From Chloroflexota bacterium (GTDB lineage Bacteria; Chloroflexota; UBA11872), in the NCBI GenBank assembly GCA_965220075.1, contig OZ244806.1, positions 2,519,925-2,583,924 of the forward strand: a DNA stretch of 64,000 nt. Reading direction: 5' to 3'. The notes beneath the pieces are model-generated. The model did not search any database and was not told the DNA's origin. It was given only the letters and a program-made list of their open reading frames with translations. The translations under genes and the position numbers were made by a program. Shown here piece by piece: positions 1-64,000 of the stretch; positions within the stretch are counted from its first letter, which is position 1; every line of letters starts with the position of its first letter.

Positions 1-1786
1 AGAAGGCATCGGCGCCAATTCTGAAGAACGCGCGGTCTTCCACGTTCCGGTTGATGGTGGCCGCCATGGACGCGCTGAAAGACCCGGCCGCAAAGGTCAC
101 GATCAGGAGAACCAGGAGAGCGGTGAACGGGCCTGGCCGGCGGCCGACCTGCCGCAAGCTGAGGAACAGCCCAACCCCATATACGCGCGACCCGGCCCAG
201 GCAAGGAACCGAACGATCCATGGGACGGCGCGCAGGAACAGCAACGACATAGCCAGGATGAAGGCGAAGGGAATGATGACCAGCAGGCTTCGCGTGAGGG
301 GCTGGGCATCCGGGCCTAAGGCTGGCAGCAAGTCCCAGGTTCGCAGGCTGACGAATCCGTAGATGGCGGCTCCCAGCAGCGCGAAGTCGAGGAAGTATCT
401 CTGGTGCAGCGGCTTACGCCGGATCCGCGTGATCTCGCCCCGGTGAGTCACGACGGACCGGCCGGCGGCCACTATCACGGGTCCCAGCATGGCAAGTATT
501 CCCAGCGCAACAGGCGCAGCGCCCAGCAGGTAGTGGCTTGCCGTCAGCTCGAATCGCAGGCCGGTCCGGTCGGTGAACTCCAGAAAGCCAAGGGTCTTAC
601 CCATCGCTTGTGCGAACGCCATGCCCAGGAATGGACCCACCGCCATCGCCAGCCCGCCCAGCAGCAAGCCCTCCACGGCATAGAGCGCGACGATCTGAAA
701 GGCGCCGGCGCCGCGGCTCTTCAGCATGGCGATTTCGCCGCTCTGCTCATCGACCACCATCCCCGCCGAGAGGGCCATGAATGCGAGGACCAGCGCCACC
801 ACCGGGGCGCTCAGGGCAAAGAGCGTTAGCTCTATGGCGGAGCGCTGCTGGTCGGCGGCGACGAGGATTCGGTCCAGCCGGGTATGCACGGTCGCGTTGG
901 GCAGGGTGGCCGCGGCCAGGGGATCGAGTCTGCGCAATCCGCCGATTACGCGCTGATAGTTCGCCGCGCGGATGGCGTCGGGATCGAAGCTCGAGAACCA
1001 GGCCGAGCTGCCATACAAGGAGGGCTTGAGCGCCAGCAGGCCGCTCAGGAGCGCTTCGCGGTCGACGAAAAGGGCGCCGCGCTCGAGGTGAGCGCTCTCC
1101 TCGAACCAGTAGATGGAGCTGGGATCACGCCGCTCGAAACGGCCCACCAGCTCCACGCCGAATGCGAAAGATTCGTCTTTGGCGGCGTCGTAATGGGTCA
1201 GCCTGATCCGATCCCCAACCAGCAGGCCGTGTTCGTCCAGAGCACGCGAGATCATCATTCCTTCGATAACAAGGGTGCTCTGGCCGGAGGGGTCTTGGGC
1301 GGTTGCGAGTTGCGCCGATGGCAGCCGGCCTTCCAGCAGCTCTATGTGCTCAGCCAGCCCGGTCATTGCCACCAGAGAGCCGAAGACGAGGGAGTGAAGC
1401 CGCAGCTCCTCGCCGGACGGCCCGAAACCCTCCACCTGGGCTATGCGGTCCGACTCCAGGTAGTGCACGCGCATCCGCTCGGTAAGTCCCGCCATGTCGG
1501 CTACCTGGCTCTCGAACACGCGGGCGGCACGCCGGTATTGCGCGAGATCGGTGTCGCCTTCTCGCGGCCATGCCTCGGTGTGGCGGATCACGACACTGGA
1601 AGCGAGCGGGCTGCTAGACCGCTCGATCTCGTGTCTGAGCAGGAAGTCGCTGAAGCCGCCGGCGTAGAGGGGAACCGCCGTAATGAGAGCGACGCTGACG
1701 ACCATGCCCAGCACTACCGTCAACATGGCGGGACCGCTGCGCAGCAGGCGCCGCAAGGCGAGTCCCGCCAGGCCGGGCCCGAGCAT
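1..1786 (-). CDS. ABC transporter permease, FtsX/MacB-like (DevC-type); C-terminus runs off the window start
   Basis: Manual minus-strand translation gives an uninterrupted ORF from ATG at 1786-1784 (5 nt after the HlyD stop) to position 1: MLGPGLAGLALRRLL... It has multiple hydrophobic helices and large extracytoplasmic loops typical of FtsX-domain permeases. It is missing from the ORF track because no stop lies in the window. The gene order HlyD then permease matches DevBCA/MacAB-type exporters. Confidence 0.8.
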   Translation of the reverse strand, partial: MLGPGLAGLALRRLLRSGPAMLTVVLGMVVSVALITAVPLYAGGFSDFLLRHEIERSSSPLASSVVIRHTEAWPREGDTDLAQYRRAARVFESQVADMAGLTERMRVHYLESDRIAQVEGFGPSGEELRLHSLVFGSLVAMTGLAEHIELLEGRLPSAQLATAQDPSGQSTLVIEGMMISRALDEHGLLVGDRIRLTHYDAAKDESFAFGVELVGRFERRDPSSIYWFEESAHLERGALFVDREALLSGLLALKPSLYGSSAWFSSFDPDAIRAANYQRVIGGLRRLDPLAAATLPNATVHTRLDRILVAADQQRSAIELTLFALSAPVVALVLAFMALSAGMVVDEQSGEIAMLKSRGAGAFQIVALYAVEGLLLGGLAMAVGPFLGMAFAQAMGKTLGFLEFTDRTGLRFELTASHYLLGAAPVALGILAMLGPVIVAAGRSVVTHRGEITRIRRKPLHQRYFLDFALLGAAIYGFVSLRTWDLLPALGPDAQPLTRSLLVIIPFAFILAMSLLFLRAVPWIVRFLAWAGSRVYGVGLFLSLRQVGRRPGPFTALLVLLIVTFAAGSFSASMAATINRNVEDRAFFRIGADAF

Positions 1787-1791
1787 CACGG

Positions 1792-3414
1792 TCAGTAGGA
1801 CTGGAAGATCACGGCGCCTTCCTGGAGCCCGTCGGTGATTTCGATTTCGTCATCGCTGCGGATGCCGGTGCGCACCCGGATGCTGCGCCGCCGGCCGTCG
1901 ACCAGCGCCTCCACGAAATCGCGGTAGTTGACGGTCCGCACCGCGGTCAGGGGCACCTTCAACACGTCCTGCTTGACCTCCAGGGTGATCTTCAACGCGG
2001 CGCGCATGCCGATCTCGACCCCGGCGTCAGCCCAATCCACCGCGACCGTGGCCTCGTTGACGCGCGTGGTCCCTCCCCCGGGCGCGGAGATTTCGTGGGG
2101 CAGAACGACCAGCCGCCCCTTGAACACCTGTCCTTCCAAGCCGCCGATTACGACCTCCACGTCCTGCCCCACGGCCAGCAGATCCTCCTGCGCGCGGGGG
2201 ACAGACGCTTCGACCAGCAGCACGCTGGGATCGGCCATCTCGAGAATCTTGTCGGCCGGCTTGACCTCCCAGCCAGGCACGCGGACCACGTAGGTGACCA
2301 CGCCGTCGAACGGGGCCATGAGCTGGTGGTCCAGAGTTGGCTTTTGAAGCGATGCGAGTCGCGCACGGGCGGTATTGGCAGCCTCGCGCAGCAGGGCGGC
2401 ATCGCGGGCGTTGCCGGAGAATGCGGCCTGCAAGTCGGCCAGAGCGGTCTTGGCGGCGTCTCGCTCGATCGTGGCCGCCTGCAAGGCGCGCCGAGCGTGC
2501 TGCAAACTCGCTTCGTCCGCTTTCTTGCCCAGCTCCTCCAGGGCGCTCTCCGCCAGCCGCAGCTCGGCCTGCGCCACGCTCAGCGAGGCGCGCGCCGCCT
2601 GCAAGTCCGGAGGGCCTTCGGGACGCTCGAGCAAGCCGAGCCGGTAGCGGGCTTGCGCCAATGCCAGATCCACCCGCGCGGCGCTTTCCTCGGCCGCCGC
2701 TAGCGCCCGCTTGCCGCCCGGCCCCTGGGCGGTCCGCAGCGCGTCACGCTCCTCCTGAGCGGCCGCCGCCTCGAGCTCCCGCGCAGCCGCCTGCGCCCGG
2801 GCGGCCGCGATCGCTTGGGGGAGCGTGGTCTCGATGCGTTGGGCCGAGGCGGAGCGATCCGCGATCCCAGCCTCAGCAACAACCACGGCGGCCCGCGCGC
2901 TCGCAAGCTCCGCCGGGGAGGCCCCCGCGAGGAGCGTGTCGAGTTCCACCGCGCGCGCGCTGACCCGGTTCGCGGCGAGCAGGAGCTCTCGCTCGGCCGC
3001 CGCCTGCTCGGCCGCAAGCGCGGCCTGCGCCGACTTCAGCCGGTCCTCGGCACTCTTCAGCTCGGCACGCGCGGCGGCGATCTGGGCTTCACGATCGCCC
3101 GTGTCCAGCTGCGCCACGACATCGCCGACCCTTACTGCGTCGCCGCGCTTCACGTCGACCGTCTTGAGCACTCCCGGAACATTGAAGGACAAAGCCGCTT
3201 GCACCTCGGCCACAACGCGGCCATCCAAACGGACCGCCTGCTCGATCGGGCCGCGCTCGACCTCGACGGTGGGGCGGTCCAGAAAGCTGGGCGGGGCGGC
3301 TATAAGCGCGGGGGAACCAGCGCTGCCTTCGGGGCCGGACTCGCAGGCCGCGACAACGACGCCCGCCAAGAGCAACAGCGCGGCGCTTCGCAAGGTTCTA
3401 TTCACCACGGGCAC
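1792..3414 (-). CDS. HlyD-family efflux/secretion periplasmic adaptor (membrane fusion protein), lipoprotein-type N-terminus
   Basis: 540 aa. N-terminus LLLAGVVVAAC has a lipobox-like signal. It has a long Ala/Glu/Arg-rich coiled coil and a beta-barrel C-terminus typical of HlyD/MFP proteins. It is tightly coupled to the downstream permease. Confidence 0.85.
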   Translation of the reverse strand: MPVVNRTLRSAALLLLAGVVVAACESGPEGSAGSPALIAAPPSFLDRPTVEVERGPIEQAVRLDGRVVAEVQAALSFNVPGVLKTVDVKRGDAVRVGDVVAQLDTGDREAQIAAARAELKSAEDRLKSAQAALAAEQAAAERELLLAANRVSARAVELDTLLAGASPAELASARAAVVVAEAGIADRSASAQRIETTLPQAIAAARAQAAARELEAAAAQEERDALRTAQGPGGKRALAAAEESAARVDLALAQARYRLGLLERPEGPPDLQAARASLSVAQAELRLAESALEELGKKADEASLQHARRALQAATIERDAAKTALADLQAAFSGNARDAALLREAANTARARLASLQKPTLDHQLMAPFDGVVTYVVRVPGWEVKPADKILEMADPSVLLVEASVPRAQEDLLAVGQDVEVVIGGLEGQVFKGRLVVLPHEISAPGGGTTRVNEATVAVDWADAGVEIGMRAALKITLEVKQDVLKVPLTAVRTVNYRDFVEALVDGRRRSIRVRTGIRSDDEIEITDGLQEGAVIFQSY

Positions 3415-3523
3415 CTGGGTCTAGGGCATGCCGGCAGACGCGTCGTGCGCGAGCCAGCGGGATTCTACTGAGTCGCCGGGGCCGCAACGGCGGCAACGGG
3501 ATCCAAACGGCTATCGGACCGGG

Positions 3524-3597
3524 TCGGGGCGGCGAGATTCGAACTCACGACCTCATCGTCCCAAACGATGCGCGCTACCAGACTGCGCCACGCCCCG
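3524..3597 (-). tRNA. tRNA-Pro (anticodon TGG)
   Basis: The reverse complement folds as a canonical cloverleaf: acceptor CGGGGCG/CGCCCCG, D-arm GCGC-AGTCTGGTA-GCGC, anticodon stem CATCG/CGATG with loop TTTGGGA (anticodon UGG), and T-arm GTGAG-TTCGAAT-CTCGC. Confidence 0.85.
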
Positions 3598-3737
3598 CGG
3601 TTGCCGACATCGTACGTCCGCACCAGCGGCACAGGCCAGCTTCCACGCGCCGCCGGGCGCGTGCGGCCGCTCGGCCGCACGGTGACCGGCTAGACTCGGC
3701 GCGCAGGTCAGTTGGGCCAGCGAGAGAGGCTGCAAGC

Positions 3738-5102
3738 ATGAACCGCAACGCGGCGCCAAGCACCGCGCTCCCCAGAACCGATGAATATCTGGCCCCCTCA
3801 TCCGAGACGGCGCGCCTCCACGCGCGCGCAAGCCGCGTGATGGTGGGAGGCACCTCGCGGATCCACTACTTCTTCGAGCCGTACCCCATCTATGCGCGGT
3901 CCGGAAAAGGCGCGTACGTGACCGACGTGGACGGAACCGAGCGGGTGGACTTCCTATTCAACATGACCACCCTCATCCACGGGCATGCGGACGCGGCGAT
4001 CAATCGAGCGCTGCGCGAACAACTGGACCAGGGCGCCTCCTTCTCCGAACCGGAAGAGTCGGAGGTCCGGCTGGCCGAGCTTATCGCCCAGCGGGTGGCG
4101 TCGGTGGAAAAGATTCGCTTCGCGAACTCCGGCACGGAGGCGGTGATGCTGGCGTTGAAGCTGGCGCGCGCGCACACCGGCCGAAGCCGCATAGCCAAAT
4201 TCGAGGGGTTCTACCACGGCTACTACGACCACGTGCAGGTGAGCTACGCCTCGCGGCCGGAAGTTTGGGGTCCGCCGGAGGCGCCCGCGAGCGTGGCCAG
4301 CTCCGGCGGTCTGGCGGAGTCGGTGGAGCGGGAAGTGGTGGTTTTGCCGTTCAACGACCGCGCAAGCGTCGAGCGCCTGTTCGAAGAGCACGGCCACACG
4401 CTGGCCGCGCTGGTGGTCGACCCGCTCTCGAATCGCGGCGGGTTTCCGAAGCCGGCGCCCGGGTTCTTCGATTTCCTGCGGCGGTTGACCCGGGCTCACG
4501 GAGTGGTGCTCGTCTTCGACGAAGTCATCAGCTTTCGACTCGGTTACCACGGCGCGCAGGGCCGCTACGGAGGCGCTCCGGACCTCACGGCATTCGGGAA
4601 GATCATTGGCGGCGGCCTGCCCGTGGGCGCGGTCGGCGGACGGAGCGAGATCATGGCGTTGCTCGATCCCACCGACGGTCCGCCGGAGATCGCCTCGGGC
4701 GGCACTTTCAGCGGAAACCCACTGAGCATGACCGCGGGTCTGGCCGCCATGCAGCGCATGACGCCCCCGCTGTACGAGCGCCTGGACGTACTGGGCGAGC
4801 GGCTGCGGCGCGAGTCCGACGCGGTCTTCAGCCGCGCGGGGATTGCGGCGCAACTGAGCGGAGACGGCTCGCTCTTCCGCATAGTCGCGGGCGATGCGCC
4901 GATCAGGCGCTACCGCGACCTTCGCGGCGATCCCGCGGCGGCCGCCTGGCTAGGCCGTCTGCACCGCGAGTTGCTGGCCAGCGGCATCATCGTCGCTAGG
5001 GAGGGCTTGGGCTGTCTGGCAACGGTTATGGGCGATGCCGAGGTCGACCGTTTTCTCGAAGGCCTGGAGACGGCCGTGCGGAGCGCCGGCAGTCCCGGCT
5101 AG
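3738..5102 (+). CDS. Class-III aminotransferase (glutamate-1-semialdehyde 2,1-aminomutase-like, PLP-dependent)
   Basis: 454 aa. Motifs match the GSA-aminomutase/omega-aminotransferase fold: HGHADAAINRALREQLDQG, VVLVFDEVISFRLGYHGAQ, and a GKIIGGGLPVGAVGG lysine-containing PLP loop. Confidence 0.9.
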   Translation: MNRNAAPSTALPRTDEYLAPSSETARLHARASRVMVGGTSRIHYFFEPYPIYARSGKGAYVTDVDGTERVDFLFNMTTLIHGHADAAINRALREQLDQGASFSEPEESEVRLAELIAQRVASVEKIRFANSGTEAVMLALKLARAHTGRSRIAKFEGFYHGYYDHVQVSYASRPEVWGPPEAPASVASSGGLAESVEREVVVLPFNDRASVERLFEEHGHTLAALVVDPLSNRGGFPKPAPGFFDFLRRLTRAHGVVLVFDEVISFRLGYHGAQGRYGGAPDLTAFGKIIGGGLPVGAVGGRSEIMALLDPTDGPPEIASGGTFSGNPLSMTAGLAAMQRMTPPLYERLDVLGERLRRESDAVFSRAGIAAQLSGDGSLFRIVAGDAPIRRYRDLRGDPAAAAWLGRLHRELLASGIIVAREGLGCLATVMGDAEVDRFLEGLETAVRSAGSPG

Positions 5103-5108
5103 CGGGAC

Positions 5109-5471
5109 CTACTCCCACTTCTCGAGGATGAACTCGCAGCCGAGGCCGTAGGCGCGCGACTCGTTCATCAGCAGGGCCAGGTCGGGAAACTCAATGATCC
5201 CCCAGCCGTCGTTCAAGGCGTCGAGAACCGTCTTGTAGGGCCATTCATCGGGATCCGTCGGACCTTCGTCGATCTCTCCCTGGCGGACTAGCGACATTCC
5301 GATCACGGGTGAATCGAGGTTCGTCTTCTGGGCCTGTAGGTATAGGAGGCTCTGGCGTCGGGACGAACCTTCATCGAGCGCAGCGAGAACGCCTTGCAAA
5401 CTGGTCTCCGCGAGGTTGCCCGCCCGGAGGTCCTCGATGCACTTCCGCACTTGCCGCCTGACGTTTTCCAT
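5109..5471 (-). CDS. hypothetical protein (120 aa)
   Basis: Clean ORF lying convergent with the aminotransferase. Codon usage is consistent with neighbours. No recognisable domain. Confidence 0.45.
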   Translation of the reverse strand: MENVRRQVRKCIEDLRAGNLAETSLQGVLAALDEGSSRRQSLLYLQAQKTNLDSPVIGMSLVRQGEIDEGPTDPDEWPYKTVLDALNDGWGIIEFPDLALLMNESRAYGLGCEFILEKWE

Positions 5472-5615
5472 AGTCTGGACGCCCCGCTACCCGCGCGTTT
5501 GCCAACTCGGCGCGCCGCCATTCTAGCGGTCGCGCTAGCATGCGGCGTTCGTGGCGGAAGTGAGCGCCAGCGGACGGCGCGCTAGCGCCCCCGGCGCCAG
5601 AAAAGGAACACCGAC

Positions 5616-6821
5616 GTGCTGAAATCGGCAACGTACGAGGCGGGTAGTCGGCAAGTAAGGATCGAGGTCGAGCGGATCGACACCTGGCGCGAAGACCAGG
5701 GGTCGGTGGTCAATTTCCCGGGAGTCGTGCAGCTCGACGGCGACCGGCTCTACATGACCTACCACCGCGCGCGCCACGGCGCCGCCGAGGGCGAGCCTCT
5801 GCTCTCGGTGCTGTCAGACGATGGCGGGGCCAGCTGGCGCGACGCCCCGCGGGATTTCCCGCTGATCGGCATCAACCCCGCTAATGGCAAGAGCTACGTG
5901 GATTTCGACTCGGGCGTCCTGGGCTATCTCAAAGACGGCACCATCTGCCGGATCGATCACGACACGGTGGAAGCGGCAGAGGGTTACAAGGGTCGGGAGT
6001 CGGGCTCCTTCCACGAGGTAAGCCAGATCAGCGACCCGACTTTCGTGTGGCGGCGCTGGGCGCGCAACGGGGAGCGGATCGAGAGCTGGAACATCAAGGT
6101 GCGAGGGTTGCCGTTCGAGAAGGCTTCGTACCAGTCCTACGCGTCACTGCTGGAGCTCGAAGGCGGCGACTTTCTAACCGCGCTGGAGTGGGTGGCGATT
6201 CTGCCGGAGGACGAGTGGACCGTGGACAGCCGCGGGCGCACGCGCAAGACGTGCATCAACGTGTTCATAGTGCGTTCGTCCGACCGCGGCAAGACCTGGG
6301 ACTTCGTGCAAGCGTTCGACTCGCAGGTGCTCAAGCCTGTATACGGGCCGGGCGACCGGCCGCTGGATGAAGGCTTCGACGAGGCCGATCTGGCGGAGCT
6401 GCCCAACGGCGACATCCTTTGCGTGATGCGCACGGGCTCCTACTCGCCGATGTTCCAGTCGCGTTCCAGTGACGGAGGGCGTACCTGGTCGACGCCCGAG
6501 AACACCGGCTGGCAAGGCGTGCGGCCGCAGCTGCAAGTTCTGCCCAGCGGCGTGCTGGCCTGCTCGGCCGGGCGCGGGGCCTACGGCCACCCGCAGATCA
6601 CGCACGTGATGCTGAGCCTGGACGGCACGGGCCGCCACTGGGAAACACCCTTCGCTTTTCACACCGGACCGGGATGCTCCTATACGACGGCCTGGCAACG
6701 CGATGACAGGTTGCACGTTGCTTTCTCGCACTCCGACTTCACGCGCGAGCTGGGAACCAACGAGCTGCCGATCCAGGCGATCAGGCGGGCCGTGCTAGAT
6801 ATCCAGGTGCTGTCCGGCTGA
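5616..6821 (+). CDS. BNR-repeat (sialidase/exo-alpha-sialidase-like) glycoside hydrolase family protein
   Basis: 401 aa with a GTG start. It has repeated S-x-D-x-G-x-T-W 'Asp-box' motifs (SDDGGASW, SSDRGKTWD, SSDGGRTWS) characteristic of the BNR/sialidase beta-propeller. Confidence 0.75.
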   Translation: MLKSATYEAGSRQVRIEVERIDTWREDQGSVVNFPGVVQLDGDRLYMTYHRARHGAAEGEPLLSVLSDDGGASWRDAPRDFPLIGINPANGKSYVDFDSGVLGYLKDGTICRIDHDTVEAAEGYKGRESGSFHEVSQISDPTFVWRRWARNGERIESWNIKVRGLPFEKASYQSYASLLELEGGDFLTALEWVAILPEDEWTVDSRGRTRKTCINVFIVRSSDRGKTWDFVQAFDSQVLKPVYGPGDRPLDEGFDEADLAELPNGDILCVMRTGSYSPMFQSRSSDGGRTWSTPENTGWQGVRPQLQVLPSGVLACSAGRGAYGHPQITHVMLSLDGTGRHWETPFAFHTGPGCSYTTAWQRDDRLHVAFSHSDFTRELGTNELPIQAIRRAVLDIQVLSG

Positions 6822-6841
6822 GCGGGCGGCGCGCACAACGG

Positions 6842-9103
6842 CTACGGTGCCAGGATCAGGCGGGCGTCCGGGGGGAGCTTGCCGGCGTCGCGATCCAGCC
6901 TGACGGCGTGGTAGACGCCCCCATTCCAGGCCGCCAGCTGGTCGAGGTAATGCGGGCTGCCGGGATGCCCTGACTGGCCGGCGGTGTCCATGGCCCAGAT
7001 TCCCGCCGGTCTATCGGACAGGTCGGTCACCATCCGGTAGGCGACGGGCGCCCCGGATGTCGCGGTCTCGTGCGGCTCGCTGGGGAGCTCCCCGGTCGCG
7101 TTCGGTCCGGTCTGGGGCGCCACGCCGCCGAGCAGCTCATCGAGGTCGCCGCGGCCGGATAGCGGGTGGCTCAGCCGCAGCGGGTGGAGGCGCGCCCAGG
7201 ACCATGACTCCATTTCAGCGCCCAGACGCTCTGTGAGCTCATCCAGAGCGCTCCCAAACGCCGCGCGCACGGCGGCAAGGCGGTCACGCCCCTGGAACCA
7301 TCCGGCCGGATCGCCCGCCAGCGTAGCCAGCGCCAGCCCCGCGATCGCGCTGGCCAGGAACGCATCCAACTCGGCACCCGCCGGCGTCGAAGCGTCCAGA
7401 CGCAGGCGGGCGGACACAACCGCACGCGTCCAGTGTGAAAAAAAGACGTCGAAGATCGCCGCGGCCGCGCTCCCCGGCTCGCGCCTGTAGTCCCATTGCC
7501 CTAGAAGCGCGGCCGCGCGCCGAACGCGTGGCTGCGTGCCGCCTCGCAGCGCGCCGAGCAGCGCAGGCACGCCGTCAGCGGCGCGTAGAAACAGCGTGTC
7601 GGCCTGCATGCGGCGGCAATCGTCGGCGCTGAGGGTGCGCCGCTCTTCGAGCATCTGCCGGATGCGCCGGGCGCGATAGCCGGTGGGCGAGGTGCAGCTG
7701 AGCGGATAGGGGTAGTCGGCGGGCGCCGGTGGGTTGTTGGCGGTGACTATCCATCCGCTGGAGGGATCGCTCAGCGCCGGGAGCCGGTCGAATGGAACCA
7801 CGCCGCGCCATTCGTCCAGCGGGTCCCAGCCGCGCCGCAAGCCGCGCTCGGCACGGCGACGGACGGGAAGGTGTCCGGTCACCTGGTAGCCGATGCGGCC
7901 GTCGACGTCGGCGAACAGAACATTCAGGGTCGGCGTGGCCCAATCACGCAGCGCCGCGCGGAACGTCTCGCAGGAGTCCGCGCGACCGCCGGCGAGCAGC
8001 GACGTCAACCAGCCGCAGGGTTGCGATCCGGTCCAACGCAACGACGCCGGACCCAGGCCGCGCGCCGCGGCCGGCAGCAGCTCGTCGACGATAGGGCCGT
8101 GACGGGATGACTGGATCTGCTTCCGAATGACGCCGCCGCCTTTGACCGCTATCTCCTCGACACGCTCGCCGGCGGGTTCCCAGTCGCCATCGAAGCCGAA
8201 GCTGCCGGGATGCCGCGGGTCGGTGCGCTCCTGATAGAGGTCGCGCTGCGAGCAATTGTTGTTGGTGATGCCCCAGGCCACGCGCGGATTGCATCCGATA
8301 AGCACGGCGGGCAGGCCGGCGTAGGCGATTCCCGCCAGATCGAACGAGCCGCCGCACAAGCGCACCTGATACCACCAGGAGAGCGCACCGACGGCGACAT
8401 GGGGATCGCTGGCCAGCAGTGGGGCGCGCGACGCGCTGCGCGCGGGCGCCACCACCCAGTTGTTGCTGCCCGGTCCGCAGTCGGGCCCGCCGGTGGGCGG
8501 ACCGGCCACGGCGGCGGGGAGAGGCCGGTAGGAGCCAGGCGGAAGGATGGTCTCGTCGCCCGCTTCAGCCGCCAGGAAGGCTTCGTACAACCGGCCTTCA
8601 CCCAGCGCGCGCCTGGCCAGCTCGGGGATGACGATGAGAGGCAAACGGCCGGACAGGTACCAGCGGAGCTCACCCATGACGGCCAGCCAGTCCAGGGATC
8701 GGAACGGCTGGGGCGTGTAGCCGAGCAGATCGAACTCGATAGGCAGCCGGTCGCGCGATTCCTCCAGCAGCGCGTTTGCTCCGTCGGTGAAGGCGTCGAG
8801 CAGGCGAGCGGTTTCGGCTGGAAGCGCTTCGAGCTCCGCGCGCGCTATCGCGGGCAAGCCGATCGTGCGCGCCAGCACGTCGGACTGCAACGCCTCCGGT
8901 CCCAGCGCTTCGGCGAGCCGGCCGAGGGCTCTGCGGCGCAGGTAGTCGAGTTGCCAGAGACGATCCTGGGCCATGGCGTAGCCGAAGCCCGTGAAAAGGT
9001 CGCGGTCGCCGGCGGCAAAGACGTGGGGGATGCCGAACGCGTCGCGCCGGATCTCGACCGCCGCGTCGACCGGCGCCCGGCCGCGGCCGTCGACGGACGG
9101 CAC
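6842..9103 (-). CDS. Penicillin acylase family protein (Ntn-hydrolase; penicillin amidase/AHL-acylase-like)
   Basis: 753 aa. Conserved N-terminal block PHVFAAGDRDLFTGFGYAMAQDRLWQLDYLRR. An internal GSNNWVV motif supplies the Ser N-terminal nucleophile of the beta subunit. No obvious signal peptide. Confidence 0.9.
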   Translation of the reverse strand: MPSVDGRGRAPVDAAVEIRRDAFGIPHVFAAGDRDLFTGFGYAMAQDRLWQLDYLRRRALGRLAEALGPEALQSDVLARTIGLPAIARAELEALPAETARLLDAFTDGANALLEESRDRLPIEFDLLGYTPQPFRSLDWLAVMGELRWYLSGRLPLIVIPELARRALGEGRLYEAFLAAEAGDETILPPGSYRPLPAAVAGPPTGGPDCGPGSNNWVVAPARSASRAPLLASDPHVAVGALSWWYQVRLCGGSFDLAGIAYAGLPAVLIGCNPRVAWGITNNNCSQRDLYQERTDPRHPGSFGFDGDWEPAGERVEEIAVKGGGVIRKQIQSSRHGPIVDELLPAAARGLGPASLRWTGSQPCGWLTSLLAGGRADSCETFRAALRDWATPTLNVLFADVDGRIGYQVTGHLPVRRRAERGLRRGWDPLDEWRGVVPFDRLPALSDPSSGWIVTANNPPAPADYPYPLSCTSPTGYRARRIRQMLEERRTLSADDCRRMQADTLFLRAADGVPALLGALRGGTQPRVRRAAALLGQWDYRREPGSAAAAIFDVFFSHWTRAVVSARLRLDASTPAGAELDAFLASAIAGLALATLAGDPAGWFQGRDRLAAVRAAFGSALDELTERLGAEMESWSWARLHPLRLSHPLSGRGDLDELLGGVAPQTGPNATGELPSEPHETATSGAPVAYRMVTDLSDRPAGIWAMDTAGQSGHPGSPHYLDQLAAWNGGVYHAVRLDRDAGKLPPDARLILAP

Positions 9104-9379
9104 ACGCCGCCGCGTTTCGACCTGCCACCAGCGCGCGAATTCGGGCTGGGTCAGACCCGCCGCGGCGCAGACGCCGTCGATGGGCTCACCGGCGCCCAGC
9201 CTGCCAAGAATCTGTGCGGCGGTTAGTTGAATGAGCTGAAGGAAGGCCGCGCACGTACGGGGCGCGCGGCGCGGCCAGCCTATGCGCCTTTGTTTTGGAG
9301 CGTCAACGGGAGCGCGCGGGGCGGATCGACGCGCCGCGGCAACGTCGCGGGCAGGGCGGCCTGAGGGACACGCCGCTGC

Positions 9380-10726
9380 TCAGGGCCGGCCGGTAAGCGC
9401 GCCCAGTGAGCGGTCTCTCGCTTCGGCCAGGGAGGCCAGGCGCGCGGCGTCCATCACACCCTCTTCGGTGACGATCTGGGCGCTCGCGCCCAGACGGAAG
9501 CGGTCGAAGCCGGGTTCCAGCTCCAGCCCGCACACGCTTCTCACAACCCGCTCGGTCGTGGCCGTGACCACGGTGCGGGCGCCAACGTGCTCGGCCGCGC
9601 GCAGGAGCAACGCGCTGGGCCAGCCATTGATCGCGCCGGCCGCGGGGTCCAGAGCGTCCGCGCCCAGCAGCAGCAAGTCCACGTCTTCCAATCCGCGATC
9701 GAGAAGCGCGTCGTCCATCACGGCGGCGTCCAGTCCCGCGTCCCTGAGCTCCCTCGCCATACGGCGGCCATGGGCGTCCGCCCCGGCGCCCGAGGCCGCC
9801 ACCAGCACTTGCGGCCGGGCGCCGCTCCGGGCCAGCGACCGAAGCGCGCGCAGCACCAGCGAGCTGTAGCTGCCGGTCGCGATGCGCGCCGCTCCCGCAA
9901 TGAGCGCCGCTGTCTGTCGCGCCGTGCAGTCCCGCGCCTGGCGCTGCGCGTCGATGAGCTCGGCCGCGGCGCGGCGCGCATCGCGAGGGGCGCCACCGGA
10001 AGCCGCCACCTGCTCCCACCAGCGGGCGGCCAGACCCCCGATGGACGCCATGCCGGGACGCGCGGCCGCCAGCGCGCGGGCAAGCCGGTCAAGCTGCGCG
10101 ACCGCCTCGTCGCCGACCGCAACAGCCAGGGCGGCGTCCCCGAGCAACGCGAGTCCCTCGGCGGCCAGCGTGCTAGCGCCCTGCGTCCGGTTGTTCCGAA
10201 TAGCCCGGATGCGTGCGCGTATTTCCGGCCGGTCCACTCGCCGCGGCGCCGCACGCGCCCAGGTCTCGCCAAGCCGGGGCACGGCGCGCAGCCGTTGCAG
10301 GTCGTCCGGGTCGACCCAGCGGAGCTCCGTGTGCTCCCAGTCGAGCCGCGGGTCGGCCGCGGGGTCCAGGCGGTAGCGCGACGGGTGCACCACGAAGCGG
10401 CCACGCTGGCCGCCGGCCACCAGAGCGGGTGCGGCCGCCTCGAACACGACTTGGGGCGGGGCGAGGCCCGTCTCTTCGCGAATCTCACGCAGGGCCTGGT
10501 CGATAGGCGCCGCGTTGCCGGCAAGGCTGCCGCTCACGGCAGCCCAGCGCCCCGGAAACGTAGCGACTCGGCGGCTGCGTTTGAGGACGAGCAGCCGGCC
10601 GGCGCGGTGCAGAAACGCCGTCACCACGTGCCGGTCGCGCGCGGAAGAAACGGGGTTGCGGATAGCGCTGCGAGTCACCGAAGCGTGCGTCCTCGGACCG
10701 GGGGGCCTGAGAATATTTTGGCCCAT
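9380..10726 (-). CDS. Fusion protein: N-terminal NUDIX hydrolase domain with C-terminal eIF-2B alpha/beta/delta-like (MtnA/ribose-1,5-bisphosphate isomerase family) domain
   Basis: Nudix box GSLAGNAAPIDQALREIREETGL (GX5EX7REUXEEXGU) lies at the N-terminus. The C-terminal ~260 aa (GASTLAAEGLALL...ARPQVLVAASGAG...LLLGADALDPAAGAINGWPSALLLRAAEHVGARTVV) match the IF-2B family fold. Start is taken at ATG 10726, since upstream in-frame residues overlap an AT-rich divergent promoter. The N-terminal boundary is uncertain. Confidence 0.8.
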   Translation of the reverse strand: MGQNILRPPGPRTHASVTRSAIRNPVSSARDRHVVTAFLHRAGRLLVLKRSRRVATFPGRWAAVSGSLAGNAAPIDQALREIREETGLAPPQVVFEAAAPALVAGGQRGRFVVHPSRYRLDPAADPRLDWEHTELRWVDPDDLQRLRAVPRLGETWARAAPRRVDRPEIRARIRAIRNNRTQGASTLAAEGLALLGDAALAVAVGDEAVAQLDRLARALAAARPGMASIGGLAARWWEQVAASGGAPRDARRAAAELIDAQRQARDCTARQTAALIAGAARIATGSYSSLVLRALRSLARSGARPQVLVAASGAGADAHGRRMARELRDAGLDAAVMDDALLDRGLEDVDLLLLGADALDPAAGAINGWPSALLLRAAEHVGARTVVTATTERVVRSVCGLELEPGFDRFRLGASAQIVTEEGVMDAARLASLAEARDRSLGALTGRP

Positions 10727-10836
10727 GCGCCGCCCGCGCGCGGGCGGCGCCCCGTTGAGTCCACTAGCGAATCTGTCATATTTTGAAGTTGGACGACCCC
10801 CCAAGCGATAACGCTAAGAGCACAGCCACGGCCGCA

Positions 10837-11790
10837 ATGAGCTCCCTGAAGGTCCGTTTGCAGGTTGTCAACCCGGCAATGCTGGGCTGGCGGACCGGGG
10901 AGCACTATCTCAGGCGCGGATTCCGCGTGATCCAGGCAAACCCCTGGCCCTATGCGCTGATCCTCACGCTGCTGGCGATTCCGGCCGGGGCGGCGGCGGC
11001 GATCACGGTGTCCGAGCTGCCCGATGGTCCCGGCAAGGTGGCCGCGGTGTTCTTGCTCAACACCATCTCGGCGACCTTCGCCCCTCCGATTGTGATGATG
11101 GCCGTATCGGCCGGGTTCCGTGGAGAGGTTCTGAGCCTTGCCGCCTCGATCGGCCGCGGGGCGGTGTGGATTCCGCGTTACATCTGGACCAATCTCCACA
11201 CGACGCCGATCTTCTGGGTGCCTGTGACTCTGCTTGAGACGCTAAGGCAGTGGCGCTCCGATAACGCGCCGTTGGAGGGTCTGGCGGAGATTGCGCTGTC
11301 GGCAGCCTTCGTGATCGTGATCGCGGCGGTGGCGCTCTACCTGCACATGCGCACGTTGCTGGCGCCCTTCTTCGCCGTACATGGAAAGCTGCCGGGCACG
11401 CTGGCGACCATCGAGTCGTGGCGCCTCAGCGGCCGGCGCCCCGCCGAGACCTTCGGCACGATGGTCGTGGCGTCGGCCCCGGCGGCCGTGCCCAGCGGCG
11501 CGCTGATTCTCGGGCTCTATTTCAGTCTGGCGGGCGTTCCCGAGGCGCAGGCGGTGCTGGGTGCGATGCTGCCGTCGCTCGTTTTGGTCTTCATCAAGCT
11601 GGTGCGGCCTTTTCTTATTCCGGCGACCTATCTGCTGTACAACGACCTCTGGAGTGAGGAAGTCGACCGCCGAGCCCGCGAGGGACATCCACCGATTCCG
11701 TTCCTGGCCAGGCCGCTGCTGGCCCTTTCCCGCTGGCTCCCTCGGCTGGCGGGCTGGCTGATCGGGCGCAGGGTCGACTCGACGCTTTAG
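10837..11790 (+). CDS. hypothetical polytopic integral membrane protein
   Basis: About 318 aa from ATG 10837. It has 6-8 predicted TM helices (ALILTLLAIPAGAAAAI, AFVIVIAAVALYL, LPSLVLVFIKLV...). It is divergent from the Nudix-fusion gene. No domain recognised. Confidence 0.6.
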   Translation: MSSLKVRLQVVNPAMLGWRTGEHYLRRGFRVIQANPWPYALILTLLAIPAGAAAAITVSELPDGPGKVAAVFLLNTISATFAPPIVMMAVSAGFRGEVLSLAASIGRGAVWIPRYIWTNLHTTPIFWVPVTLLETLRQWRSDNAPLEGLAEIALSAAFVIVIAAVALYLHMRTLLAPFFAVHGKLPGTLATIESWRLSGRRPAETFGTMVVASAPAAVPSGALILGLYFSLAGVPEAQAVLGAMLPSLVLVFIKLVRPFLIPATYLLYNDLWSEEVDRRAREGHPPIPFLARPLLALSRWLPRLAGWLIGRRVDSTL

Positions 11791-11853
11791 CCCCGACTGC
11801 TTCGCCCGACGGCGCCGTGTCACGGGCGGGGCCGCCTTCGAGCCGGAGCGGTA

Positions 11854-12678
11854 CTACGGCACGCTGCTGTACGGGAACTCGCCGGGCAGATAGCGCACCG
11901 GTACCTGCGGGAAGCGCTCGCCCAGGTGGCCGGACAGCACTTTCATACCGGGTTTCTCGGCGGTCGAGTGATGCACGACCAGCGCCGGCACGTCGAGATC
12001 GAATGCGAGCTGCACGCCGTAGAGCCGAAAGCCGTCGTCCGTGACGAGCGCCGCGTCGGCGCCCAGATCGAGCATCGGGGGCAGATTGACAATCGCGCCG
12101 GTGCCGACCGCCATACGCTCCACGCGTTTGTTGCGATCACCCCAGATCAGAACGGTCTCCTGCCCGTAGGGCCGCACGCGCTCGAGCACGCGCTGCGCCA
12201 GCTCCTCGACTGTCATCCCGTTAACGAGGCAGATCCTGTAGTAAGACCCGACCGGGCGCGGCTCGGTCTCGAACCCGAACATGGTGGCCCAGGTATCCGC
12301 GATGCCGATGTCGGGCAGGCGGTCGGAGACATCGTGGCAGCGGAGCAACGTGATGCCCTTTTCACGGAGAAACGCGCGCTTTTGCTCCGCCATTCGGTGC
12401 ACGATAGCGGTGTCAAAGTAACCCGGTCCCTGATAGAACGCCGGCTCGTGACAGATAAACAGGTTGAATCCCGCCTGAGCGGCCTCGTTGAGGACCTTGT
12501 TGGTAGCCATCCAGGCGACGGCGATGCCCGTGACCTCGGATTCGGGGTCGCCGAAGATGAAGCGATCGGGACCGGGCCAGGTGGGGTCAACCGGGTAGAC
12601 GCTGGGGGGCTCGCTGCCCACCTCGGAGAGCCATGCGCCGATTTCGATGAGGTGCTCCATCACGGCTCTTGCGCGCAT
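11854..12678 (-). CDS. Nif3-like dinuclear metal centre protein (YqfO/YbgI family; GTP cyclohydrolase 1 type 2 homolog)
   Basis: 274 aa. Conserved blocks FNLFICHEPAFY and C-terminal DAALVTDDGFRLYGVQLAFDLDVPALVVHHSTAE are typical of the Nif3 family. Confidence 0.8.
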   Translation of the reverse strand: MRARAVMEHLIEIGAWLSEVGSEPPSVYPVDPTWPGPDRFIFGDPESEVTGIAVAWMATNKVLNEAAQAGFNLFICHEPAFYQGPGYFDTAIVHRMAEQKRAFLREKGITLLRCHDVSDRLPDIGIADTWATMFGFETEPRPVGSYYRICLVNGMTVEELAQRVLERVRPYGQETVLIWGDRNKRVERMAVGTGAIVNLPPMLDLGADAALVTDDGFRLYGVQLAFDLDVPALVVHHSTAEKPGMKVLSGHLGERFPQVPVRYLPGEFPYSSVP

Positions 12679-12807
12679 CGACTGCCTTCCTTATCGCAAT
12701 TCACTAAGCGGCACGCCGGTCACCATAGCCCCAGGCATCCGCCAGCGGCCAGCCAATCCCCGCGCGGGTCGTTCAGAAGCGCGTAAAACAAGACCGGGCA
12801 CGCCAAC

Positions 12808-13509
12808 TCAAACCGGCGATTGGCGCTTCAGCGTCTCCAGCAGCTCGTGCGGTACGCCTGGCAGTCGGTCCCACGGGTAGTGCTCGACGACCTGGTCCGT
12901 GGTCGTGATAAACGCCAGATGCCAGCCAAGGGTCAGGAGGGTGCTCTCGTGCAGCCGCTGCAGACAGCTCATGCAGGCGTCTTCCACCACCACGGCCTGA
13001 TAGCGGCAATCAACGGCGCCGCGCACTGTGGACTCCAGGCAAAAGGAGGTGTCGGAACCGGCGAAGAAGGCGCTGCCGACGCCGCGCCGCCGCAGCACGG
13101 CGTCCAGGCCGGACGCGTTGAACGCGCCGGTGGCCCACTTGTAGACGACCGGCTCGCCCTCACGCGGCTCGAGAGGCGGGTACTGGTGCCGGTGCCAGTC
13201 CCACTGCACGAACACGACCGGGCGCTGCTTCGACCGGAAGAAGTCCACGAGGCGGATGGCGTTGGGCACCGTCTCTGCGTAGATGCGCTGGGCCAGCTCT
13301 TCCCCCAACGCCGGTGCGTAGCGCCCAAAGTCCTCGATATAGAGGTCGAACGCCTTCTTATCGAAGTCCACCAGGACCAGAGCGCTCTGCCGCGGGTCGA
13401 TTTCGACGGCCTTGCGGCGCTCGATGTGGGCGGCGACGTCCCAACTTCCTTGCGACACGGGCCGCGGCCAGGTGAGCGGCTTGTCCCATTGACTCTGCCA
13501 GGCTTGCAT
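12808..13509 (-). CDS. Isochorismatase-family cysteine hydrolase
   Basis: 233 aa. ALVLVDFDKKAF (beta1 with catalytic Asp) and AFFAGSDTSFCLESTVRGAVDCRYQAVVVEDAC (catalytic Cys) match the isochorismatase/CSHase fold. Confidence 0.8.
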   Translation of the reverse strand: MQAWQSQWDKPLTWPRPVSQGSWDVAAHIERRKAVEIDPRQSALVLVDFDKKAFDLYIEDFGRYAPALGEELAQRIYAETVPNAIRLVDFFRSKQRPVVFVQWDWHRHQYPPLEPREGEPVVYKWATGAFNASGLDAVLRRRGVGSAFFAGSDTSFCLESTVRGAVDCRYQAVVVEDACMSCLQRLHESTLLTLGWHLAFITTTDQVVEHYPWDRLPGVPHELLETLKRQSPV

Positions 13510-13702
13510 CGATATCGCTCCTTCCGCGGGTCGCGAGCGCCCGTAGGCAGCAGCTTACTTTGGGGGGCGCAGGCGTTTTCTCACGGCTGGCCCGTTCGCT
13601 CGCTTGCGCTGCGCGAATCGTGCCCGGCTACCCGCAACCACCGTACGCGGGGGCAACCTGAGCTTTGTCGGACCGCCCGCACCGCAGGCGAGACACACCG
13701 AT

Positions 13703-14614
13703 CTACCGCGCCGCGACGGCCGCGATTTGCTCGCGCTCCTGCTCCGATAGCTCGATCTCGGCGGCGGCCGCGTTCTCCTGGATTTCCTCGGGTTTGCGCG
13801 TGCCGGCCAGCGCGACGCTGACGATCGGGTTCGAGATGACCCAGGCCAACGCCAGCTGAGCGATGGTGATGCCCTTTGCGGCGGCGATCTTCTTCAACTC
13901 GTCCACCCTTTCGAGGTTGCGCAGAAAGTGCTCGCCCTCGAAGAGGGGCTGCTCGAACGCCACGCCTCGCTTGCGCCAGTCGTCCTCGCCGAAGGTGGTT
14001 TCGGGGGTCATCGTTCCGGTCAACAGCCCGTGCGCCATAGGGCCGAAGGCCATGACGCCCAGGCCGTGCTGCCGGCAGCAGGGAAACAGCTCAGCCTCCG
14101 GGCGGCGGTCGAACAAGTGGTAGCCGATCTGCTCGCAGATGATCGGGATGGTCTCCAGACACTCGACTATCTGCGCGGCGCCGAAGTTGCTCACACCGGC
14201 ATACCTGATCTTGCCCTGCCGCTGGAAGTCGGCCATGGCCTCCATGGGGTCGGAGCAGGGAACGCTCGGATCGGGCCAGTGGACCAGGTAGAGGTCGAGA
14301 TAGTCGGTCTGGAGCCGGCGCAAGCTGCCCTCGATGTCCTGCTCGAGGCTGGCACGTGAGCCGCCGCCCTTGCTGACCAGCACCACGCGGTCGCGCTTTC
14401 CCTTGAGCGCGCGGCCCAGCAGCTTCTCGCCTTCGCCCCCTCCATAGCCAGCCGCGGTATCGAAAAGGGTCACGCCCAGATCGATGGCGGCGTGCACCGC
14501 GCGGACGACTTCCTCGTCTTCGAACGGGCCGTACTGCCCGCGTCCCATCGGAAACCCGCCAAAGCCGATTACCGACGTGACCACGTCCGACTTGCCGAGA
14601 TTGCGGTAACGCAC
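13703..14614 (-). CDS. Aldo/keto reductase family oxidoreductase
   Basis: 303 aa. MRYRNLGKSDVVTSVIGFG...LFDTAAGYGGGEGEKLLGRAL...VVLVSKGG and IPGTRKPEEIQENAAA-like C-terminus are canonical AKR motifs. Confidence 0.9.
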   Translation of the reverse strand: MRYRNLGKSDVVTSVIGFGGFPMGRGQYGPFEDEEVVRAVHAAIDLGVTLFDTAAGYGGGEGEKLLGRALKGKRDRVVLVSKGGGSRASLEQDIEGSLRRLQTDYLDLYLVHWPDPSVPCSDPMEAMADFQRQGKIRYAGVSNFGAAQIVECLETIPIICEQIGYHLFDRRPEAELFPCCRQHGLGVMAFGPMAHGLLTGTMTPETTFGEDDWRKRGVAFEQPLFEGEHFLRNLERVDELKKIAAAKGITIAQLALAWVISNPIVSVALAGTRKPEEIQENAAAAEIELSEQEREQIAAVAAR

Positions 14615-14686
14615 CTTCGCACCTCCAACGCTGCAACCTCACCCACCATGCGCAGTATGTCCGGAGAGACGCCCGGTGGCCCGTCG

Positions 14687-14716
14687 GGTGGCCCGACCTT
14701 CAGGTCGGGCCACCGG
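14687..14716. repeat. REP-like palindromic element, copy 1 (GGTGGCCCGACC-TTCA-GGTCGGGCCACC)
   Basis: Perfect 12-bp inverted repeat around TTCA, in the AKR/higB intergenic space. Near-identical copies occur at 16922-16972 and 17788-17817. Confidence 0.8.
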
Positions 14717-14723
14717 GTGAATT

Positions 14724-14747
14724 GTAACCTGAGCGGTAACAGGTTAC
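14724..14747. promoter_or_regulatory. Palindrome GTAACCTG-N8-CAGGTTAC immediately upstream of higB start (candidate HigA operator)
   Basis: Perfect 8-bp inverted repeat that ends 10 nt before the higB ATG. TA operons are typically autoregulated through such palindromes. Confidence 0.4.
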
Positions 14748-14757
14748 ACTTGCGCGC

Positions 14758-15036
14758 ATGATCCTTGGTTTCCGTCACAGGGGGCTGCGACGGCTGTACG
14801 AGAAGGGGGACCGGCGGCGCATCCCGCCCGAGTATGTCGCGAAGGTTGAGCGCATCCTGGCTCGGCTCGATGTGGCGGCAGAGCCGCGGAATATGGACAT
14901 GCCGGGTTACAGACTGCATTCGTTGAGCGGTGATCTCGAGGGCTTCTGGTCGGTGAGCGTATCCGGTAACTGGCGGCTGATCTTCCGTTTTGACGCAGGT
15001 AACGTCCGCGACGTAGACCTGATCGACTATCACTAG
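14758..15036 (+). CDS. higB: Type II toxin HigB (RelE/ParE superfamily, 'plasmid maintenance system killer')
   Basis: 92 aa. RRLYEKGD...[13 protein letters not shown]...[32 protein letters not shown]...VDLIDYH matches the HigB family. It is followed 14 nt later by an XRE-type antitoxin. Confidence 0.85.
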
Positions 15037-15049
15037 AGGGGAGAAGAGG

Positions 15050-15343
15050 ATGTCCATGAAGAATCCACCTCATCCGGGGCTATCCGTTCGTCACGACTGC
15101 CTGGAGCCACTTGGCCTGAGCGTAACGGAGGCGGCACGAAGGCTGGGGGTGAGCCGCAAGCAGCTATCAGGGATCGTGAACGGTCATTCGGGAATCTCTC
15201 CAGAGATGGCGATCCGCCTCGACAAGGCGTTCGGAGGCGGCGCGACCACCTGGTACCAGATGCAGGCGGCATATGACCTGGCACAGGCGGCCAACAAGGC
15301 CGACAGCATCGATGTCGACCGCATTGAGCTTTCAGTAAGGTAA
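15050..15343 (+). CDS. higA: Antitoxin HigA (XRE-family HTH, addiction-module antidote)
   Basis: 97 aa. [40 protein letters not shown] is the HigA-type HTH. The toxin-first gene order is characteristic of higBA. Confidence 0.85.
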
Positions 15344-15588
15344 CCGCTTTGCACCAGGCGCAGTTGAGCAGTCGGCGGCCAGGGCGTTCATGTAGGCGGG
15401 CTTCGGTTATGCATCTAGGGAATCCATGCCGCTCGAGCGGCTGCCGCACCTCCCAGCCTTCCCAACCGGCTTGCTTGAGCCCGCCGAGCATGCGCGCCAG
15501 GTCCGGCGTGGGCCCGTATTCGAGAGTGTTGTAGGCGAGTCTTAGTGCCATTGCTGGTTTCCAGCGCTATCGCGGGGCATCTGACCTG

Positions 15589-16701
15589 CTACGCGTGGAG
15601 GATGAGCTGGGCGGTCACGTCGGTGAGGCGCCGGAGCTCGTCGTGCGGCATCCGTTCGGCGACGGAGTGCACGTCGTGGTAGCCGACCGCCAGAATCGCG
15701 GTCGCAATGCCCTTTTCGTTGAAGTTCTGGGCATCGCTTCCACCGTGCGTAGAGATGTGACGGGGCTCGAGGCCGGCGGCGGCAATGGCGGTGTCGGCGA
15801 GCCGTATAGCCGGGTGATCGTCGTCAAATCGGGTGACCTTGAACCGGCCCCTTTGCGTATAGTCGACGCGGCCGCCAAACGCGGCCGCGGCATCCTCGCA
15901 GGCCCGGCGCATGGCGGCCATCTGCCGTTCGAGGGCCTCCTGGTCCAGGCTTCGCGCCTGACCCACGAGCTTGACCTCCGGGGGCACGATGTTGGCCGCC
16001 TGGCCGCCTGACACGACGCCGACGTTGGCGACCGTCACGTCATCGACCCGGCCCAGCGGCATGTTGTCCACCGCGCGCGCTTGCATGGCAATGGCGTTGA
16101 TCCCGGTCTCCGGCGCGATGCCGGCGTGCGCGGCCTTCCCGTGGAAGATTGCTTCGAAGCCGTAGGAGGCGGCCTGGCGCGTGACGAGATCTCCAACGGG
16201 GCCGCCGGCATCCAGGACGAAGGCCACGCGCGCGTCGATATCGTTCGGATCAAAGGCGTCGGCGCCGAATTGCCCGACGTCCTCGCCCACCGTGAAGACC
16301 AGCTCGATCGGCCCGTGATCCACCCCCGCGTCATGGACGGCGAGGACAGCCTCGACGATGGCGGCCACGCCGGCCTTGTCGTCCGCCCCCAGCACGCTGG
16401 AGCCGTCGGAGTAGACGCCGTCCACCTTGACGACCGGCCGCATGCCGGGCGTGGGCTGCACCGTGTCCATGTGGGCATTGAGCATGATTGGCAGCGTCTG
16501 CTTGCCCTTGGCCGGCCACTTGCCGATGAGATTGCCAATCTCGTCGCGCGTAAAGACCACCCCGATGTCCTCCAGCAGCGGCTGAATGATCGCCACCACG
16601 CGGCCCTCGTTGCCCCAGTAGCTATCGACGCTGAGGATGTCGACGAAGGTCTTGAGCAACCGGTCGTGGTTGACGGCGACGGGGACGGCTGGGGTTGTCA
16701 T
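15589..16701 (-). CDS. M20-family metallopeptidase (peptidase T/tripeptidase-like)
   Basis: About 370 aa from ATG 16701. NAHMDTV, GADDKAGVAAIVEAV and HGKAAHAGIAPE...G are the metal-binding and catalytic motifs of the M20/ArgE/PepT family. Confidence 0.85.
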   Translation of the reverse strand: MTTPAVPVAVNHDRLLKTFVDILSVDSYWGNEGRVVAIIQPLLEDIGVVFTRDEIGNLIGKWPAKGKQTLPIMLNAHMDTVQPTPGMRPVVKVDGVYSDGSSVLGADDKAGVAAIVEAVLAVHDAGVDHGPIELVFTVGEDVGQFGADAFDPNDIDARVAFVLDAGGPVGDLVTRQAASYGFEAIFHGKAAHAGIAPETGINAIAMQARAVDNMPLGRVDDVTVANVGVVSGGQAANIVPPEVKLVGQARSLDQEALERQMAAMRRACEDAAAAFGGRVDYTQRGRFKVTRFDDDHPAIRLADTAIAAAGLEPRHISTHGGSDAQNFNEKGIATAILAVGYHDVHSVAERMPHDELRRLTDVTAQLILHA

Positions 16702-16921
16702 CGTGAAGATCGTCTCCAGGCGGCGGCGCACGATAGCGGGCCGCGCTGCTTGGCACCGGACAGGCTACAGCGTCCTTATCGTACGGTCGTCATCCGCAGC
16801 CACCGCAAACGCCGGTGCGAGACCGCTGGCGGGTTGTGCCGCCCCAACGTCCATCAGCCGCGCGGCGCTCGCGAGCCGCCGTGCGCTACGCGCTTCCCAC
16901 GGACAGCTTGCAATACGCGCG

Positions 16922-16972
16922 CGAACGCGGCCCGGTGCCCCGACCTTCAGGTCGGGATTGAGCCCGTGGTCG
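16922..16972. repeat. REP-like palindromic element, copy 2 (interrupted variant)
   Basis: CCCGACCTTCAGGTCGGG hairpin followed by GTGGTCGGGCCACCGG, lying between the M20 peptidase and doc. Confidence 0.7.
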
Positions 16973-17057
16973 GGCCACCGGACCTCAGGAAGTTTCGGCA
17001 GAGCGGACCTGTCCGGCGCATCGCTTTCCCTGCAAAGGAAACGGCGTTCGGTCAAGG

Positions 17058-17447
17058 CTACTTTGTAAACGGAAGAGATTTGACATTTTCCTCGAGCCAC
17101 TCGTGCAGCTCAGCGAATCGAAACGAACCGGTCGCAAACAGGCGCATGATGAAGGCGTGGGCCTCAGCGCCGTCGCAGTCGATGAAGCGGCCGTTCAGGC
17201 GCAGGAAGACGTCGGTGGCGGCGAAGGCCGCCCGCTTGTTGCCATCCACGAAGGGATGGTTCACGGCCAGGCTCTCCATGAGCGCGGCCGCTTCCTGAAT
17301 GAGTCCCTCGTAGTAGCCAAGCTGCGGGCGCATGAGGGCGGATTCCAGCGCGCCGGCGTCGCGCAGGCCCGCCGCGCCGCCGAACTCGCGGATCAGCTGG
17401 GCGTGCATGACCACAACCTCCTCGAGCGTAGGGAAGTCGTGAGTCAC
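17058..17447 (-). CDS. doc: Type II toxin Doc (Fic/Doc family, death-on-curing)
   Basis: 129 aa with the Fic/Doc motif HPFVDGNKRAAF. It overlaps the upstream antitoxin gene by 4 nt. Confidence 0.9.
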   Translation of the reverse strand: MTHDFPTLEEVVVMHAQLIREFGGAAGLRDAGALESALMRPQLGYYEGLIQEAAALMESLAVNHPFVDGNKRAAFAATDVFLRLNGRFIDCDGAEAHAFIMRLFATGSFRFAELHEWLEENVKSLPFTK

Positions 17448-17674
17448 TCAGCGAGCAACTCCATCAGGCGGCGGTTTACCTCGACGCTGGCCTGGTAGTG
17501 GGCCATCACCTCGGGGCGGACCCTCCCGCTCGCTTTGCCTTCGATGTACGCCCGCATGGCGTCTTCCAGCACCGCCTGGAAGTGACGGCCGTCCTCGCGG
17601 GCGATCTCGCGCATTGCCGTCAGCAACTCCGGGGCGGCCTGGCTGGAGAACTTCTCGCGCGACGCAACCATCAC
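17444..17674 (-). CDS. phd: Antitoxin for Doc (Phd/ribbon-helix-helix-type)
   Basis: 76 aa small acidic/basic protein immediately upstream of doc and translationally coupled to it. This is the canonical phd-doc arrangement. Confidence 0.75.
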   Translation of the reverse strand: MMVASREKFSSQAAPELLTAMREIAREDGRHFQAVLEDAMRAYIEGKASGRVRPEVMAHYQASVEVNRRLMELLAE

Positions 17675-17787
17675 TCAATCTCCTCAAAGGCGTCTTTGAG
17701 TGTGGAGCACTGCGGCGGCGTGGTCAAGAAACAGCTTGACGGAGATGGACAGCCGCGGGGTCAGGTCACCAGCCCCAGGTTTTGCCC

Positions 17788-17817
17788 GGTGGCCCGACCT
17801 TCAGGTTGGGCCACCGG
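17788..17817. repeat. REP-like palindromic element, copy 3
   Basis: GGTGGCCCGACCTTCAGGTTGGGCCACCGG, lying between phd and the sarcosine-oxidase-like gene. Confidence 0.8.
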
Positions 17818-17891
17818 GCGTTGCGGCGGCTTGGGCTGATCCGGGTTCACTGACGGCTCTTGGCTTATGCTGCGGCAGGTTCTTGCTGGAT

Positions 17892-19046
17892 GTGTTGATA
17901 GACGTGTACGACGTTGTGATCGTGGGCGCGGGCGTGATGGGCAGCGCTGCGGCTTACTGGCTCAGCCGGGCCGGCAAGCGCGTGGCCTTGCTCGATAAGT
18001 ACAGCCCCGCGCACGTGCGGGCGGCCTCGGCCGATGAATCCCGCATGGTGCGATATCAGTACCGCGGGCAGACGATGTACACCCAGATGGTTGCCGGCGC
18101 GGTGGAGCTCTGGAAAGAGTTCGACCGCCGGATGGGCACCAGCTTCTATCGGGAGCAGGGCGCCCTCGCCTTGCAGGCCCAGCCCGACTATGCGCCCTTT
18201 GTCGAAGGCTATGAGGGGCTGCGCCAGCTTGGCTATCAACCGCAGTGGCTGGACGCGGACGACCTGCGGCGCCGGTATCCCCAGTTTGCGAACGTGGATT
18301 CCGGCTACATCCTCGAAGATCTGGGCGGCTACGTCGCCGCGGGGCCGGTCACGCAAGCGCTCGCCGAAGCGGCCACGGAGCTGGGGGCCGACGCACAGGC
18401 GGGCGCCGAAGTGACGGGGTTGCGGGAGTCGGCCGGGCGCGTCGCGAGCGTCGTCACCAGGGACGGGCGCACTTTCGAAGCCGACGTATTCGTCATTGCG
18501 GCCGGGTCGTGGACCCCGAAGCTGCTGCCCGAGCTGCCGATCCGCGTGCAGCCCACCGCCGCGCGGCTGCACTACCTCACCCCCGCGGACCGCGCCGCCT
18601 ACTCGTTCCCTCGTCTGCCGCCGTTCTTCGTGATGGACACGCACTTCTACGGGTTCCCGGTGCACTGGCGCGGCTGCGTGAAGGTGGCCGACGACACGAT
18701 CGGCGCCTCGTTCGATCCCGACCACGAGCGCGAGCACGACGACCCGGCGGCGCTGGCCAAGCTGCGGGACTTCCTGCGGCGCCACATGCCGGAGCTCAGC
18801 CAGGCGGAGGTGGTCTACAGCAAGACCTGCACCTACGCGATGACCGCGGACACCGACTTTGTCATCGACTATCTGCCGAATCGAGGCAACGCGATCGTCG
18901 CGGCGGGATTCTCAGGGCATGGGTTCAAGTTCGGCATCCTGATCGGACAAATCCTGGCGGACCTGGCGATGCGCGGCACAACCCGCTGGGACCTAACGCG
19001 GTTTCGGCTTGACCGCTCTCCGGCGCAAGTGGACGGGCACTGGTAA
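17892..19046 (+). CDS. FAD-dependent oxidoreductase, monomeric sarcosine oxidase/N-methyltryptophan oxidase-like
   Basis: Dinucleotide-binding start (V/L)IDVYDVVIVGAGVMGSAAAYWLSRAG. Start is placed at GTG 17892 or TTG 17895 because the upstream in-frame sequence is the REP element. C-terminal YxxxxxxxGHGFK motif is present. Confidence 0.85.
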   Translation: MLIDVYDVVIVGAGVMGSAAAYWLSRAGKRVALLDKYSPAHVRAASADESRMVRYQYRGQTMYTQMVAGAVELWKEFDRRMGTSFYREQGALALQAQPDYAPFVEGYEGLRQLGYQPQWLDADDLRRRYPQFANVDSGYILEDLGGYVAAGPVTQALAEAATELGADAQAGAEVTGLRESAGRVASVVTRDGRTFEADVFVIAAGSWTPKLLPELPIRVQPTAARLHYLTPADRAAYSFPRLPPFFVMDTHFYGFPVHWRGCVKVADDTIGASFDPDHEREHDDPAALAKLRDFLRRHMPELSQAEVVYSKTCTYAMTADTDFVIDYLPNRGNAIVAAGFSGHGFKFGILIGQILADLAMRGTTRWDLTRFRLDRSPAQVDGHW

Positions 19047-19089
19047 CGCTCCGCCCGCCGGATGGAGACGCCGTGGTTGTGGCGGGCGG

Positions 19090-20112
19090 TCAGTCGTCGC
19101 GCCAGACCTCGCCGAACAGTCGCAGCCAATTCCCGCCCAGAATCTTGCGCACCGCGTCTTCGCCGTAGCCGCGGCGGAGCAGGCCCTCGGCCACGTTCAC
19201 GAACTCCAGCGGGTTGGCGAATCCGCGCAGGAGACGGAAGGGCTGAGGTACGTCACCCGACGAGAGGAATGGCTCGCGGCCATGCGAGGCCCCAATCCAG
19301 TCAAACCACTCACGGGTTCGGCCCATGCAGAAGTCGGTGCCAATGGCCACCTGGTTATCGCCGACCATGTCCACCAGGTAGTCAATCGCGTCCAGATAGT
19401 CATCCAGCGTCGAGTCGTAACCATGGGGATGGTGAGCGGGAAAAGCATTCGCCCCGACTACGCCGCCCCGGCTGGTGAGGGCGCGAATCGCCTCATCGGT
19501 CTTGTTGCGTGGATAGTCCGTTTGGGAACGCGCGTTGGCGTGGGTGAACGTTACCGGCTGCTCCGAGTGCTCGATCGTCTCCAGCACCGTGCGGTCCCCC
19601 ACGTGCGAGAGATCGATCAGGATGCCGAGCTTATTCATCTCGCGAATCGCGGCGAGACCGATGTGACTCAAGCCCTCGTCGGTGCGCTCCCAGCAACCGT
19701 TCCCGAAGAGGTTCCGCTCGTTGTAGGTGAGCTGGACTATGCGCACTCCCAGCGCGTGGAAGAGACGGAAGCGCCGGACGTCGTTCTCCACCGGGGTCGC
19801 GTTCTGCCAGCCCAGGATGATGCCCGTGCGTCCTTCCGCCTTGGCGGCGTGGATGTCGGCCACCCGATGCACCGGCCGGATGTAGGCGGAGTAGTCCTCG
19901 AACCAGCGCAGCCAGGTGGTGAGGTTGTCGAGAGTCTCCTGGAAGCCTTCCCAGATCGCCGAGGTGGCGTTGACGGCCGTCACGCCCCCGTCACGCAGAT
20001 CGCGGAAGATGCGCTCCTCGCCCCAGCTGCTGGTGTCGAGACCGTCGATCACCACGGCCGCGTCGAACAGACGGCGGGCCGCGGCGCTCGGCGCCAATTC
20101 CTCGCTCGTCAT
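19090..20112 (-). CDS. Membrane dipeptidase (peptidase family M19, renal dipeptidase-like)
   Basis: 340 aa. VIDGLDTSSW, HRVADIHAAKAEGRTGIILGWQN and IDLSHVGDRTVLETIE...GTDF are conserved M19 zinc-ligand blocks. Confidence 0.9.
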   Translation of the reverse strand: MTSEELAPSAAARRLFDAAVVIDGLDTSSWGEERIFRDLRDGGVTAVNATSAIWEGFQETLDNLTTWLRWFEDYSAYIRPVHRVADIHAAKAEGRTGIILGWQNATPVENDVRRFRLFHALGVRIVQLTYNERNLFGNGCWERTDEGLSHIGLAAIREMNKLGILIDLSHVGDRTVLETIEHSEQPVTFTHANARSQTDYPRNKTDEAIRALTSRGGVVGANAFPAHHPHGYDSTLDDYLDAIDYLVDMVGDNQVAIGTDFCMGRTREWFDWIGASHGREPFLSSGDVPQPFRLLRGFANPLEFVNVAEGLLRRGYGEDAVRKILGGNWLRLFGEVWRDD

Positions 20113-20499
20113 AGCCGTCTCCGCTGGGCACGGCCCGTCGCTTTACTCCGCGCGGGCGAGCATAACGGACGCCTGGCCGGTCAGCGCCGCGGCCCTCACG
20201 AAGAGCGAAGCGCCGCAGCGGTCTGAAGCAGCACGTATACCGGTGACCGGGATCGACCGGCGCCTCGTTGCAGTACCCATCCCCAACGCGTTGCACAAAC
20301 CGGCGGACTATACATAGGGATCCCTAGCAACGAGTCAGACCAGGCTAAGTCGGTGCGAAAACGGTACGTGGCTGCCACTGTAGCTGACTGTCGTGTACAA
20401 GCTACGCGGTATACGAAGGCTGAGTAGATCTTGCCAAAGGGTGCGCCGCGCCATCCCGTTGGACGCGACCAAAGTGCGAGCTTACCTACAGACCTAGCG

Positions 20500-20790
20500 A
20501 CAGCAACGGCACCTGGTCCGGCTCATACAGGCGAAACGTCGTCCGGACAATCTTGCATGCTAGAGCGCGGCAGACACGAGGTTCTACCTCGTCTTGAAGA
20601 CCAGTCCGAAGCGAGGTCGCCAGACCGCTTCAAGCGGATACGGTTGACCGTCCCCCGGCGGTGGTATTCGATTGGCCGGCCGCCGCGTTTGCGAAGGGCA
20701 AGAGCGGTTCCAGCAGTTTCCGTTCCCGGTCGCTCAGATCGCCGGGATACTCTTTGCCGCTCTTAAAACACCACTGCAAGCGTTGCGCAA
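20500..20790 (-). pseudogene. Degraded IS5-family (IS427/IS1031-type, DUF4096 N-terminus) transposase relic
   Basis: Minus-strand translation gives GDLSDRERKLLEPLLP then, after a frameshift, GRPIEYHRRGTVNRIRLKRSG. These match the conserved transposase N-terminus DLSDxEWxxIxPLLP...GRPRxxDRRVLNGIxWxLRTG. The region is lower-GC, has stops and frameshifts, and no intact ORF. Confidence 0.45.
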
Positions 20791-20878
20791 TTGTCCTCAC
20801 AATAGTAACCGCGGACGGTTTTCAAACACACTCTTAGGGCAGGCCGCCCTTGCACCTGCGTCAGCTAACGAAGTTCGG

Positions 20879-22336
20879 CTACTTGTCGCCCTCGGTCGTC
20901 TCGTCTTCCTTGCCGTCGGTGTCACTGTCGTGGACCGCAACGTCCGACACGACGCCGGGGAGGTTCTTGAGGGTGCTGATGATATCGACGCCCGTGAGCG
21001 ACTGCACCAGGGCCGGGAGTTGCGCGATGGTGGCCGATACGTCCTGCGTCACCTTGCTGGCGCCGGCGCCCGCCCCGTCGGCGCCGCCGTTGCTGATCAC
21101 CACGATGCTGTCGGTCTTGGCGAGGGGCTGCGCCACGGCGCTCGCGACATCGGGCAGCGATTCGAAGAGCTGCTGGATCATGGCCGCCTGGCCGTACTGC
21201 TTCCAGGCATCGGCCTTCTTGTTCATCGCCTGGGCCTCCGCGAGGCCTTGGGCTCTGGTAGCGTCCGCACCCGCCTCACCCCTCGCTCGGATGGCGTCAG
21301 CATCGGCTTGTCCACGGAGCCTGGTCGACTCGGCTTCCGCCTGGGCCTCGGCAATGACGCGTGCGCGCTCGCCCTCCGCCACCGTCTCGAGCTTGTATCG
21401 TTCCGCTTCGGCCTCGACGCGTGTGCCGCGGCGGTGCCCTTCCGCGCGCAATTCCAATTGGTCGCGCTCGGCCTCGGCGGGACGCCGGATCGTCGCGTCT
21501 AGCTCGCGCTCCCGCCGGGCGACCTCCTGTACCTGGACCTCAATCTGCTTTTGCCGCTCGACGACCTCGACTTGCGACTCTTCCGACCGGATTCGCTGGC
21601 GGGTTATTGCCTCTTGAAGGGAGTAGGCCAGCTCGGCCTCGGCGCGCCGGGCGTTGACCTGCTGATCGTACGCGGCTTTTTGCGTCTGGAAGTCGCGTTC
21701 GGACTCGGCGATAGCGGTGTCGGCGGCGAACCGTGCCGCCTGCTGCTCCTGATCGGCCTGGGCTTGCTTAATGCCGGCGTCGCGTTCGGCCTGGGCCTCA
21801 CCGATGGCCGCGTCCCGCTTGACCTCCGAGGTCCGTCGTACGCCGAGGGCCTCCAGATAGCCCTGCTCATCCTGGATGTCGCGAATCGAGAAGCTGACGA
21901 TTTCCAACCCCATGTTGGTCATATCGGTTGCCGCCACGTCACGCACCTGCTCGGCAAAGGCCACGCGGTCCCGGTATATATCCTCGACGGTCATCGTGCC
22001 TAGAATGGCCCGTTGCTGACCCTCAAGGGTTTGTAGGGCAACCTCCGCGATCTCCGTCACGCTCTTACCCAAGAACTGCTCTGCCGCGGTGCGTATCGCG
22101 TCCTCGCTGCGTCCGACTTTGACCTGCGCGATGCCGTCGACTGAGACCGAGACGCCCTCCTTGGTGTAGACCCTGGCCGTGTTGACCGGAAGGGTCATTA
22201 CTTCCAGGGAGATCATCTGTGCTTTCTGCAATATCGGCAGCACGAACATCCGCCCGCCGACCTTCAGCTTGGGCCTAGTGCTTCCACCCGACACGATCAG
22301 CGCATGGTTCGGTCCTACTGTATGAAAGCCCGCCAT
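20879..22336 (-). CDS. Flotillin/SPFH (band 7) family protein
   Basis: 485 aa. N-terminal SPFH domain followed by an extended Ala/Glu-rich coiled coil (EAQAERDAGIKQAQADQEQQAARF...). Encoded immediately downstream of nfeD. Confidence 0.9.
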   Translation of the reverse strand: MAGFHTVGPNHALIVSGGSTRPKLKVGGRMFVLPILQKAQMISLEVMTLPVNTARVYTKEGVSVSVDGIAQVKVGRSEDAIRTAAEQFLGKSVTEIAEVALQTLEGQQRAILGTMTVEDIYRDRVAFAEQVRDVAATDMTNMGLEIVSFSIRDIQDEQGYLEALGVRRTSEVKRDAAIGEAQAERDAGIKQAQADQEQQAARFAADTAIAESERDFQTQKAAYDQQVNARRAEAELAYSLQEAITRQRIRSEESQVEVVERQKQIEVQVQEVARRERELDATIRRPAEAERDQLELRAEGHRRGTRVEAEAERYKLETVAEGERARVIAEAQAEAESTRLRGQADADAIRARGEAGADATRAQGLAEAQAMNKKADAWKQYGQAAMIQQLFESLPDVASAVAQPLAKTDSIVVISNGGADGAGAGASKVTQDVSATIAQLPALVQSLTGVDIISTLKNLPGVVSDVAVHDSDTDGKEDETTEGDK

Positions 22337-22369
22337 GTGTTCCCCCAGATGAGCTGCTACGGATCCGTG

Positions 22370-23731
22370 TTATGCATCGCTCGAGGCTCCCGGTCCATCG
22401 TACAGCTTTTCGACTTTGAGAACCCGTCCATACACCCCGACGACTCGCACCTCATCGCCTTCCTGGATCGAGACCCCGGGATCGGTTGACGCCGACCACT
22501 CCCTGTCCGACACCTTGACCCTGCCTGCCGGATCGAGGTCGGTCAGGGCCATGCCCGATGCTCCTTCCAGCTGCATCTCCTCCGCGGTTTGAAATCCGGT
22601 CGAGACCCCTCCGCCATGGATAGCCAGGCGGATGAACAGCACCCACGCCGCGGTCATGAGTCCGGACGTCACCGCAATCATGATCGGGCTCACCATGATG
22701 TTCAGCTCCGGGAGATCCGATGGGCTGAAGAAGTTGCCGAACAGGAAGATCGACCCGAGGACGAAAGAGACAATTCCGCCCGCACCGAAGAGGCTGAATC
22801 CCGGCGCCGTCGTCTCCGCATAGAACAGTCCCATGGCAAGGGCAAGAAGCACCAGGCCAACCCAGTTGCCCGGCAGATTGAAGAATCCGACGAAGGCCAG
22901 GATGAGCGAGATAACGCCGACGACCCCTGGGCCGATCATGCCGGGAACGGACCACTCCGCCCAGAGAGCCAACCCCCCCAGCAGGAACAGCACCAGGGCC
23001 AGGTTGGGATTCGCGAGGATCCCCAGCAGGTGTTCCAGCAGCGTGCGGCCAAGCTGGTCCACTCGTGCCCCGGCGGACTCGACCACCACCGGCCCGGCCG
23101 CGGTCTCGGCGGTGCGGCCGTGGAGTTGCTCCAGCATGGTGTCCATATCGGGAGCGATGAGGTCGATGATTCCGACGTCCAGGGCCTCCTGCTCCGAGAA
23201 GGCCTTGGCTTTCGACACGGTTTCCTCCAGGGCATCGCCGTTGCGATCCCGGATCTCGGCAATGCTGCGGATGAAGGCCCGGGTGTCCTCGTCCACCTTG
23301 CGCGCGAGTGTCTCGGGAAGGTCGACGCCGCCGGGGCCGACCGCCGCGGCCGCGCCGATGTTGGTGCCCGGCGCCATCACCGCGAAATTCGCCGCGGCTG
23401 CAACAAAGGTGCCCGCCGAAGCCGCTCTGGCGCCTGAAGGCGAGACGTACACCGCGACGGGGACGTGCGCTTCCAGGAGCCGCTCGACGATTTCGCGGGT
23501 CGAGTCCACGAGGCCGCCCGGCGTGTCCAAGCGGATGACGGCCAGCGATGCGCCGTCGCCGCGAGCCTTGTCGAGTCCCCGCGCAACGTGAGCGGAGGAC
23601 AGCGGCTCGATGGCTCCGTCGACCTCGATGACGAGCACGGTCGGCCCATCTGCCCGTGCCGGGTCGGTGGACTGCCACGCCAGAAGCACGGAGGCAGCAA
23701 CAACTGCCGCGACGGCAACCAGGCGACGCAT
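22370..23731 (-). CDS. NfeD-family membrane-bound ClpP-class serine protease
   Basis: 453 aa. Signal peptide, ClpP-like domain (VIEVDGAIEPLSSAHVARGL...SAGTFVAAAANFAVMAPGTNIGAA), multi-TM region and C-terminal OB-fold. This is the canonical NfeD-flotillin operon partner. Confidence 0.9.
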   Translation of the reverse strand: MRRLVAVAAVVAASVLLAWQSTDPARADGPTVLVIEVDGAIEPLSSAHVARGLDKARGDGASLAVIRLDTPGGLVDSTREIVERLLEAHVPVAVYVSPSGARAASAGTFVAAAANFAVMAPGTNIGAAAAVGPGGVDLPETLARKVDEDTRAFIRSIAEIRDRNGDALEETVSKAKAFSEQEALDVGIIDLIAPDMDTMLEQLHGRTAETAAGPVVVESAGARVDQLGRTLLEHLLGILANPNLALVLFLLGGLALWAEWSVPGMIGPGVVGVISLILAFVGFFNLPGNWVGLVLLALAMGLFYAETTAPGFSLFGAGGIVSFVLGSIFLFGNFFSPSDLPELNIMVSPIMIAVTSGLMTAAWVLFIRLAIHGGGVSTGFQTAEEMQLEGASGMALTDLDPAGRVKVSDREWSASTDPGVSIQEGDEVRVVGVYGRVLKVEKLYDGPGASSDA

Positions 23732-24018
23732 GACCGCCCTCCAAGCGGGAGGACCCAGGCGTCTTATCGCCTGGAAATGCCAGCGTCCATATTAGTGGAG
23801 ACGCGGCCGCTCCGGTCAACGAGCCTTCCAGCGGCCCGCGACGACGGGCGCGAAGGCGCCCTCCGCAACGTCACGCTTCGCATCCAGGGCATGGCCGGGC
23901 GTGCGTCCGGGTCGGCCCATGGCTAGCGGGTACAGCCGGGTGACCCGCGCTCACGTTGACACTCGGAAAGCCCCCTCTCTACAGTCGAGGCGCTTGCGAA
24001 TCGCGCGCGTGGCACGCC

Positions 24019-25023
24019 ATGTCTGAGGAGACCGCCGGCCATCGGATTCTGATCACGGACATCGCCTGGCCGAGCACGGCGCCGGAGCGCGAGGTGCTGG
24101 CCGAGCTCGACGCGGAGGTCGTCGAATCCGACAGCCCCGACGAGGACCGCCTGGTCGAGCTGGCGCAGGACGTGACCGGCATCCTGGCGTGCTTTGCCAA
24201 GGTCACCGAGCCGGTGATCGCGGCCTCGCCCCGCCTGCGGGTGGTCGGACGCACCGGCGTGGGCACGGACAACATCGACGTGGACGCCTGCACGCGGCGC
24301 GGCATTCCCGTGACCTACGTGCCCGACTACGCCATCGAGGAAGTGGCCGACCACGCGATGGCGCTGCTGATGGCGTTTTCCCGCAAAATCGTGGCGCGGG
24401 ACCGGCTCACCAAGGCCGGTCGCTGGGAGACCAAGCCCGCGCGCCCCATCCACCGGCTGCGCGGACGCACGCTGGGGATCTTGGGCTATGGCCGCATCGG
24501 CCACGCGCTGGCGCTGCGCGCGATTCCGCATGGGTTCAAGATCCTGGTGTTCGACCCGTACATCACGGCCGACCGCGTGGCGGACATCGGGGCCGAGCTG
24601 GTGAGCAAGGAGCGGTTGCTGGCCGAATCGGACGCGATCTCGGTGCACGCCCCGCTCACACCCGAGACGCACCACGTCATCGGCGAAGCCGAGCTGCGCG
24701 CGATGAAGCCGGAGGCCTGTCTGATAAACACCGCGCGCGGACCGCTGGTGGACGAATACGCGCTGGCGCGGGCGCTGTCCGAAGGCTGGATCGCGGGCGC
24801 CGGCATCGACGTGCTGGAAGCCGAGCCGCCGCCGGAGGGCCACCCGCTCCTCGCGGAGCCGAACGCCATCGTCACGCCGCACGCCGCCTTCATGTCCGAG
24901 GAGTCGGTGCTCGAGCTCGAGCGCCGCGCCGCATTGGCCGTCGTCCGCGTCCTCCAAGGCCGCATGCCGGAGTTCATCTGGAACCGCGAAGTGCTGGACC
25001 AGGTGAGCCTGGCGAAGGACTAG
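24019..25023 (+). CDS. D-isomer-specific 2-hydroxyacid dehydrogenase (PGDH/GyaR-like), NAD-binding
   Basis: From ATG 24019. GILGYGRIGHALALRA (GxGxxG), catalytic RGP...NTARG...D...E...H arrangement and VTPHAAF motif. Confidence 0.9.
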   Translation: MSEETAGHRILITDIAWPSTAPEREVLAELDAEVVESDSPDEDRLVELAQDVTGILACFAKVTEPVIAASPRLRVVGRTGVGTDNIDVDACTRRGIPVTYVPDYAIEEVADHAMALLMAFSRKIVARDRLTKAGRWETKPARPIHRLRGRTLGILGYGRIGHALALRAIPHGFKILVFDPYITADRVADIGAELVSKERLLAESDAISVHAPLTPETHHVIGEAELRAMKPEACLINTARGPLVDEYALARALSEGWIAGAGIDVLEAEPPPEGHPLLAEPNAIVTPHAAFMSEESVLELERRAALAVVRVLQGRMPEFIWNREVLDQVSLAKD

Positions 25024-25184
25024 CGGCGCTATCGGGCCGACGGCGGGATAAACCGCAGCGGCGTCGGGGCGCAGCGCCAGCCCCTCGGCAGGTGGCTCAT
25101 CGAGAACATGCCACGCGGGGCTGAGCTCGAAATACCCGACCGCCGTTCAAACCGTACGATCCCGTTCAGCGACGCACACGACGA

Positions 25185-25421
25185 GTGAGCCGCTATCTCC
25201 TCCATGCCAACGGAGTCTCGGAGACAATCCGCGGCGCTCCGCACCCCGGTGTCGTCACGTTCCTTGCCGAGCACGAGGATCTTTGGCTGTCGTCGATCGT
25301 GATCGATGAGCTGGAATACGGCGTGCGGCTCTACCGAGGACTCGGCGTCTTCATGCTGCCTGCTCTAGAGAGCAGGGCGGCTGGGATTCAGCTGGTTCGG
25401 TCGAGGTCTTGCTCAGGTTGA
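25185..25421 (+). pseudogene. VapC (PIN-domain toxin) N-terminal relic
   Basis: LLHANGVSETIRGAPHPGVVTFLAEHEDLWLSSIVIDELEYGVRLYRGLG aligns with the VapC/FitB block LLDTNVVSELxRxxPxPxVxxWL....LxLSxITxxELxYGV. The catalytic Asp is replaced (HAN for DTN) and the C-terminal half is missing. Confidence 0.5.
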
Positions 25422-25486
25422 GCGATTCGTCAATCGGACTCTCAAGAGATGTATGACTATGCTCAATTGCAGTTCTGAACCTGCCA

Positions 25487-27163
25487 TTATACTGGCTTAT
25501 TACCGCCATATTCTCGCAGGTTAGTGAAAGGCTCTACCACAGGATGAGGCCTAGGAGGCAGCATTACAATAACCCTTTGTCGTGCTCGGGAAAGTGCCAC
25601 GTTTAGCAACCGGGACGTCTTCATGAAGGGCTCTCGCTCAGATCCGAAGTAGTCATCGGTCCGGAACACATGAATGACGGTGTCAGCCTCGCGCCCCTTT
25701 GTTTGGTGGTAGTTCATCAACTTCACCGTACCGCGCTCGGAGTAGTCCAAATCGATGAGGGCCTCGACGCGGCTGCGCTCGACGATCTCACACAACTGCC
25801 GCACGGCTTCCTCTGATACGGGAATTTCCCGAAGCGGCCGCAAGAGGCGCCTGAAGTGGTTAGCAGCTCTATGCCACGGACGATTGCCAGCCCTGATGCC
25901 GAGACCCTCCCATGACTCTATGGCGACCTCTGCCAATTCCCCCATCGTGCCATCTACAGCTGCAGCAAGGGCACCCTCGAGCTGCTGTAGCGATTCCTTC
26001 AAGAGACCTGGAAGACTAACCCTGCCTGCGAGCGCCCTAGCCATCTCGGGGACTCTGCGCTGCCTCGTGGCTGCGGTCAGAAACAGCCCAAGCGATTCGC
26101 GGAACTCTTCACTAGTCGTTATCCCAAGTGCAAACGCACATTGTGCTGCCATCGATGCCATCGCCTCTGCGTGAGCCTCTGGTATACCCACGAGAACGCA
26201 GTCGATACCCGCAGCATCTAGTTGCTCGGCCAACTCGGCTACCGCAGCATTGGAGTGGGCGAAGATACCGACATCACGGGAATGTTGTCTCCGCGCGTCC
26301 CTGATAATCTCACCAAGTAGGCCCGAATGGTCGTCAGGGCTCACATCGAAATGGATGACGAGGCGGCCACTAGTCAAAGCTTCAACGACCGCCTCATGGT
26401 TAAACAGGCGCTGGCGTATGGCCTCGGCAACAGCTGGAATTGCTCCTGATGGGTCGCGATGAGATCGCGGGGAGAGCTCAATCTCCTTGTCCACCCACTC
26501 CCGCAATTGGCGGAATCTCTCTGGCGAAACGCCCTCGATGAATGTATAGATCATTTGGTTTTCGTCACCCAGCAGGAGCAGCCTGCGCGACGTGATCGTC
26601 TGAAGAAGCTGCCACTGCTCTGCGCTTGTATCCTGGGCCTCGTCACAGATCACTAGACCCCAGCGGGTCGCAAGGAGCCGCCTTACACGCTCGCTACCAT
26701 TGACAATCGCCATCGCACCAGGAATTAAGTCAGCGTATCGGAGCTTGGTACGGTCCTGACCCAGCAGCTTGCTGCGCGCCTCCGACTGAAGTGAGGGCAG
26801 AGCCAGCCCGTAGCCCGCGTACCTTCCATACCCTTTCAACACCCGATAGGCGAGTCCATGGAATGTGAGAACTTCAACGCGATCCGCACAACCCACGAGT
26901 ACTCCCGGCGAGCGGCTCATGATCTGGGTTACCGCCGAGCGCGAAAATGTCAGGAACAGGACTCTCGGGGACGGATTGTCTTCTGAGGTCTCAAGAAAAG
27001 CGCGCGCAGCCCACAGCGCCGTCGTAGTCTTACCAGTTCCCGGTCCGCCCAGAACAAGCGTTCTGTCATTCGAGTGGAGGATCGCATTCACGACCTCGCG
27101 CTGCCTACAGTCAAGGTCATCAATTCGCATAGTCGTCCTAGCCGGATTAAGTACCGGCTGCAA
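25487..27163 (-). CDS. gajB: UvrD/Rep-like superfamily-1 helicase (GajB-like)
   Basis: 558 aa. Walker A LVLGGPGTGKTTT, motif II VICDEAQD, C-terminal VALSRARQRVIV. Overlaps the upstream OLD-like gene by 17 nt (operon). The region is lower GC than flanks. Confidence 0.8.
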   Translation of the reverse strand: MQPVLNPARTTMRIDDLDCRQREVVNAILHSNDRTLVLGGPGTGKTTTALWAARAFLETSEDNPSPRVLFLTFSRSAVTQIMSRSPGVLVGCADRVEVLTFHGLAYRVLKGYGRYAGYGLALPSLQSEARSKLLGQDRTKLRYADLIPGAMAIVNGSERVRRLLATRWGLVICDEAQDTSAEQWQLLQTITSRRLLLLGDENQMIYTFIEGVSPERFRQLREWVDKEIELSPRSHRDPSGAIPAVAEAIRQRLFNHEAVVEALTSGRLVIHFDVSPDDHSGLLGEIIRDARRQHSRDVGIFAHSNAAVAELAEQLDAAGIDCVLVGIPEAHAEAMASMAAQCAFALGITTSEEFRESLGLFLTAATRQRRVPEMARALAGRVSLPGLLKESLQQLEGALAAAVDGTMGELAEVAIESWEGLGIRAGNRPWHRAANHFRRLLRPLREIPVSEEAVRQLCEIVERSRVEALIDLDYSERGTVKLMNYHQTKGREADTVIHVFRTDDYFGSEREPFMKTSRLLNVALSRARQRVIVMLPPRPHPVVEPFTNLREYGGNKPV

Positions 27164-28880
27164 CCGCGACCGCGTCCTCTAGCAGCTGGACCGCCACGGC
27201 AGGAAGATTGTCTGACGGCAGTGAGTCAATGAACGGTCCATGCAATGAGTTGCTCTTTATGAAACGAATCGCCGTTTCAGTGATCTCCGATCTGGTGAGT
27301 ACGTCGAGGTTCCGAGGCTCAGCTAAGCCTGCGGCCGCTGCAACGTCCTTGAGCGCCTGAATTAGTATTCCTTCGGGCACGCCATTCACAATGGCCGCCT
27401 CAATGGCGAAGTCGTCTGGAAGCCGAACAACCGCATCTGCTGAATTGCCGTGGGTTTGCAAGTACTGCTGCACCTCTCGACGAGTGTCACCGTCGACCAC
27501 CGCGACTGCACGTAGACCAATGTCTCGGGCCGCATCCGCCAGCTTCAAGACGGCGGCATAGCCACCGGAGCCTCCCGATCCCGCGTTGACAATCGAGACT
27601 CCCCGTGTCGCGGGAAGCGCCAAGCCCTGCTCCGCAGACATCCGCAACGCGAGGTTGTGCAGTGCGGCAAAATCATTAGGTCCTTCCACAATGACTACTG
27701 AACGGTAGCTGAGAGCTGGAAGCAGATTGCGATGCCAGTGCTTGGCTGCGACATTCTCAGCCTTGGTCGTTGGCCGCCTGCCTTGGCGGACAAATCGCTC
27801 TCCATTCCCGTCTCTCCCTAGCCTGACGACCTCCTGGGGGTCGAATACCTCCGCGACAGCTGACACCCTAGTGGTCACCCACGCCTGTCCCGCCAACCTT
27901 CGGATGACGGCTGTCATGTGTGCAGATGATGCAGCATCTAGCCCGTCGCCGAGATCGTCGACGGCTAGGACTGGACCGGCGCCTGACGAGAGGGCCAGTG
28001 CCTCAGCTATGCGAAATAGCGAGGCGGCAGTTGACCCGCGCCGCCACGCCGGAAGGCTGCCTGCACCGTCACCAAGGTCAAGGGACGGACCAAGCGAGCG
28101 GAGAAGCCCACTTGGCGATCCATCTTCAGGCGCAAACTGGAAGAGTTGCGATACGTCTGTTGTCGAGAGTCCGAGTAGGTCCCTGAGCGGGGTGACTACA
28201 TCTTCAAGGGCCTCATTGATTTGGTCTGAACCGGTGAACTGCCCAGCGGCCTGAACGACTGCCTGCACGTACTGGGCAATCGCCGTCGCAAAGTCGTCGC
28301 CTCCAGCCCTGTCGATCACGCGCCGGAATGCGCCGCGAGGCCCAAGGTCGAGGATCCGTCCTTCACTCCAGCGCAGACGATTGAATCCCAACCTCTCAAC
28401 ATCCCGGCGTCTGATGTGGAGGAACGAATCGGAGGTTGGATCAGATTCCTTTGGATAGAAGATCCACTCTTCGCACCGCTCCTCCTCAAGAATCCACCTG
28501 GCCCAGTACTCCAGCCGCAGAACCCATTCAAATCGATCTTGGTCGACTTCTTCTATGTCCTCGATTTCTGGAAGGAGGCGGCCCTCACACCTGTCCCACA
28601 GTTCCAAATGGTCGAGGAAGTCCTGTTCCAGCTGCTCGCCAAGTCCACCGAGGGTGACCCCGATCCGAATGGGCCGGGTCGTGATTCTGTTATGGAAGTC
28701 AATTTCAGTGGTAGTCCCGGTGGCCCTGGCGTCGGAATCAAGTACGCGTGCCAGCGCTTCAATAAGGTCAGTCCTCTCCGCACCCGGTTCGCCCATGACC
28801 ACAACGTGACCTCTGGGCGCGACCCGGAAGTCGGAGAAGCCTCGAAATCGCCTTATGTGGAGTTCTTTAACATGCATCAA
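27147..28880 (-). CDS. gajA: OLD-family ABC-type ATPase with C-terminal TOPRIM nuclease domain (GajA-like; P-loop degenerate)
   Basis: 577 aa. N-terminus IRRFRGFSDFRVAPRGHVVVMGEPGAERTDLIEAL has the layout of OLD/GajA ATPases, but the Walker A reads GEPGAERT instead of GxxxxGK[ST]. The C-terminus has TOPRIM glutamate and DxD motifs (VVIVEGPNDFAALHNL, AVAVVDGDTRRE). Confidence 0.8.
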   Translation of the reverse strand: MMHVKELHIRRFRGFSDFRVAPRGHVVVMGEPGAERTDLIEALARVLDSDARATGTTTEIDFHNRITTRPIRIGVTLGGLGEQLEQDFLDHLELWDRCEGRLLPEIEDIEEVDQDRFEWVLRLEYWARWILEEERCEEWIFYPKESDPTSDSFLHIRRRDVERLGFNRLRWSEGRILDLGPRGAFRRVIDRAGGDDFATAIAQYVQAVVQAAGQFTGSDQINEALEDVVTPLRDLLGLSTTDVSQLFQFAPEDGSPSGLLRSLGPSLDLGDGAGSLPAWRRGSTAASLFRIAEALALSSGAGPVLAVDDLGDGLDAASSAHMTAVIRRLAGQAWVTTRVSAVAEVFDPQEVVRLGRDGNGERFVRQGRRPTTKAENVAAKHWHRNLLPALSYRSVVIVEGPNDFAALHNLALRMSAEQGLALPATRGVSIVNAGSGGSGGYAAVLKLADAARDIGLRAVAVVDGDTRREVQQYLQTHGNSADAVVRLPDDFAIEAAIVNGVPEGILIQALKDVAAAAGLAEPRNLDVLTRSEITETAIRFIKSNSLHGPFIDSLPSDNLPAVAVQLLEDAVAVAAGT

Positions 28881-29224
28881 TGGGCATTGGCAGCTTCGTG
28901 GTCTGAGAGATTGCTAACTTGAGGCTGCGCCTCATGAGCCTATCTTGAGAACGAAGTGCAAGCAACCCGCTGGCCAGATGCGAAGCTGGCCTCGTCGTCG
29001 CAGAAGGCGGCCCCTATGCGACGCGTGACAGATTGCCCTAGCGGTCCCGGACCAGCAGGACTTCGCTGAGGCCCCGGGCGATGCCGAGTCGGTCGCCGCT
29101 CGACACATTTCCCAGTTGGGCTGTGTCTTGGCCACCAGGGGCACGGGCGGCGAAGCAAATCATAGGGCAACCACGAGAGTCGCCGTTACGGGTGCGTCAG
29201 GGCAGGGGCTGAACCGCAGCGGCG

Positions 29225-29563
29225 CTAGACACAGCCGGTGGCGACGGCGAGGGCGCGGCAGACCTGGCGCATCTTGGTTGGGCTGAGGGTGCCGACGTAG
29301 CGGTGCAGCCGGCGTTGCTCGACGGTTTGCACGTGGTCGAGGTTGACGGCGGAGTCGTGCCGCAGGCCCTCGTCCGCGCCGACGACGACCTCGCTCGGCA
29401 GGCCGCGGATAGTGGACGTGATCGGCGCAACCATCGCTGTGGGCAGCAGCGGCAACACTTCCTGGCGCGTGAGGACGACGACCGGGCGCCGCTTGTCGGG
29501 CCGCTCGAAGCCGTAGTGCCAGATCGCGCCGCGGCGCGGCCCGGCGTCTAGTCCTCGGGCCAT
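29225..29563 (-). CDS. mazF: Type II toxin, PemK/MazF-family endoribonuclease
   Basis: 112 aa. GAIWHYGFERPDKRRPVVVLTRQEV...VAPITSTIRGLPSEVVV...SAVNLDHVQTVEQRRL matches MazF/PemK. Overlaps the upstream antitoxin gene by 16 nt. Confidence 0.85.
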   Translation of the reverse strand: MARGLDAGPRRGAIWHYGFERPDKRRPVVVLTRQEVLPLLPTAMVAPITSTIRGLPSEVVVGADEGLRHDSAVNLDHVQTVEQRRLHRYVGTLSPTKMRQVCRALAVATGCV

Positions 29564-29781
29564 ACACCTGCCTCAGCCCATCCCTCGAACTCGGCGTCAA
29601 GCCCGCCGGACGGGCGATAGCCCGCGCGGTAACGGAGGGCGATGCCCTCGGCGTCCTTGCGGGCCAGGTAGGCGGCCGCCGCCTCACGCAGGACGGCCGA
29701 GCGGTCCCGCTCCCGCACCGCCGGATGCGCGTCGAGCCGCGCGAGCAGCGCCTCGTCGAATGTCACCTGTATGGGCTTCAT
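29548..29781 (-). CDS. Ribbon-helix-helix antitoxin (MazE/CopG-like) paired with the MazF-like toxin
   Basis: 77 aa from ATG 29781. MKPIQVTFDEALLARLDAH... is an RHH N-terminus. The longer ORF in the track is rejected because it extends through an AT-rich promoter. Confidence 0.75.
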   Translation of the reverse strand: MKPIQVTFDEALLARLDAHPAVRERDRSAVLREAAAAYLARKDAEGIALRYRAGYRPSGGLDAEFEGWAEAGVWPED

Positions 29782-29787
29782 AGCTAT

Positions 29788-29811
29788 AAGAATACTATAT
29801 ATCTTATACAC
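29788..29811. promoter_or_regulatory. AT-rich palindrome TATAAGA-N10-TCTTATA just upstream of the antitoxin start (candidate TA operator/promoter)
   Basis: Inverted repeat within the only strongly AT-rich 30 bp of the region, 7 nt upstream of the antitoxin ATG. Confidence 0.35.
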
Positions 29812-29974
29812 ATCACCGCCCAGTAGCTGCGCATCGGCACTTGCCGCCCCTGCAGACATTCCGAACGCAAGTGAGGAATCTAGAGCGGCCGCGGCACGTT
29901 CCCTGCTCCTTAGATTCCTCGCGTTGCTCGGAATGACGAGATGGGCGATCCGAGCGTACGGTGGACGCTCCCAG

Positions 29975-30012
29975 GCTGCACGCAGCCTGGGCCACCGGAC
30001 CTGGCTTTTATT
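29975..30012 (+). terminator. REP-type hairpin (CCCAGGCTGCACGCAGCCTGGG) followed by T-tract CTTTTATTTTT; intrinsic-terminator-like
   Basis: Perfect 10-bp stem with a 2-nt loop, followed by a U-rich run on the plus strand. Shares the ...GGGCCACCGG tail with the REP family. Related hairpins lie at 50247-50275 and 50411-50440. Confidence 0.4.
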
Positions 30013-30104
30013 TTTGAGTCGAAACAAACGCCCGAACACATATAAAAACTCCCGCCCCAAAGGACTGGACCTCTGTTGGGCGCACCCACTGTGCGCTGCT
30101 CGTT

Positions 30105-30283
30105 TGCCTGTCATTCCGGCCTTGCGCCGGAATCCAGGCCCGGGCCGCCGGGCACAGTCTGTGTAGGGGCGCCCCTCGTGGGCACCCTGGGGTACCGGCA
30201 GCGAATCCGGGGACAGGGCAACCACAAGGGTTGCCCCTACGCGAATCCCACCTCTGGGGCTACCACGAGGGTTACCCCCCATT
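30105..30283. repeat. Structured repeat/MITE-like segment abutting the IS481 left end (hairpin CATTCCGGC-CTTGC-GCCGGAATG, then CCAGGCCC core)
   Basis: Shares the hairpin plus GGAATCCAGGCCC core with repeats at 33083-33180 and 47281-47381. Additional internal inverted motifs CCCCTCGTGGG / CCACGAGGG. Confidence 0.45.
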
Positions 30284-31536
30284 TGTGAATTGTCCAGACC
30301 GGGGACATGGTGAACACATCTAGGCGGACTCGCGCAGGTCGAGAGAGCCCAGGTGGTCGGTCATGAAGATGGCGTCCCAGCAGCCGTCGGTGGGCCTGGG
30401 CCGAAACGCGACCGGCTGGCCGCGCAACGCCTTGGGCAGGCGCAGTTGGCGGCCTTGGAAGGAGACCCAGCCGCCCTGCTGGACCTTGCGCACTTGGTCG
30501 GCGGGCTGGTAGGGCAGCGGCGGCAGGTGCGCCGGGTAGGGCCTGGGGCTGATCTGGTAGCGGCTGGCCGGTACGGCCAGACCCAGGCTCTCGTGCGGGC
30601 GCACGTGGTTGTACTGGTGCCGCCAGGCAGCAAAGGCAGCCTGCCAGGCGGCCAGATCGGGCTGTGGCGGCTGGCCCGCCAGTTCGCGCTTGAGGGTGCC
30701 GTGGAAGCGCTCGTCCTTGCCCAGCGTCTGCGGGTGGTAGGGCCGGCTGTGGCTGACCGCCACGCCCAGGCGCCGCAGCCAGACGGTCAGCGGGGTGTAG
30801 GGATGGGCCGGATGGTTGCCCCAGGGACTGCCGTTGTCGACCAGCCGGCGGTCGGGCAGCCCGTAGCGCTGGAAGGTGGCGATCAGGTGGGCGCGCACCG
30901 TGGCGGTGCGCTGATTGGGGCAGGCCACCAGCCCGAGCGCGTAGCGCGAATGGTCATCGAGGATGGTGAGGGGATGGCAGCGGCCGGGGCCGCAGGGCCA
31001 GCCGGCTTTGAAGTCCATCTGCCAGAGGGCGTTGGGGTAGGGCTGCTCGAACCGCTGGTAGGCGCGCGCCTGGCCCGCCCCCTGGGCGGGGTCCAGGGCC
31101 CCATGGCGACGCAGGATGGCGCTGATGGTGGAGACCGCCGGCAGCGGCTGGAGGCCCTGCCGGGCCAGCAAAACGCGCAGCTTGCGCGCGCCCCAGGCGG
31201 GATGCTGCGCACGCAAGGCCAGCACCGCCTGCTCCATCGCAGGGGCCGTCTGCCCCGGACTGTGGTGCGGTCGCCGCGCGCGCTCCGCCAGCCCCGCCGG
31301 GCCTTCCGCCGCATAGCGCTGCAACCACTTGTAGGCCGTGGCGGGCGCAATCCCGAAGCGCCGGCAGAGCGCCCGCCGGTTCGCCCCAGGCTGTCTCGCC
31401 AGCGCCACAAACTCGGCCCGTTGCTCCCTCATCGACCGGTCCTCAAACGGCACGTCATCAGGCCCCCGTCCTCTGCGAATGTGTTCACTATGTCCCCGAA
31501 CATGTGTTCATGATGTCCCCGGTCTGCACAGAATCA
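30284..31536 (-). mobile_element. IS481-family insertion sequence (about 1.25 kb) with terminal inverted repeats
   Basis: IR-L 30284-30319 TGTGAATTGTCCAGACCGGGGACATGGTGAACACAT. IR-R 31502-31536 reverse complement TGATTCTGTGCAGACCGGGGACATCATGAACACAT (23/25 identical in the core). Encloses a single DDE integrase-core transposase. Confidence 0.8.
30320..31453 (-). CDS. IS481-family transposase (rve/integrase core domain, DDE)
   Basis: 377 aa. N-terminal HTH (GIAPATAYKWLQRY) and integrase core with HSRPYHPQTLGKDERFHGTLKRE (the third-carboxylate region typical of IS481/IS3-type rve domains). Confidence 0.9.
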   Translation of the reverse strand: MPFEDRSMREQRAEFVALARQPGANRRALCRRFGIAPATAYKWLQRYAAEGPAGLAERARRPHHSPGQTAPAMEQAVLALRAQHPAWGARKLRVLLARQGLQPLPAVSTISAILRRHGALDPAQGAGQARAYQRFEQPYPNALWQMDFKAGWPCGPGRCHPLTILDDHSRYALGLVACPNQRTATVRAHLIATFQRYGLPDRRLVDNGSPWGNHPAHPYTPLTVWLRRLGVAVSHSRPYHPQTLGKDERFHGTLKRELAGQPPQPDLAAWQAAFAAWRHQYNHVRPHESLGLAVPASRYQISPRPYPAHLPPLPYQPADQVRKVQQGGWVSFQGRQLRLPKALRGQPVAFRPRPTDGCWDAIFMTDHLGSLDLRESA

Positions 31537-31626
31537 GGGCGGGGTTGAACAGGTGGGACGTCAGCCGTCGGAGTCTGTATGAGATACTCGCTCAATGGCG
31601 CCCCATAGGTTCTCATAGACATTTGT

Positions 31627-32091
31627 ATGGATAACAACTTCCAAAGGAAAGGCTCAATCTCAAACGCTCATATTGGGCATGACTTTGAAGATCATGCACA
31701 GGAACACCTTCGCAGTTGCGGCATCTCACTTAGAAAGAACTATTCTGTTAAAATTGGAGTTTCTAAAGGCAACGATAAAGAACGCCATTTTGATCTCGGA
31801 TCAGATATCCCGCCAGTACTATTCGAGTGTAAATCTCACACATGGACAGAAAGCGGAAATACTCCAAGCGCTAAGATTACTGTTTGGAATGGGGCCATGT
31901 ATTTCTTCCATATTGCGCCGCCTGAATATCGCAAAATCCTGTTCGTGCTAAGGGATTATTCCGCTAAAAAGAGGGGAACTCTCGCGCAATACTACGTCAG
32001 AAACTATATCCATCTGATACCTGATGATATCGAGATTTGGGAGTTTGACGTCGCCAGAGGCGTAGAGATCCTGCGTGATACGCTGACCTGA
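31627..32091 (+). CDS. hypothetical small protein with PD-(D/E)xK nuclease-like motif, AT-rich (foreign)
   Basis: 154 aa in a roughly 42% GC segment directly after the IS. FDLGSD...VLFECKSH gives a D...E-x-K signature. No other recognisable domain. Confidence 0.5.
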   Translation: MDNNFQRKGSISNAHIGHDFEDHAQEHLRSCGISLRKNYSVKIGVSKGNDKERHFDLGSDIPPVLFECKSHTWTESGNTPSAKITVWNGAMYFFHIAPPEYRKILFVLRDYSAKKRGTLAQYYVRNYIHLIPDDIEIWEFDVARGVEILRDTLT

Positions 32092-32121
32092 TGGACATCT
32101 CTCCCCACGGACCGCTCGCCT

Positions 32122-32892
32122 ATGCCGCTGACTGAGGCCCAGATCGCCCGCTTCCGCGTGGACGGCTTCCTGGTGGTGGAGGACGTCGTCCCGCCGGACC
32201 GGATGGCGGAGATGCACCGGCGCATCTCCGCCATCACCTCCGCCGCCGGCATGGAGGATGCGGAGCGCATGGGCATGCAGATTGAGCCGGATGCCGCCGG
32301 CGCTGCCGCGTTGCCGCGGAAGCTGAACGAGCTGGCGCCGCATGACGCCGTTTTCCGCCGGCACGCCGAGATGCCGGAGTTGCTGGACATGGTGCGCCAG
32401 CTCACTGGCGGACCGCTGCGTCTATATGCCGATCAGGCGTTTCTCAAGCCCCCGCGGCAAGGCAGCGCCAAACCCCCGCATCAGGACAACGCCCACTTCG
32501 GCGTGGACCCGCCAGACTGGGGCGTGACCGCGTGGTGCGCCCTGGACGATGCCACGGTGGCCAACGGCTGCATGCAGTACATCTCCGGGTCGCACCGGTT
32601 GGGCAACGTGCCGCACGAGTGGATGGAGGGGACGACCCATCTCGTACCGCACGGCGTCGAGTTGGCCGCGCCCGTCCACGCGCCGGTGCGCGCGGGTGGC
32701 GTGATCTTCCACCACCTGCTCACGCTGCACATGTCGGCGCCCAACACCAGTGGCGACTGGCGGCGGGCGTATGCCTGCCACTACATCCGCACCGACGCTC
32801 GGCACGCGGACGAGGAGCCGATCAAGGCGAAGCTCGGAAAGGAGCACCCGCTGGGTGGCGGGGCAGAACCATCACCCCATCCCTTGACCTAA
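32122..32892 (+). CDS. Phytanoyl-CoA dioxygenase (PhyH) family Fe(II)/2-oxoglutarate-dependent oxygenase
   Basis: 256 aa. FRVDGFLVVEDV..., HQDNAHF (HxD iron ligands), GCMQYISGSHR, and the second His in IFHHLLTLHMSAPN. Confidence 0.9.
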   Translation: MPLTEAQIARFRVDGFLVVEDVVPPDRMAEMHRRISAITSAAGMEDAERMGMQIEPDAAGAAALPRKLNELAPHDAVFRRHAEMPELLDMVRQLTGGPLRLYADQAFLKPPRQGSAKPPHQDNAHFGVDPPDWGVTAWCALDDATVANGCMQYISGSHRLGNVPHEWMEGTTHLVPHGVELAAPVHAPVRAGGVIFHHLLTLHMSAPNTSGDWRRAYACHYIRTDARHADEEPIKAKLGKEHPLGGGAEPSPHPLT

Positions 32893-32943
32893 CCGAGACT
32901 TTCGCGTATCCCCGCGCCATTCCCGCGAAGCATGTCCCGCGCA

Positions 32944-33180
32944 AGGAGACCTTTGCATAACTGGTCGACACCCCACTCGCAAGCCTCGGATCACCTGTCC
33001 ACCATGTCTCCGGTCTGGACACAAGGGAGAGGGGATAAGGCCCGCTCTCCCGCCTCCGCTGGAGAGGTTACGCAAAGGTCTCCGCAAGCGGGGAGCCGGA
33101 ATCCAGGCCCCACCCAACCTGGAACTGGGTGAGGTTCTCCCCACACATCCTGGGCCTCGCCGGGTTAGGCAAACGTCTCC
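32944..33180. mobile_element. Tandem MITE-like elements carrying the 16-bp terminal repeat GGAGACCTTTGCRTAA shared with the IS5-family IS at 60442-61632
   Basis: L-type end GGAGACCTTTGCATAA at 32944-32959. R-type ends TTACGCAAAGGTCTCC at 33068-33083 and TTAGGCAAACGTCTCC at 33165-33180. The internal core GGAATCCAGGCCCCACCCAACCTGGAAC...ACATCCTGGGCCT...CCGGGTTAGGCAAAC is conserved with the 47261-47381 copy. Confidence 0.6.
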
Positions 33181-34057
33181 AACGGGGAGACCGAGACGGC
33201 CGGTTCGCGAACCGCCCCCTCGGGGGAGATGAGGGCGGGACGCCTTGGTAGATGGCGAAGCCGAAGTTCTCCTGGAGGAGTTCCAGCTTGTGCCCGTCCC
33301 AACGCCATAGGTGTTCGCAGCTGGAGCCGGCTCGGGTACCCCACAAGTCACCGACAACATGCACGCGGAAGTCTTGCGGGTTCATCGCGGGATACGCCTG
33401 CTGCGCTGCTCCCAGGGACGTGCGCGGCCAACCTTCAATGCCCCCGGGGTCATCACCGCTGTCATCGTCGTCTGCTTCCAGCTCATCCTCATCAAAATCG
33501 TCGTCGCCCGTATCCGGCTGAGGCCCATCCTGGATGGGATGGGCGAAATAGCTCCAGCGGTGCACGCAGAACTCTGCGTAGTCGAAGCGGGCGTGATCCG
33601 GTTCGCCCCGGATCACGTCTAGGTGCGTTGTCCCATCAACTATCTGATCTAGCAGCTCCTGATCGAGATTCTCAAGCTCGGTATGCCACCGCTGTGGGCG
33701 CGAGGCCTCTTGTTGGAGCATAAGCTGATTGAACTCCGCGAACTCGCTTTGCAGCAGACAAATGACGGGGTTCGGCGGGTCAGCGGGCAGAAGCTCCCGC
33801 GCAGCGACGAGGCCGGGCCAGTTGGTGGAGAACATGATCGTGGGGATGTCCTCAGCACCGCCGAAGATGCGGCGCTGGCCCTGAATCCGATTCAGGCCGG
33901 CCTCGTCGTTCCAGCCCCAGTGGTAGAAGTCGCTGCCGATGATGCGGCGCTGCTGGTCATCCTCGGCCGAGAGAGAGGACCGGTCTGGAATCGGGTCGCG
34001 CTGACGTGCACGTACGGCAAAGGTCCTCAGCTCCGCGATCCAGGTGCGCCTATCCAT
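33068..34057 (-). CDS. hypothetical acidic protein (329 aa); C-terminus and stop codon supplied by the MITE
   Basis: Long ORF with an Asp/Glu-rich linker (DTGDDDFDEDELEADDDDSGDD). The last ~40 codons and the TAA stop lie inside the repeat, suggesting the native 3' end was replaced by the insertion. Confidence 0.5.
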   Translation of the reverse strand: MDRRTWIAELRTFAVRARQRDPIPDRSSLSAEDDQQRRIIGSDFYHWGWNDEAGLNRIQGQRRIFGGAEDIPTIMFSTNWPGLVAARELLPADPPNPVICLLQSEFAEFNQLMLQQEASRPQRWHTELENLDQELLDQIVDGTTHLDVIRGEPDHARFDYAEFCVHRWSYFAHPIQDGPQPDTGDDDFDEDELEADDDDSGDDPGGIEGWPRTSLGAAQQAYPAMNPQDFRVHVVGDLWGTRAGSSCEHLWRWDGHKLELLQENFGFAIYQGVPPSSPPRGRFANRPSRSPRWRRLPNPARPRMCGENLTQFQVGWGLDSGSPLAETFA

Positions 34058-34327
34058 GGGTATATCCCCACGCTACACGAGTACCGGTCGGGCCGACGCC
34101 GCGAACGGTGCGATACCGAGCATAGATACCCAGGGTTGTCGACGCCGACCTCCGTGCTCGATCACCGCGTGGGAGGCGGGGGCGTTGACGGGCGAGCGCC
34201 GGTATCCGATGCCTGGGAGCCGTTCAGAAACGCCCTCGACCCCAAGAGGCGGCTCGCATAACCAGGGCGGAGACGCCGCCCTGACGCCATTGCCATGGGT
34301 CGGAGCCTTAGGGAGCTTCCGACGTGT

Positions 34328-35497
34328 CTAGCCGGGATAGTCCCCCAGGGCGTCCGCGGCGGCCTCGATGTCCGACGCGTCGTTGAAGGCGTGGAAGCAA
34401 AAGCGCACGGCCGTGTAGCCGTCCGCGGCCCGGCACAGAATGCGGTGGGCCTTGAGGCAGTGGGCGGCCAGCGGGGTCCCGGAGACGCCCTCCAAGCCGA
34501 CTGTGAAGATTCCGGAACGCACGGCGCCTTGCTCGGGCGTGTTGATGCGGGCGCCGGGAACGTCGCTGAAGACGCGGCGGGCATCGGCCGCGAGCGCCGC
34601 GCTGCGCTGCTGGATGGCTTCCAGGCCCAAGTCGTTCAGCAGTCGAATCGAGGCGCGCCAGGCGGCGTAGAGCGCGTAGGGACGAGCGCCAAACTCGTAG
34701 CGCTCGGCGGTCGGGTGCAGACGGAAACGGCCCGGCGGGAAAGCGGAATCGGCCGCCGCGCCGACGCCGCTGCCCCAGGGATGCAGGCGTGCCTGGGCAT
34801 CGCGCCGGACGTACATGGCGCCCACGCCGTACGGCCCCATGCTCCACTTGTAGGCAGGGAAGGCCATGACGTCACAACCAAGCTGGCGCACGTCAGCGGG
34901 GCAGGCGCCGAAGGATTGCGCGGCATCCACCACGGTGACAACGCCGCGTTCGCGGGCCAGCGCGGAGACCCCGTCGACCGGCAGCACGATCCCGCGCTCC
35001 GTGGTGACGTGGCTCAGACAGATCGCGCGCGTGTTGGCCGTCATTGCTGCCTCAAGGTCGCGCAGGAAGGCGTGGTCGTCGCCGTCGGCTTCGATCGCGA
35101 CCAGCTCCAGACCGAGGCAATCCCGTAGCGTGAGCCAGGGGAGATAGCCGCTGGGGTGCTCCTCAGCGGTGAGAATGACGCGGTCGCCGCGTTGCAACTG
35201 AAGCGCAGCGGCCACGAACGAGATGGCCTCCGAGACGGCGCGGATCAGCGCGATCTCGTCCGGCTCCGCGCCGAGCAGCGCGGCGATCTCGCTGCGCAGG
35301 GCGCGCAGTTCGGCGTTGTAGACGTCAACCAGATCGGGGTTCGTGGTCGTCATGACCGCTTCGCGGTCGTAGAAGGCTTGCTGCAGGTCGAGCGTGGCTT
35401 GCGGGGTCGGCGCAACGCCGCCGGAGTTCAGGCAGCGGTAGTGGCGCAGGGCCGGGATCCCCTCGCGCAGTTCGGTGAAGGTGTTGGTGTCAACCAT
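34328..35497 (-). CDS. Class-V aminotransferase-fold PLP enzyme (cysteine desulfurase/isopenicillin-N-epimerase-like)
   Basis: From ATG 35497. VDAAQSFGACPADVRQLGCDVMAFPAYKWSMGPYGVGAMYVR contains the PLP-lysine region of the SufS/NifS/CsdA family. Confidence 0.85.
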   Translation of the reverse strand: MVDTNTFTELREGIPALRHYRCLNSGGVAPTPQATLDLQQAFYDREAVMTTTNPDLVDVYNAELRALRSEIAALLGAEPDEIALIRAVSEAISFVAAALQLQRGDRVILTAEEHPSGYLPWLTLRDCLGLELVAIEADGDDHAFLRDLEAAMTANTRAICLSHVTTERGIVLPVDGVSALARERGVVTVVDAAQSFGACPADVRQLGCDVMAFPAYKWSMGPYGVGAMYVRRDAQARLHPWGSGVGAAADSAFPPGRFRLHPTAERYEFGARPYALYAAWRASIRLLNDLGLEAIQQRSAALAADARRVFSDVPGARINTPEQGAVRSGIFTVGLEGVSGTPLAAHCLKAHRILCRAADGYTAVRFCFHAFNDASDIEAAADALGDYPG

Positions 35498-35912
35498 GGG
35501 TCGGGGGTACGTCAATCCAGCGGCGTGTGCCGGCCGCTTCAAGGGCGGCATCGATGACCTGCTGTATGCGGAGTCCGTCCATCAGGATAGGCGGTGCTTC
35601 GCGGTTCTCCCGAATGCAGTCCACAAACCCAAGCCTTATGCGCTCGCCGAAGTACGCAGGGGTGCGGGCGCGATCGGCGTCGTCCAGTGGCAGTCCCGGG
35701 TCGACAAATTCAGCAAAGCGCCCCAGCCGGTGGATCATGGCCCGCAGCACGCCGTCGGTCAAAATGCCGGCGCCACGCTCCCGATTCGGGCCGGCGATGG
35801 CTGCTACGCCGGCGTTGGGCACCGTATGGAGTCCTTGCGCGCTGTTGCAGGGCATTCGGCGAGCGCATGGCCGCAGATGGCGGCGGTCTAGACCTGAAAT
35901 CGTGTGCCGGAA

Positions 35913-35957
35913 CCCACACCCGGAATTGAACCGGGGACCTCGTTCTTACCAAGGACT
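35913..35957 (-). repeat. 45-nt direct repeat of the 3' half of tRNA-Thr(GGT), anticodon loop to acceptor end (putative attR of an integrated island)
   Basis: CCCACACCCGGAATTGAACCGGGGACCTCGTTCTTACCAAGGAC versus the genuine tRNA at 56526-56601 CCCACACCCGGAATTGAACCGGAGACCTCGTTCTTACCAAGAAC (about 43/45), in the same orientation. No 5' half is present, so this is not a functional tRNA. Confidence 0.7.
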
Positions 35958-35959
35958 TC

Positions 35960-36026
35960 GCTGCCAGCGCTGTGGCATGTACCAGGGGACCGCGAGCGAA
36001 ACGCAGCAAATTATGGTGTGGTGCGT
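35960..36026. repeat. 67-bp repeat R3 adjacent to the tRNA-half repeat; second copy at 53674-53741
   Basis: GCTGCCAGCGCTGTGGCATGTACCAGGGGACCGCGAGCGAAACGCAGCAAATTATGGTGTGGTGCGTT versus GCTCCCAGCGCTGTGGCATGTACCAGGAGACCCCGAGCGAAACGCATCAAATTATGGTGTGGTGCGTT (about 62/67). Contains the CAAAnnTATGGTGT motif that also occurs twice just 3' of the genuine tRNA-Thr. Confidence 0.7.
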
Positions 36027-36262
36027 TCCTACCCGGCTCGCCATGCCGGCCCGCCGTACAAACGAAAGATCCGCGCGCTCCCCGACCTGAACGTGAAAGA
36101 TCAAGATAGGGTAAGAAACGTCCCTGGACCAAAGCCGCGGCAGCGCTCCGCTGTCTCATACTCCTGGACATGCCCGGTGCGACTTCGCCGGGCGAAGGCC
36201 GTCATAAGAGGAGTGGAGCAGACCGTCCACCAAATCCTACCTCATGTTGGCTGGACGCGCTC

Positions 36263-37666
36263 TTACGTCCGAAGTTCCAACCGCGGCTGAAGCAGACGTT
36301 CGGGTACATCGTTCTCGCGCATGAACTCCACCAGAAGCCGATGTATCTCCCGTGCTTGGTCCAAGTGATTCTCGATCACATTGTCAAGTTGTTGGGGATC
36401 GGATGTCAGATTGTAGAGCTGAGACACTCCTGGGTCAGGGCTGTATAGCAGGCTCCAATGTCCCGCAGTGACGGTTGTCACCGGAGGGTCTTTGAGATCG
36501 CGGAGGAAGTTGTCTACTGATTGGACCGCGTCGCCCGGATTAGCGAATGGGATGCTGCTGACCACGTAGTCGCGTCCTGATCGTGTGGCGTCGCCCAGGG
36601 CAGGCGCCAGTGAGCGGCCCTGAACGAAGTCCGGGATGGCCACACCCAGCAGGTCGAGCACTGTAGGCATCACATCGATTGCGGAACTCAAGCCGCTGTG
36701 TACCCCGGGAGACACCCCAGGGGCACGGATCAGAAGCGGCAAATGAACCAACTCCTCGAAGAGCGGAGAGTAGCTCCACTGCGAACCCATTTCGTCATAT
36801 GGCCGGAGCGTTCCATCCGGGTACTTGTCTGAGCTCATCTTGCCGAAGAGGCCCCCATGCTCTCCGAAGTAGAAGCCGTGGTCTGAGGTGAAAATGACAG
36901 CCGTCTTGTCCGCAATCCCCATATTCTCTACAGACCTCAGAAGATGGCCCACCCAGGTGTCCACCATCGTGATCTCACCGCAGTAAGCGGCGTGCCCTTT
37001 ACGCATCTGCGCCTCTGTGTAGCCTGGCATATCATGCCAGTTGCCGTAGAGCGGGAGTACGAGCTCGCCATCGTACTCAGGCATGTAGATCTCTGTGTAG
37101 TATGATGGAGCATCCCAGGGCTCGTGGGGATCCCATGTATCCACATATAGAAAGAAATCCTCTTTGTAGTGGCGCTCCAGCCACTGCATGGCAGTCATAA
37201 ATGTCTTCGGCGCATTCCTGTCCGATTCATAGTGCCATCTATCCCTGATATCCAATGCCTCATTGTGATAGCCGGGCTCCGGGATCAACGACCATAGGGT
37301 GTCCTGTCCGGTGTTCATGAAGAATGTCTGGAAGCCTCGGTCGTAGTTCATTCCATCCCTGAGGTAGTATGGCGTGTCCACTGAAGCCGACGTGTGAAAG
37401 CCATGTTTGGCTAGTATCTCCGCAAGAGTGGTCACGCCCGCGGGAAGTGGCTCCCAACCCATGAAGGACATCGTCCATCGCCCTGTGTGATGGTCCGCCC
37501 GTGAGGGCATGGTCGGGAATCCGGCGGAGTAGTGAGCGTCGAACCTGACCGACGCGGCTGCCAACGCATCCAGGGAGGGTGTGCGTATGTAGGAATTACC
37601 ATATGCGCCAACGTGATCCTTGCGAAAGCTGTCGGAAACTATCCAAATGACATTCATACCAGTCAC
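36263..37666 (-). CDS. Sulfatase-like hydrolase/transferase of the alkaline-phosphatase superfamily (Thr at the formylglycine position)
   Basis: 467 aa. NVIWIVSDSFRKDHVGAYG and GFPTMPSRADHHTGR align to the sulfatase blocks IVADDLGYGDLGCYG and SPVCSPSRAALLTGR, but with T-M-P-S-R in place of C/S-x-P-x-R. C-terminal FTSDHGFYFGEHG metal-site block is present. No signal peptide or TM. Confidence 0.8.
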   Translation of the reverse strand: MTGMNVIWIVSDSFRKDHVGAYGNSYIRTPSLDALAAASVRFDAHYSAGFPTMPSRADHHTGRWTMSFMGWEPLPAGVTTLAEILAKHGFHTSASVDTPYYLRDGMNYDRGFQTFFMNTGQDTLWSLIPEPGYHNEALDIRDRWHYESDRNAPKTFMTAMQWLERHYKEDFFLYVDTWDPHEPWDAPSYYTEIYMPEYDGELVLPLYGNWHDMPGYTEAQMRKGHAAYCGEITMVDTWVGHLLRSVENMGIADKTAVIFTSDHGFYFGEHGGLFGKMSSDKYPDGTLRPYDEMGSQWSYSPLFEELVHLPLLIRAPGVSPGVHSGLSSAIDVMPTVLDLLGVAIPDFVQGRSLAPALGDATRSGRDYVVSSIPFANPGDAVQSVDNFLRDLKDPPVTTVTAGHWSLLYSPDPGVSQLYNLTSDPQQLDNVIENHLDQAREIHRLLVEFMRENDVPERLLQPRLELRT

Positions 37667-37674
37667 TTTCGTAG

Positions 37675-37980
37675 TTAGTTCGTTTCGGTAAGTGTATCAC
37701 CGAGCAGGCTACGGATTGACTTCCGCCAGGCGAAGGCCGTCATTGGGGGGATCGGACCGTCCACTACTTCGTCCTGTACGTTCCCCACTGTGACGGCTTC
37801 GCTACCGCCCATGCCCTGTGCCCAGTCGGAAAACGGCGAGAAGAGATTGTCGCTGAGTAGGAGGCCTTCGACTCGTGTCAGACGGGCAAGGTCGGGAGAC
37901 ATTTCCGGGTACCCCGACCAGCCGCCATCCAGGAAGACGACATCGTAGGGCTCGCGGAGCGTCGGCAGGACGTCGATCGC
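37675..37980 (-). pseudogene. Class I SAM-dependent O-methyltransferase (caffeoyl-CoA OMT family 3) C-terminal fragment
   Basis: AIDVLPTLREPYDVVFLDGGWSGYPE...VEGLLLSDNLFSPF matches the C-terminal half of family-3 OMTs (FDxxFIDADKxxY...GGLIxxDNVLW). An in-frame TAG sits at 37981-37983, and the N-terminal SAM-binding half is unreadable in any frame. Confidence 0.5.
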
Positions 37981-37982
37981 CT

Positions 37983-38030
37983 GGTGGGCCTAGTGAGACT
38001 GAATGGCGAACTTCCCGCTGGGAGATCCAG
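37983..38030. repeat. 46-bp repeat R4 (GGTGGGCCTAGTGAGACTGAATGGCGAACTTCCCGCTGGGAGATCC); second copy 40376-40425
   Basis: About 40/46 identity between the two copies, both inside the putative island and in the same orientation. Confidence 0.6.
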
Positions 38031-38166
38031 CTGCCAAAGGTCGGCTTGGTGGATGCCGAGGTGATGCGGGTGCCATTCGTCAACCCGACCAGGGAGCGTC
38101 CCCAGACAGAATTGTGAAGCCGCTCGACCTCTGGACGTCCACCACGCCGGGCGCCCCTACGCTAGG

Positions 38167-39717
38167 TTAACTGCCTTTGATGAAGTCGGCTGCACGTTCC
38201 GCCATGGCGATTACCGTTAGGTTGAGATTAGCCCGGACAGTATCAGGCATGATCGAGGCGTCGACGACGCGCAGTCCGTCGATGCCGTAGACCCTTCCGT
38301 ACTGGTCCACCACGGCCAACGGATCATTTGAAGGACCCATTTTGCAAGTGCTCGATACGTGGTGTGCGGTGATCACCGCCCGCTTCATCCAAGAATCCAG
38401 GGCATCATCGTCGGACAGGACGTCGTCCGGTGGTGCGAGCCGCTCCTCGACTATCTGATCGAAGGCCTCATGCTTAAACAGGTCGGCGCACACCCTGACA
38501 CATTCACGTAGCCGCGACCGATCGATGGGATCGTCCAGCAGGTTGAAGTCGAGATAGGGAGGTTGCCTGGGGTCGCCGGATTGGAGGCGCAGCTCGCCCC
38601 GGCTGAAGGCCAGGTACAGGCACAAACTTACGCCTATGCCTATCGGGTTCCTATGATCCAACCCCCTCATGGGCTTCGCCGCCGAATAGTTGCCCATGTA
38701 GATGACCAAATCGTTCTTGAAGGACGAACCCGAGGCCGTAAACCGCAGGGTGACGGTGCCAGTCGCGACCTGGTCGGTGTTTAGTGGGAACCCTTCACGC
38801 GTACGCCAGGCCATTGGCACATCCGGGTGATCGCGAAGATTGCGCCCGACACCAGGGAGATCCTGTACGACGGGTATGTCCAACTGCCGCAATTGGTCCC
38901 CAGGCCCAATACCCGACAGAGCCAGGATTTGCGGCGTACCTATGGCACCAGCACAGAGGATTATCTCCTCGCCATAGACGGAAAACTCCTCATGACCGCT
39001 GATGACCCGCAGTCCTACCGCTCGACGGCCTTCGAAGATGATCCCGACGACAAGGCAATGGGGTCTGATGGTCAAACCCCTTCGATCGCGCGCTGGGTCG
39101 AGGTAGCCCATTGCCGCACTCACACGCACGCGGCCGGTGACGTTGAAGGCAAGGGGCCCTACGCCCGTGGAGTCAAGTTGATTGTGGTCCGGACAATCGG
39201 GGAACCCGGCGTCTCGACATGCCCGGTAGAAGGCGCGTTGTTGGGGGCCCCATTCGTCGGGCTGATACCTGCGGCAGCTTATGGGGCCATCCGAACCGTG
39301 GAATTCATCTGCGAAATCCTGGTCCGCTTCCAACTTTCGCAGGTAGGGGAGTATCTTCTCGAACTGCCATTCGGAGTTCCCCCACTCCGCCCATCGGTCG
39401 AAGTCCTCCGGCATTCCACGAAGAAACTGAGCGTCGTTGATAGCGCTAGAGCCGCCCGTGACCTTTCCGCGAGGGACATCTATCCAAGCCTGGTCCGTGG
39501 CTCTGGCGCGAAAATTCCAAATGTGTCCGCTATCCCAGATTGCTTTCCCGGTCCCGTAGGCGTACTTCACCGAATCGGGCATCTGCTCCAACGCGGGATA
39601 GTCCCCTCCGGCCTCAAGAAGCAGCACCGACCGGTGACGGTCTTCCGATAGACGGGCCGCCAAGACCGAACCTGCCGATCCCGCTCCGACGACAATGTGG
39701 TCGTATTTCTTAGTCAT
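38167..39717 (-). CDS. GMC-family FAD oxidoreductase (choline dehydrogenase-like)
   Basis: From ATG 39717. YDHIVVGAGSAGSVLAARLSED...VLLLEAGG N-terminal FAD fold, GMC signature GGSSAINDAQF, and C-terminal HH active-site region (ITAHHVSSTCKMG). Confidence 0.9.
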   Translation of the reverse strand: MTKKYDHIVVGAGSAGSVLAARLSEDRHRSVLLLEAGGDYPALEQMPDSVKYAYGTGKAIWDSGHIWNFRARATDQAWIDVPRGKVTGGSSAINDAQFLRGMPEDFDRWAEWGNSEWQFEKILPYLRKLEADQDFADEFHGSDGPISCRRYQPDEWGPQQRAFYRACRDAGFPDCPDHNQLDSTGVGPLAFNVTGRVRVSAAMGYLDPARDRRGLTIRPHCLVVGIIFEGRRAVGLRVISGHEEFSVYGEEIILCAGAIGTPQILALSGIGPGDQLRQLDIPVVQDLPGVGRNLRDHPDVPMAWRTREGFPLNTDQVATGTVTLRFTASGSSFKNDLVIYMGNYSAAKPMRGLDHRNPIGIGVSLCLYLAFSRGELRLQSGDPRQPPYLDFNLLDDPIDRSRLRECVRVCADLFKHEAFDQIVEERLAPPDDVLSDDDALDSWMKRAVITAHHVSSTCKMGPSNDPLAVVDQYGRVYGIDGLRVVDASIMPDTVRANLNLTVIAMAERAADFIKGS

Positions 39718-40453
39718 GCTGCTTCGCTGTCGCGATAGAGCATCCCTAACGGTCGGGTGGTCCTCAATAGAGGCCAGTATCACAATAGCTCACAGGTCGC
39801 ATTGACTCAGGGTGTGTCTTCCTCATGAAGCTTGGCCCCGCTCTGCACCGCGAGCCCTGCGGTAGCCGTAGAGTACCCCGCTGGCGACGCAGGAGGCGTT
39901 TCGCTGAGTCCTCTCGCATGCCCAGCATGACTCCTCAGCGAATCCTATGACGGAGGGTGCACGCCCCCGACTCGTCGGGCGTTCCAGGTTCATTCAGCAC
40001 TAAGACGGGCTCTAGGACCGAGAGCACCAAGCCTGCGTGATAGAGAGGATGAGCACGCGCGAGCGCACGTTCCGACTGCACCGAGATACGGATCAGGAGA
40101 TACCGAAACATGCCGTTCACCACGGCTGCCGGCGGCAGTCACGACGTGATCGACCGAACGTGCAGTTGTGGAACGCTCTACCGTCCCGCTCCGACCAATT
40201 CCGCCTCGCGCCGCAGATCCAGGGTCGGAGCCCACTCGAATAGTCACGCGGTTGCGGCCGAGGCTTCCGGCTGCGTCCCTTAGGCGTAACCATCCCCCGG
40301 ACCATGAACTCCGCCCAAAGAGGCAGTGGCCGCGGCGGCCAAGGAGTTGTGAATGCGGAACGCATCGGCTGAAACATGGTGGGCCTAATGGGACTGAATT
40401 GCGAACTTTTCGCTGGGAGGTCCTCATATAGGAGTCGGTCAGACTATTTTGGC

Positions 40454-42190
40454 TTAGGGCGTGAGAACGTCCCCTGGAAGGTTCTCCCGGAGATTCCCCC
40501 ACCACCCGCGGTCCACTCCGTAATGCACCACGTATCCCCCGTCCTCATGCTCCCCGATGCGTCCGGCCACTTGGACCCCTCCGCCCACGGAAACCTGCTC
40601 GAAGACCTCCGCCGGTCCATGGACCCTCACCCACTGCACGTATTCCCCCCGGTCCACCTCCACCACCAGCTCGCCGACGTCGTGCGACACCACCTCTCCG
40701 GCAACGCTCACGCACGCATCCAGGAACGCGTCAAGCGCCACGCCCAGCAGCCCGGGTGGCGGGATTCCCGGAGAGTCCGCCGGACACGGGTCGACGGCCG
40801 GTGAAGCCAGGTTGATGCCGACCAGGACCGCCAAGACCAGCGCCCCTATCCCCAGCAGCCGGACCACCCACATGAAGCAACCACTCCACTCCCGTCCGCC
40901 CTTCGGCTCTTCTACCCAGCCCGGAGGCCGGTACTTCCGATAGTCCTGCGGCGAACTCGGGGGATCTGCCGCTGTTTCCCCTCGCGCCTCCGTCGCAGGC
41001 GTGACGCCCTCAGTTTGTGGTCTCTCATACGCCGTTCCGACACCGCCTTCGCTCTTCGCCGTTCCTTCAGCCTGCTCGGTGTTCCACAGCCCCAATTCGG
41101 TCTGTTCCGACTCTTTCAGCCAGGAAGCCGCGTCCGCCGCCTTATCAGACCGGCCGCTCAGGTACCACTCTACCGAGTGCATAAAGCCGTGATAGGCCGC
41201 GTCCAGGTCGGGACCCCGAAGGGAGGATGCCTGGCCGGAGCCGAACCACAGCGGAGCCGAGACCGAGACGTCCAGCCATGGCTGGGCCACATTCAGCCCT
41301 ACGGCATAGGCCAACATGGAATCGGGTTGGTCCCGGGGGGAAGGCGAGTCGGATCCGGCAAGGGACTTTTTCCAGCCAAGCCACTGACCTTTTTCGTGTG
41401 CACCCCTCTGCGTCGGCGGCACCATACCCGTCTGCACCGACGGCGCAAACAGCATGTACATGAAGCCTATGAACGCGCCGACCAGGGCGTTCGCCCACCA
41501 TTGGGACAGCCATAGAGCCAGCCAGAGCCCGCTGCCGACGCCCATAAGAGCCCCGGCCAACATTCCCCATTCGACTGCATCCCCGAGGTTTTCCCTCCTT
41601 ACACGCACCGGGTTGTCATCGAAAAGGCCCTGGTGTTGCAGGAACTCTCCCAACTTGTCGCCGATGGCATCCTCGTGCTTCTTCAACCGGTCATGCAGCG
41701 CCTCGACCGTTGTGGGGCCCGGCGGCAGGCTGTTGCAGATGAGCCGCTCCCAGTCATATACGACGGGACCCTTCTGAGACAGCCGGTATAGGAAGCCGGT
41801 TCCTGTTCTGACGCACTCCAACTGGAGCGTGCCGCGCTGGCACATCTCGATGACGGAGGCCAACAGCGTTTTGCTCAATATAAAATGGCCTTCCAGCGCC
41901 GATACCGCTGCCGCCGGCAGTGAACCGGACTGCGGGGTTGCCGGGTACGATGAGCGCCAATGCGCCTCGGTCCCCTGCGGGGGCCGGTACTTGGGCCACA
42001 GCCACAGCACAAGAAAGAGCAGCAGCCCGACGCCGACGCCTATTGTCCGGAAGCCCCAGGCCGTGAGCTGCGTCCAATCCATTTCCCGGTAATCGGGGAA
42101 GCCACTCTCGGCGATGGCCCCGCCAGGGTCCAGCGCGAACAACAGACCAATGACGACAAGGGCCGCCAGCGTTGCCAAGACACTATCCAT
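40454..42190 (-). CDS. hypothetical membrane protein (DUF2207-like topology: N-terminal TM, large soluble domain, C-terminal TM cluster)
   Basis: 578 aa. N-terminal helix ALVVIGLLFALD, central helices around residues 200-250, and a Pro/Gly-rich C-terminal region. Family assignment is tentative. Confidence 0.65.
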   Translation of the reverse strand: MDSVLATLAALVVIGLLFALDPGGAIAESGFPDYREMDWTQLTAWGFRTIGVGVGLLLFLVLWLWPKYRPPQGTEAHWRSSYPATPQSGSLPAAAVSALEGHFILSKTLLASVIEMCQRGTLQLECVRTGTGFLYRLSQKGPVVYDWERLICNSLPPGPTTVEALHDRLKKHEDAIGDKLGEFLQHQGLFDDNPVRVRRENLGDAVEWGMLAGALMGVGSGLWLALWLSQWWANALVGAFIGFMYMLFAPSVQTGMVPPTQRGAHEKGQWLGWKKSLAGSDSPSPRDQPDSMLAYAVGLNVAQPWLDVSVSAPLWFGSGQASSLRGPDLDAAYHGFMHSVEWYLSGRSDKAADAASWLKESEQTELGLWNTEQAEGTAKSEGGVGTAYERPQTEGVTPATEARGETAADPPSSPQDYRKYRPPGWVEEPKGGREWSGCFMWVVRLLGIGALVLAVLVGINLASPAVDPCPADSPGIPPPGLLGVALDAFLDACVSVAGEVVSHDVGELVVEVDRGEYVQWVRVHGPAEVFEQVSVGGGVQVAGRIGEHEDGGYVVHYGVDRGWWGNLRENLPGDVLTP

Positions 42191-42538
42191 AGGTCCCCTT
42201 CCTTCCCACCTCTCGCAGGTCTCCTTGCGCCACGCCCGGCTTGCACCACCTGCGCTCGACAGTGCAGGGAATCTCGCTTCTCTACGCAGCCAACTAGAAC
42301 CCTGCCGCTGTCTCCAACAGTACTGTCGCCAGAAGTCTCTCTAGGGAAAGAGCAAGATCGCCATGCTTGACTGAACCGCAGCACGAAGGATCTCGATTAC
42401 GTCTAGTTTGGCGGCAGGCACCTCCGATAGGCCTACGGCGACCTCGGCAGAACTGCCGTAGGCTCACGTCGCGCCTCCGTCTTGGAGGTGGTCGTTCGAT
42501 GAGAGGGAGACACGGTCCGCAGGTAACGATGCTGGCGT

Positions 42539-42585
42539 TGGTGGGCCGGGTGCGACTCGAACCCACGACCTTCGGACAGAGAGTC
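42539..42585 (-). other. tRNA 3'-end-like fragment (T-arm GTGGG-TTCGAGT-CGCAC, acceptor CCGGCCC, ACCA) without a matching 5' half
   Basis: Reverse complement GGTCGTGGGTTCGAGTCGCACCCGGCCCACCA. No complementary GGGCCGG acceptor strand lies within 120 nt. It sits at the truncation point of the GH116 fragment. Possibly an old att remnant of a different tRNA. Confidence 0.35.
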
Positions 42586-42608
42586 CAGCCTGACGAGGGT
42601 TCGCCAGC

Positions 42609-43694
42609 TTACTCCAGCCGCCGCCAAGGCTCGCCACTCCTGTAATCCGCTGTGCCGAGTGCCACCCCGAGGCGGCCAGCGCGACGGAAGGCAGGCCAAA
42701 ATGTTGGCAGGACGTTGGCAGGCCGCAGGCGGTGCAAAGCGCAGCATCCGGTGGGATGTAGACCGTCTGTCGGCCCCAACGGGGCGAAGGAAGGAACGGT
42801 GTGTCGCTCGGCTATGCGCGTCGGCCTGCGAGTGGCGGGTGCTGTCTCGCCTGGTGTGCCGGCGGCGAGGGAGGCCGTGGGTGAATCGGCGTCGCCGGTC
42901 GGGCGGTCGTCGAGCTCGCCGTCGGCGCTGAAGTCGTCCCAGAAGTCGAGCAGCGCGTCGCCCCAGGGGATGTCGTGCCAGGCGGTGCGAGCGGTGACGG
43001 TCTGGTCGCCCCACTGCTCGGCATCGGTGGCAACGCCGTCTGAACGCATGTCCAAGCCGCGGAGGCCGTTTCCCACGCGCCAGCGGTTGACGTTGCGCTT
43101 TGGCTCGCCGTACTTCCCGTCGGTGCCGATGAAGTTGGCCAGGGCGACGCAGATCGAGACCCGGACAGGAACGTCCGACAGGTTGGCGGCAACCCAACGC
43201 AGGACGGCGATGGGGAGGCCGCTGTCGTCGGCGCGGCCGGGAATGAGCGGGTTGAAGGCTTCGAGCCGGAGGTCGACGGGCAGGTCCGGGTCGCGCAGAC
43301 AAACCTGGGCCAGCGGATAGGCGGCGTGGAAAGAGGCGCTGGCGAAGCGCGGCAGGCCATGGTGCGGCGCGGGCGAGCCGACCGTACCCTCGAAGTCCAC
43401 CGGGTCGAGATCGCCTTCGAGCAGCCGGGTGACGGGTGGTTTGCCCTGGGCCTGGACGCGGGCGGCGAAGAAGGCGCGGGGCTCGGTCATGTTGCGCGTG
43501 ATGGGCACGGTGGGGACAAAGCCCTTGGCGGGGCGGTTGACGATCTCCCAGTCGCGGAGATTGCCGCGCCCACCCAGCGAGACGGTGCCGGTGCCGATGC
43601 CGCCCAGGGGCATGGCCACGCGCCGCAGCCGCTCGCCGCGGTAGGTGCGCAGGACAGGCCAGGAGGCGTTCAGATCCGGACCGTCGCTGGGCAT
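42609..43694 (-). pseudogene. Glycoside hydrolase family 116 (GBA2-type beta-glucosidase) N-terminal beta-sandwich domain only; catalytic domain absent
   Basis: From ATG 43694. MPLGGIGTGTVSLGGRGNLRDWEIVNRP... matches the GH116 N-terminal domain. The ORF ends after about 360 aa with no (alpha/alpha)6 catalytic domain, and its 3' end runs into the tRNA-like fragment. Confidence 0.5.
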
Positions 43695-43867
43695 AGAGGA
43701 ATCGTGGCTCACGTGCGCGGCCGCGTCAGCATCTGCTTGGGAACGAGAGGCATGATTCACACTAGTGACTGACCGGAGTTGACGGGTCTGGGCTTGATGA
43801 GGCAGGCATGCTGCCACACGTGGGAAAAGCCGCCCGGGCCTTGATGACAGTGAAGGGGGAGCCCGGA

Positions 43868-44380
43868 ATGCCCAAGCCAACCAAGCGGCTCAAGCTGCCG
43901 CATCCAGACCTCACAGATCTGTTGGCAGTCCTCAAGGCCACCGTATCTGGTGAGCGTACGTGCGACGTGACCGGGGCTCAGGTCCGCTATTTCCTCTGTG
44001 ATCCGTGGCCCGAGGACGCGGACCTCGCCATGTACGACGAGGACGGAAACATCTATCTCCCGGAGAGCTTCGCGAAGGCCGACCCAGGTTTCGCCTACCT
44101 GGTTGTGCTGCATGAACACGTCGAGATCACACACAAGCTGGCGGGGCGATCCCACGCCTATGCACATCACCGGGCGCTCCTGGCCGAGCTGCTAGCGGCC
44201 AAAGAGATGTTCAGCGGGCCTGGTGAGTTGCAGCAGTTCCTTAGTAAGAGGATCGCGGGATACCCCGACTGGAAGGTGCCCGACAAGGGTGATGTCGAAG
44301 AGCGGCTCTACCGCTTGCTCCGGGCCCCGAGGCCTTTGAGGGGTCAAATCCTTGAGGTGATGAAGCAAGCGAGGCTTTAG
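43868..44380 (+). CDS. hypothetical protein with HEITH (HExxH) motif; possible small zinc-metallopeptidase-like protein
   Basis: About 170 aa from ATG 43868. Contains LVVLHEHVEITHKLAGRSHAYAHH. No other recognisable homology. Confidence 0.45.
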   Translation: MPKPTKRLKLPHPDLTDLLAVLKATVSGERTCDVTGAQVRYFLCDPWPEDADLAMYDEDGNIYLPESFAKADPGFAYLVVLHEHVEITHKLAGRSHAYAHHRALLAELLAAKEMFSGPGELQQFLSKRIAGYPDWKVPDKGDVEERLYRLLRAPRPLRGQILEVMKQARL

Positions 44381-44603
44381 AGCGGGCGCGAGTGCCGTGG
44401 GCGGCGAAGAGAGTGCAGCGCGGGCCAGGCAGGGTGCATATCCTGGCCGTCGTTGAGCACGGACGGATCGTGCCTCACGCGCGTGGACGGCACCACGGTA
44501 CGTGGTGGATGCGCGCGAGAGACTCCAATTCAGCGCACTCACAGTTTCGACAGCCGATACTGGGAATGGCCTCTGGACGAAAGGGCTGCCGGGGGAATGG
44601 CGA

Positions 44604-45182
44604 ATGCTGGATCGAGATCAAGTGGCTGACACAGCGCCGGACGGTGTGCACCTCGCGCTGCTGCGCGCCATCAACGTGGGCGGCACGAAGAAGCTGCTGA
44701 TGGCGGAACTGCGGGCGATGTTTGAGGCTGCGGGATGCGCGGACGTGCGGACGTATATCCAGAGCGGGAACGTCGTGTTCCGGGCGGAGCGGACGCTGGC
44801 GGTACGCATTCCGGCGCTTATCCAAGCGGCAATCGCCGCAAGCAAGGGGTTCCAGGTTCCCGTGGTCACGCGGACGGCAGAGGAGTTGAACGCCGTCGTG
44901 CGGGGAAATCCGTTCCTGGCAGCCGGCGCGGACCCGGCCAGACTCCATGTGGGGTTCCTGTCCGACGCGCCCAGCGCGGCGCGGATCGCCGAGCTGGACC
45001 CGGACCGCTCGCCGCCGAACGCGTTCGAGGTGCGGGGACGCGAGGTCTACCTGCACTTTCCCGATGGCGTGGCGCGGTCCAAGCTCACGGTCGACTACTT
45101 CGACCGCGTGTTGGCAACGACGGTCACCATTCGCAACTGGCGGACGGTCGGCAGGCTGCTCGACATGGCCGGCGGCGTCTGA
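44604..45182 (+). CDS. DUF1697 domain protein
   Basis: From ATG 44604. HLALLRAINVGGTKKLLMAELRAMFEAAG...VRTYIQSGNVVF is the hallmark DUF1697 N-terminal block. Confidence 0.8.
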   Translation: MLDRDQVADTAPDGVHLALLRAINVGGTKKLLMAELRAMFEAAGCADVRTYIQSGNVVFRAERTLAVRIPALIQAAIAASKGFQVPVVTRTAEELNAVVRGNPFLAAGADPARLHVGFLSDAPSAARIAELDPDRSPPNAFEVRGREVYLHFPDGVARSKLTVDYFDRVLATTVTIRNWRTVGRLLDMAGGV

Positions 45183-45434
45183 GCTGAGGGAACGCCGGTG
45201 CGCGGGCGGCCGGCCACGGCAGCTGGATTCAGGCTCAAGGCCGGAATGACGAAGGGGGCGGCCAATCGGCGGCATGCCGAAATGGCGCGGCTTGAAGGGT
45301 CCAGGGACCGATGCGAGGGCCCAGGAGTTGTGCGCAGGCAGAGCGGCGCATAAAGTGCGGCGACCTCCATGGCGCCGGAGTTGGTCGCGGGGCTGAAATG
45401 TCCGCCGCCGCCCCTTCATCTAGATGAGGTGCGT

Positions 45435-47201
45435 ATGACGGACCGCATTGCCGACCGCGGGCTGGTCAACGAGCCGTTCTACGTCACCGACTTGAGCGCC
45501 GTGGAACCGGCGGACGCCGTCGGCGCAGTGCCGGCGTTTCACCGCTGGCGGGCGATGGGGTACACCGCCGGCGACATGAGTGGCCAGATGCTGCTGGCGG
45601 GTCCCGAGACGGCGGCGCCGGACGTCACCCTGGACCTGAATGCAAGCGGCTGGCACGCGGTCTCGCTGGGCCTGATGCCGCCGCCGGGCTATGAGGGCGC
45701 CCCGTTGAAGGTGCTGGCACGGCTGAGCGGCGACACGACGCCGACGATGCTGACCGCGCAAGCGGGGCATCCCGACCGCGGGCACGACTTACAGATCGTG
45801 GACCTCTATTGGCGCTCGGCCGACCTGACGGGCCAGCAGCTGGTGCTGGGGCAGCCGCAGTGGCAGACGGCGCCGGTCGATGCCGTGGGCGCCTGGCGGT
45901 CGGAGATCGTGCGGATTGCTTATGTCAAGCTGGTGCCGCTCACCGACGCGGAGGCGGCCGAGGCACAGGCCGAGCGCCAGCACGGCGATACGCGGCGGCT
46001 GTTCGCCCATCAGGACGCGCACGGGCCGCACTATCTGTGGCGGTTGACGGACGCGGAGGGCATTCGGCGCGAGATCGAGCCCTATCGCCACACCGACTTC
46101 GCCCGCATGTATTGGGAAGCCGGCGAAGGCGACATCAGCTACTACTTCAGCAAGATCGCGCGCTGGTGCACGTTCGACGAGGCCGAAGACTTTGCGCGCG
46201 TGGGCGACCGGCTGCACGCGGAAAGCTGGCGGGCGTTCCGGGACCTGGGCGTTGACCCGCTCGATATCGCCATCGAGCACTGCCACGACGCCGGGCTGGA
46301 ACTACATGCGTCGTACCGCGTGGCCGGCTTCTGGTACCCGCCGCCGATCGACCACTTCAATCTGGGGGACACGTTCGCCGCGGCGCATCCGGAATGGCGC
46401 GGGCGGGATCGCAACGGCCAGACGACGCCGCGCATTGCCTATTCCTATCCCGAGGTGCGGGCCTACGTGGTGTCGCTGCTGCGCGAGATGGCCGAGCGCC
46501 CCATCGACGGCGTGTGCCTGTTGTATAACCGGCGCATGCCGCTGGTGGAGTACGAGCCGCCGGTGGTGGCGGCCTTCCAGGAGGAATACGGCCTCGACCC
46601 GCACGCGCTGCCGGCGGACGACGAGCGCTGGCTGCGGTTCCGGGCGCGCGAGCTGACCCAGTTCATGCGCGAGGTGCGGCAGGCAATGGACGAGGCAGGC
46701 ACGGCGCGCGGCAGGCGCCTTGGAGTTTCAGCCGTGGTGATGAACAGCGAGCAGGAGAACCTCCAAAACGCCATGGACCTGGGAGCGTGGGTCGAGGAGG
46801 GTATCGTCGACACCCTGATTCCCTACACCTCGGCGCCGGGCGGCGACTCGCACGCCGTGTCGTGGGAGAACCCGGCGGATCTGGCGTATTTCGTGGAGCT
46901 GGTGCGCGGGACGGACTGCGTGCTGGCGCCCGGGATGATGCCGCGCCACCGCCCGCCCGAGGACGTGCGCCGCCAGGCGGCGGGCATCTACGGCGCGGGC
47001 GCCGAGCACCTGTTCTTCTGGGACGCGGCGGGCGGCTCCGGGCGGGCGAACTTCGGCGCGATGTGGAATGCGCTGCGGCGGTTGGGGCACCGCGAGGAGA
47101 TCGAGGCCTGGCGCGCGGCGGGCGAGCCCTCCCTGGAACCCACCGCGCACGACGTGGACGTGCTGGACGATTGGGATCTCTCGTATACGACGCCGGGCTG
47201 A
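45435..47201 (+). CDS. GHL10-like (glycoside hydrolase-like family 10/DUF187-type TIM barrel) protein, paralog A
   Basis: About 589 aa. AAHPEWRGRD, YSYPEVRAYVVSLLREMAERPIDGVCLLYNRRMP and WLRFRARELTQFMREVRQAM resemble the GHL10 blocks (hPeW, PeVr...DGixlDyxR, WxxxRxxxitxfv). Roughly 55-60% identical to the next gene. Confidence 0.75.
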   Translation: MTDRIADRGLVNEPFYVTDLSAVEPADAVGAVPAFHRWRAMGYTAGDMSGQMLLAGPETAAPDVTLDLNASGWHAVSLGLMPPPGYEGAPLKVLARLSGDTTPTMLTAQAGHPDRGHDLQIVDLYWRSADLTGQQLVLGQPQWQTAPVDAVGAWRSEIVRIAYVKLVPLTDAEAAEAQAERQHGDTRRLFAHQDAHGPHYLWRLTDAEGIRREIEPYRHTDFARMYWEAGEGDISYYFSKIARWCTFDEAEDFARVGDRLHAESWRAFRDLGVDPLDIAIEHCHDAGLELHASYRVAGFWYPPPIDHFNLGDTFAAAHPEWRGRDRNGQTTPRIAYSYPEVRAYVVSLLREMAERPIDGVCLLYNRRMPLVEYEPPVVAAFQEEYGLDPHALPADDERWLRFRARELTQFMREVRQAMDEAGTARGRRLGVSAVVMNSEQENLQNAMDLGAWVEEGIVDTLIPYTSAPGGDSHAVSWENPADLAYFVELVRGTDCVLAPGMMPRHRPPEDVRRQAAGIYGAGAEHLFFWDAAGGSGRANFGAMWNALRRLGHREEIEAWRAAGEPSLEPTAHDVDVLDDWDLSYTTPG

Positions 47202-47260
47202 TGGCAGGGGCGGGCGCTGTGCCGTTGGGATTCACCCTCACCCCAACCCTCTCCCATCAA

Positions 47261-47381
47261 GAGACCTTTGCGTAACCCCTCGTCATTCCCGCGCACGCGG
47301 GAATCTAGGCCCACCCAACCTGGAACCGCGCATGGTTCCGCCCGGACATCCTTGGCCTGACCGGGTTATGCAAACATCTCT
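47261..47381. mobile_element. MITE-like element (121 bp) with IS5-type terminal inverted repeats, between the two GHL10 paralogs
   Basis: Left TIR GAGACCTTTGCGTAA (47261-47275), right TIR TTATGCAAACATCTCT (47366-47381). Internal hairpin CATTCCCGCG-CAC-GCGGGAATC and the core AGGCCCACCCAACCTGGAAC shared with 33083-33180. Confidence 0.6.
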
Positions 47382-47479
47382 TCGAGGGAGAGGGGGCCGG
47401 ACTCTCACCGGAAAAGGGAGTCGGGGTCGGACCCTAACCTTCTGCTGGACGCGGATTTGAGCGATAGGAGGCGGTGGGC

Positions 47480-49285
47480 ATGACTGAAACGGCAACCGCG
47501 AGCGATCTCTTTGCCGACATGTGGCTGAGCAGCGCGCCGCAATACCGCACGGACCTGGACCGCTGCGAGCCGGCCGCGGCGCTGAGCGCCACGCCCAAGC
47601 GGCGGCACTGGCGGACCATGTCGTTCGAGACGGACGACGTCGCGGGAACCATGATCGCGGCGGGTCCCGAAACCGCCGCGCCGCCGGTGCGCTATCCGCT
47701 GCGCGCCAGCGGCTGGCACGCGGTGTCGGTGGGCGTCGTGCCGAGCTTCAAGTGCACCGACGACACCGCCACGCTGGCGGTCCCCGTCAAGCTCAGCGGC
47801 GACGACACCTATTCGGTGCTCACGCTAAACCTGCCGTCGCTGCAAACCCGGCTGCTGCCGGACTGGCGCGGGCCGGTGGTGGTGGAGATGTTCTGGAAGA
47901 TCGCGGATCTCACGGACATGGACCTCGACATCCTCCAGCTGGTCCGACGCGTTGCGCCGGGCGATCACTTTGGATCGTTGAGCGGCCCGGCGGCGCGCGT
48001 GGCCTACGTCAAGCTGGTGCCGCTGACCGACGATGAGGTCGCGGTCTGGCAGGCGGACCAGGCCCGGAAAGACACGGGCCGCCTGTTTGCGCACAACGAC
48101 TCACACGGGCCGCACTATCTGTTCCGGCTCAACACCCCAGAAGAGGTGCGGCGCGAGATCGAGCCCTACCGCGACACGGATGTCTCGCGCATTTACTGGG
48201 AGGCGGGCGGGGGCGACCGGACGCGGTATTTCAGCCGCATCGCCCGCGCGGAGATCATGGAAGGGCAGGAGGACTTCGGGCGGCGCGGCGACCGCATGCA
48301 CGCCGAAAGCTGGCGGGGCTTCCAACGGCAGGGCGTTGACCCGTTCGACGTGGCGCTGGCGCACACCCACGCGCTGGGCATGGAGTTTCACGCGTGCTAT
48401 CGCGTGGCGGGATTCAAGTATCCGCCGCCGCTGGACGGCGCGAGCCTGGGCGAGGTTTTCTTCGACCGGCATCCCGAATGCCGCGGCGTGGACCGGGCGG
48501 GCAACCGCACGCCGCGCATGGCCTACAGCTATCCCGCGGTGCGGGAGTTCGTGATCGCGGTGTTGCGGGAGATCGCGGAGCGACCCGTGGACGGCGTGTG
48601 TCTGCTGTTCAACCGGCGCATGCCGCTGGTGGAGTACGAACCGCCGGTGGTGGAGGGGTTCCAACAGGAATACGGGCTGGACCCGCGGGAGCTGGCGGCG
48701 GACGATCCCCGCTGGCTGGCCCACCGCGCGCGCACGCTCACCGGCTTCATGCGCGAGTTGCGCGCGGCGCTGGACGACCTGAGACCGGCGGGCACGAAGC
48801 GCCTTGACGTCGGCGCGGTGGTGGCGGCCACCGAGCAGGAGAACCTGCAAGACGGCATCGACCTGCGGGCGTGGGTGAGCGAGGGACTGATTGACACGCT
48901 GATTCCTTATAGCTCGGAGCCGGTCTACGACAGCCACGAGCCAGCCTGGACTGACCCGTCGCAGTTGGCCTTTTTCGTCGAGCTGGTGCGCGGGACCGAG
49001 TGCGTGCTGGCGCCCAACCTGATGCCGCGGCACCAGTCGCCGGAGGACTTCCGCCGCCGGGCGTCAACCGTCTACGGGGCCGGCGCGGGCCACATGTTCT
49101 TCTGGGACGCGGCGGGCGGCTCGGGCCGGGCCAACTTCCAACCCATGTGGAGCGGACTGCGGCGCCTGGGCCACCAGGACGAGATCAGCGCCTGGCAAGC
49201 CGCCGGCGAGCCCCCGCTGCCGCACACGATCAAGCCCCTGCGGCTGTGGGACGGGTGGGATTTCGCCTACGAGACGCCGGGGTAG
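47480..49285 (+). CDS. GHL10-like TIM-barrel protein, paralog B
   Basis: About 601 aa from ATG 47480. Colinear with paralog A over the full length (PETAAP...ASGWHAVS(L/V)G...VAYVKLVPLTD...HAESWR(A/G)F...YSYPAVREFVIAVLREIAERPVDGVCLLFNRRMPLVEYEPPVV...). Confidence 0.75.
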   Translation: MTETATASDLFADMWLSSAPQYRTDLDRCEPAAALSATPKRRHWRTMSFETDDVAGTMIAAGPETAAPPVRYPLRASGWHAVSVGVVPSFKCTDDTATLAVPVKLSGDDTYSVLTLNLPSLQTRLLPDWRGPVVVEMFWKIADLTDMDLDILQLVRRVAPGDHFGSLSGPAARVAYVKLVPLTDDEVAVWQADQARKDTGRLFAHNDSHGPHYLFRLNTPEEVRREIEPYRDTDVSRIYWEAGGGDRTRYFSRIARAEIMEGQEDFGRRGDRMHAESWRGFQRQGVDPFDVALAHTHALGMEFHACYRVAGFKYPPPLDGASLGEVFFDRHPECRGVDRAGNRTPRMAYSYPAVREFVIAVLREIAERPVDGVCLLFNRRMPLVEYEPPVVEGFQQEYGLDPRELAADDPRWLAHRARTLTGFMRELRAALDDLRPAGTKRLDVGAVVAATEQENLQDGIDLRAWVSEGLIDTLIPYSSEPVYDSHEPAWTDPSQLAFFVELVRGTECVLAPNLMPRHQSPEDFRRRASTVYGAGAGHMFFWDAAGGSGRANFQPMWSGLRRLGHQDEISAWQAAGEPPLPHTIKPLRLWDGWDFAYETPG

Positions 49286-49387
49286 GGACTAGCAACGGGC
49301 ACTCGTCCAACTAGATGACGCCGCCCCTTGCAGCGGCACCATTGCATTTGATCGCCGTTCGACGACCAAGGGAACTGTTCTGAATCT

Positions 49388-50134
49388 CTAAGGAGCCAGT
49401 TCTTCGAGTCTAATCCATGCACCCGGATAGCGACCCCTTAGCTCATAGAACATTTCTACGGTCCCATTGAAGAGACCTTCTTCAAGTTTGTGGTAAGCAA
49501 GCCAATTGTTTTCGTCATGAAGGTCGAATTCACCATATATCTTTTCCAAAGGCCGAAGCTGAAACAGCTCGTGCGTGAGGAACTTATTTCTGTATGTAAC
49601 AAATATCGACTCGAAATTGGTGGCCCCGAGCGACGTGTCCAATATCTCGTCAATTGGTTTGATGAGGCTCGACAGACCATGCTTCGCAAGGATTGGCCGC
49701 ACGTTAACATCTGATGGATACTTAGTGGAAGCGACAAAATAGTTGAAGCATATAGATCTCAATGCGTTCAGATAGAAGGATTGCTCTGGGCTGGCGTTTC
49801 CATTTGATTCAGTTGCGATCAATAGACCGGTATATCCATGTACAAAGCCAAACATGGAATGAAGCATAATCCCAAGTTCCACTCTGTCATTCTCTGACAT
49901 ATCGGAGGGCAGAAACTGCCGGCTCCATCGAGCGTCCAAGTTAAACCATTGATGATCTGGTATTGGCTCAGGAGGCCCGACGGTAAGGTCTTCATTGATC
50001 TCTGCTAGCAATCCGGACTTGCACTTGAGACATTTGTATACAAGGCTTAAACCAAATCGGCCGCGGCTCTCAAAGCTACAATCGGTATCGTTTATACGAC
50101 CAACATTGTCGCACTTTTTGCAAGTGATATTCAT
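49388..50134 (-). CDS. hypothetical protein with N-terminal CxxC...CxxC zinc-ribbon, AT-rich (about 42% GC; foreign)
   Basis: About 248 aa from ATG 50134. MNITCKKCDNVGR...YKCLKCKSG zinc ribbon followed by an uncharacterised domain. The upstream in-frame extension in the track runs into GC-rich REP hairpins and is rejected. Confidence 0.6.
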   Translation of the reverse strand: MNITCKKCDNVGRINDTDCSFESRGRFGLSLVYKCLKCKSGLLAEINEDLTVGPPEPIPDHQWFNLDARWSRQFLPSDMSENDRVELGIMLHSMFGFVHGYTGLLIATESNGNASPEQSFYLNALRSICFNYFVASTKYPSDVNVRPILAKHGLSSLIKPIDEILDTSLGATNFESIFVTYRNKFLTHELFQLRPLEKIYGEFDLHDENNWLAYHKLEEGLFNGTVEMFYELRGRYPGAWIRLEELAP

Positions 50135-50246
50135 CGCCAATCTTGAGGATCCATGTCCTTCCTCTGCCAAGCACAGATTACCCTCCCTTTGAGATTGTAA
50201 GGGAGTGCACATTCGCCAGTCACGTTGTTCACCATTCAGGTGCGTG

Positions 50247-50275
50247 GCCGGTGGCCCAGGCTGCGTGCAGCCTGG
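50247..50275. repeat. REP-type hairpin GGCCCAGGCTGC-GTG-CAGCCTGGG; sister hairpin CCCACGCTGC-GTG-CAGCGTGGGCCACCG at 50411-50440
   Basis: Two near-identical 10-bp-stem hairpins 165 bp apart, related to the hairpin at 29975-30000 and sharing the GGTGGCCC/GGGCCACC flanks of the REP family. Confidence 0.6.
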
Positions 50276-50548
50276 GAAGAACAGTGTGGCTCCTTCGCTC
50301 GATACCGGCATGGACAGTCCCGATCCTACTCAGGGAGGACTGGTTCAACGCTTGGGTTGTCGGGTAGCCCGGTCGCGGCGACAGCCCCGCCTCACAGTCC
50401 CTGTCTTGAGGGAATCCCACGCTGCGTGCAGCGTGGGCCACCGAGCCATACACTGCACGAGTGCCTAATACTGTTAGGAATGCTCTGAAAAAGCCCGGTG
50501 GTTGCGGCAGGGCCTATGCTCACGAGCGACGGATAGCCGCTGAGGGCC

Positions 50549-50887
50549 ATGATGCCGCCGCAACGCTCATTTGCCGACGTGGAGTATGACGGACAGCCGC
50601 GCCAGACGCGGCGGGAGCGCTTTCTGCAGCGCATGGACGCGCTGATGCCGTGGGCGCGGCTCGAAGCGCGCATCCGGCCGGTCTACCCCACCGGCGAGCG
50701 CGGGTGGCTCCCCTACCCGCTGGCCCTGCTGCTGCGGCTTCACGGCGTGCAGGTGTTCTACAACCTCAGCGACCCGGCGATGGAAGACGCGCTCTATGAC
50801 AGCGCGGCGGTGCAGCGGTTCGTGGAGCTGACCGCGCGGGGGCCGCGGCCCGATGAGACGACGAGGCGCCGGTGTTCGGCGGGCTGA
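50549..50887 (+). pseudogene. IS5-family transposase N-terminal (DUF772) fragment
   Basis: SFADVEYDGQPRQTRRERFLQRMDALMPWARLEARIRPVYP...GWLPYPLALLLRLHGVQVFYNLSDPAMEDALYD matches the IS5 transposase N-terminal domain. No DDE domain follows. Confidence 0.6.
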
Positions 50888-51100
50888 GCGGCGACCGGCT
50901 CGCGCGGAGAATCAAGGCGGTGGCCCAGGCCGCCGGCCTGGGCGCGCACTTCAGCGGGCATAGCGGGCGCGTCGGCATGGCGCGCCGCATGGTGTCGCGG
51001 GGAGCGCCGCTCCCCGTGGTCGTGCGCCAGGGCCGATGGCAGCCTGCCACGGGCGCGGCGATGGTTCAGCGCTACACGCGCGCCAGGCTTCTCCCGCAGG
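50872..51100 (+). pseudogene. Tyrosine recombinase (phage integrase) C-terminal catalytic fragment
   Basis: HFSGHSGRVGMARRMVSRGAPLPVVVRQGRWQPATGAAMVQRYTRA carries the HxxR...Y catalytic-tail signature of tyrosine integrases. The N-terminal two-thirds are missing. Confidence 0.55.
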
Positions 51101-51148
51101 GCGCTGGAGCGCGTCCTCGTCTCGAACGGGGTTGCCTACCGGCACGTC

Positions 51149-51364
51149 GTGGAGTTGGGCAACGCGAGCCGGCATGACCCGGAGGACGCGCCGCTGAGGC
51201 TCGTCGACGAGCCGCGCGGCCTGTCGATCCTCCAGGCCGAGTTCGCGACCGGCCGCGTGGTGGCGATCATGTGCGCGTGCAGGGCCGGGGCGTCCTGCCA
51301 CCGCTCCCATATTTCGGCGCAGATGGTGTCACGGCTGACGGACCTGCAGGTGCTTCACCTCTAG
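51149..51364 (+). pseudogene. DUF488-family protein C-terminal fragment
   Basis: VVAIMCACRAGASCHRSHISAQMVSRL resembles the conserved C-x-E...CHR motif of DUF488. Too short to be intact. Confidence 0.4.
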
Positions 51365-51929
51365 GCCCCACCATTGCGGCCACGGGCTCCGTCCTGCCGC
51401 ACCACGGGCTTTTCGGCCCCCCCCGCCCCACCAAATTTCCCCAAACGTCGTCGAACCGGCCCTCTCACGCGCGTCTTTCGCGGCCTCAGCGCGGGAGCGA
51501 GCTGTGGGTCTTGGTGACGACCGCGAAGGGCCGCGGCGCCGGCGGGGCGGCGCGGGGAACGCGCGGCGCACCTGCTCGTCGAAGGCCGCCCAGGCGCGGG
51601 AGCCGGCACGCCACGCAGCGCTCGACGTCCTGGGCGGCTGGGGGAAGGCGCTCGCCGCACGTGGCGCACGCCCGCGGACAGCGCCGGCAAAAGCGGTGCG
51701 GCAGTCGCAGCACGCGCCCGCAGATCTCACAGGCCATTCGCATACGAGATTCTGCCGCGCCGCTCGGGCCGGCACGTCCCCAGATTCGCAGCCTGCGCGC
51801 ACTTCGCCGCCGAATGCGTCAATGAAACGATTTGTCGCCCAACCGCGGCGCTCGCGTGAAAAACCCTACCGTTGGCGCCTGCAGGGTGTGCATTAGAATG
51901 CCCGATAGGCGTGGCGCACTAGTGGGCAC

Positions 51930-52340
51930 ATGCAACGGTCAACGATTCGACGCGTCGGACGACTGCTGGTTCTTCCGCTCTGGCTCCCGTTGGCGATTCT
52001 GGTGGTCACAGCCATCCGCTTCGCCACCCTGTCGCCGGTTGAGGAAGCGAGTGGCATGCCGAACGCGGCCGCGATGATTGCGCTTATGGTCCTCTTTGCC
52101 TGGATCGCCGCGATCCCGCTGACCCTGGCGGTGGCCTTTCTGCATCGGCGCATCCGCGTGGTGGCCTACGTGTGCGGTGCCGTGCTGGTGCCGCTGACGG
52201 TCTACGGCGCAGTGATTGGCGGGCTGTTCGGACCGGTGGGCGTCGTGCTCTACCCGCTCGTCCTCTCGCTCCCGGCCTGGACCGCTCTGGGCATCACGAC
52301 CTTCATTCAGCGCAACCGCCTCCGACATGCGCCTGGCTGA
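51930..52340 (+). CDS. hypothetical small membrane protein (4 predicted TM helices)
   Basis: 136 aa, strongly hydrophobic with regularly spaced helices. Plausible real CDS within the otherwise fragmentary region. Confidence 0.5.
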   Translation: MQRSTIRRVGRLLVLPLWLPLAILVVTAIRFATLSPVEEASGMPNAAAMIALMVLFAWIAAIPLTLAVAFLHRRIRVVAYVCGAVLVPLTVYGAVIGGLFGPVGVVLYPLVLSLPAWTALGITTFIQRNRLRHAPG

Positions 52341-52385
52341 GAGCGCCTAGCTGCCCTAGCCGGAGACGTGTGAGCTGCGGCTGAC

Positions 52386-52680
52386 CGATGCTTGCGCCGC
52401 ATCCCGCCGCAGCGTCTCCACCTCGCCGGCCTCCAGCTCCCTCGCTGCCCCGGCCGCCAAGTCGCCCAGCGTCACGGGCCGAGGCGCACGCGCCGCAAGT
52501 GCGTGACCCGCATTCCCACGGCCTCGAACATTCGCCGCACCTGCCGCTTGCGGCCCTCGGTGAGCACCAACTGCCAGTCGTTGTTCCCGCGCCGGTCGCC
52601 GGTCGCCGATATCGATGCCGTCGGTGAGCCGTCGGACCAGATCACCCTAGAGGTGGCCTGGTTTATGACCGATCACTTGG
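52386..52680 (-). pseudogene. RsuA/RluB-type pseudouridine synthase C-terminal fragment with in-frame stop
   Basis: Minus-strand translation LVLTEGRKRQVRRMFEAVGMRVTHLRRVRLGPVTLGDLAAGAARELEAGEV matches the EGRNRQVRRMFEAxG...LxRVRxG C-terminus. It is preceded by a TAG within the conserved LDxDTEGL region, and no N-terminal domain is present. Confidence 0.5.
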
Positions 52681-53234
52681 TCTAGATCGAGAGCGATCGC
52701 AACATACAGGAGTTTGAGTTTGGCAACAGAGCGGCGAGAGTCGTGATTTCATAGCTGAAACAGAGGTAAATCACCCCCCTACAGGACGTGAACAGTGAAC
52801 ACTTTTTGAAAGGCCGCAGTCCGGTCTGAAAGGCTGAAACGCGGTGGATGGTGGGGGCCACGACAAGGCGGAAAAGCGGCGGGTGGGTTGGAAAACAGGG
52901 CGCAGAAGGTGATGGATGTGCCGGTGCATGACGTGGCGGTTTTGTGGCTGTCAGAGGCATCTCCGGCCCTCTGAAGGGCATTGACGCACTGCTCGTCGAG
53001 GTCGTGGGGTGGTGACACGTCAGCACGTGACTGTGCCTGGGGATCGGTCGCTCAGGGTCTCGAAGCCGGGCTCCCAGGGCCTCCAGCCCGGCGACGGCGG
53101 CTTTCAGCCTGTCTGCCAGTTCCCTCGTCCTCCCGCACGCGGCCCGCTCCTTCCGACACGCCTCCTCCAGCTCCTCGTATGCGTCCCTGCCGGCGGCTGC
53201 GGCGTCCCTGGCCTCGTCCCGTTCCCGCTCCCGC

Positions 53235-53360
53235 TTCTAAGTATTCCTGACGAATATCCCTCACCAACTCGGGATGGGTGAGCATCGGACCGCCCGACCA
53301 CGTGGAGGGGCTTGCCAGCCCACGCCTCTCGAACTCCGAGCCCATACCCCCGTCCATCAA
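53235..53360 (-). pseudogene. Homocysteine S-methyltransferase/MetH Hcy-binding domain N-terminal fragment (about 42 aa)
   Basis: MMDGGMGSEFERRGLASPSTWSGGPMLTHPELVRDIRQEYLEAGA matches the ILDGGMGTELERRG...WSA..L..PExVxxIHxxYxxAGAD N-terminus. The downstream sequence is low-complexity. Confidence 0.35.
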
Positions 53361-53673
53361 GATCGTCTCCCCCGCTGCTGGGAGTCTGTCCGAGAAACAA
53401 TGTTCTAAACCATATGCGTCATTAGTGGAGTGTAAAGATGCTAATTACTCCACGACAAAGTCCAGATTGCTATAAGCAGGTTATTGCGTGGCGTTTTTCG
53501 TCTCCAGGAACGAATCCTCGGACAGGCTCCTAGCAGGTTTGAACAAGTTTCCTTTTGCTCCCACGTCCATACAGGTGCAGTTCCCTCAAGGCTGCCGACA
53601 TCGCATCTTCTCCCAACAGCTCCCACAGACTAAACAGGAAGTGCTCGCCCAAACTATAGTTACCAACTATTTT

Positions 53674-53741
53674 GCTCCCAGCGCTGTGGCATGTACCAGG
53701 AGACCCCGAGCGAAACGCATCAAATTATGGTGTGGTGCGTT
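53674..53741. repeat. Second copy of 67-bp repeat R3 (see 35960-36026)
   Basis: About 62/67 identity to copy 1, in the same orientation. Not accompanied by a tRNA-half. Confidence 0.7.
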
Positions 53742-54033
53742 TTCCTGGGCCTCGACTTCGAGCGTCATCCGCGCCAGGATTGCGCCATGCTCACTGGCAT
53801 GCGAGCTCTCTCGATTCCCGCGGATCGTCTTGTGATTGCCGCCGAAGTGCGGAACCCAGAGGCCGCCCCCATAGCACTCGCCGAAGCGTGTTCGCCGTCT
53901 TAGTTCCGGAACAATCGGCTTCGGAAGTCACGCGCGATTTCGTCAGTTCCGGCAACAGCCAGGATTCACTCAATCCTGGCATGTCCTCTTCGTTCCGCGA
54001 GTTGCCGCCATTGCCGCTGCGGCTTCCGAACTA

Positions 54034-54804
54034 CTAACAGCCGAAGCCCAGGGTGAAGATGCAGAGCATGCCCTCTATGAACTTGTCGATGTTGCCCAAG
54101 GCGTTCAAGCCAAGTTCGGCCAGGGTCAACAGCGCTTCGGCTGTGATCGCCCCGGCCTCGAGCAGCTTGAGCAGGTCAGCGTTGCCGGATCGCTGGGCGA
54201 GCTCCGCGATCCCGGGGCCGTTGGGATCGGCGCCGGCGTCCAGCAGCAGCTGTACGACCGCGATGTCGCCGCGATCGACGGCTAGGGCCAGGACCGATAG
54301 GCCTTCCTCCGCCAGGGTGTTGGGATCGGCGCCGGCGTCCAGCAGCATTTTCAGAATCTCGGCTTCGCCCTCTATCACGGCCCAGACCACGACCGCGAGG
54401 CCGGCTCCGTCCTTGGCATTAGGGTCAGCGCCGGCGTCCAGCAGCATTTTCAGAATCTCGGCTTCGCCACCGCGGACAGCCAAGGACGCAACAGGGTCGC
54501 CGTCCGACGTGAGGGCGTCGGGATTGGCGCCGGCATCCAAGAGCAGTGGCACGATTTCCGAGTCGCCAAGCTCAACGGCGACCGGCAAGGCCGAACGGCC
54601 GTCTTCGTCCCGGTATTTGGGGTCGGCGCCGGCCCAGATCGCGAGCTCGACAAGCGTCGTCCGGCGTTCGGAAACGTGGTCCAGCAGCAGCGCATCGTCG
54701 CTGAGGATCAGCCGTGCCAGGAAAAACAGAAGCACGGGCCCAGCGAGCACGAGAGCCACGGCGGCGTAGAGGACGAACCGAAGTCGGGCTGTCACGGAGT
54801 CCAT
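54034..54804 (-). CDS. Ankyrin-repeat protein with N-terminal transmembrane anchor
   Basis: 256 aa. N-terminal TM helix LYAAVALVLAGPVLLFFLARLIL, then about 6 ankyrin repeats (LLDAGADPN... repeated; GDPV/GLAVVVWAV...). Confidence 0.85.
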   Translation of the reverse strand: MDSVTARLRFVLYAAVALVLAGPVLLFFLARLILSDDALLLDHVSERRTTLVELAIWAGADPKYRDEDGRSALPVAVELGDSEIVPLLLDAGANPDALTSDGDPVASLAVRGGEAEILKMLLDAGADPNAKDGAGLAVVVWAVIEGEAEILKMLLDAGADPNTLAEEGLSVLALAVDRGDIAVVQLLLDAGADPNGPGIAELAQRSGNADLLKLLEAGAITAEALLTLAELGLNALGNIDKFIEGMLCIFTLGFGC

Positions 54805-55105
54805 CTCGCCAATGTGCGCTGGCCGAGGCTGGCAGGATTTCGGAGCCGTACCGGACGGTGCGCCCTCAGTCTCTGGGACGGTGACCCAAGGGTTGAACTG
54901 ACGCGGGACGAATCCGTTTCAATGGGCGGATCTGGAACGCCGTTCCCGGTCATCGCGTCTGCGATCTCGATCGATTTAGGTAGTGGGTGAGATGGTCCCG
55001 CCTCGACAGAGGCACGCCCCCCGTTCAGAAGCAATCGGCGACACCCTCACGTTGGCCCGGTTTCCGTCCGGGCCAACGTGGGGGTTGGAATGCCGTCGTC
55101 GTGCG

Positions 55106-56170
55106 CTAAGTCACATCGTCGAACGCCCAGGCGAACACCCCACGCACGTCCTCGCGGTGATCGCCGCGGCAGCCGGCCTCCGCCTGATCGCCGAAGACTG
55201 CCTGATAGATGCCGACGTTGTTGTCGTTACCGAGGTGGTTCTCCACGATGTCGTTGAGGTCGACGCAGGTCGTGGGCCAGCCCAGGACCGGCCCCGCGGC
55301 CAGCGCCTCGCGGATAATCCGTACGATTTCCGAACCTTCCCCCTCCCAGAACAAGGCATAGCCCAGAGGAAGCCGGCCGCCAGAGTTGTTGAGGGTCACA
55401 TCGACCCCGGCGTCGACGAGGATGCGCACGATTTCCGTGTGGCCTCGAAAGATGGCTTCGAACAAGAGCGGATCGCCGTTGCTTTCCTTGGCGTTCACGT
55501 CCGCCCCGGCGTCCACCAGGATCCGCACGACGTTCGTGTGGCCTCGCCAGATCGCGGAATGAATCACTGGGTCGCCATCGGCGTCCCTGGCGTCCACGTT
55601 GGCGCCGGCGTCAATCAGGATCTGCACGACATCCGCGTGGTCCCGCCAGATCGCCGAATGAATCACCGGGTCGCCGTCGGAGTCCGTGGCGTTCACATTG
55701 GCGCCGGCTCCTGCCAGGATCCGCACGATCTCGACGTGGTTGCGCCAGACCGCCTCGCGAATGAGGGGATCGTTGTCCGAGGTCCGCACATTGGCGTTCA
55801 GACCGCCGGCCACAAGGGTGCGCACCTGCTCGGTCTGGCCCCGCCAGACGGCTGAGTAAAGGGCGTCATCCACCAGCGGCAGGGACGGCGCTGCGACAGC
55901 GGGTGGGGGAGCGGGTGGCGCGAGATCGAACGCCCAGGCAAACACCCCGCGCACGTCCTCGCGGTGGTCGACCTGGCAGCCGGCCTCGGCCTGGTCGCCA
56001 AAAACCCGCTGGTAGATGCCCACGTTGTTCTCCCGGCCCAGGTGCTGTTCCACGACGTCGTTTAGGTCGACACAGGTGGTGGGCCACTGGGCGAACACCG
56101 GTGTCGCGAGCGCCGCAGCAGCGGCCACCGCAACCACCACCGCAATGAGAGTCGGTCGTACCCGTGTCAT
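55106..56170 (-). CDS. Secreted ankyrin-repeat protein with duplicated Cys-containing N- and C-terminal domains
   Basis: From ATG 56170. Signal peptide MTRVRPTLIAVVVAVAAAAALATPVFA. The roughly 55-aa module WPTTCVDLNDVVEQHLGRENNVGIYQRVFGDQAEAGCQVDHREDVRGVFAWAFD is repeated almost verbatim at the C-terminus, flanking about 5 ankyrin repeats (ILAGAGANVNATDSDGDPVIHSAIWRDH...). Confidence 0.85.
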   Translation of the reverse strand: MTRVRPTLIAVVVAVAAAAALATPVFAQWPTTCVDLNDVVEQHLGRENNVGIYQRVFGDQAEAGCQVDHREDVRGVFAWAFDLAPPAPPPAVAAPSLPLVDDALYSAVWRGQTEQVRTLVAGGLNANVRTSDNDPLIREAVWRNHVEIVRILAGAGANVNATDSDGDPVIHSAIWRDHADVVQILIDAGANVDARDADGDPVIHSAIWRGHTNVVRILVDAGADVNAKESNGDPLLFEAIFRGHTEIVRILVDAGVDVTLNNSGGRLPLGYALFWEGEGSEIVRIIREALAAGPVLGWPTTCVDLNDIVENHLGNDNNVGIYQAVFGDQAEAGCRGDHREDVRGVFAWAFDDVT

Positions 56171-56525
56171 AGGCCATTTTCCCTTGTACTCGAACTGTCC
56201 GAAGTCTCTGGCTGATCGGCCTACCCTGTCAATGAGTGCATGGCAATCGCAGTCTGCCCACAGCTCGATACCCGTGTAGCCCGCCATCAGCCGGCAACGC
56301 CGCCTGCCTATTGAGCAAGTTGGTCAGCGGGAAGCGGCCGGCAGTTGCCCGGGCACGGTGCCGGCCCCGGCGTCGAGGCGATCACGACAAGGTGGGGGGC
56401 TTGGACTCCGCGGCCGGCGCCAACCACGAACCAAGGCAAAAGTATGGTGTCTTGAAGAACTGTGGCAGGGCGCGTCTGGCAACATCCAAACAACTATGGT
56501 GTCTTCCAAACCTGTAAACCCGCGT

Positions 56526-56601
56526 TGGAGCCCACACCCGGAATTGAACCGGAGACCTCGTTCTTACCAAGAACGCGCTCTACCGACTGAGCTATGTGGG
56601 C
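56526..56601 (-). tRNA. tRNA-Thr (anticodon GGT), CCA encoded
   Basis: The reverse complement folds canonically: acceptor GCCCACA/TGTGGGC, D-arm GCTC-AGTCGGTA-GAGC, anticodon stem CGTTC/GAACG with loop TTGGTAA, T-arm TCCGG-TTCAATT-CCGGG, CCA. Two CAAAnnTATGGTGTCTT motifs lie within 85 nt of its 3' end. Confidence 0.9.
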
Positions 56602-56692
56602 GCGTGCCGAGGCGCGGGGTCGCGAGCCGATACCCGCGTCATGGGCATCGTACCCGGCCGCGCGGCACGGCGACGCGCGCGAGCGCGGCCGA

Positions 56693-57157
56693 TCAGCCTG
56701 TGACGGCCGTAAGAACCTCGCTGGCGTGATCATCAGGGCGCACGTTGGGCCAGATACTCGCGATCGCGCCGTCCTCATCGATCAGGAACGTGGCCCGCTG
56801 GATGCCCATGCTGGTCTTCCCCGCAAGCTGCTTCTGCACCCACACGCCGTAGTCCCGCACCACCGACTTCTCGGTGTCGGCTAGGAGCGGGAAGTTCAGG
56901 TCGTACTTGGCAGTGAACTTCTGGTGCGAGGCTACGCTGTCGGCGCTGACGCCGTAAACGAGCGCCCCGGCGTCGGTGAGAGCCGCCAGGTTGTCGCGAA
57001 AGCTACAGGCCTCCTTGGTGCAGCCGGGGGTATCGTCGCGCGGATAGAAGTAGAGGACGACTTTCTTTCCGCGCAGGTCACGCAGCCTGACGGTCTGGCC
57101 GTCGGTGTCCTGCAGCTCGAACTCGGGCGCCGGGTCGCCGGCATTCAGGGTGTTCAC
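56693..57157 (-). CDS. bcp: Peroxiredoxin Bcp (thiol peroxidase, AhpC/TSA family)
   Basis: 154 aa from GTG 57157, with a GGAGAG RBS 6 nt upstream. PAPEFELQDTDGQTVRLRDLRGKKVVLYFYPRDDTPGCTKEACSFRD contains the peroxidatic Cys in the T-P-G-C-T context. Confidence 0.85.
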   Translation of the reverse strand: MNTLNAGDPAPEFELQDTDGQTVRLRDLRGKKVVLYFYPRDDTPGCTKEACSFRDNLAALTDAGALVYGVSADSVASHQKFTAKYDLNFPLLADTEKSVVRDYGVWVQKQLAGKTSMGIQRATFLIDEDGAIASIWPNVRPDDHASEVLTAVTG

Positions 57158-57251
57158 GGTCGGTCTCTCCAAAAAGGCGGGCGGCCCTATTGTGCCCCAT
57201 GCGACGACCCGGGTGGCCAGGCGCGAGGCCGATGGTGCGCACGCCCCGCTC

Positions 57252-57671
57252 TCAGGCGCCGCCTTGCGCCTGGTTGACTTGCGCAAGCTCCTTGTCGATG
57301 AGTGCGGCGATATCGTCGGGCGGGCTGTAGATGGCAAAGCAGACGAGGCGCTCCGTGCCCGTGTTGCGGAACTGATGGGGCAGGTTGGCCGGACCGTAGA
57401 ACATGTCGCCCGCTTTGATGGGCAGGACCTGATCGCCCACCGCGACCTCGCCCACGCCCTCCACTACGTAGGTCACTTCCTGGGATTGCGCGTGCACGTG
57501 GTGTGAGCCCGACTGACCGGGATCGAATATGCCGACGTGGGCGGTCATCTGCCCCGTCTGCAGCAGCGTCTTGATGGTGCGTTGGAAGCCGGGCGTCTCG
57601 ATCCGCTCCCCGGCTACGTCGTCAACGGCCAAGACGCGCGGCTCGGACGCATTGGAGTGCTGGACTGCCAT
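57252..57671 (-). CDS. Cupin-domain protein
   Basis: 139 aa from ATG 57671, with a GAGGAG RBS. Cupin motifs GSHHVHAQSQEVTYVVEGVG and PANLPHQFRNTG. Confidence 0.7.
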   Translation of the reverse strand: MAVQHSNASEPRVLAVDDVAGERIETPGFQRTIKTLLQTGQMTAHVGIFDPGQSGSHHVHAQSQEVTYVVEGVGEVAVGDQVLPIKAGDMFYGPANLPHQFRNTGTERLVCFAIYSPPDDIAALIDKELAQVNQAQGGA

Positions 57672-57830
57672 GGAGTCGCTCCTCTGTTGTTCATCGGTAG
57701 GCTCAGTCAGGGCGCAAACCGCCGGGACAAACACCCATCGTGATGACAAGCGGACACGGATGCAAGGCGGCCGGTGAGAGGTGCGGCGGCTGCGCCGCCG
57801 CGGCCCACTCCGCGTGTGGCCAGCCACACG

Positions 57831-57907
57831 TGGAGCCCAAGGTGGGGCTCGAACCCACAACCTGCGGTTTACAAAACCGCCGCTCTGCCGATTGAGCTAC
57901 CTGGGCC
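57831..57907 (-). tRNA. tRNA-Thr (anticodon TGT), CCA encoded
   Basis: The reverse complement gives acceptor GGCCCAG/CTGGGCT, D-arm GCTC-AATCGGCA-GAGC, anticodon stem GCGGT/ACCGC with loop TTTGTAA, T-arm GTGGG-TTCGAGC-CCCAC, CCA. Confidence 0.8.
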
Positions 57908-57979
57908 TGAATCTGTTACGCAGTCAGCATATGATCGACTTGCCCTCATCTGCGCAAGTTTTGCGCAAGTCCTTCCTGC

Positions 57980-59101
57980 TCATCGAGTCAACACCGCTTC
58001 GAGGGCGCGCGCAGCTTCGTGCTTCGCATCCATCGCTATGTGTCCGTAAGTGTCCTTCGTGACCTGGATGCTCGCGTGCCCAAGCAACTCGCTGACGATG
58101 GCCAGTGGCACGCCAGCGCTGAGCATTAGGCTGGCACAGCAGTGACGAAGGTCGTGCCAGCGCATGCGTGCCACGCCAGCTTGCTCAAGCGCCCTGTGAA
58201 AGCGTCGGAGGACGTTACGTGGATCCTGCTCGGTACCGGTGGCTGACGGAAACACTAGGTCGCGGTCGTCCCATTCGGGTCCAGCAAGAAGTCGTTGCCC
58301 AATCTGGCGGCCACGGTGTCCGCGCAGCGCACGAACGAGATCGGGTGCCAGCGGCACAACTCGATCACTCGTGCGTGTCTTGGTCGGCACCACCAGAATC
58401 CCTACATTCGGCATTCGTGTCACCGATCGCGTTATGCGAGCGGTTTGACCATCCAGATCGACATCGGACCAGCGTAAGCCCAGCAGCTCACCCTGACGAA
58501 CACCTGTGAAAGCGGCGAACCTAACCTCGTACTCAACCGGCGTCCCTTCCACCGCTCGCAGGACAGCAAGCACACGCTCAATGCTCGGTACCTCAACCAC
58601 GCGCCGTGGCACGGTTGGAGGGATAACAGCGCGTGCCACGTTGCCTGCGACCATCTTCAGACGAACCGCATCTTCGAGTGCCTTGTGCAGCACTCGATGG
58701 ACGTGAACGATCGTACGCGGATGTAGACCGCCACTCTTGCCGTCACGCCTACCCGACACCGCTGCCCGCGCGTACAAGTCTTGAATTTCCATCGGATGTA
58801 GGCGGCCCATCTTCCGGTCGCCAATGTGTGGAATTATGTGAAGTTCCGCCAGTTGTCCGTACCGCCTCACCGTTCTTGCCGACGCATGCGTTCCATGTTG
58901 CGCCAACCAGTGGTGCAGATACTCGGCAACCGTGAGGTTCTGAGCGTCGAAGAGGATTCCTCCCTCAAGTTCGCGTCGACGCTTGTCAGCGCGCGCCAGC
59001 GCCTCGCGTTTCGTCGCTGCCGATCTGGCCACTGTACGCTTCAGAACTTGACTGTAGACACGGCATTGCCAACGTCTGCCGCGCTTCTCAAAACTAGCCA
59101 T
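57980..59101 (-). CDS. Site-specific tyrosine integrase (phage-integrase family)
   Basis: About 373 aa from ATG 59101, with a GGAGG RBS. N-terminal SAM-like/core-binding domain and C-terminal catalytic domain with R...HDLRHCCASLMLSAGVPLAIVSELLGHASIQVTKDTYGH (R-H-R-Y tetrad region). Confidence 0.9.
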   Translation of the reverse strand: MASFEKRGRRWQCRVYSQVLKRTVARSAATKREALARADKRRRELEGGILFDAQNLTVAEYLHHWLAQHGTHASARTVRRYGQLAELHIIPHIGDRKMGRLHPMEIQDLYARAAVSGRRDGKSGGLHPRTIVHVHRVLHKALEDAVRLKMVAGNVARAVIPPTVPRRVVEVPSIERVLAVLRAVEGTPVEYEVRFAAFTGVRQGELLGLRWSDVDLDGQTARITRSVTRMPNVGILVVPTKTRTSDRVVPLAPDLVRALRGHRGRQIGQRLLAGPEWDDRDLVFPSATGTEQDPRNVLRRFHRALEQAGVARMRWHDLRHCCASLMLSAGVPLAIVSELLGHASIQVTKDTYGHIAMDAKHEAARALEAVLTR

Positions 59102-59111
59102 TGATTTCCTC

Positions 59112-59300
59112 CTACATACCAGCGCGCTCCCGGATAAATCGGAGCAGCGCCTCACGTGGAATGCGGTAGTCGCGCCCCCCTAACTTGAAGCTGGGGAGTT
59201 CGCCGCTGCGAATCATTTCGTAAATCGTCTTGCGCCGACACCGAAGAAGTTCGGCGCACTCGGTCGGTGTGAACACGACCTGATTGATGTCGACGGTCAC
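59112..59300 (-). CDS. Excisionase-family DNA-binding protein (HTH, MerR-like Xis)
   Basis: 62 aa. FTPTECAELLRCRRKTIYEMIRSGELPSFKLGGRDYRIPREAL matches the excisionase DNA-binding domain. Lies immediately upstream of int. Confidence 0.75.
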   Translation of the reverse strand: MTVDINQVVFTPTECAELLRCRRKTIYEMIRSGELPSFKLGGRDYRIPREALLRFIRERAGM

Positions 59301-59743
59301 GCCGCCAACCTGTCAGACTCCGACACATGGGGCCGCCCTGATCCGCCGTTTCGTGGAAGGCCGGGGTTGCTACCGTTCACCATTCGCACCCACACTATCG
59401 TTCGCCCAGTCCTGGCCGGATTTCTGCGAAGTCACAGCGCCCTGCCTACCGTTAACTCGACGGCGGCCCCCAATGACGCGCGAGCGACGCCGGCCGAGCA
59501 CAGGTGCAGAAGCAGACGCGACCGCCTGATTGGGCGTTGCGGATTTGACAGCCGGTCCATCCGCAAACGTGCCGGTAGACGCACGGGCTGATGAGATGCT
59601 GCAATCAACGCCTCGCATGGGCGAGTCTAGGCTGGCGACGACCGATCTGGGAATACAGGTTTCTGGAATCCCAATCGGATCCCTTGCACGCCGAGGGTCC
59701 CACCGGCGGGCAGCCGCAACTCACGAACGCCACACGGCCCGGA

Positions 59744-60259
59744 TCATCGCCGCCGCAGGGTGTTGAGCACGGGAGCCAGCATGGGAACCAGCGATGCCGG
59801 CGTCGGGCATTCGATGAATCGGTTGCCGAAATGGTTGCGCATGTCCGTCCGGTTCTCCCCCTCGAGCCCCAGCCCCAGCCCCAGCACTTCGGTCCGGGCC
59901 TCGGCCGCATGACGGTTCAGCCGCACGACCGTGTATGGATCCTCGTGCCGCCCATCGTGGATGACCACCAGCACCTTCACAGGCTCCGGCCGGGCCCTCA
60001 TCTGCTTCAGCATCCGCGTATAGGACGGCCCCACGCGGCTCCCGGTTTCGGCCTGCAGCCCCGCCGGTCGCTCCAAGGCCGGCTCCGACGCGTCGTCCAT
60101 GCCGAGCAGCGGGTCCGCGCCCTCGAACGCGACCACCGCGTGCCAGATACCCAGCTGCGCACAGGCCAAGTGCAGCGTGGCCGCCGCCACGCGGGCGGCC
60201 ACCATACGCACGATCTCTATCGAGCCCGAGCAGTCCAGCAGGACACCGATCGCCCCCCT
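59744..60259 (-). pseudogene. von Willebrand factor A (vWA) domain protein relic lacking a start codon
   Basis: The reading frame opens directly onto the MIDAS motif (AIGVLLDCSGSIEIV...), with a TGA two codons upstream and no ATG/GTG/TTG. The remaining about 170 aa follow the vWA pattern (VKVLVVIHDGRHED...). Confidence 0.5.
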
Positions 60260-60441
60260 TCAGCATCCGGCTCAAGCTCGTGCTGGACCACGAAGGGGGT
60301 GGCGTCCTGACTGCGGATCACGGCGCGCCTACTCAGACGGCCATGGCGGTTGCTTCACTCGAGCGTGTGCATCAACGGTGGCAGGTCGAGCGGCTCGGCG
60401 TTACGCATAAGGGGGCTAGGCGGCGCCAGGTGTCCCACGCT

Positions 60442-61632
60442 GGAGACCTTTGAATAATTGGGGATGGAGCGCGTGGGGAGGGGCATCGGCAACGCCTGGA
60501 GGCCGGCGCGGCGTCCGGTCGGGCGGGCCGGCACGAGATCCCGTGCCGCGGGACCCCGCGCGCGGCGCACTGGTCCCGCGGTCAGCCCGTGGCCCAGGCC
60601 AGGGTGTCCGCTTTGCGCAGGTTGTAGGCCATGAGCTTGAACCACAGCTCCACGGTGTTGCGCCCCAGCCCGCGGTAGCGCACCCGCTGGTAGCCATAGC
60701 TGCGCTTGAGGGTGCCGAAGACCTTCTCCACCAGCGCCCGGCGGGGCGCGATGAGGGCGTTACGCCGCTGCTGCCAGACGGGGAGCGCCCGTTGGTGTTT
60801 GTGGGAGCGGTGCATGATCCGGTCGTTGATCCCCTGGGCCTGCAGCCACCGGCGCCGGCGCGTGGACTCGTAGGCCCGATCGCCGTACACCGCCCGCTCG
60901 TCCCCGCTCACCAAGGCGTCGGCCACCTCGCTCTCGGAGACGTTGGCGGGGGTCAACGCCGCCCGCCGCACCACGCCCGTGTCCGCATCCACCCCAGATG
61001 CACCTTGTAGCCAAAGTGGGAGCGGCCGCCCCGCCCCCGTTGGGTCCACGCCGCCTCTGGATCGGTGGCACTCGGCGCCCCGCGCCCCGCCGCCAGCGGC
61101 GGGCGCCGCACCTGCGCCGCCACCAGGGTGGCGTCCAGCAGCGTGCCCTGCTTCAGCACCAGGCCCTGCGTGTCCAGTTGCGCCGCCAGCTCCGTAAACA
61201 ACGGCGCGCTGAGCCCGTCGACCTCCAACGCCTGGCGAAAGCGGCTGATGGTGGAGTGGTCCGGCGTGGCGTCCTGCAGGCCCAGCCCCACAAAGCGCCG
61301 GAAGGAGAGCCGGTCGCCCAGCGCCTCTTCCAGCTGGGGGTCCGAGAGGCTGTACCACTGCTGGAGCAGCAGCACCTTGACCATCAGCAGCGGCGGATAG
61401 CTGGGCCGCCCGCGCGGGGCGGCGTGCACGCCCGCCACGACCTGCCCGAGCCGCTCCCAGTCCACCGCGTCGTCGATCCGCTCCAGCCGCTGGTTCTGGC
61501 CCAGCGTCTCCGACACCACCGCTTCCGCCAGCGACGGCCGGCCCATGTCCCGGTGCATACGACTTCTCCCCCATCATCCGCCTGGCGACGCCCAATACTC
61601 CGCTCCGCCCCCGGATTTACGCAAAGGTCTCC
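60442..61632 (-). mobile_element. IS5-family insertion sequence (about 1.19 kb) with 16-bp TIRs GGAGACCTTTGMRTAA and a frameshifted transposase
   Basis: TIRs at 60442-60457 (GGAGACCTTTGAATAA) and 61617-61632 (TTACGCAAAGGTCTCC). The transposase N-terminal (DUF4096/DUF772) part is ORF 60953-61558, and the DDE part (GDRAYES...) is in another frame at 60582-about 61000. This is either a programmed frameshift, as in the IS427/IS1031 groups, or inactivation. Confidence 0.7.
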
Positions 61633-61784
61633 AAGAGCGGGACCTGGCAGATCGAATTGCAGACCTTGATGCTGAGCTCGAGCGTCTGAATGCTGAATGA
61701 GATCAGCATGAGACGGAACTGGCCGCAGAAGGAGAGAGAGCCGATAAGGGGATCCGACGAGCTATCTGGGCCGATGGCGATGAG

Positions 61785-62153
61785 TTGATCGCTGCGGTCG
61801 GGAAGGTGCTTGCTGACCTCGGATTCGCGGTGCGCGACATGGACGCAGAGTTAACGGAAGGCGAGCCGAAGCGTGAAGACCTGCGGCTGGCGCTTAAGGA
61901 CGAGCCTGGGTGGCAAGCGATGGTTGAAGTAAAGGGCTACAGCAGCGGCACAAAGACAAACGACAATCGCCAAATCCGTGAGCACCGCGAACGCTACATC
62001 CTAGAGGAGGGCCGACTGCCTGACCTGACGGTGTGGCTCGCCAACCCATATCGGCGGATGGACCCTTCCACAAGGCCTGCTCCCGACCAAAATGTGAAAG
62101 ACGCCGCCGTGGCTGTCGACGCTGTCCATGTGCTTGCGACAGATCTCTACTAG
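61785..62153 (+). CDS. hypothetical protein (TTG start; weak PD-(D/E)xK-like D...EVK motif)
   Basis: 122 aa. VRDMDAE...AMVEVKGY. No ATG or GTG is available in frame after the upstream stop at 61698-61700. Confidence 0.4.
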   Translation: MIAAVGKVLADLGFAVRDMDAELTEGEPKREDLRLALKDEPGWQAMVEVKGYSSGTKTNDNRQIREHRERYILEEGRLPDLTVWLANPYRRMDPSTRPAPDQNVKDAAVAVDAVHVLATDLY

Positions 62154-62584
62154 CAGTGGGCGCTGGTCGCAGCGGGAAGCCTTGACGCAGGAGCTGTTGG
62201 CCGGAGCTTGGTGAATGCCGATCCCGGCCTGTGGACTCCGCCGGTCTCAGGTTCCGGCACCTAGCTCGATTCGTTGCAACTGACTCACGGGGAATTAGTG
62301 GCCTGGAGCGCTCGGAGCTACGAGCTTCTCGCTGGGCATTCCAAATGCAGAGGGGTGGCGGCACGTAGCGAGTGCTGCTGCCTTGGACATTCGCAACTCA
62401 ACCGCGCCGAATAAGGGAGATTGGTGGCTCAGTTTCCTCGAATCGACACCGTGACCTTCTAGGAGTTATCCGATCTACGGAGGTCAACTCCGAGAGCGAG
62501 ACACATGACCTGTTTCAGCCATTGCCATCGTGGCACCGTTGATCAGAGTCCATTCCGTGATCGAAATAGACTCCTGGTGTCGAA

Positions 62585-63610
62585 TTACCGCGGAGCTCTA
62601 ACTCGGTGCGATATGGACTGACCCACGCCTCTAAGGGACAGCGCAAGACCACCGTCGAAACGCAGCCAGGCCTGGTCAGGCGAAAATACATCGTCTGGTA
62701 TATAGCAAAACACCGGAATTCCCACTTCTTCTTTTTTCTGCCAGATGGACGTGTCTTTAGTCAGTTCCCGGTATAGATGCAGAGCGGTCTGGATGACTAT
62801 TGCATGGCTGTACCGCACGCCACACATCGTTAGGTGGCTCAGAATGTGAATCTCGCGATCCTTCACGACTCTGAGTCTGGCTCTGTCCTTGTCTCCCTCC
62901 GGGAGCATCAGCCGCTGCACAGGTGGGGAGTGAGCCGCTTCGGTGTTGACCGTTACCCTTATGACATCCTTCAGAGTGACCCCCCGGTTGTCGAAAAGCA
63001 CCAGCTGCTGTCCGAGCCAGCGGTCACAGTCGAACCCCTGATCGGACTCGGACTCGAACAACCCCTCCGGCTTTAACGTCCACGGCGTTTCCGGCGTTGC
63101 TTTGTTGAGCCAATCCGTCATCCCGGATAACGGCCACTCGATGACGAAACTAAGCGGCTGTGGGCCCATGGGAAGAACATGCGTAGCCTCCGGCTCCCTG
63201 GTCTGCTCATCCAGTTTCGACAACTCCATGTAGCCGCCTCTTACGTCCACTGGAGCAAGGGTCAGGGTCCTCCGGTTGCTTGGGACCTTCCGGATCCTGC
63301 TGAAGCCCAGTTTCGCCATCTGACAAGAGTCGCCGTCCAGCAAGCGCGGGCTCCGGTCGTCGCCGAGCACCAACTTCCTCAGAAAAATGGAGCAATGCCT
63401 TGCCAGAGATGCGACTGTATCGCTGAGCTGATCGGGTGGCTGGCTTCCGCATCCGTCGATTACCAGTTGGAGGTCAACCATTGCTTCTCGAATTCTCTCT
63501 GCCTTGTCTCGGTTTCCTACGGTCACCGGGCTCCCTGTTGTTTTGACAAACTGTACTGGTTGCTGTGAATCTGCCTTTTCTCCAACGTCGGCCATGGCTA
63601 GCTCCTCCAT
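62585..63610 (-). CDS. hypothetical protein (341 aa), lower-GC cargo gene
   Basis: Long clean ORF at about 55% GC in a 67% GC background. No recognisable domain. Confidence 0.5.
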   Translation of the reverse strand: MEELAMADVGEKADSQQPVQFVKTTGSPVTVGNRDKAERIREAMVDLQLVIDGCGSQPPDQLSDTVASLARHCSIFLRKLVLGDDRSPRLLDGDSCQMAKLGFSRIRKVPSNRRTLTLAPVDVRGGYMELSKLDEQTREPEATHVLPMGPQPLSFVIEWPLSGMTDWLNKATPETPWTLKPEGLFESESDQGFDCDRWLGQQLVLFDNRGVTLKDVIRVTVNTEAAHSPPVQRLMLPEGDKDRARLRVVKDREIHILSHLTMCGVRYSHAIVIQTALHLYRELTKDTSIWQKKEEVGIPVFCYIPDDVFSPDQAWLRFDGGLALSLRGVGQSISHRVRAPR

Positions 63611-63786
63611 CCGCCAATCCGAGAGTGAACAGATATCGTTCTCATTGGTGAGGCCTCCTCCGTGTGGCCATCATTGTCGCCGCTGCGCTGCATTCTCCAT
63701 ACGGGGCTTAGGACATGGATTCGCTCAGGAGAAAAGTGAGCGCGCCGACAGGAAGTCATCAGAAAAGTAAACGCTGTCGGGACTGG

Positions 63787-63862
63787 TGGACCGAATTGGA
63801 CTCGAACCCACGACCTCCGCAATGCGAGTGCGGCGCTCTTGCGCCTGAGCGTCGGCCCGTCG
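63787..63862 (-). tRNA. tRNA-like gene, probable tRNA-Ala (anticodon CGC) with non-canonical T-stem; CCA encoded
   Basis: Reverse complement GGGCCGA-C-GCTC-AGGCGCAA-GAGC-G-CCGCA-CTCGCAT-TGCGG-AGGTC-GTGGG-TTCGAGT-CCAAT-TCGGTCC-A-CCA. The acceptor and anticodon stems pair well. The T-stem 3' strand CCAAT pairs poorly with GTGGG, and only one nucleotide separates the acceptor and D stems. Could be a degenerate or fragmentary tRNA. Confidence 0.4.
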
Positions 63863-64000
63863 GCGGTAGTTTAGGCCGCGTCCGGCACGTGCACCTGCGT
63901 CCGCCAGCGATCGCGCTCGGAGACAACGTGACTCTCGGTGAGCGAGAGGCATTATCTACCGACGGCTCACTCTTCGGTACGCCACCATCCCGCCGACTAC

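Follow-up and report, generated by a model that had tools for sequence, protein, structure and literature searches.

In the 64-kb stretch of DNA that was analysed (the window), we found a tRNA-Thr(UGU) gene (57831-57906, minus strand; ARAGORN call tgt, Rfam tRNA score 69 bits) next to a tyrosine integrase gene (int; 57980-59101, minus strand) whose stop lies exactly 73 bp from the tRNA 5' end, just where the first-pass annotation had placed it. The long int reading frame covers 57980-59155, and the likely start (MASFEK) at 59101 yields an intact protein of 373 residues. This protein matched PF00589 (E=1e-25), PF14659 (E=3.7e-9) and phrog_1 (E=3e-73), its catalytic residues R202, K241, H316, R319, H342 and Y352 show no variation across the family alignment, and the exact protein is also present on the 3.25-Mb contig L001. 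Beside it lies an intact excisionase-type HTH_17 protein of 62 residues (xis; 59112-59300, minus strand; PF12728, E=3.3e-17; excisionase PHROGs). The earlier reading as mobile-element DNA with an intact int and xis holds, and all features listed in that first pass are present, with small coordinate corrections. Between int and the tRNA, 57907-57979 (minus strand) is the putative P arm of an attachment site, judged by its motif and by relatives, with tandem arm-type repeats (ACTTGCGCA-AA-ACTTGCGCA) at 57951-57970; this motif pair is found a single time in the window, where chance would yield 0.

On the other side of xis, a vWA-like pseudogene (59744-60442, minus strand) abuts an IS5-family insertion sequence of 1190 bp (60443-61632, minus strand). 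The Pfam VWA match of the pseudogene is weak (E=0.007, under the curated cut-off), yet its homology to a 216-aa gene, intact in the related locus L006, is clear. Its start codon was removed by IS5, consistent with the start-less vWA domain that had been noted before, and tblastn additionally divided the gene between two reading frames, the shift falling after ...ELEPD, and showed an in-frame stop (TGA). The IS5 element, likewise recognised earlier, contains orfA (DUF772; 60953-61558) and orfB (DDE_Tnp_1; within 60582-61000) in overlapping frames, as well as 11-bp terminal inverted repeats, GGAGACCTTTG, read from the sequence at 60443-60453 and 61622-61632. No target-site duplication was present, the flanks being CTG and AAG. 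Logan contigs break at 60469 and 61603, 26-29 nt inside the IS5 ends, which suggests that the IS is multicopy.

IS5 separates two unrelated genes that both face away from it and that both lack their 5' ends. The second of these, to its right, is a 3' fragment (61635-62153, plus strand) corresponding to residues 219-390 of a ~427-aa family with a D...EVK motif, whose full-length relatives have about 420-450 aa. The fragment runs in a single frame from the IS edge; its 5' end is truncated by IS5, a TGA at 61698-61700 lies in frame, and it ends prematurely. It shows 90% amino-acid identity to the same residues of a 427-aa gene in locus L183. It includes one of the two open reading frames to the right of IS5 (61785-62153, plus strand); the other (62585-63595, minus strand) encodes a probably intact protein of 336 aa that belongs to a conserved orphan family, with 136 homologues at 43-100% identity, 0 of 136 with a Pfam domain. 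We found no match for this protein in Pfam, NCBIfam, PADLOC or PHROG, nor for its AF2 model (pTM 0.81) in the PDB.

At the right-hand end lies a tRNA-like sequence (minus strand) that ARAGORN called as tRNA-Ala(cgc). The first-pass annotation had correctly described its T stem as defective, which we trace to a G51.A63 mismatch, and its 3' end as facing int; its coordinates are 63784-63858 and not 63787-63862. The same annotation had also proposed this gene as the true target of a single element (about 57980-63786). Such an element of ~5.8 kb, inserted at the tRNA-Ala-like 3' end (63784) and reaching 57980 with int-xis at its distal end, would agree with a tRNA-like 3' end that points into the segment, with the lower GC between this gene and int (locally 54-61% vs 63-70% in most adjacent host DNA) and with a size near the 6.9 kb of the L006 element. 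We nevertheless consider it very unlikely, as nothing in 57907-57980 or elsewhere in the window was found to repeat the tRNA-Ala 3' end, the integrases of this family always adjoin an intact tRNA, and IS5 lies between its two truncated neighbours without a target duplication. Moreover, locus L183 shares the right-hand part (61633-63557) at about 90% identity and has the full-length 427-aa gene there, but lacks int and xis, and the homology stops at 61632, the IS5 edge. The tRNA-like gene is also a decayed paralogue of tRNA-Ala(CGC), duplicated together with an upstream rpmA (ribosomal protein L27) fragment: it scored 40.8 bits with Rfam vs 69.2 for the intact L183 orthologue, it carries six changes (including U8/A9 loss, D-loop changes and T-stem C62A), the stretch joining the acceptor and D stems is one nucleotide short, and its minimum-free-energy fold is not a cloverleaf. 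A decayed rpmA 3' end (approximately 63871-63957, minus strand), identified by alignment to L183, adjoins it directly upstream, and rpmA 3' end, spacer and tRNA together are 86% identical to L183 over 162 nt. By these alignments, the tRNA-Ala-like gene is a probable pseudogene and not an attachment site, and 61633-63957 is a different, older unit than the int element.

A second possibility raised in the first pass, that int-xis forms the edge of a larger prophage running past the window end, could appeal to L004, which among canonical relatives is the closest: this prophage encodes an S24 repressor, a Gp3-like protein and DUF5131, all placed upstream of its xis-int. On contig L001, however, which extends 5.1 kb past the window, the pseudo-tRNA-Ala is joined by a membrane protein, KatG and PQQ dehydrogenases, and no phage gene families were matched between xis and the tRNA-Ala-like gene; hence we give this possibility almost no credence.

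The relatives of the integrase account for its position on the 5' side of the tRNA. The usual arrangement is that an integrative element carries the 3' part of a tRNA gene. Among 50 integrase-family loci with a tRNA no more than 300 bp from the int stop, the tRNA lies on the strand opposite to int in 38 and on the same strand (mirror) in 12, at similar distances; the 5' side, which the first-pass annotation had termed atypical, is thus the rarer arrangement, and the window element shows the usual geometry in mirror image. Throughout the family, int and its intact tRNA are ~60-130 bp apart with tandem arm sites between them, and repeats analogous to the ACTTGCGCA pair were present 3' of int in every locus examined for them; the window arrangement fits this pattern. 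In canonical loci with both ends captured, the direct repeat spans tRNA nt 32-88 (L014), 33-82 (L036) or 33-77 (L117). Both ends fell inside the retrieved DNA for only 2 of the 12 mirror loci, where the repeat is instead the tRNA 5' half: L006 repeats nt 1-38 (E=6e-11), and L119 repeats nt 1-41 (100% identity, E=2e-19). The L006 arm sites, AGACTTGCGCAAA[GA]ACTTGCGCA, are placed ~105 bp inward of the left repeat at one end and ~56 bp ahead of the right tRNA at the other, the L119 arm sites (two copies of TGGCTGTCAAA) occupy the same relative positions, and the canonical loci have the same architecture. L006 further shares with the window the arm motif, xis (85% nt identity), the vWA-like gene (74% nt) and int (59% aa); judged by these matches, its element is of the same type.

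A second copy of the window's element occurs in L185, at a different tRNA-Thr(UGU) locus. From the truncated vWA-like gene through xis and int to the P arm, the two copies share 92% nt identity, with a single substitution in the P arm. Identity is complete over tRNA nt 1-46, four changes follow within nt 47-67 (nt 47, 56, 59/60 and 67), and past the tRNA there is no homology. The vWA frameshift is common to both copies, while the in-frame stop is absent from L185; an attL was not found within 10 kb in L185. The L185/L001 mosaic could in principle come from homologous recombination ending in the conserved tRNA. Strain L100 is 97-99% identical to the window downstream and lacks int, but it retains a diverged (about 60-75%) remnant of the int 3' end, one arm site and a P arm. 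Its identity to the window leaps to 97-100% starting at tRNA nt 1, the sole difference in the tRNA being at nt 16, in the 5' half, and its left flank is wholly different, with PhyH genes.

That the int/tRNA-Thr adjacency is no attachment junction, and arose from homologous recombination or an unrelated rearrangement by a conserved tRNA, seems highly improbable to us. Although tRNA genes are conserved enough to act as recombination endpoints, and the locus is rearrangement-prone, with three different left flanks among the window, L100 and L185, the int-tRNA spacing and tandem arm sites fit the family pattern, in L006 and L119 the 5' half is directly repeated without change and arm sites accompany each end, and the same junction was found at two different tRNA-Thr loci. 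Through these repeats and the second copy, the 5'-side attachment geometry is proven, at the level of sequence comparison, to be genuine and recurrent.

We conclude that 57831-60442 is probably the int-proximal end of a small integrative element targeting tRNA-Thr, comprising attR, int, xis and one cargo pseudogene, with its far end lost and the right part separate. The integrase would recombine within the tRNA-Thr anticodon loop (nt 32-38; 57869-57875, minus strand), because this loop is the segment common to the displaced repeats of the mirror and canonical relatives, which stop at nt 38 or 41 and start at nt 32-33, respectively. The attP would bear the tRNA 5' half (nt 1 to ~38) preceded by the ~73-bp P arm with its two tandem arm-type sites. 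After integration, the functional tRNA would be a hybrid of element 5' half and host 3' half just downstream of int and in the same orientation, with the host 5' half and its promoter displaced to the far end, beside a P' arm with a second arm-site pair. The relatives show how the repeats are arranged, that arm sites lie at both ends and that the 5' half moves with the element; L185, together with the L006 and L119 repeats, points to a crossover in the anticodon loop and a 5' half supplied by the element. In the window, the intact tRNA-Thr would accordingly be attR-like, with nt 1 to ~38 (57906-57869) derived from the element and 57868-57831 from the host. Because no virgin attB for this tRNA was found, the crossover is bracketed to nt 17-46 rather than mapped, and its exact point would lie within the loop. 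A search for a sigma-70-like promoter in the interval from int to the tRNA found none; transcription of the hybrid may now start from element sequence, in the P arm or by read-through from xis-int.

As IS5, without a target duplication, joins unrelated decapitated genes, we suggest that an IS-associated deletion or rearrangement removed or separated the left two-thirds of the element along with attL. The element boundaries could not be closed, as had been stated before: no displaced tRNA-Thr 5' half or second arm pair is present in the 64-kb window or in the 5 kb beyond it on L001. An element that was split rather than truncated, by an IS5-mediated inversion or translocation that put attL and the left genes elsewhere in the chromosome, is an improbable variant. 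It could draw on the missing duplication, as expected from recombination between two IS copies, on the apparently multicopy IS and on the different L100 flank. It is disfavoured by the lack of a 5' half or arm pair over the 57 kb to one side and the 10 kb to the other, by L185 similarly having no nearby attL, and by the decay of the vWA-like gene. With the far end lost, int and xis are intact but belong to a remnant that could not excise, because it has no partner site within reach.

A close comparison is with canonical anticodon-loop integration in the same integrase clade, as in prophage L004 at tRNA-Thr(UGU), whose int is 64% identical to that of the window, and in L014, L036 and L117. These share the crossover sublocation and the tandem arm sites that follow int, with another pair 105-155 bp in from the opposite end, but the tRNA orientation is flipped relative to int and arms; the window element appears to carry nt 1-38 where the canonical ones carry nt 32 through the 3' end, and must therefore also supply transcription signals. 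SXT/R391 integrates into the 5' end of prfC, replacing the 5' end of its target gene and supplying a new promoter. The likeness in 5'-end replacement is one of analogy only, as SXT/R391 targets a protein-coding gene and differs in integrase and element class. Klebsiella pneumoniae islands upstream of the arg2 tDNA, a noted exception to downstream integration, also occupy the 5' side of their target tRNA gene, but by description use the D-loop sublocation and a different integrase clade (bioRxiv 10.1101/2020.11.02.365908). In the Islander database (Hudson, Lau and Williams 2015, PMC4383910), 159 of 3919 islands have a displaced 5' fragment, vs 3760 with 3' fragments. Those 159 likewise combine a tyrosine integrase with an attachment site centred on the anticodon loop, a tRNA regenerated by the island and a 5' fragment displaced upstream. 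L006 and L119 fully fit this description, while the window copy, without a displaced fragment, would not be called by Islander, its host is an uncultured high-GC soil lineage, probably Chloroflexota by the names of homologues, and the element is very small, intact relatives measuring 5.5-8 kb. Overall, the window seems to hold an ordinary case of a decayed element, one whose geometry is instructive and whose type is rare yet already catalogued.

The DNA to the right of tRNA-Thr(UGU) is a stranded remnant of a tRNA-Thr integrative element of the mirror type, i.e., one that carries the 5' half of its target tRNA where the canonical type carries the 3' part, fused by an IS5 element to an unrelated, older segment. 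ARAGORN reported four tRNA genes in the window, and the three that matter here all lie on the minus strand, namely tRNA-Thr(ggt) at 56526-56601 and tRNA-Thr(tgt) at 57831-57906, both within 66-69 bits in Rfam, and a tRNA-Ala(cgc)-like gene at 63784-63858. Between the outer two we found an intact tyrosine integrase (57980-59101; PF00589 and PF14659), an HTH_17 excisionase (59112-59300; PF12728), a vWA-like ORF with a weak profile match, an IS5-family element (60443-61632) whose transposase is split across two frames, and two ORFs without any family match. The GC content is ~63-70% in most of the adjoining host DNA, 58-62% in int-xis and 54-61% in the right-hand ORFs. The features listed by the first-pass annotation are all present, including the gap of 73 bp between the integrase stop and the 5' end of tRNA-Thr(tgt); its reading of the segment as mobile-element DNA holds, whereas the target and the extent that it proposed were misidentified, the segment being composite at IS5.

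The proposed target was the tRNA-Ala-like gene, which does have the defective T-stem described for it, in the form of a G51.A63 mismatch. Its acceptor and D stems are separated by one nucleotide only; it has further lost U8/A9, has an altered D loop and does not adopt a cloverleaf as its MFE fold; G3:U70 is kept, and the Rfam score is 40.8 bits at a gathering threshold of 29. Compared with an intact gene there are six differences, comprising U8/A9, two D-loop bases, one anticodon-loop base and C62A in the T-stem. We looked for repeats of its 3' end by a general repeat search, by local alignment and by matching of 25-mers and 14-mers that tolerated up to three mismatches; none occurs near int or elsewhere in the window, the only similarity being the generic one among tRNA T arms. 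In L183, a relative of ~90% nucleotide identity that shares the DNA right of IS5, a true tRNA-Ala(CGC) of 69.2 bits lies downstream of rplU-rpmA and a second, decayed copy is flanked by katG and by a 336-aa-gene homologue. The gene in the window is the counterpart of this decayed copy and is preceded by a decayed fragment encoding the L27 C terminus; hence, it is most likely a pseudogene within an old duplication. We also considered that it might be a chimeric att product, which would account for the T-stem mismatch, and rejected this since the defects occur in both halves and the rpmA fragment was co-duplicated. The duplicated unit, consisting of the rpmA 3' end and tRNA-Ala(CGC), occupies 63784-63957 in the window and 3319-3480 and 7665-7766 in L183, where the intact and decayed copies bracket a 4.2-kb segment with katG. 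This segment resembles a Campbell-type insertion arising through homologous recombination, suggesting that katG was gained horizontally.

The integrase and its excisionase are intact, and both are identical in the window and in L001, a near-identical 3.25-Mb contig. The catalytic domain of the integrase matches PF00589 at E=1e-25, and R202, K241, H316, R319, H342 and Y352 are invariant in an alignment of 20 sequences, completing the R-K-H-R-H/W-Y set of a tyrosine recombinase. Directly upstream of int lies the small HTH_17 excisionase (PF12728, E=3.3e-17), which also matched excisionase PHROGs; the same xis-int arrangement occurs in three relatives (L004, L007 and L185). Tandem 9-bp repeats located 10-30 bp past the int stop are putative integrase sites of the arm type, and such repeats are present at both arms of L006, L119, L014, L036 and L117. 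Judged from sequence, they are predicted binding sites of the kind that a heterobivalent integrase would use. The nearest integrases are 57-64% identical and come from soil metagenome contigs, and a scan of GTDB returned no integrase above 41% identity, and thus no close genome there.

Two comparisons locate the junction between element and host. In L185, a contig from the sample that also yielded L001, a second copy of the element comprises the vWA-like pseudogene (vWA'), xis, int and the P arm (57907-57979 in the window, between the int stop and the tRNA) at 92% nucleotide identity beside a different tRNA-Thr(tgt) locus. The two copies agree across tRNA nt 1-46 and, save for one SNP, across the P arm, whereas tRNA nt 47, 56, 59/60 and 67 differ and homology ends at the tRNA 3' end, which argues that the tRNA 5' half travels with the element. 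The second comparator, L100, a strain without int that was found through a protein search, is 97-99% identical to the window through the cupin/bcp region; of the element it keeps the P arm, a single arm site and a diverged stretch from the 3' end of int. Its identity climbs to 97-100% from tRNA nt 1 onward, with nt 16 as the sole difference within the tRNA. Combining L185 and L100, we can bracket the probable junction to tRNA nt 17-46. On these alignments, the element in the window belongs to the mirror subclass, defined by an element-borne tRNA 5' part and a host-borne 3' part. A metagenome scan with the neighboring cupin gave only relatives of 36-42% and therefore no empty site. A separate 30-nt fragment of L185 (14163-14192) looks like the 3' part of a tRNA-Thr (87% identity to nt 45-74); it sits in direct orientation between two ~930-aa genes, 2.9 kb past the 3' end of the intact tRNA, and could be what is left of a canonical att site.

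The far end of the element is gone. No second tRNA-Thr 5' half or pair of arm motifs was detected in the window, L001, L100 or L185, so that attL and the left-hand genes are absent locally from the window, as they are from L185 and L100. Likewise, nt 1-38 of tRNA-Thr(UGU) occur just once in the window and in L001, with no other displaced fragment of this tRNA in either, and the window therefore contains a remnant, not a complete island. If retained anywhere, the displaced end would be predicted to consist of a fragment resembling GCCCAGGTAGCTCAATCGGCAGAGCGGCGGTTTTGTAA followed ~105 bp on by two copies of ACTTGCGCA. A scan of viral contigs for the arm-motif pair returned unrelated matches, with no integrase of the family and no free attP. 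The direct repeats that the first-pass annotation had proposed as a check were found for neither tRNA in the window. Its alternative, a larger prophage extending past the window, is contradicted by L001 (99.6% identical to the window), in which the next 5.1 kb encode a membrane protein, KatG and PQQ dehydrogenases; we found no phage structural, replication or lysis genes within the segment.

Relatives of the integrase show what the complete arrangement looks like. We gathered 160 loci with an integrase of this family, drawn from the genomes of GTDB and from IMG/VR; 50 loci, counting those from protein look-ups, have a tRNA no more than 300 bp away from the stop of int, on the strand opposite to int in 38 and on the same strand in 12, mostly 60-130 bp away in both groups. 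Among loci whose fetched DNA held both ends, three are canonical, with repeats of tRNA nt 32-88 (L014, Leu(cag)), 33-82 (L036, Leu(taa)) and 33-77 (L117, Arg(acg)), and two are mirror, with repeats of nt 1-38 (L006, Thr(cgt)) and nt 1-41 at 100% identity (L119, Leu(taa)). The anticodon loop is the only repeat segment common to both classes. In all five, a tandem arm-type pair beside int is matched by another pair located 105-155 bp inward from the opposite end, and this arm-to-core architecture is conserved across the two geometries. L006 resembles the window in layout, with int followed by a tRNA-Thr(cgt) whose 5' end points toward int, an xis of 85% and a vWA-like gene of 74% nucleotide identity, and the tandem motif ACTTGCGCA...ACTTGCGCA just past int. 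Its direct repeat joins a fragment at 677-715 to the intact gene at 7621-7695 (37/39 aligned positions, E=6e-11), and the tandem motif recurs ~105 bp inside the left repeat. L006 and L119 each have an intact tRNA gene, a displaced fragment in direct orientation and an integrase between them, which is the configuration used by Islander. In a neighbor-joining tree, whose deep branches are unreliable, mirror loci occupy at least six separate positions, and the integrase of the window is sister to that of L004, a prophage ending in an integrase that faces the 3' end of tRNA-Thr(tgt), i.e., canonically. Both geometries hence occur within one integrase family, even between sister integrases on the same tRNA-Thr(UGU). 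A more complex layout was seen in L059, a Thermobaculum MAG, where an inverted tRNA-Ala(cgc) 3' fragment comes directly after int, a full tRNA co-oriented with int comes next, and the tRNA 3' end occurs once more 3.2 kb farther downstream (2401-2427, 2501-2582 and 5714-5735). An inversion or a tandem of elements may lie behind this layout.

Profile matches within 59301-63784 were limited to the transposase of the IS5 element, which has 11-bp inverted repeats (GGAGACCTTTG), a DDE_Tnp_1 domain (PF01609, E=7.5e-24) and an N-terminal DUF772 domain (PF05598, E=4.3e-27). It lacks a target-site duplication (flanks ...CACGCTG and AAGAGCG...), consistent with deletion or recombination after insertion. 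To its left, the vWA-like gene has lost its start and contains a frameshift and a stop relative to the intact 216-aa gene of L006. The frameshift is shared with L185 and the stop is not, indicating that the gene was damaged before the two copies diverged. The vWA label is provisional: the fragment matches Pfam VWA at E=0.007 (17 bits, cut-off 23.8), the intact L006 homologue likewise falls below the cut-off, and L185 has a 507-aa paralogue with a weak VWA_2 match. Right of IS5, one continuous frame extends from the IS edge as far as 62153, interrupted by a single in-frame TGA; it corresponds to residues 219-390 of a 427-aa gene of L183 at 90% identity, from a family of usually 420-450 aa. As homology to L183 stops at the IS5 edge, where its 427-aa gene is complete and int and xis are absent, IS5 joins two unrelated units, in each of which a gene reading outward from it has lost its 5' end, a pattern characteristic of deletion or rearrangement associated with an IS. 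The two ORFs and the intact L006 vWA homologue gave no phage-function match, the latter having one weak match to a PHROG of unknown function, and no function was assigned to the cargo.

The truncated ORF (61635-62153; 9218-10501 in L183) belongs to a widespread ~430-aa family (762 representatives at E<=1e-3) whose members have a coiled-coil segment and, C-terminally, a D...EVK motif resembling a PD-(D/E)XK nuclease; because the L183 gene is convergent with the 336-aa gene, the two may form a two-gene system. A different IS5-family element at ~50.5 kb (50470-50864) is 83% identical to L006 765-2165 and occurs twice in L185 (5950-8658), directly left of the vWA' pseudogene and ~15-45 bp from the insertion point of the unrelated IS5 of the window. 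The start of the vWA-like gene appears to be an IS hot spot.

Other islands and assembly differences lie nearby. In L100 (5606-8231), the anticodon loop of tRNA-Thr(ggt) is interrupted by a 2.5-kb insertion that carries a pentapeptide-repeat gene. Its ends are of the canonical type, with the intact tRNA at one and a displaced fragment of nt 32-76 at the other; the window has the corresponding empty site at tRNA-Thr(ggt) (56526-56601). Two further copies of the conserved ~75-bp arm preceding that fragment occur at 35909-36025 and 53660-53739; the former is joined to a tRNA-Thr(ggt) 3' fragment, suggesting that the ~20.6 kb downstream of this tRNA are an old island or tandem array, a region in which no integrase of the same family as int was found. 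Relative to L001, the window lacks ~375 bp (L001 15531-15905) at 53571/53572 in the ankyrin-repeat gene region, and SNPs between the two are concentrated in the ankyrin genes at 53.6-54.9 kb.

Mirror integration would displace the native promoter of the host along with the tRNA 5' half, and the hybrid tRNA-Thr(UGU) would then be driven by the P arm and/or by read-through from xis-int; scanning the interval from int to the tRNA for promoters gave none. We tentatively raise the possibility, which we consider rather unlikely, that tRNA-Thr(UGU) depends on element DNA for its 5' half and transcription, so that, if the gene is single-copy, the int-proximal end could not be deleted and would act as a built-in addiction. 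Such an addiction, if true, would account for the survival of an int-xis-P-arm stub at four loci where the rest of the element has decayed, and would cover L100, where just a ~100-190 bp P-arm remnant remains.

Overall, the integrase on the 5' side of the tRNA reflects a real and recurrent attachment geometry, not an annotation oddity, to which the tRNA-Ala-like gene is irrelevant. Two geometries with a conserved architecture fit symmetric sites in the anticodon loop that are usable in either orientation, for which L006 (6.9 kb) and L119 (8.1 kb) offer compact natural substrates. Island finders that scan only downstream of tRNAs will overlook mirror elements. The geometry itself has precedent: the configuration filter of Islander explicitly permits 5' fragments upstream of the tDNA, and its catalog counts 3760 islands that have 3' tDNA fragments versus 159 that have 5' fragments (PMC4383910), while a Klebsiella study described islands upstream of arg2 as an exception (bioRxiv 10.1101/2020.11.02.365908). 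Given the Islander counts, the mirror geometry is known yet rare (~4%), and the element described here is a decayed new member of it.

Follow-up and report, generated by a model that had tools for sequence, protein, structure and literature searches.

An IS5-type insertion sequence and MITEs sharing its ends, inserted into hairpin loops of a Chloroflexota genome

The window analysed here, a 64,000-nucleotide stretch of a Chloroflexota MAG, very probably holds an IS5-type family consisting of a defective insertion sequence (IS) and three MITEs, whose insertions fall into hairpin loops and whose nesting would follow from landing pads carried by the MITEs themselves. The IS lies at 60442–61632, and the MITEs comprise a solitary element at 47260–47381 and a nested pair at 32894–33180.

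Ends and identity of the IS5-family element

The IS is a defective copy on the minus strand, measures 1191 bp, and is bounded by 16-bp terminal inverted repeats (TIRs), as an initial annotation of this DNA had described. The transposase-distal TIR, GGAGACCTTTGAATAA (60442–60457, plus strand), has the same sequence in all ten 89%-identical relatives (...TTATTCAAAGGTCTCC), and the transposase-proximal TIR, GGAGACCTTTGCGTAA in minus-strand reading, lies at 61617–61632 on the minus strand; the two are inverted and match each other at 14/16 positions. The TIRs of the IS follow GGAGACCTTTG[A/C][A/G]TAA. Chance recurrence of the 16-mer does not explain its distribution, with seven occurrences in the window at ≤3 mismatches versus 0.30 expected and none of 100 shuffles giving seven.

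Once repaired by the addition of one G, the transposase scores 109 bits against Pfam PF01609 (DDE_Tnp_1) and 93 bits against PF05598 (N-terminal DUF772). It also scores 279 bits against the NCBIfam equivalog NF033581 (transpos_IS5_4), whose cut-off is 140, over profile positions 1–284 of 285. The proposed IS5-family identity is thus confirmed by curated transposase thresholds, together with ~16-bp TIRs on a ~1.2-kb element; the family trait of one uninterrupted ~320–340-aa ORF is absent from the window copy and present in 11/11 close relatives (325 aa). The element at 60442–61632 is an IS5-family IS, a new member of an already known type. An intact copy of 1193 bp (L134) on the same 3.25-Mb contig, from Chloroflexota, matches it at 96.5% identity, and ten copies of 1192 bp (L122–L131) match it at 89%; all eleven (1192–1193 bp) have the same ends as the window IS.

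The split transposase and its intact partner

As noted initially, the transposase is split over two different frames, in ORFs 60953–61558 and 60582–60991, both on the minus strand. The former, a 201-aa ORF that the public assembly also annotates as a gene of this length, contains DUF772 and the start of the DDE domain in its first ~188 aa and ends with 12 aa out of frame; the latter holds the rest of DDE_Tnp_1. At the frameshift site, 60992–60995 (minus strand), the run is one G shorter (G4) than in all intact relatives (G5). With the missing G put back, the result is a 325-aa ORF that aligns without gaps, at 98% identity, to the 325-aa protein P0001, for which look-ups found nothing. GGGGG stands at this site in 11/11 close relatives (ten 89%-identical and one 96.5%-identical), each with a single 325-aa ORF. 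The split is, on this comparison, very probably a one-base deletion (G5 to G4); lacking an uninterrupted ORF, the window copy counts as a defective IS5-family member. The intact copy L134 sits at 2.68 Mb on ctg245979_13x_l, ~1.8 Mb from the window copy on the same contig, and the idea of an autonomous/non-autonomous family within one window had to be given up accordingly.

The initial annotation had raised a programmed frameshift, by which −1 ribosomal frameshifting would make the two-frame transposase and leave the window copy autonomous. Programmed −1 frameshifting occurs in some IS5-family subgroups and in IS3 and IS1; the downstream frame shares ~40 nt with ORF1 (61558–60953), and ribosomes slipping by −1 on the G-run would restore the protein. 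We nevertheless rejected this explanation, which is extremely improbable: the search of the frameshift site for a slippery heptamer X XXY YYZ found none (context CAT CTG GGG TGG), all close relatives, including the copy in the same genome, carry the extra G and a single 325-aa ORF, and the 285-position IS5_4 model is covered from 1 to 284 by the repaired single ORF. An error in the 13x long-read contig, such that the window copy is truly intact and autonomous, is improbable to a lesser degree. The contig name implies 13x coverage and the difference falls in a homopolymer, but a second assembly of the locus, which over 6 kb differs by 2 SNPs and one copy of a 6-bp tandem repeat and not in homopolymer lengths, likewise has the G4 run and split gene calls, although the two records may not be independent. 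With a one-base deletion as the preferred reading, the proper annotation of the window IS is a transposase pseudogene.

The MITE between two GHL10-domain ORFs

The solitary MITE, of a type that we call M47, is 122 bp long and lies at 47260–47381 on the plus strand (47261–47381 in the initial annotation), with inverted termini AGAGACCTTTGCGTAA and AGAGATGTTTGCATAA and an empty site in orthologues. It does separate the two GHL10 paralogues as claimed, being placed between ORFs 45369–47201 and 47474–49285; a look-up of the GHL10 ORF, as delimited in the analysis, found nothing. The spacer between the two paralogous genes is longer for its presence. The MITE occupies the loop of the hairpin CCCTCTCCC (47247–47255)...GGGAGAGGG (47386–47394), and the orthologous loci L136 and L137 present the uninterrupted hairpin CCCTCTCCC-GTCAA-GGGAGAGGG without MITE. 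Its flanking repeats are decayed (ATCAA/TTCGA, 3/5 match), and their length fits a 5-nt loop duplication, not 4 bp.

A conserved internal core, also proposed initially, was recovered: 47260–47381 and 33084–33180 share 80% identity over 85 nt, with a left arm at 85% over 33 nt, and an M47 profile built from three copies finds the two window copies at E = 4e-38 and 2e-31. The genome contains three full-length M47-type MITEs that align end to end. The MITEs form stable hairpins when folded (z = −4.2 and −3.6), and a search of Rfam gave no family match for them. A scan of JGI metagenomes for the M47 core GGAATCYAGGCCC(N0-1)ACCCAACCTG returned 0 matches, and the full core was present in 0/120 genome loci sampled, among the matches listed; for these reasons the M47 subfamily looks lineage-restricted.

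Within the MITE, a hairpin ATTCCCGCGCACGCGGGAAT at 47285–47304 resembles dRS3. It is the one exact match in the window to the dRS3 formula ATTCCC-N8-GGGAAT, versus 0.09 expected at ≤1 mismatch, and at least 27 exact matches occur in at least 16 of the fetched loci, among the matches listed. Looser ATTCC-N12/13-GGAAT units begin at 29858, 29914 and 30113. The stretch 30105–30283, initially taken for a related core without TIRs, shares with the MITEs only the hairpin module GTCATTCCGGCCTTGCGCCGGAATCCAGGCCC, ~32 nt (nhmmer E = 0.38); the remainder is a different repeat, GGGCAACC..GGTTGCCC.

A nested MITE pair and an ORF that reads into it

The region 32944–33180 had been described as two tandem units. 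This arrangement is ruled out by the 16-mers at 33068 and 33165, which both lie on the minus strand and hence are direct repeats, and by an overlooked outer left arm at 32894–32944. Instead, a 139-bp MITE (A) is nested inside the hairpin loop of a second M47-type MITE (B), for which the profile spans 32894–33180 (E = 2e-31). The left arm of B (32894–32944, plus strand) consists of the terminus CGAGACTTTCGCGTAT, the half hairpin CATTCCCGCG.., the small hairpin half GTCCCGC, and then GCAA. MITE A follows at 32945–33083 (plus strand), with TIRs GGAGACCTTTGCATAA and GGAGACCTTTGCGTAA that are 15/16 identical, a 4-bp duplication GCAA at 32941–32944 and 33084–33087, and, in its interior at 32996–33021, a 26-nt match (24/26) to the IS481 terminus. 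The right arm of B, at 33084–33180 (plus strand), carries the core AGGCCCCACCCAACCTGGAAC..ACATCCTGGGCCT..CCGGGTTAGGCAAACGTCTCC. With MITE A removed, B measures ~144 bp, and its flanks, CTAAC/CAACG, are not convincing as a duplication.

ORF 33068–34057, on the minus strand, runs into these MITEs owing to a mutation of its normal stop codon in the window: CAA stands at 33247–33245 where a 98%-identical sister strain reads TAA. This stop loss extends ORF 34057–33248 by 59 codons (33068–33247), 22 of them spacer and 37 MITE B, ending at a TAA within the TIR of MITE A. The statement that a MITE supplies the C-terminus and stop of this ORF therefore stands insofar as the frame enters the MITEs and ends in the TIR, but it does so only through stop loss, and five homologues end 59 codons earlier. 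Both MITEs at 32894–33180 are present in the window and in the 98%-identical sister strain; presence/absence polymorphism of MITEs was not found between these two strains, which gives no sign of recent activity.

Status of the short elements and their relation to the IS

The MITEs (122, 139 and ~144 bp) are non-coding, have TIRs 0–4 mismatches from the IS TIR, and share a contig with an intact IS. That these short elements, initially recognized as bounded by the IS termini, behave as MITEs is supported by the common TIR, the target-site duplications, the empty site in relatives (L136 and L137, which lack 47260–47381), and multiple copies, three of M47 type, including a further one elsewhere in the genome. 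Similarity between MITEs and IS is restricted to ~19 terminal nt, with no other match, so that origin by internal deletion finds no support and their description as derivatives of the IS was not upheld. Internal deletion of an autonomous element defines only type I MITEs; those found here would be type II (TIR-only).

A scan of genomes for the 15-mer ends, in 596 Gb, gave at least 120 loci, and only inverted pairs were counted because ~2000 single 15-mer matches are expected by chance in 596 Gb (our own estimate). Among the matches listed, more than 60 inverted TIR pairs occur across many genomes with 5–6-bp duplications, and short TIR-bounded elements in other genomes have exact flanking repeats of at least 5 bp in 42/82 cases, versus ≤3 bp in 82/82 for a shifted control flank. 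MITE interiors are mosaic. Two TIR pairs ~1.3 kb apart, in L060 and L005, do not represent this IS; one contains an ORF that presumably encodes an IS110-type transposase, judging by eye from its N-terminal sequence, and the other an apparent sugar aminotransferase gene (by eye) between ends that pair by chance.

Target-site duplications and insertion into hairpin loops

Four-base-pair duplications, proposed as a check, were found in part of the family. They flank MITE A (GCAA) and the intact IS copies L134 (GAAC), L127 (GTTC) and L125/126 (GTAG), and are absent or mismatched in seven other copies; duplications are perfect in just 3/11 related IS copies, and the window IS has none (CGCT versus AAGA), and 47260–47381 has the decayed ~5-bp repeat. 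For IS copies without a perfect duplication we infer recombination between copies, because L122 and L128 share the left IS flank only. If elements are taken to start at GAGACC, duplications measure 5 bp (28 cases), 6 bp (9), 7 bp (2) and 9 bp (3), among the matches listed, and a start at GGAGACC gives a 4-bp duplication in the Chloroflexota IS lineage. Because targets have the form C-NNNN-G, sequence alone leaves both end definitions possible, and since the flanks of 47260–47381 fit 5 bp and not 4 bp, either the length of the duplication or the precise end of the element apparently varies.

The IS and MITEs insert into loops of REP-like hairpins, ATTCCCGC-N4-GCGGGAAT and CCCTCTCCC-N5-GGGAGAGGG. 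Around the window IS, the halves of an imperfect palindrome, AGGTGTCCCACGCT (60428–60441) and AAGAGCGGGACCTG (61633–61646), differ by two indels. All 11 lineage IS copies (eight distinct sites among L122–L131, plus L134) lie between hairpin halves, as does the window copy, and these 11 copies, at nine distinct sites, use one hairpin type. An intact IS is nested in the third MITE copy elsewhere in the genome. Comparing minimum free energy between empty and random sites (p = 0.29) was uninformative because GC content varies between loci, and was replaced by a test for centred stems. At GC-rich loci, perfect stems of ≥6 bp are centred on the duplication in 9/20 reconstructed empty sites versus 0.8% of random positions (binomial p = 1.6e-14); in low-GC genomes, a hairpin is found at 2/23 sites. 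At least three unrelated stem sequences serve as insertion sites (ATTCCCGC, CCCTCTCCC and CTTCCCC), which suggests recognition of hairpin shape rather than of one sequence.

The hairpin association might instead reflect survival of insertions in neutral intergenic palindromes and no choice of target, or the hairpin halves might belong to the mobile unit; we regard this alternative as unlikely, though less so than those weighed for the transposase. The hairpins are intergenic and tolerate insertion, the identical hairpin loop holds an IS481 in L135, which would make such loops general hot or safe spots, and hairpins occur at just 2/23 low-GC sites. Against survival, the loop is the very stretch that is duplicated and the stem on either side of it is perfect, 11 lineage copies occupy nine distinct sites in one hairpin type, and 9/20 compares with at most 8% if all hairpins are intergenic and intergenic DNA makes up 10% (p ~1e-5, our own calculation). 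At empty sites the hairpin is complete although the element is absent, which shows that the halves do not belong to the element; longer TIRs built from the palindromes that flank the IS and 47260–47381 are ruled out on the same ground. Target choice is the reading that we prefer, and survival of neutral insertions may account for part of the hairpin preference. It is very unlikely that the short elements are REP/BIME-like structural repeats or protein-binding sites that resemble IS ends and are not transposase substrates. Mosaic interiors, with nothing in common with the IS past ~19 nt, and the stable folds (z = −4.2 and −3.6) would suit such repeats, but the IS TIR recurs at both ends as an inverted pair, target duplications and an empty site are known, and, among the matches listed, more than 60 such pairs with 5–6-bp duplications occur in many genomes.

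Comparison with known systems

IS5 of Escherichia coli, the type element of the IS5 family (IS5 group), is ~1.2 kb long, encodes a single ~325-aa transposase with DUF772 and DDE_Tnp_1, and has a 16-bp TIR GG...AATAA(G) and a 4-bp duplication. The Chloroflexota element resembles it in size, in transposase length and domains, in the length, GG start and AATAA(G) end of the TIR and, for some of its copies, in a 4-bp duplication. However, the proteins are distant (best plasmid-borne IS5-family matches ≤46% identical), the TIRs differ (GGAGACCTTTGC.. versus GGAAGGTGCG..), and the target here is a hairpin loop, whereas IS5 uses a YTAR site.

A nearly identical TIR belongs to ISNme1, an IS5-family element of Neisseria meningitidis (GAGACCTTTGCAAAA versus GAGACCTTTGCRTAA; PMC4596501, Table 2). 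Its proposed MITE, ATR, is short and non-coding and was assigned to the IS by shared TIRs only (PMC4596501). The two systems lie in Chloroflexota and Betaproteobacteria, and MITE interiors are GC-rich here and AT-rich in ATR. The Neisseria genome contains dRS3 hairpins ATTCCC-N8-GGGAAT (PMC1797815), a formula that the hairpin at 47285–47304 fits. As a dRS3/NIME-type repeat, this 20-bp unit recurs in arrays in which it borders segments of 50–150 bp. IS1106, a separate Neisseria IS5-family element, is associated with REPs only in the looser "type 2" manner (PMC1525189), whereas insertion here is in the loop itself.

In Porphyromonas gingivalis, ISPg1/ISPg9 and the MITEs BrickBuilt/MITEPgRS have the 12-nt ends GAGACC(A/T)TTGCA in common, and the MITEs carry no transposase remnant (PMC4596501). 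This is an IS5-family IS with MITEs sharing a TIR type, as here, and the Porphyromonas locus L107 has such a TIR pair with a 5-bp duplication. BrickBuilt differs by its internal minisatellite, and hairpin-loop targeting is not described for it. A TIR type with described MITEs is thus already known from Neisseria (ISNme1) and Porphyromonas (ISPg1-type). REP-targeting ISs include IS1397/ISKpn1 and ISPsy8 (IS3), ISPpu9/10, ISPa11 and IS621 (IS110), and ISRm22 (IS4), with every copy at the symmetry axis of a repeated extragenic palindrome and a short duplication (PMC1525189). Those belong to other IS families, whereas here at least three unrelated stems are used and the target is carried by the IS's own MITEs.

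Discussion

By analogy with the IS5 family, a DDE transposase would bind the GGAGACCTTTGCRTAA ends, excise the element, and insert it at a staggered cut, leaving a 4-bp duplication that would read as 5–6 bp if the element starts at GAGACC. The window IS keeps both 16-bp ends, but with its transposase gene disrupted by a single missing G it would move only with transposase supplied by the intact copy on the same contig, and the three MITEs (47260–47381, 32894–33180 and the nested 139-bp element) would likewise need it in trans. Insertions fall into the loops of REP-like hairpins that are short and GC-rich, and the 122-bp MITE, bearing such a hairpin, serves as a landing pad for more copies, which accounts both for the MITE nested within another in the window and for the intact IS inside the third MITE copy. 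Side effects in the window are the lengthened spacer between paralogues and a MITE-encoded tail on a gene without its stop codon.

A wider proposal is offered tentatively, and we consider it doubtful as a whole: an IS5-family DDE lineage, active in Chloroflexota, Pseudomonadota, Nitrospinota and Desulfobacterota at the least, might pick targets by DNA shape and not by sequence, namely the loop of an extruded GC-rich hairpin, and its MITEs might multiply the landing pad into self-nesting mosaic arrays of hairpin, MITE and IS. As the ISNme1 TIR and the dRS3 formula ATTCCC-N8-GGGAAT coexist in Neisseria, such a process could also generate neisserial NIME arrays.

For annotation, the 59-codon tail of ORF 34057–33068 is best recorded as read-through into repeats, and the repeat at 32894–33180 as a nested pair. 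The elements also break assemblies and bear on genome structure: the short-read contig L121 of this locus ends at window position 32972, inside a MITE, and L122 and L128, alike on one IS flank only, point to rearrangements driven by the elements. The value of the finding is modest, an IS5-type element and MITEs inserting into hairpin loops, documented with empty sites. Many uncultured lineages, marine ones and symbionts, contain MITE-like elements that end in GAGACCTTTGC, a terminus familiar from Neisseria and Porphyromonas.

An IS5-family element with intact ends and a broken transposase

The IS5-family element at positions 60442–61632 spans 1191 bp and, as initially annotated, is bounded by terminal inverted repeats (TIRs): GGAGACCTTTGAATAA forms its start and the reverse complement of GGAGACCTTTGCGTAA its end, and the two 16-mers agree at 14 positions. 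With up to three mismatches, the 16-mer occurs seven times in the window, at the two IS ends and at 32945 (+), 33068 (−), 33165 (−), 47260 (+), and 47366 (−), where chance predicts 0.30; seven occurrences were never reached in 100 shuffles that preserve dinucleotides. The transposase is encoded on the minus strand by a first frame of 201 amino acids (61558–60953) and a remainder in another frame extending down to 60582, with the break within the run CTGGGGTGG at 60992–60995. Adding one G to this run of four (G4) generates a 325-residue ORF, whose product matches Pfam DUF772 and DDE_Tnp_1 and scores 279 bits against the NCBIfam equivalog IS5_4 (cut-off 140). A 325-residue database protein is 98% identical to this repaired product, with no gaps, and reads ..KVHLGVDADTG.. 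uninterrupted across the break site.

The split transposase had been proposed to reflect programmed frameshifting, a reading that does not survive comparison with related copies. The break site lacks a slippery heptamer, a single added G restores the ORF, and all 11 close relatives examined carry five G (G5). These comprise ten genomic copies encoding a member of the 325-residue cluster (L122–L131; 1192 bp, 89% identical, GGGGG in all) and a second copy, L134, located ~1.8 Mb from the window copy on the ENA/NCBI contig from which the window derives or to which it is nearly identical (ctg245979_13x_l, 3.25 Mb), which is 1193 bp long, 96.5% identical, and encodes an intact 325-residue protein. 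The public record of the window locus likewise has the G4 run; across 6 kb it departs from the window at two SNPs and by a single 6-bp repeat unit. This agreement makes a genuine mutation likelier than a faulty assembly, although one record may depend on the other. We conclude that the window IS has kept its ends around a transposase pseudogene and that programmed frameshifting plays no part. Among IS5-family transposases carried by plasmids, the nearest are at most 46% identical, and the element would be an unnamed IS by the usual criteria.

The surrounding region (57831–63858) looks like an integrated island, consisting in order of tRNA-Thr (57831–57906), a tyrosine-recombinase/phage-integrase gene (59155–57980), unannotated ORFs, and tRNA-Ala (63784–63858). 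Elsewhere in the window, partial tRNA-like repeats at 35887–36027 match 56505–56574 (83%) and 53660–53741 (90%); they could represent former attachment sites.

Short elements share only their ends with the IS

Three miniature elements (MITEs) in the window carry IS-like termini. The first, at 47260–47381, is 122 bp long with inverted termini AGAGACCTTTGCGTAA and AGAGATGTTTGCATAA and, as previously noted, separates two GHL10-domain paralogues; we refer to its kind as M47-type. The second region had been described as two tandem units at 32944–33180. It is instead a nested structure, in which the 16-mers at 33068 and 33165 have the same orientation: an outer M47-type element, MITE B (32894–33180, left terminus CGAGACTTTCGCGTAT), whose hairpin is interrupted by a different 139-bp element, MITE A (32945–33083, one mismatch between its 16-bp termini), flanked on both sides by GCAA (32941–32944 and 33084–33087). 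Elsewhere in this genome, the intact IS of L134 is enclosed by a third M47-type copy; taking out that IS and one copy of its GAAC duplication restores the hairpin CATTCCCGC-GAAC-GCGGGAATC, and the three M47-type copies then align from end to end.

A profile built from these copies recovers the two window copies (E=4e-38 and 2e-31) and touches the IS at positions 2–20 only. The MITEs thus have the ends, and nothing else, in common with the IS. The related core reported at 30105–30283 is reduced to a shared 32-nt hairpin module (GTCATTCCGGCC..GCCGGAATCCAGGCCC), the remainder belonging to another repeat. Rfam returned no family match anywhere in these regions. The MITEs fold as single strands better than shuffled sequences (z = −4.2 and −3.6), mostly owing to the TIR stem and internal hairpins.

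In a 2.5-kb contig assigned to a Thermoplasmata archaeon MAG (L075), TIRs bound a 144-bp element at 624–767 that is flanked by the 5-bp duplication ACAGC. Either this MITE type occurs in both domains or the contig was misbinned.

A stop-loss substitution extends an ORF into MITE B

The ORF at 34057–33068 encodes 329 residues, the last of them ..AETFA, and stops at a TAA that lies within the MITE A TIR. In this sequence a MITE thus literally supplies the C-terminus and stop, as annotated. All five homologues (99% and 66–69% identity in the alignment) end at ..F(A/x)IY, where the window protein has residue 270. A TAA follows directly in a sister strain (L132), against CAA in the window (33247–33245). 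Read-through then covers 22 spacer codons and 37 codons of MITE B. The MITE-encoded C-terminus is therefore the product of a stop-loss substitution, and an exaptation common to relatives is rejected. Because the TIR read inward encodes ..ETFA-stop, three unrelated window ORFs end in ETFA.

Insertion into hairpin loops

The sister-strain contig (ctg836550_21x_c) is 98.2% identical to window 31531–44056 and contains both MITE A and MITE B, so these insertions are older than the strain split. An empty site for the element at 47260–47381 is provided by two more distant orthologous loci (L136 and L137, GHL10 proteins 92% identical), where an uninterrupted hairpin CCCTCTCCC-GTCAA-GGGAGAGGG occupies its position, placing the insertion within the loop. 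The window has these stems on either side of the MITE, next to ATCAA at one end and TTCGA at the opposite end.

The ten IS copies of 89% identity all sit between the halves of a ATTCCCGC...GCGGGAAT-type hairpin, and L134 is in the same hairpin type. The ten represent eight distinct insertion sites, since L125 and L126 derive from two assemblies of one locus and a left flank is common to L122 and L128. Target duplications of 4 bp are perfect in MITE A and in three IS loci (L127, GTTC; L125/126, GTAG; L134, GAAC), and the loops of the remaining related copies are mismatched. The window IS has no duplication and is flanked by AGGTGTCCCACGCT and AAGAGCGGGACCTG, which together make up an imperfect GTCCCGC-type palindrome, one half on each side. 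Between L122 and L128 the left flank and the genes upstream agree and the right flank differs, a pattern suggesting that mismatched loops arose by recombination between IS copies. This combination of identical left and differing right flanks around one IS copy in related genomes also indicates IS-mediated rearrangement between strains.

We scanned 185,579 species genomes (596 Gb) for GAGACCTTTGCRTAA and obtained at least 120 loci; as chance single matches are expected in 596 Gb, inverted pairs alone were counted. The matches listed include 82 short inverted pairs of 84–322 bp and several full-length ISs. With the ends set at GAGACC, exact flanking repeats of at least 5 bp occur in 42 of these 82 listed pairs (5 bp, n=28; 6 bp, n=9; 7 bp, n=2; 9 bp, n=3), and shifting the right flank by 30 nt left no repeat longer than 3 bp in any of the 82. 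Among listed loci of at least 50% G+C, a perfect stem of at least 6 bp is centred on the duplicated bases in 9 of 20 reconstructed empty sites, versus 0.8% of random positions (p=1.6e-14); among those from AT-rich genomes, it is present in just 2 of 23. The stems among the matches listed fall into at least three unrelated sequence types, which would favor a target recognised by structure rather than by sequence. We consider it unlikely that structure-directed targeting is combined with landing pads that propagate themselves, a process that might be related to the neisserial NIME arrays.

Other repeats in the window

An IS481-family element occupies 30291–31530, with a 377-residue transposase (31453–30320; rve and LZ_Tnp_IS481 domains), 39-nt TIRs that are 82% complementary, and a 4-bp GAAT duplication. 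The 98%-identical sister strain has a precise empty site (catttgtGAATcagggc), and the insertion is recent. The interior of MITE A (32996–33021, TGTCCACCATGTCTCCGGTCTGGACA) matches the IS481 terminus at 30291–30316 at 24 of 26 positions; MITE A would then combine IS5-type ends with an internal IS481-type end. In another genome (L135, 4767–6155; GHL10 protein 94% identical), an IS481-family element sits in the CCCTCTCCC...GGGAGAGGG loop between the GHL10 paralogues, in the MITE's place. One GHL10-intergenic hairpin loop has thus received independent insertions of two IS families, so such loops are attractive or safe for more than one family. A 1470-bp Logan short-read contig (L121), identical to window 31503–32972, starts 28 nt inside the right-hand IS481 end and ends inside MITE A; these repeats therefore break short-read assemblies.

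Looser hairpin units, (gtc)ATTCC-N12/13-GGAAT(ctag), occur at 29858, 29914, and 30113 (within 29858–30137; spacing 56 and 199 bp), and a further ATTCC/GGAAT unit lies inverted at 45223–45250. Their arrangement recalls the dRS3/NIME arrays of Neisseria, although the host genome is from Chloroflexota. Two more families, the palindrome GGTGGCCCGACCTTCAGGTCGGGCCACC (14682–14717, 16934–16964, and 17785–17820) and a perfect 30-nt inverted pair TCCCAGGCTGCACGCAGCCTGGGCCACCGG (29969–29998 and 50248–50277, 20 kb apart), may be further REP-like hairpins usable as targets. Tandem 99-bp repeats at 54216–54633 and 55371–55766 encode ankyrin repeats on the minus strand (..ILIDAGANVDARDADGDPVIHSAIWRGH..). 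Sponge symbionts typically have ankyrin-repeat proteins, in line with the derivation of the nearest relatives from sponge metagenomes.

Relation to known elements

IS5 itself has the same organisation in size and 16-bp TIR, in the single ORF of the intact copies, and in the 4-bp duplication where one is present. Among IS5-family members, ISNme1 of Neisseria meningitidis, the proposed parent of the ATR MITE, has a TIR given as GAGACCTTTGCAAAA, and GAGACC(A/T)TTGCA ends ISPg1/ISPg9 and the MITEs BrickBuilt and MITEPgRS of Porphyromonas gingivalis (PMC4596501). The window hairpin at 47285–47304 conforms to the neisserial dRS3 formula ATTCCC-N8-GGGAAT (PMC1797815). In a survey of IS–REP association, Neisseria IS1106 (IS5 family) is REP-associated in the looser type 2 only, and strict cases belong exclusively to the IS3, IS110, and IS4 families (PMC1525189).

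The IS and the MITEs all belong to known kinds and form an ordinary mobile-element family, which the initial annotation recognised correctly in outline. Less documented is an IS5-type element with strict loop insertion accompanied by MITEs that carry the target.
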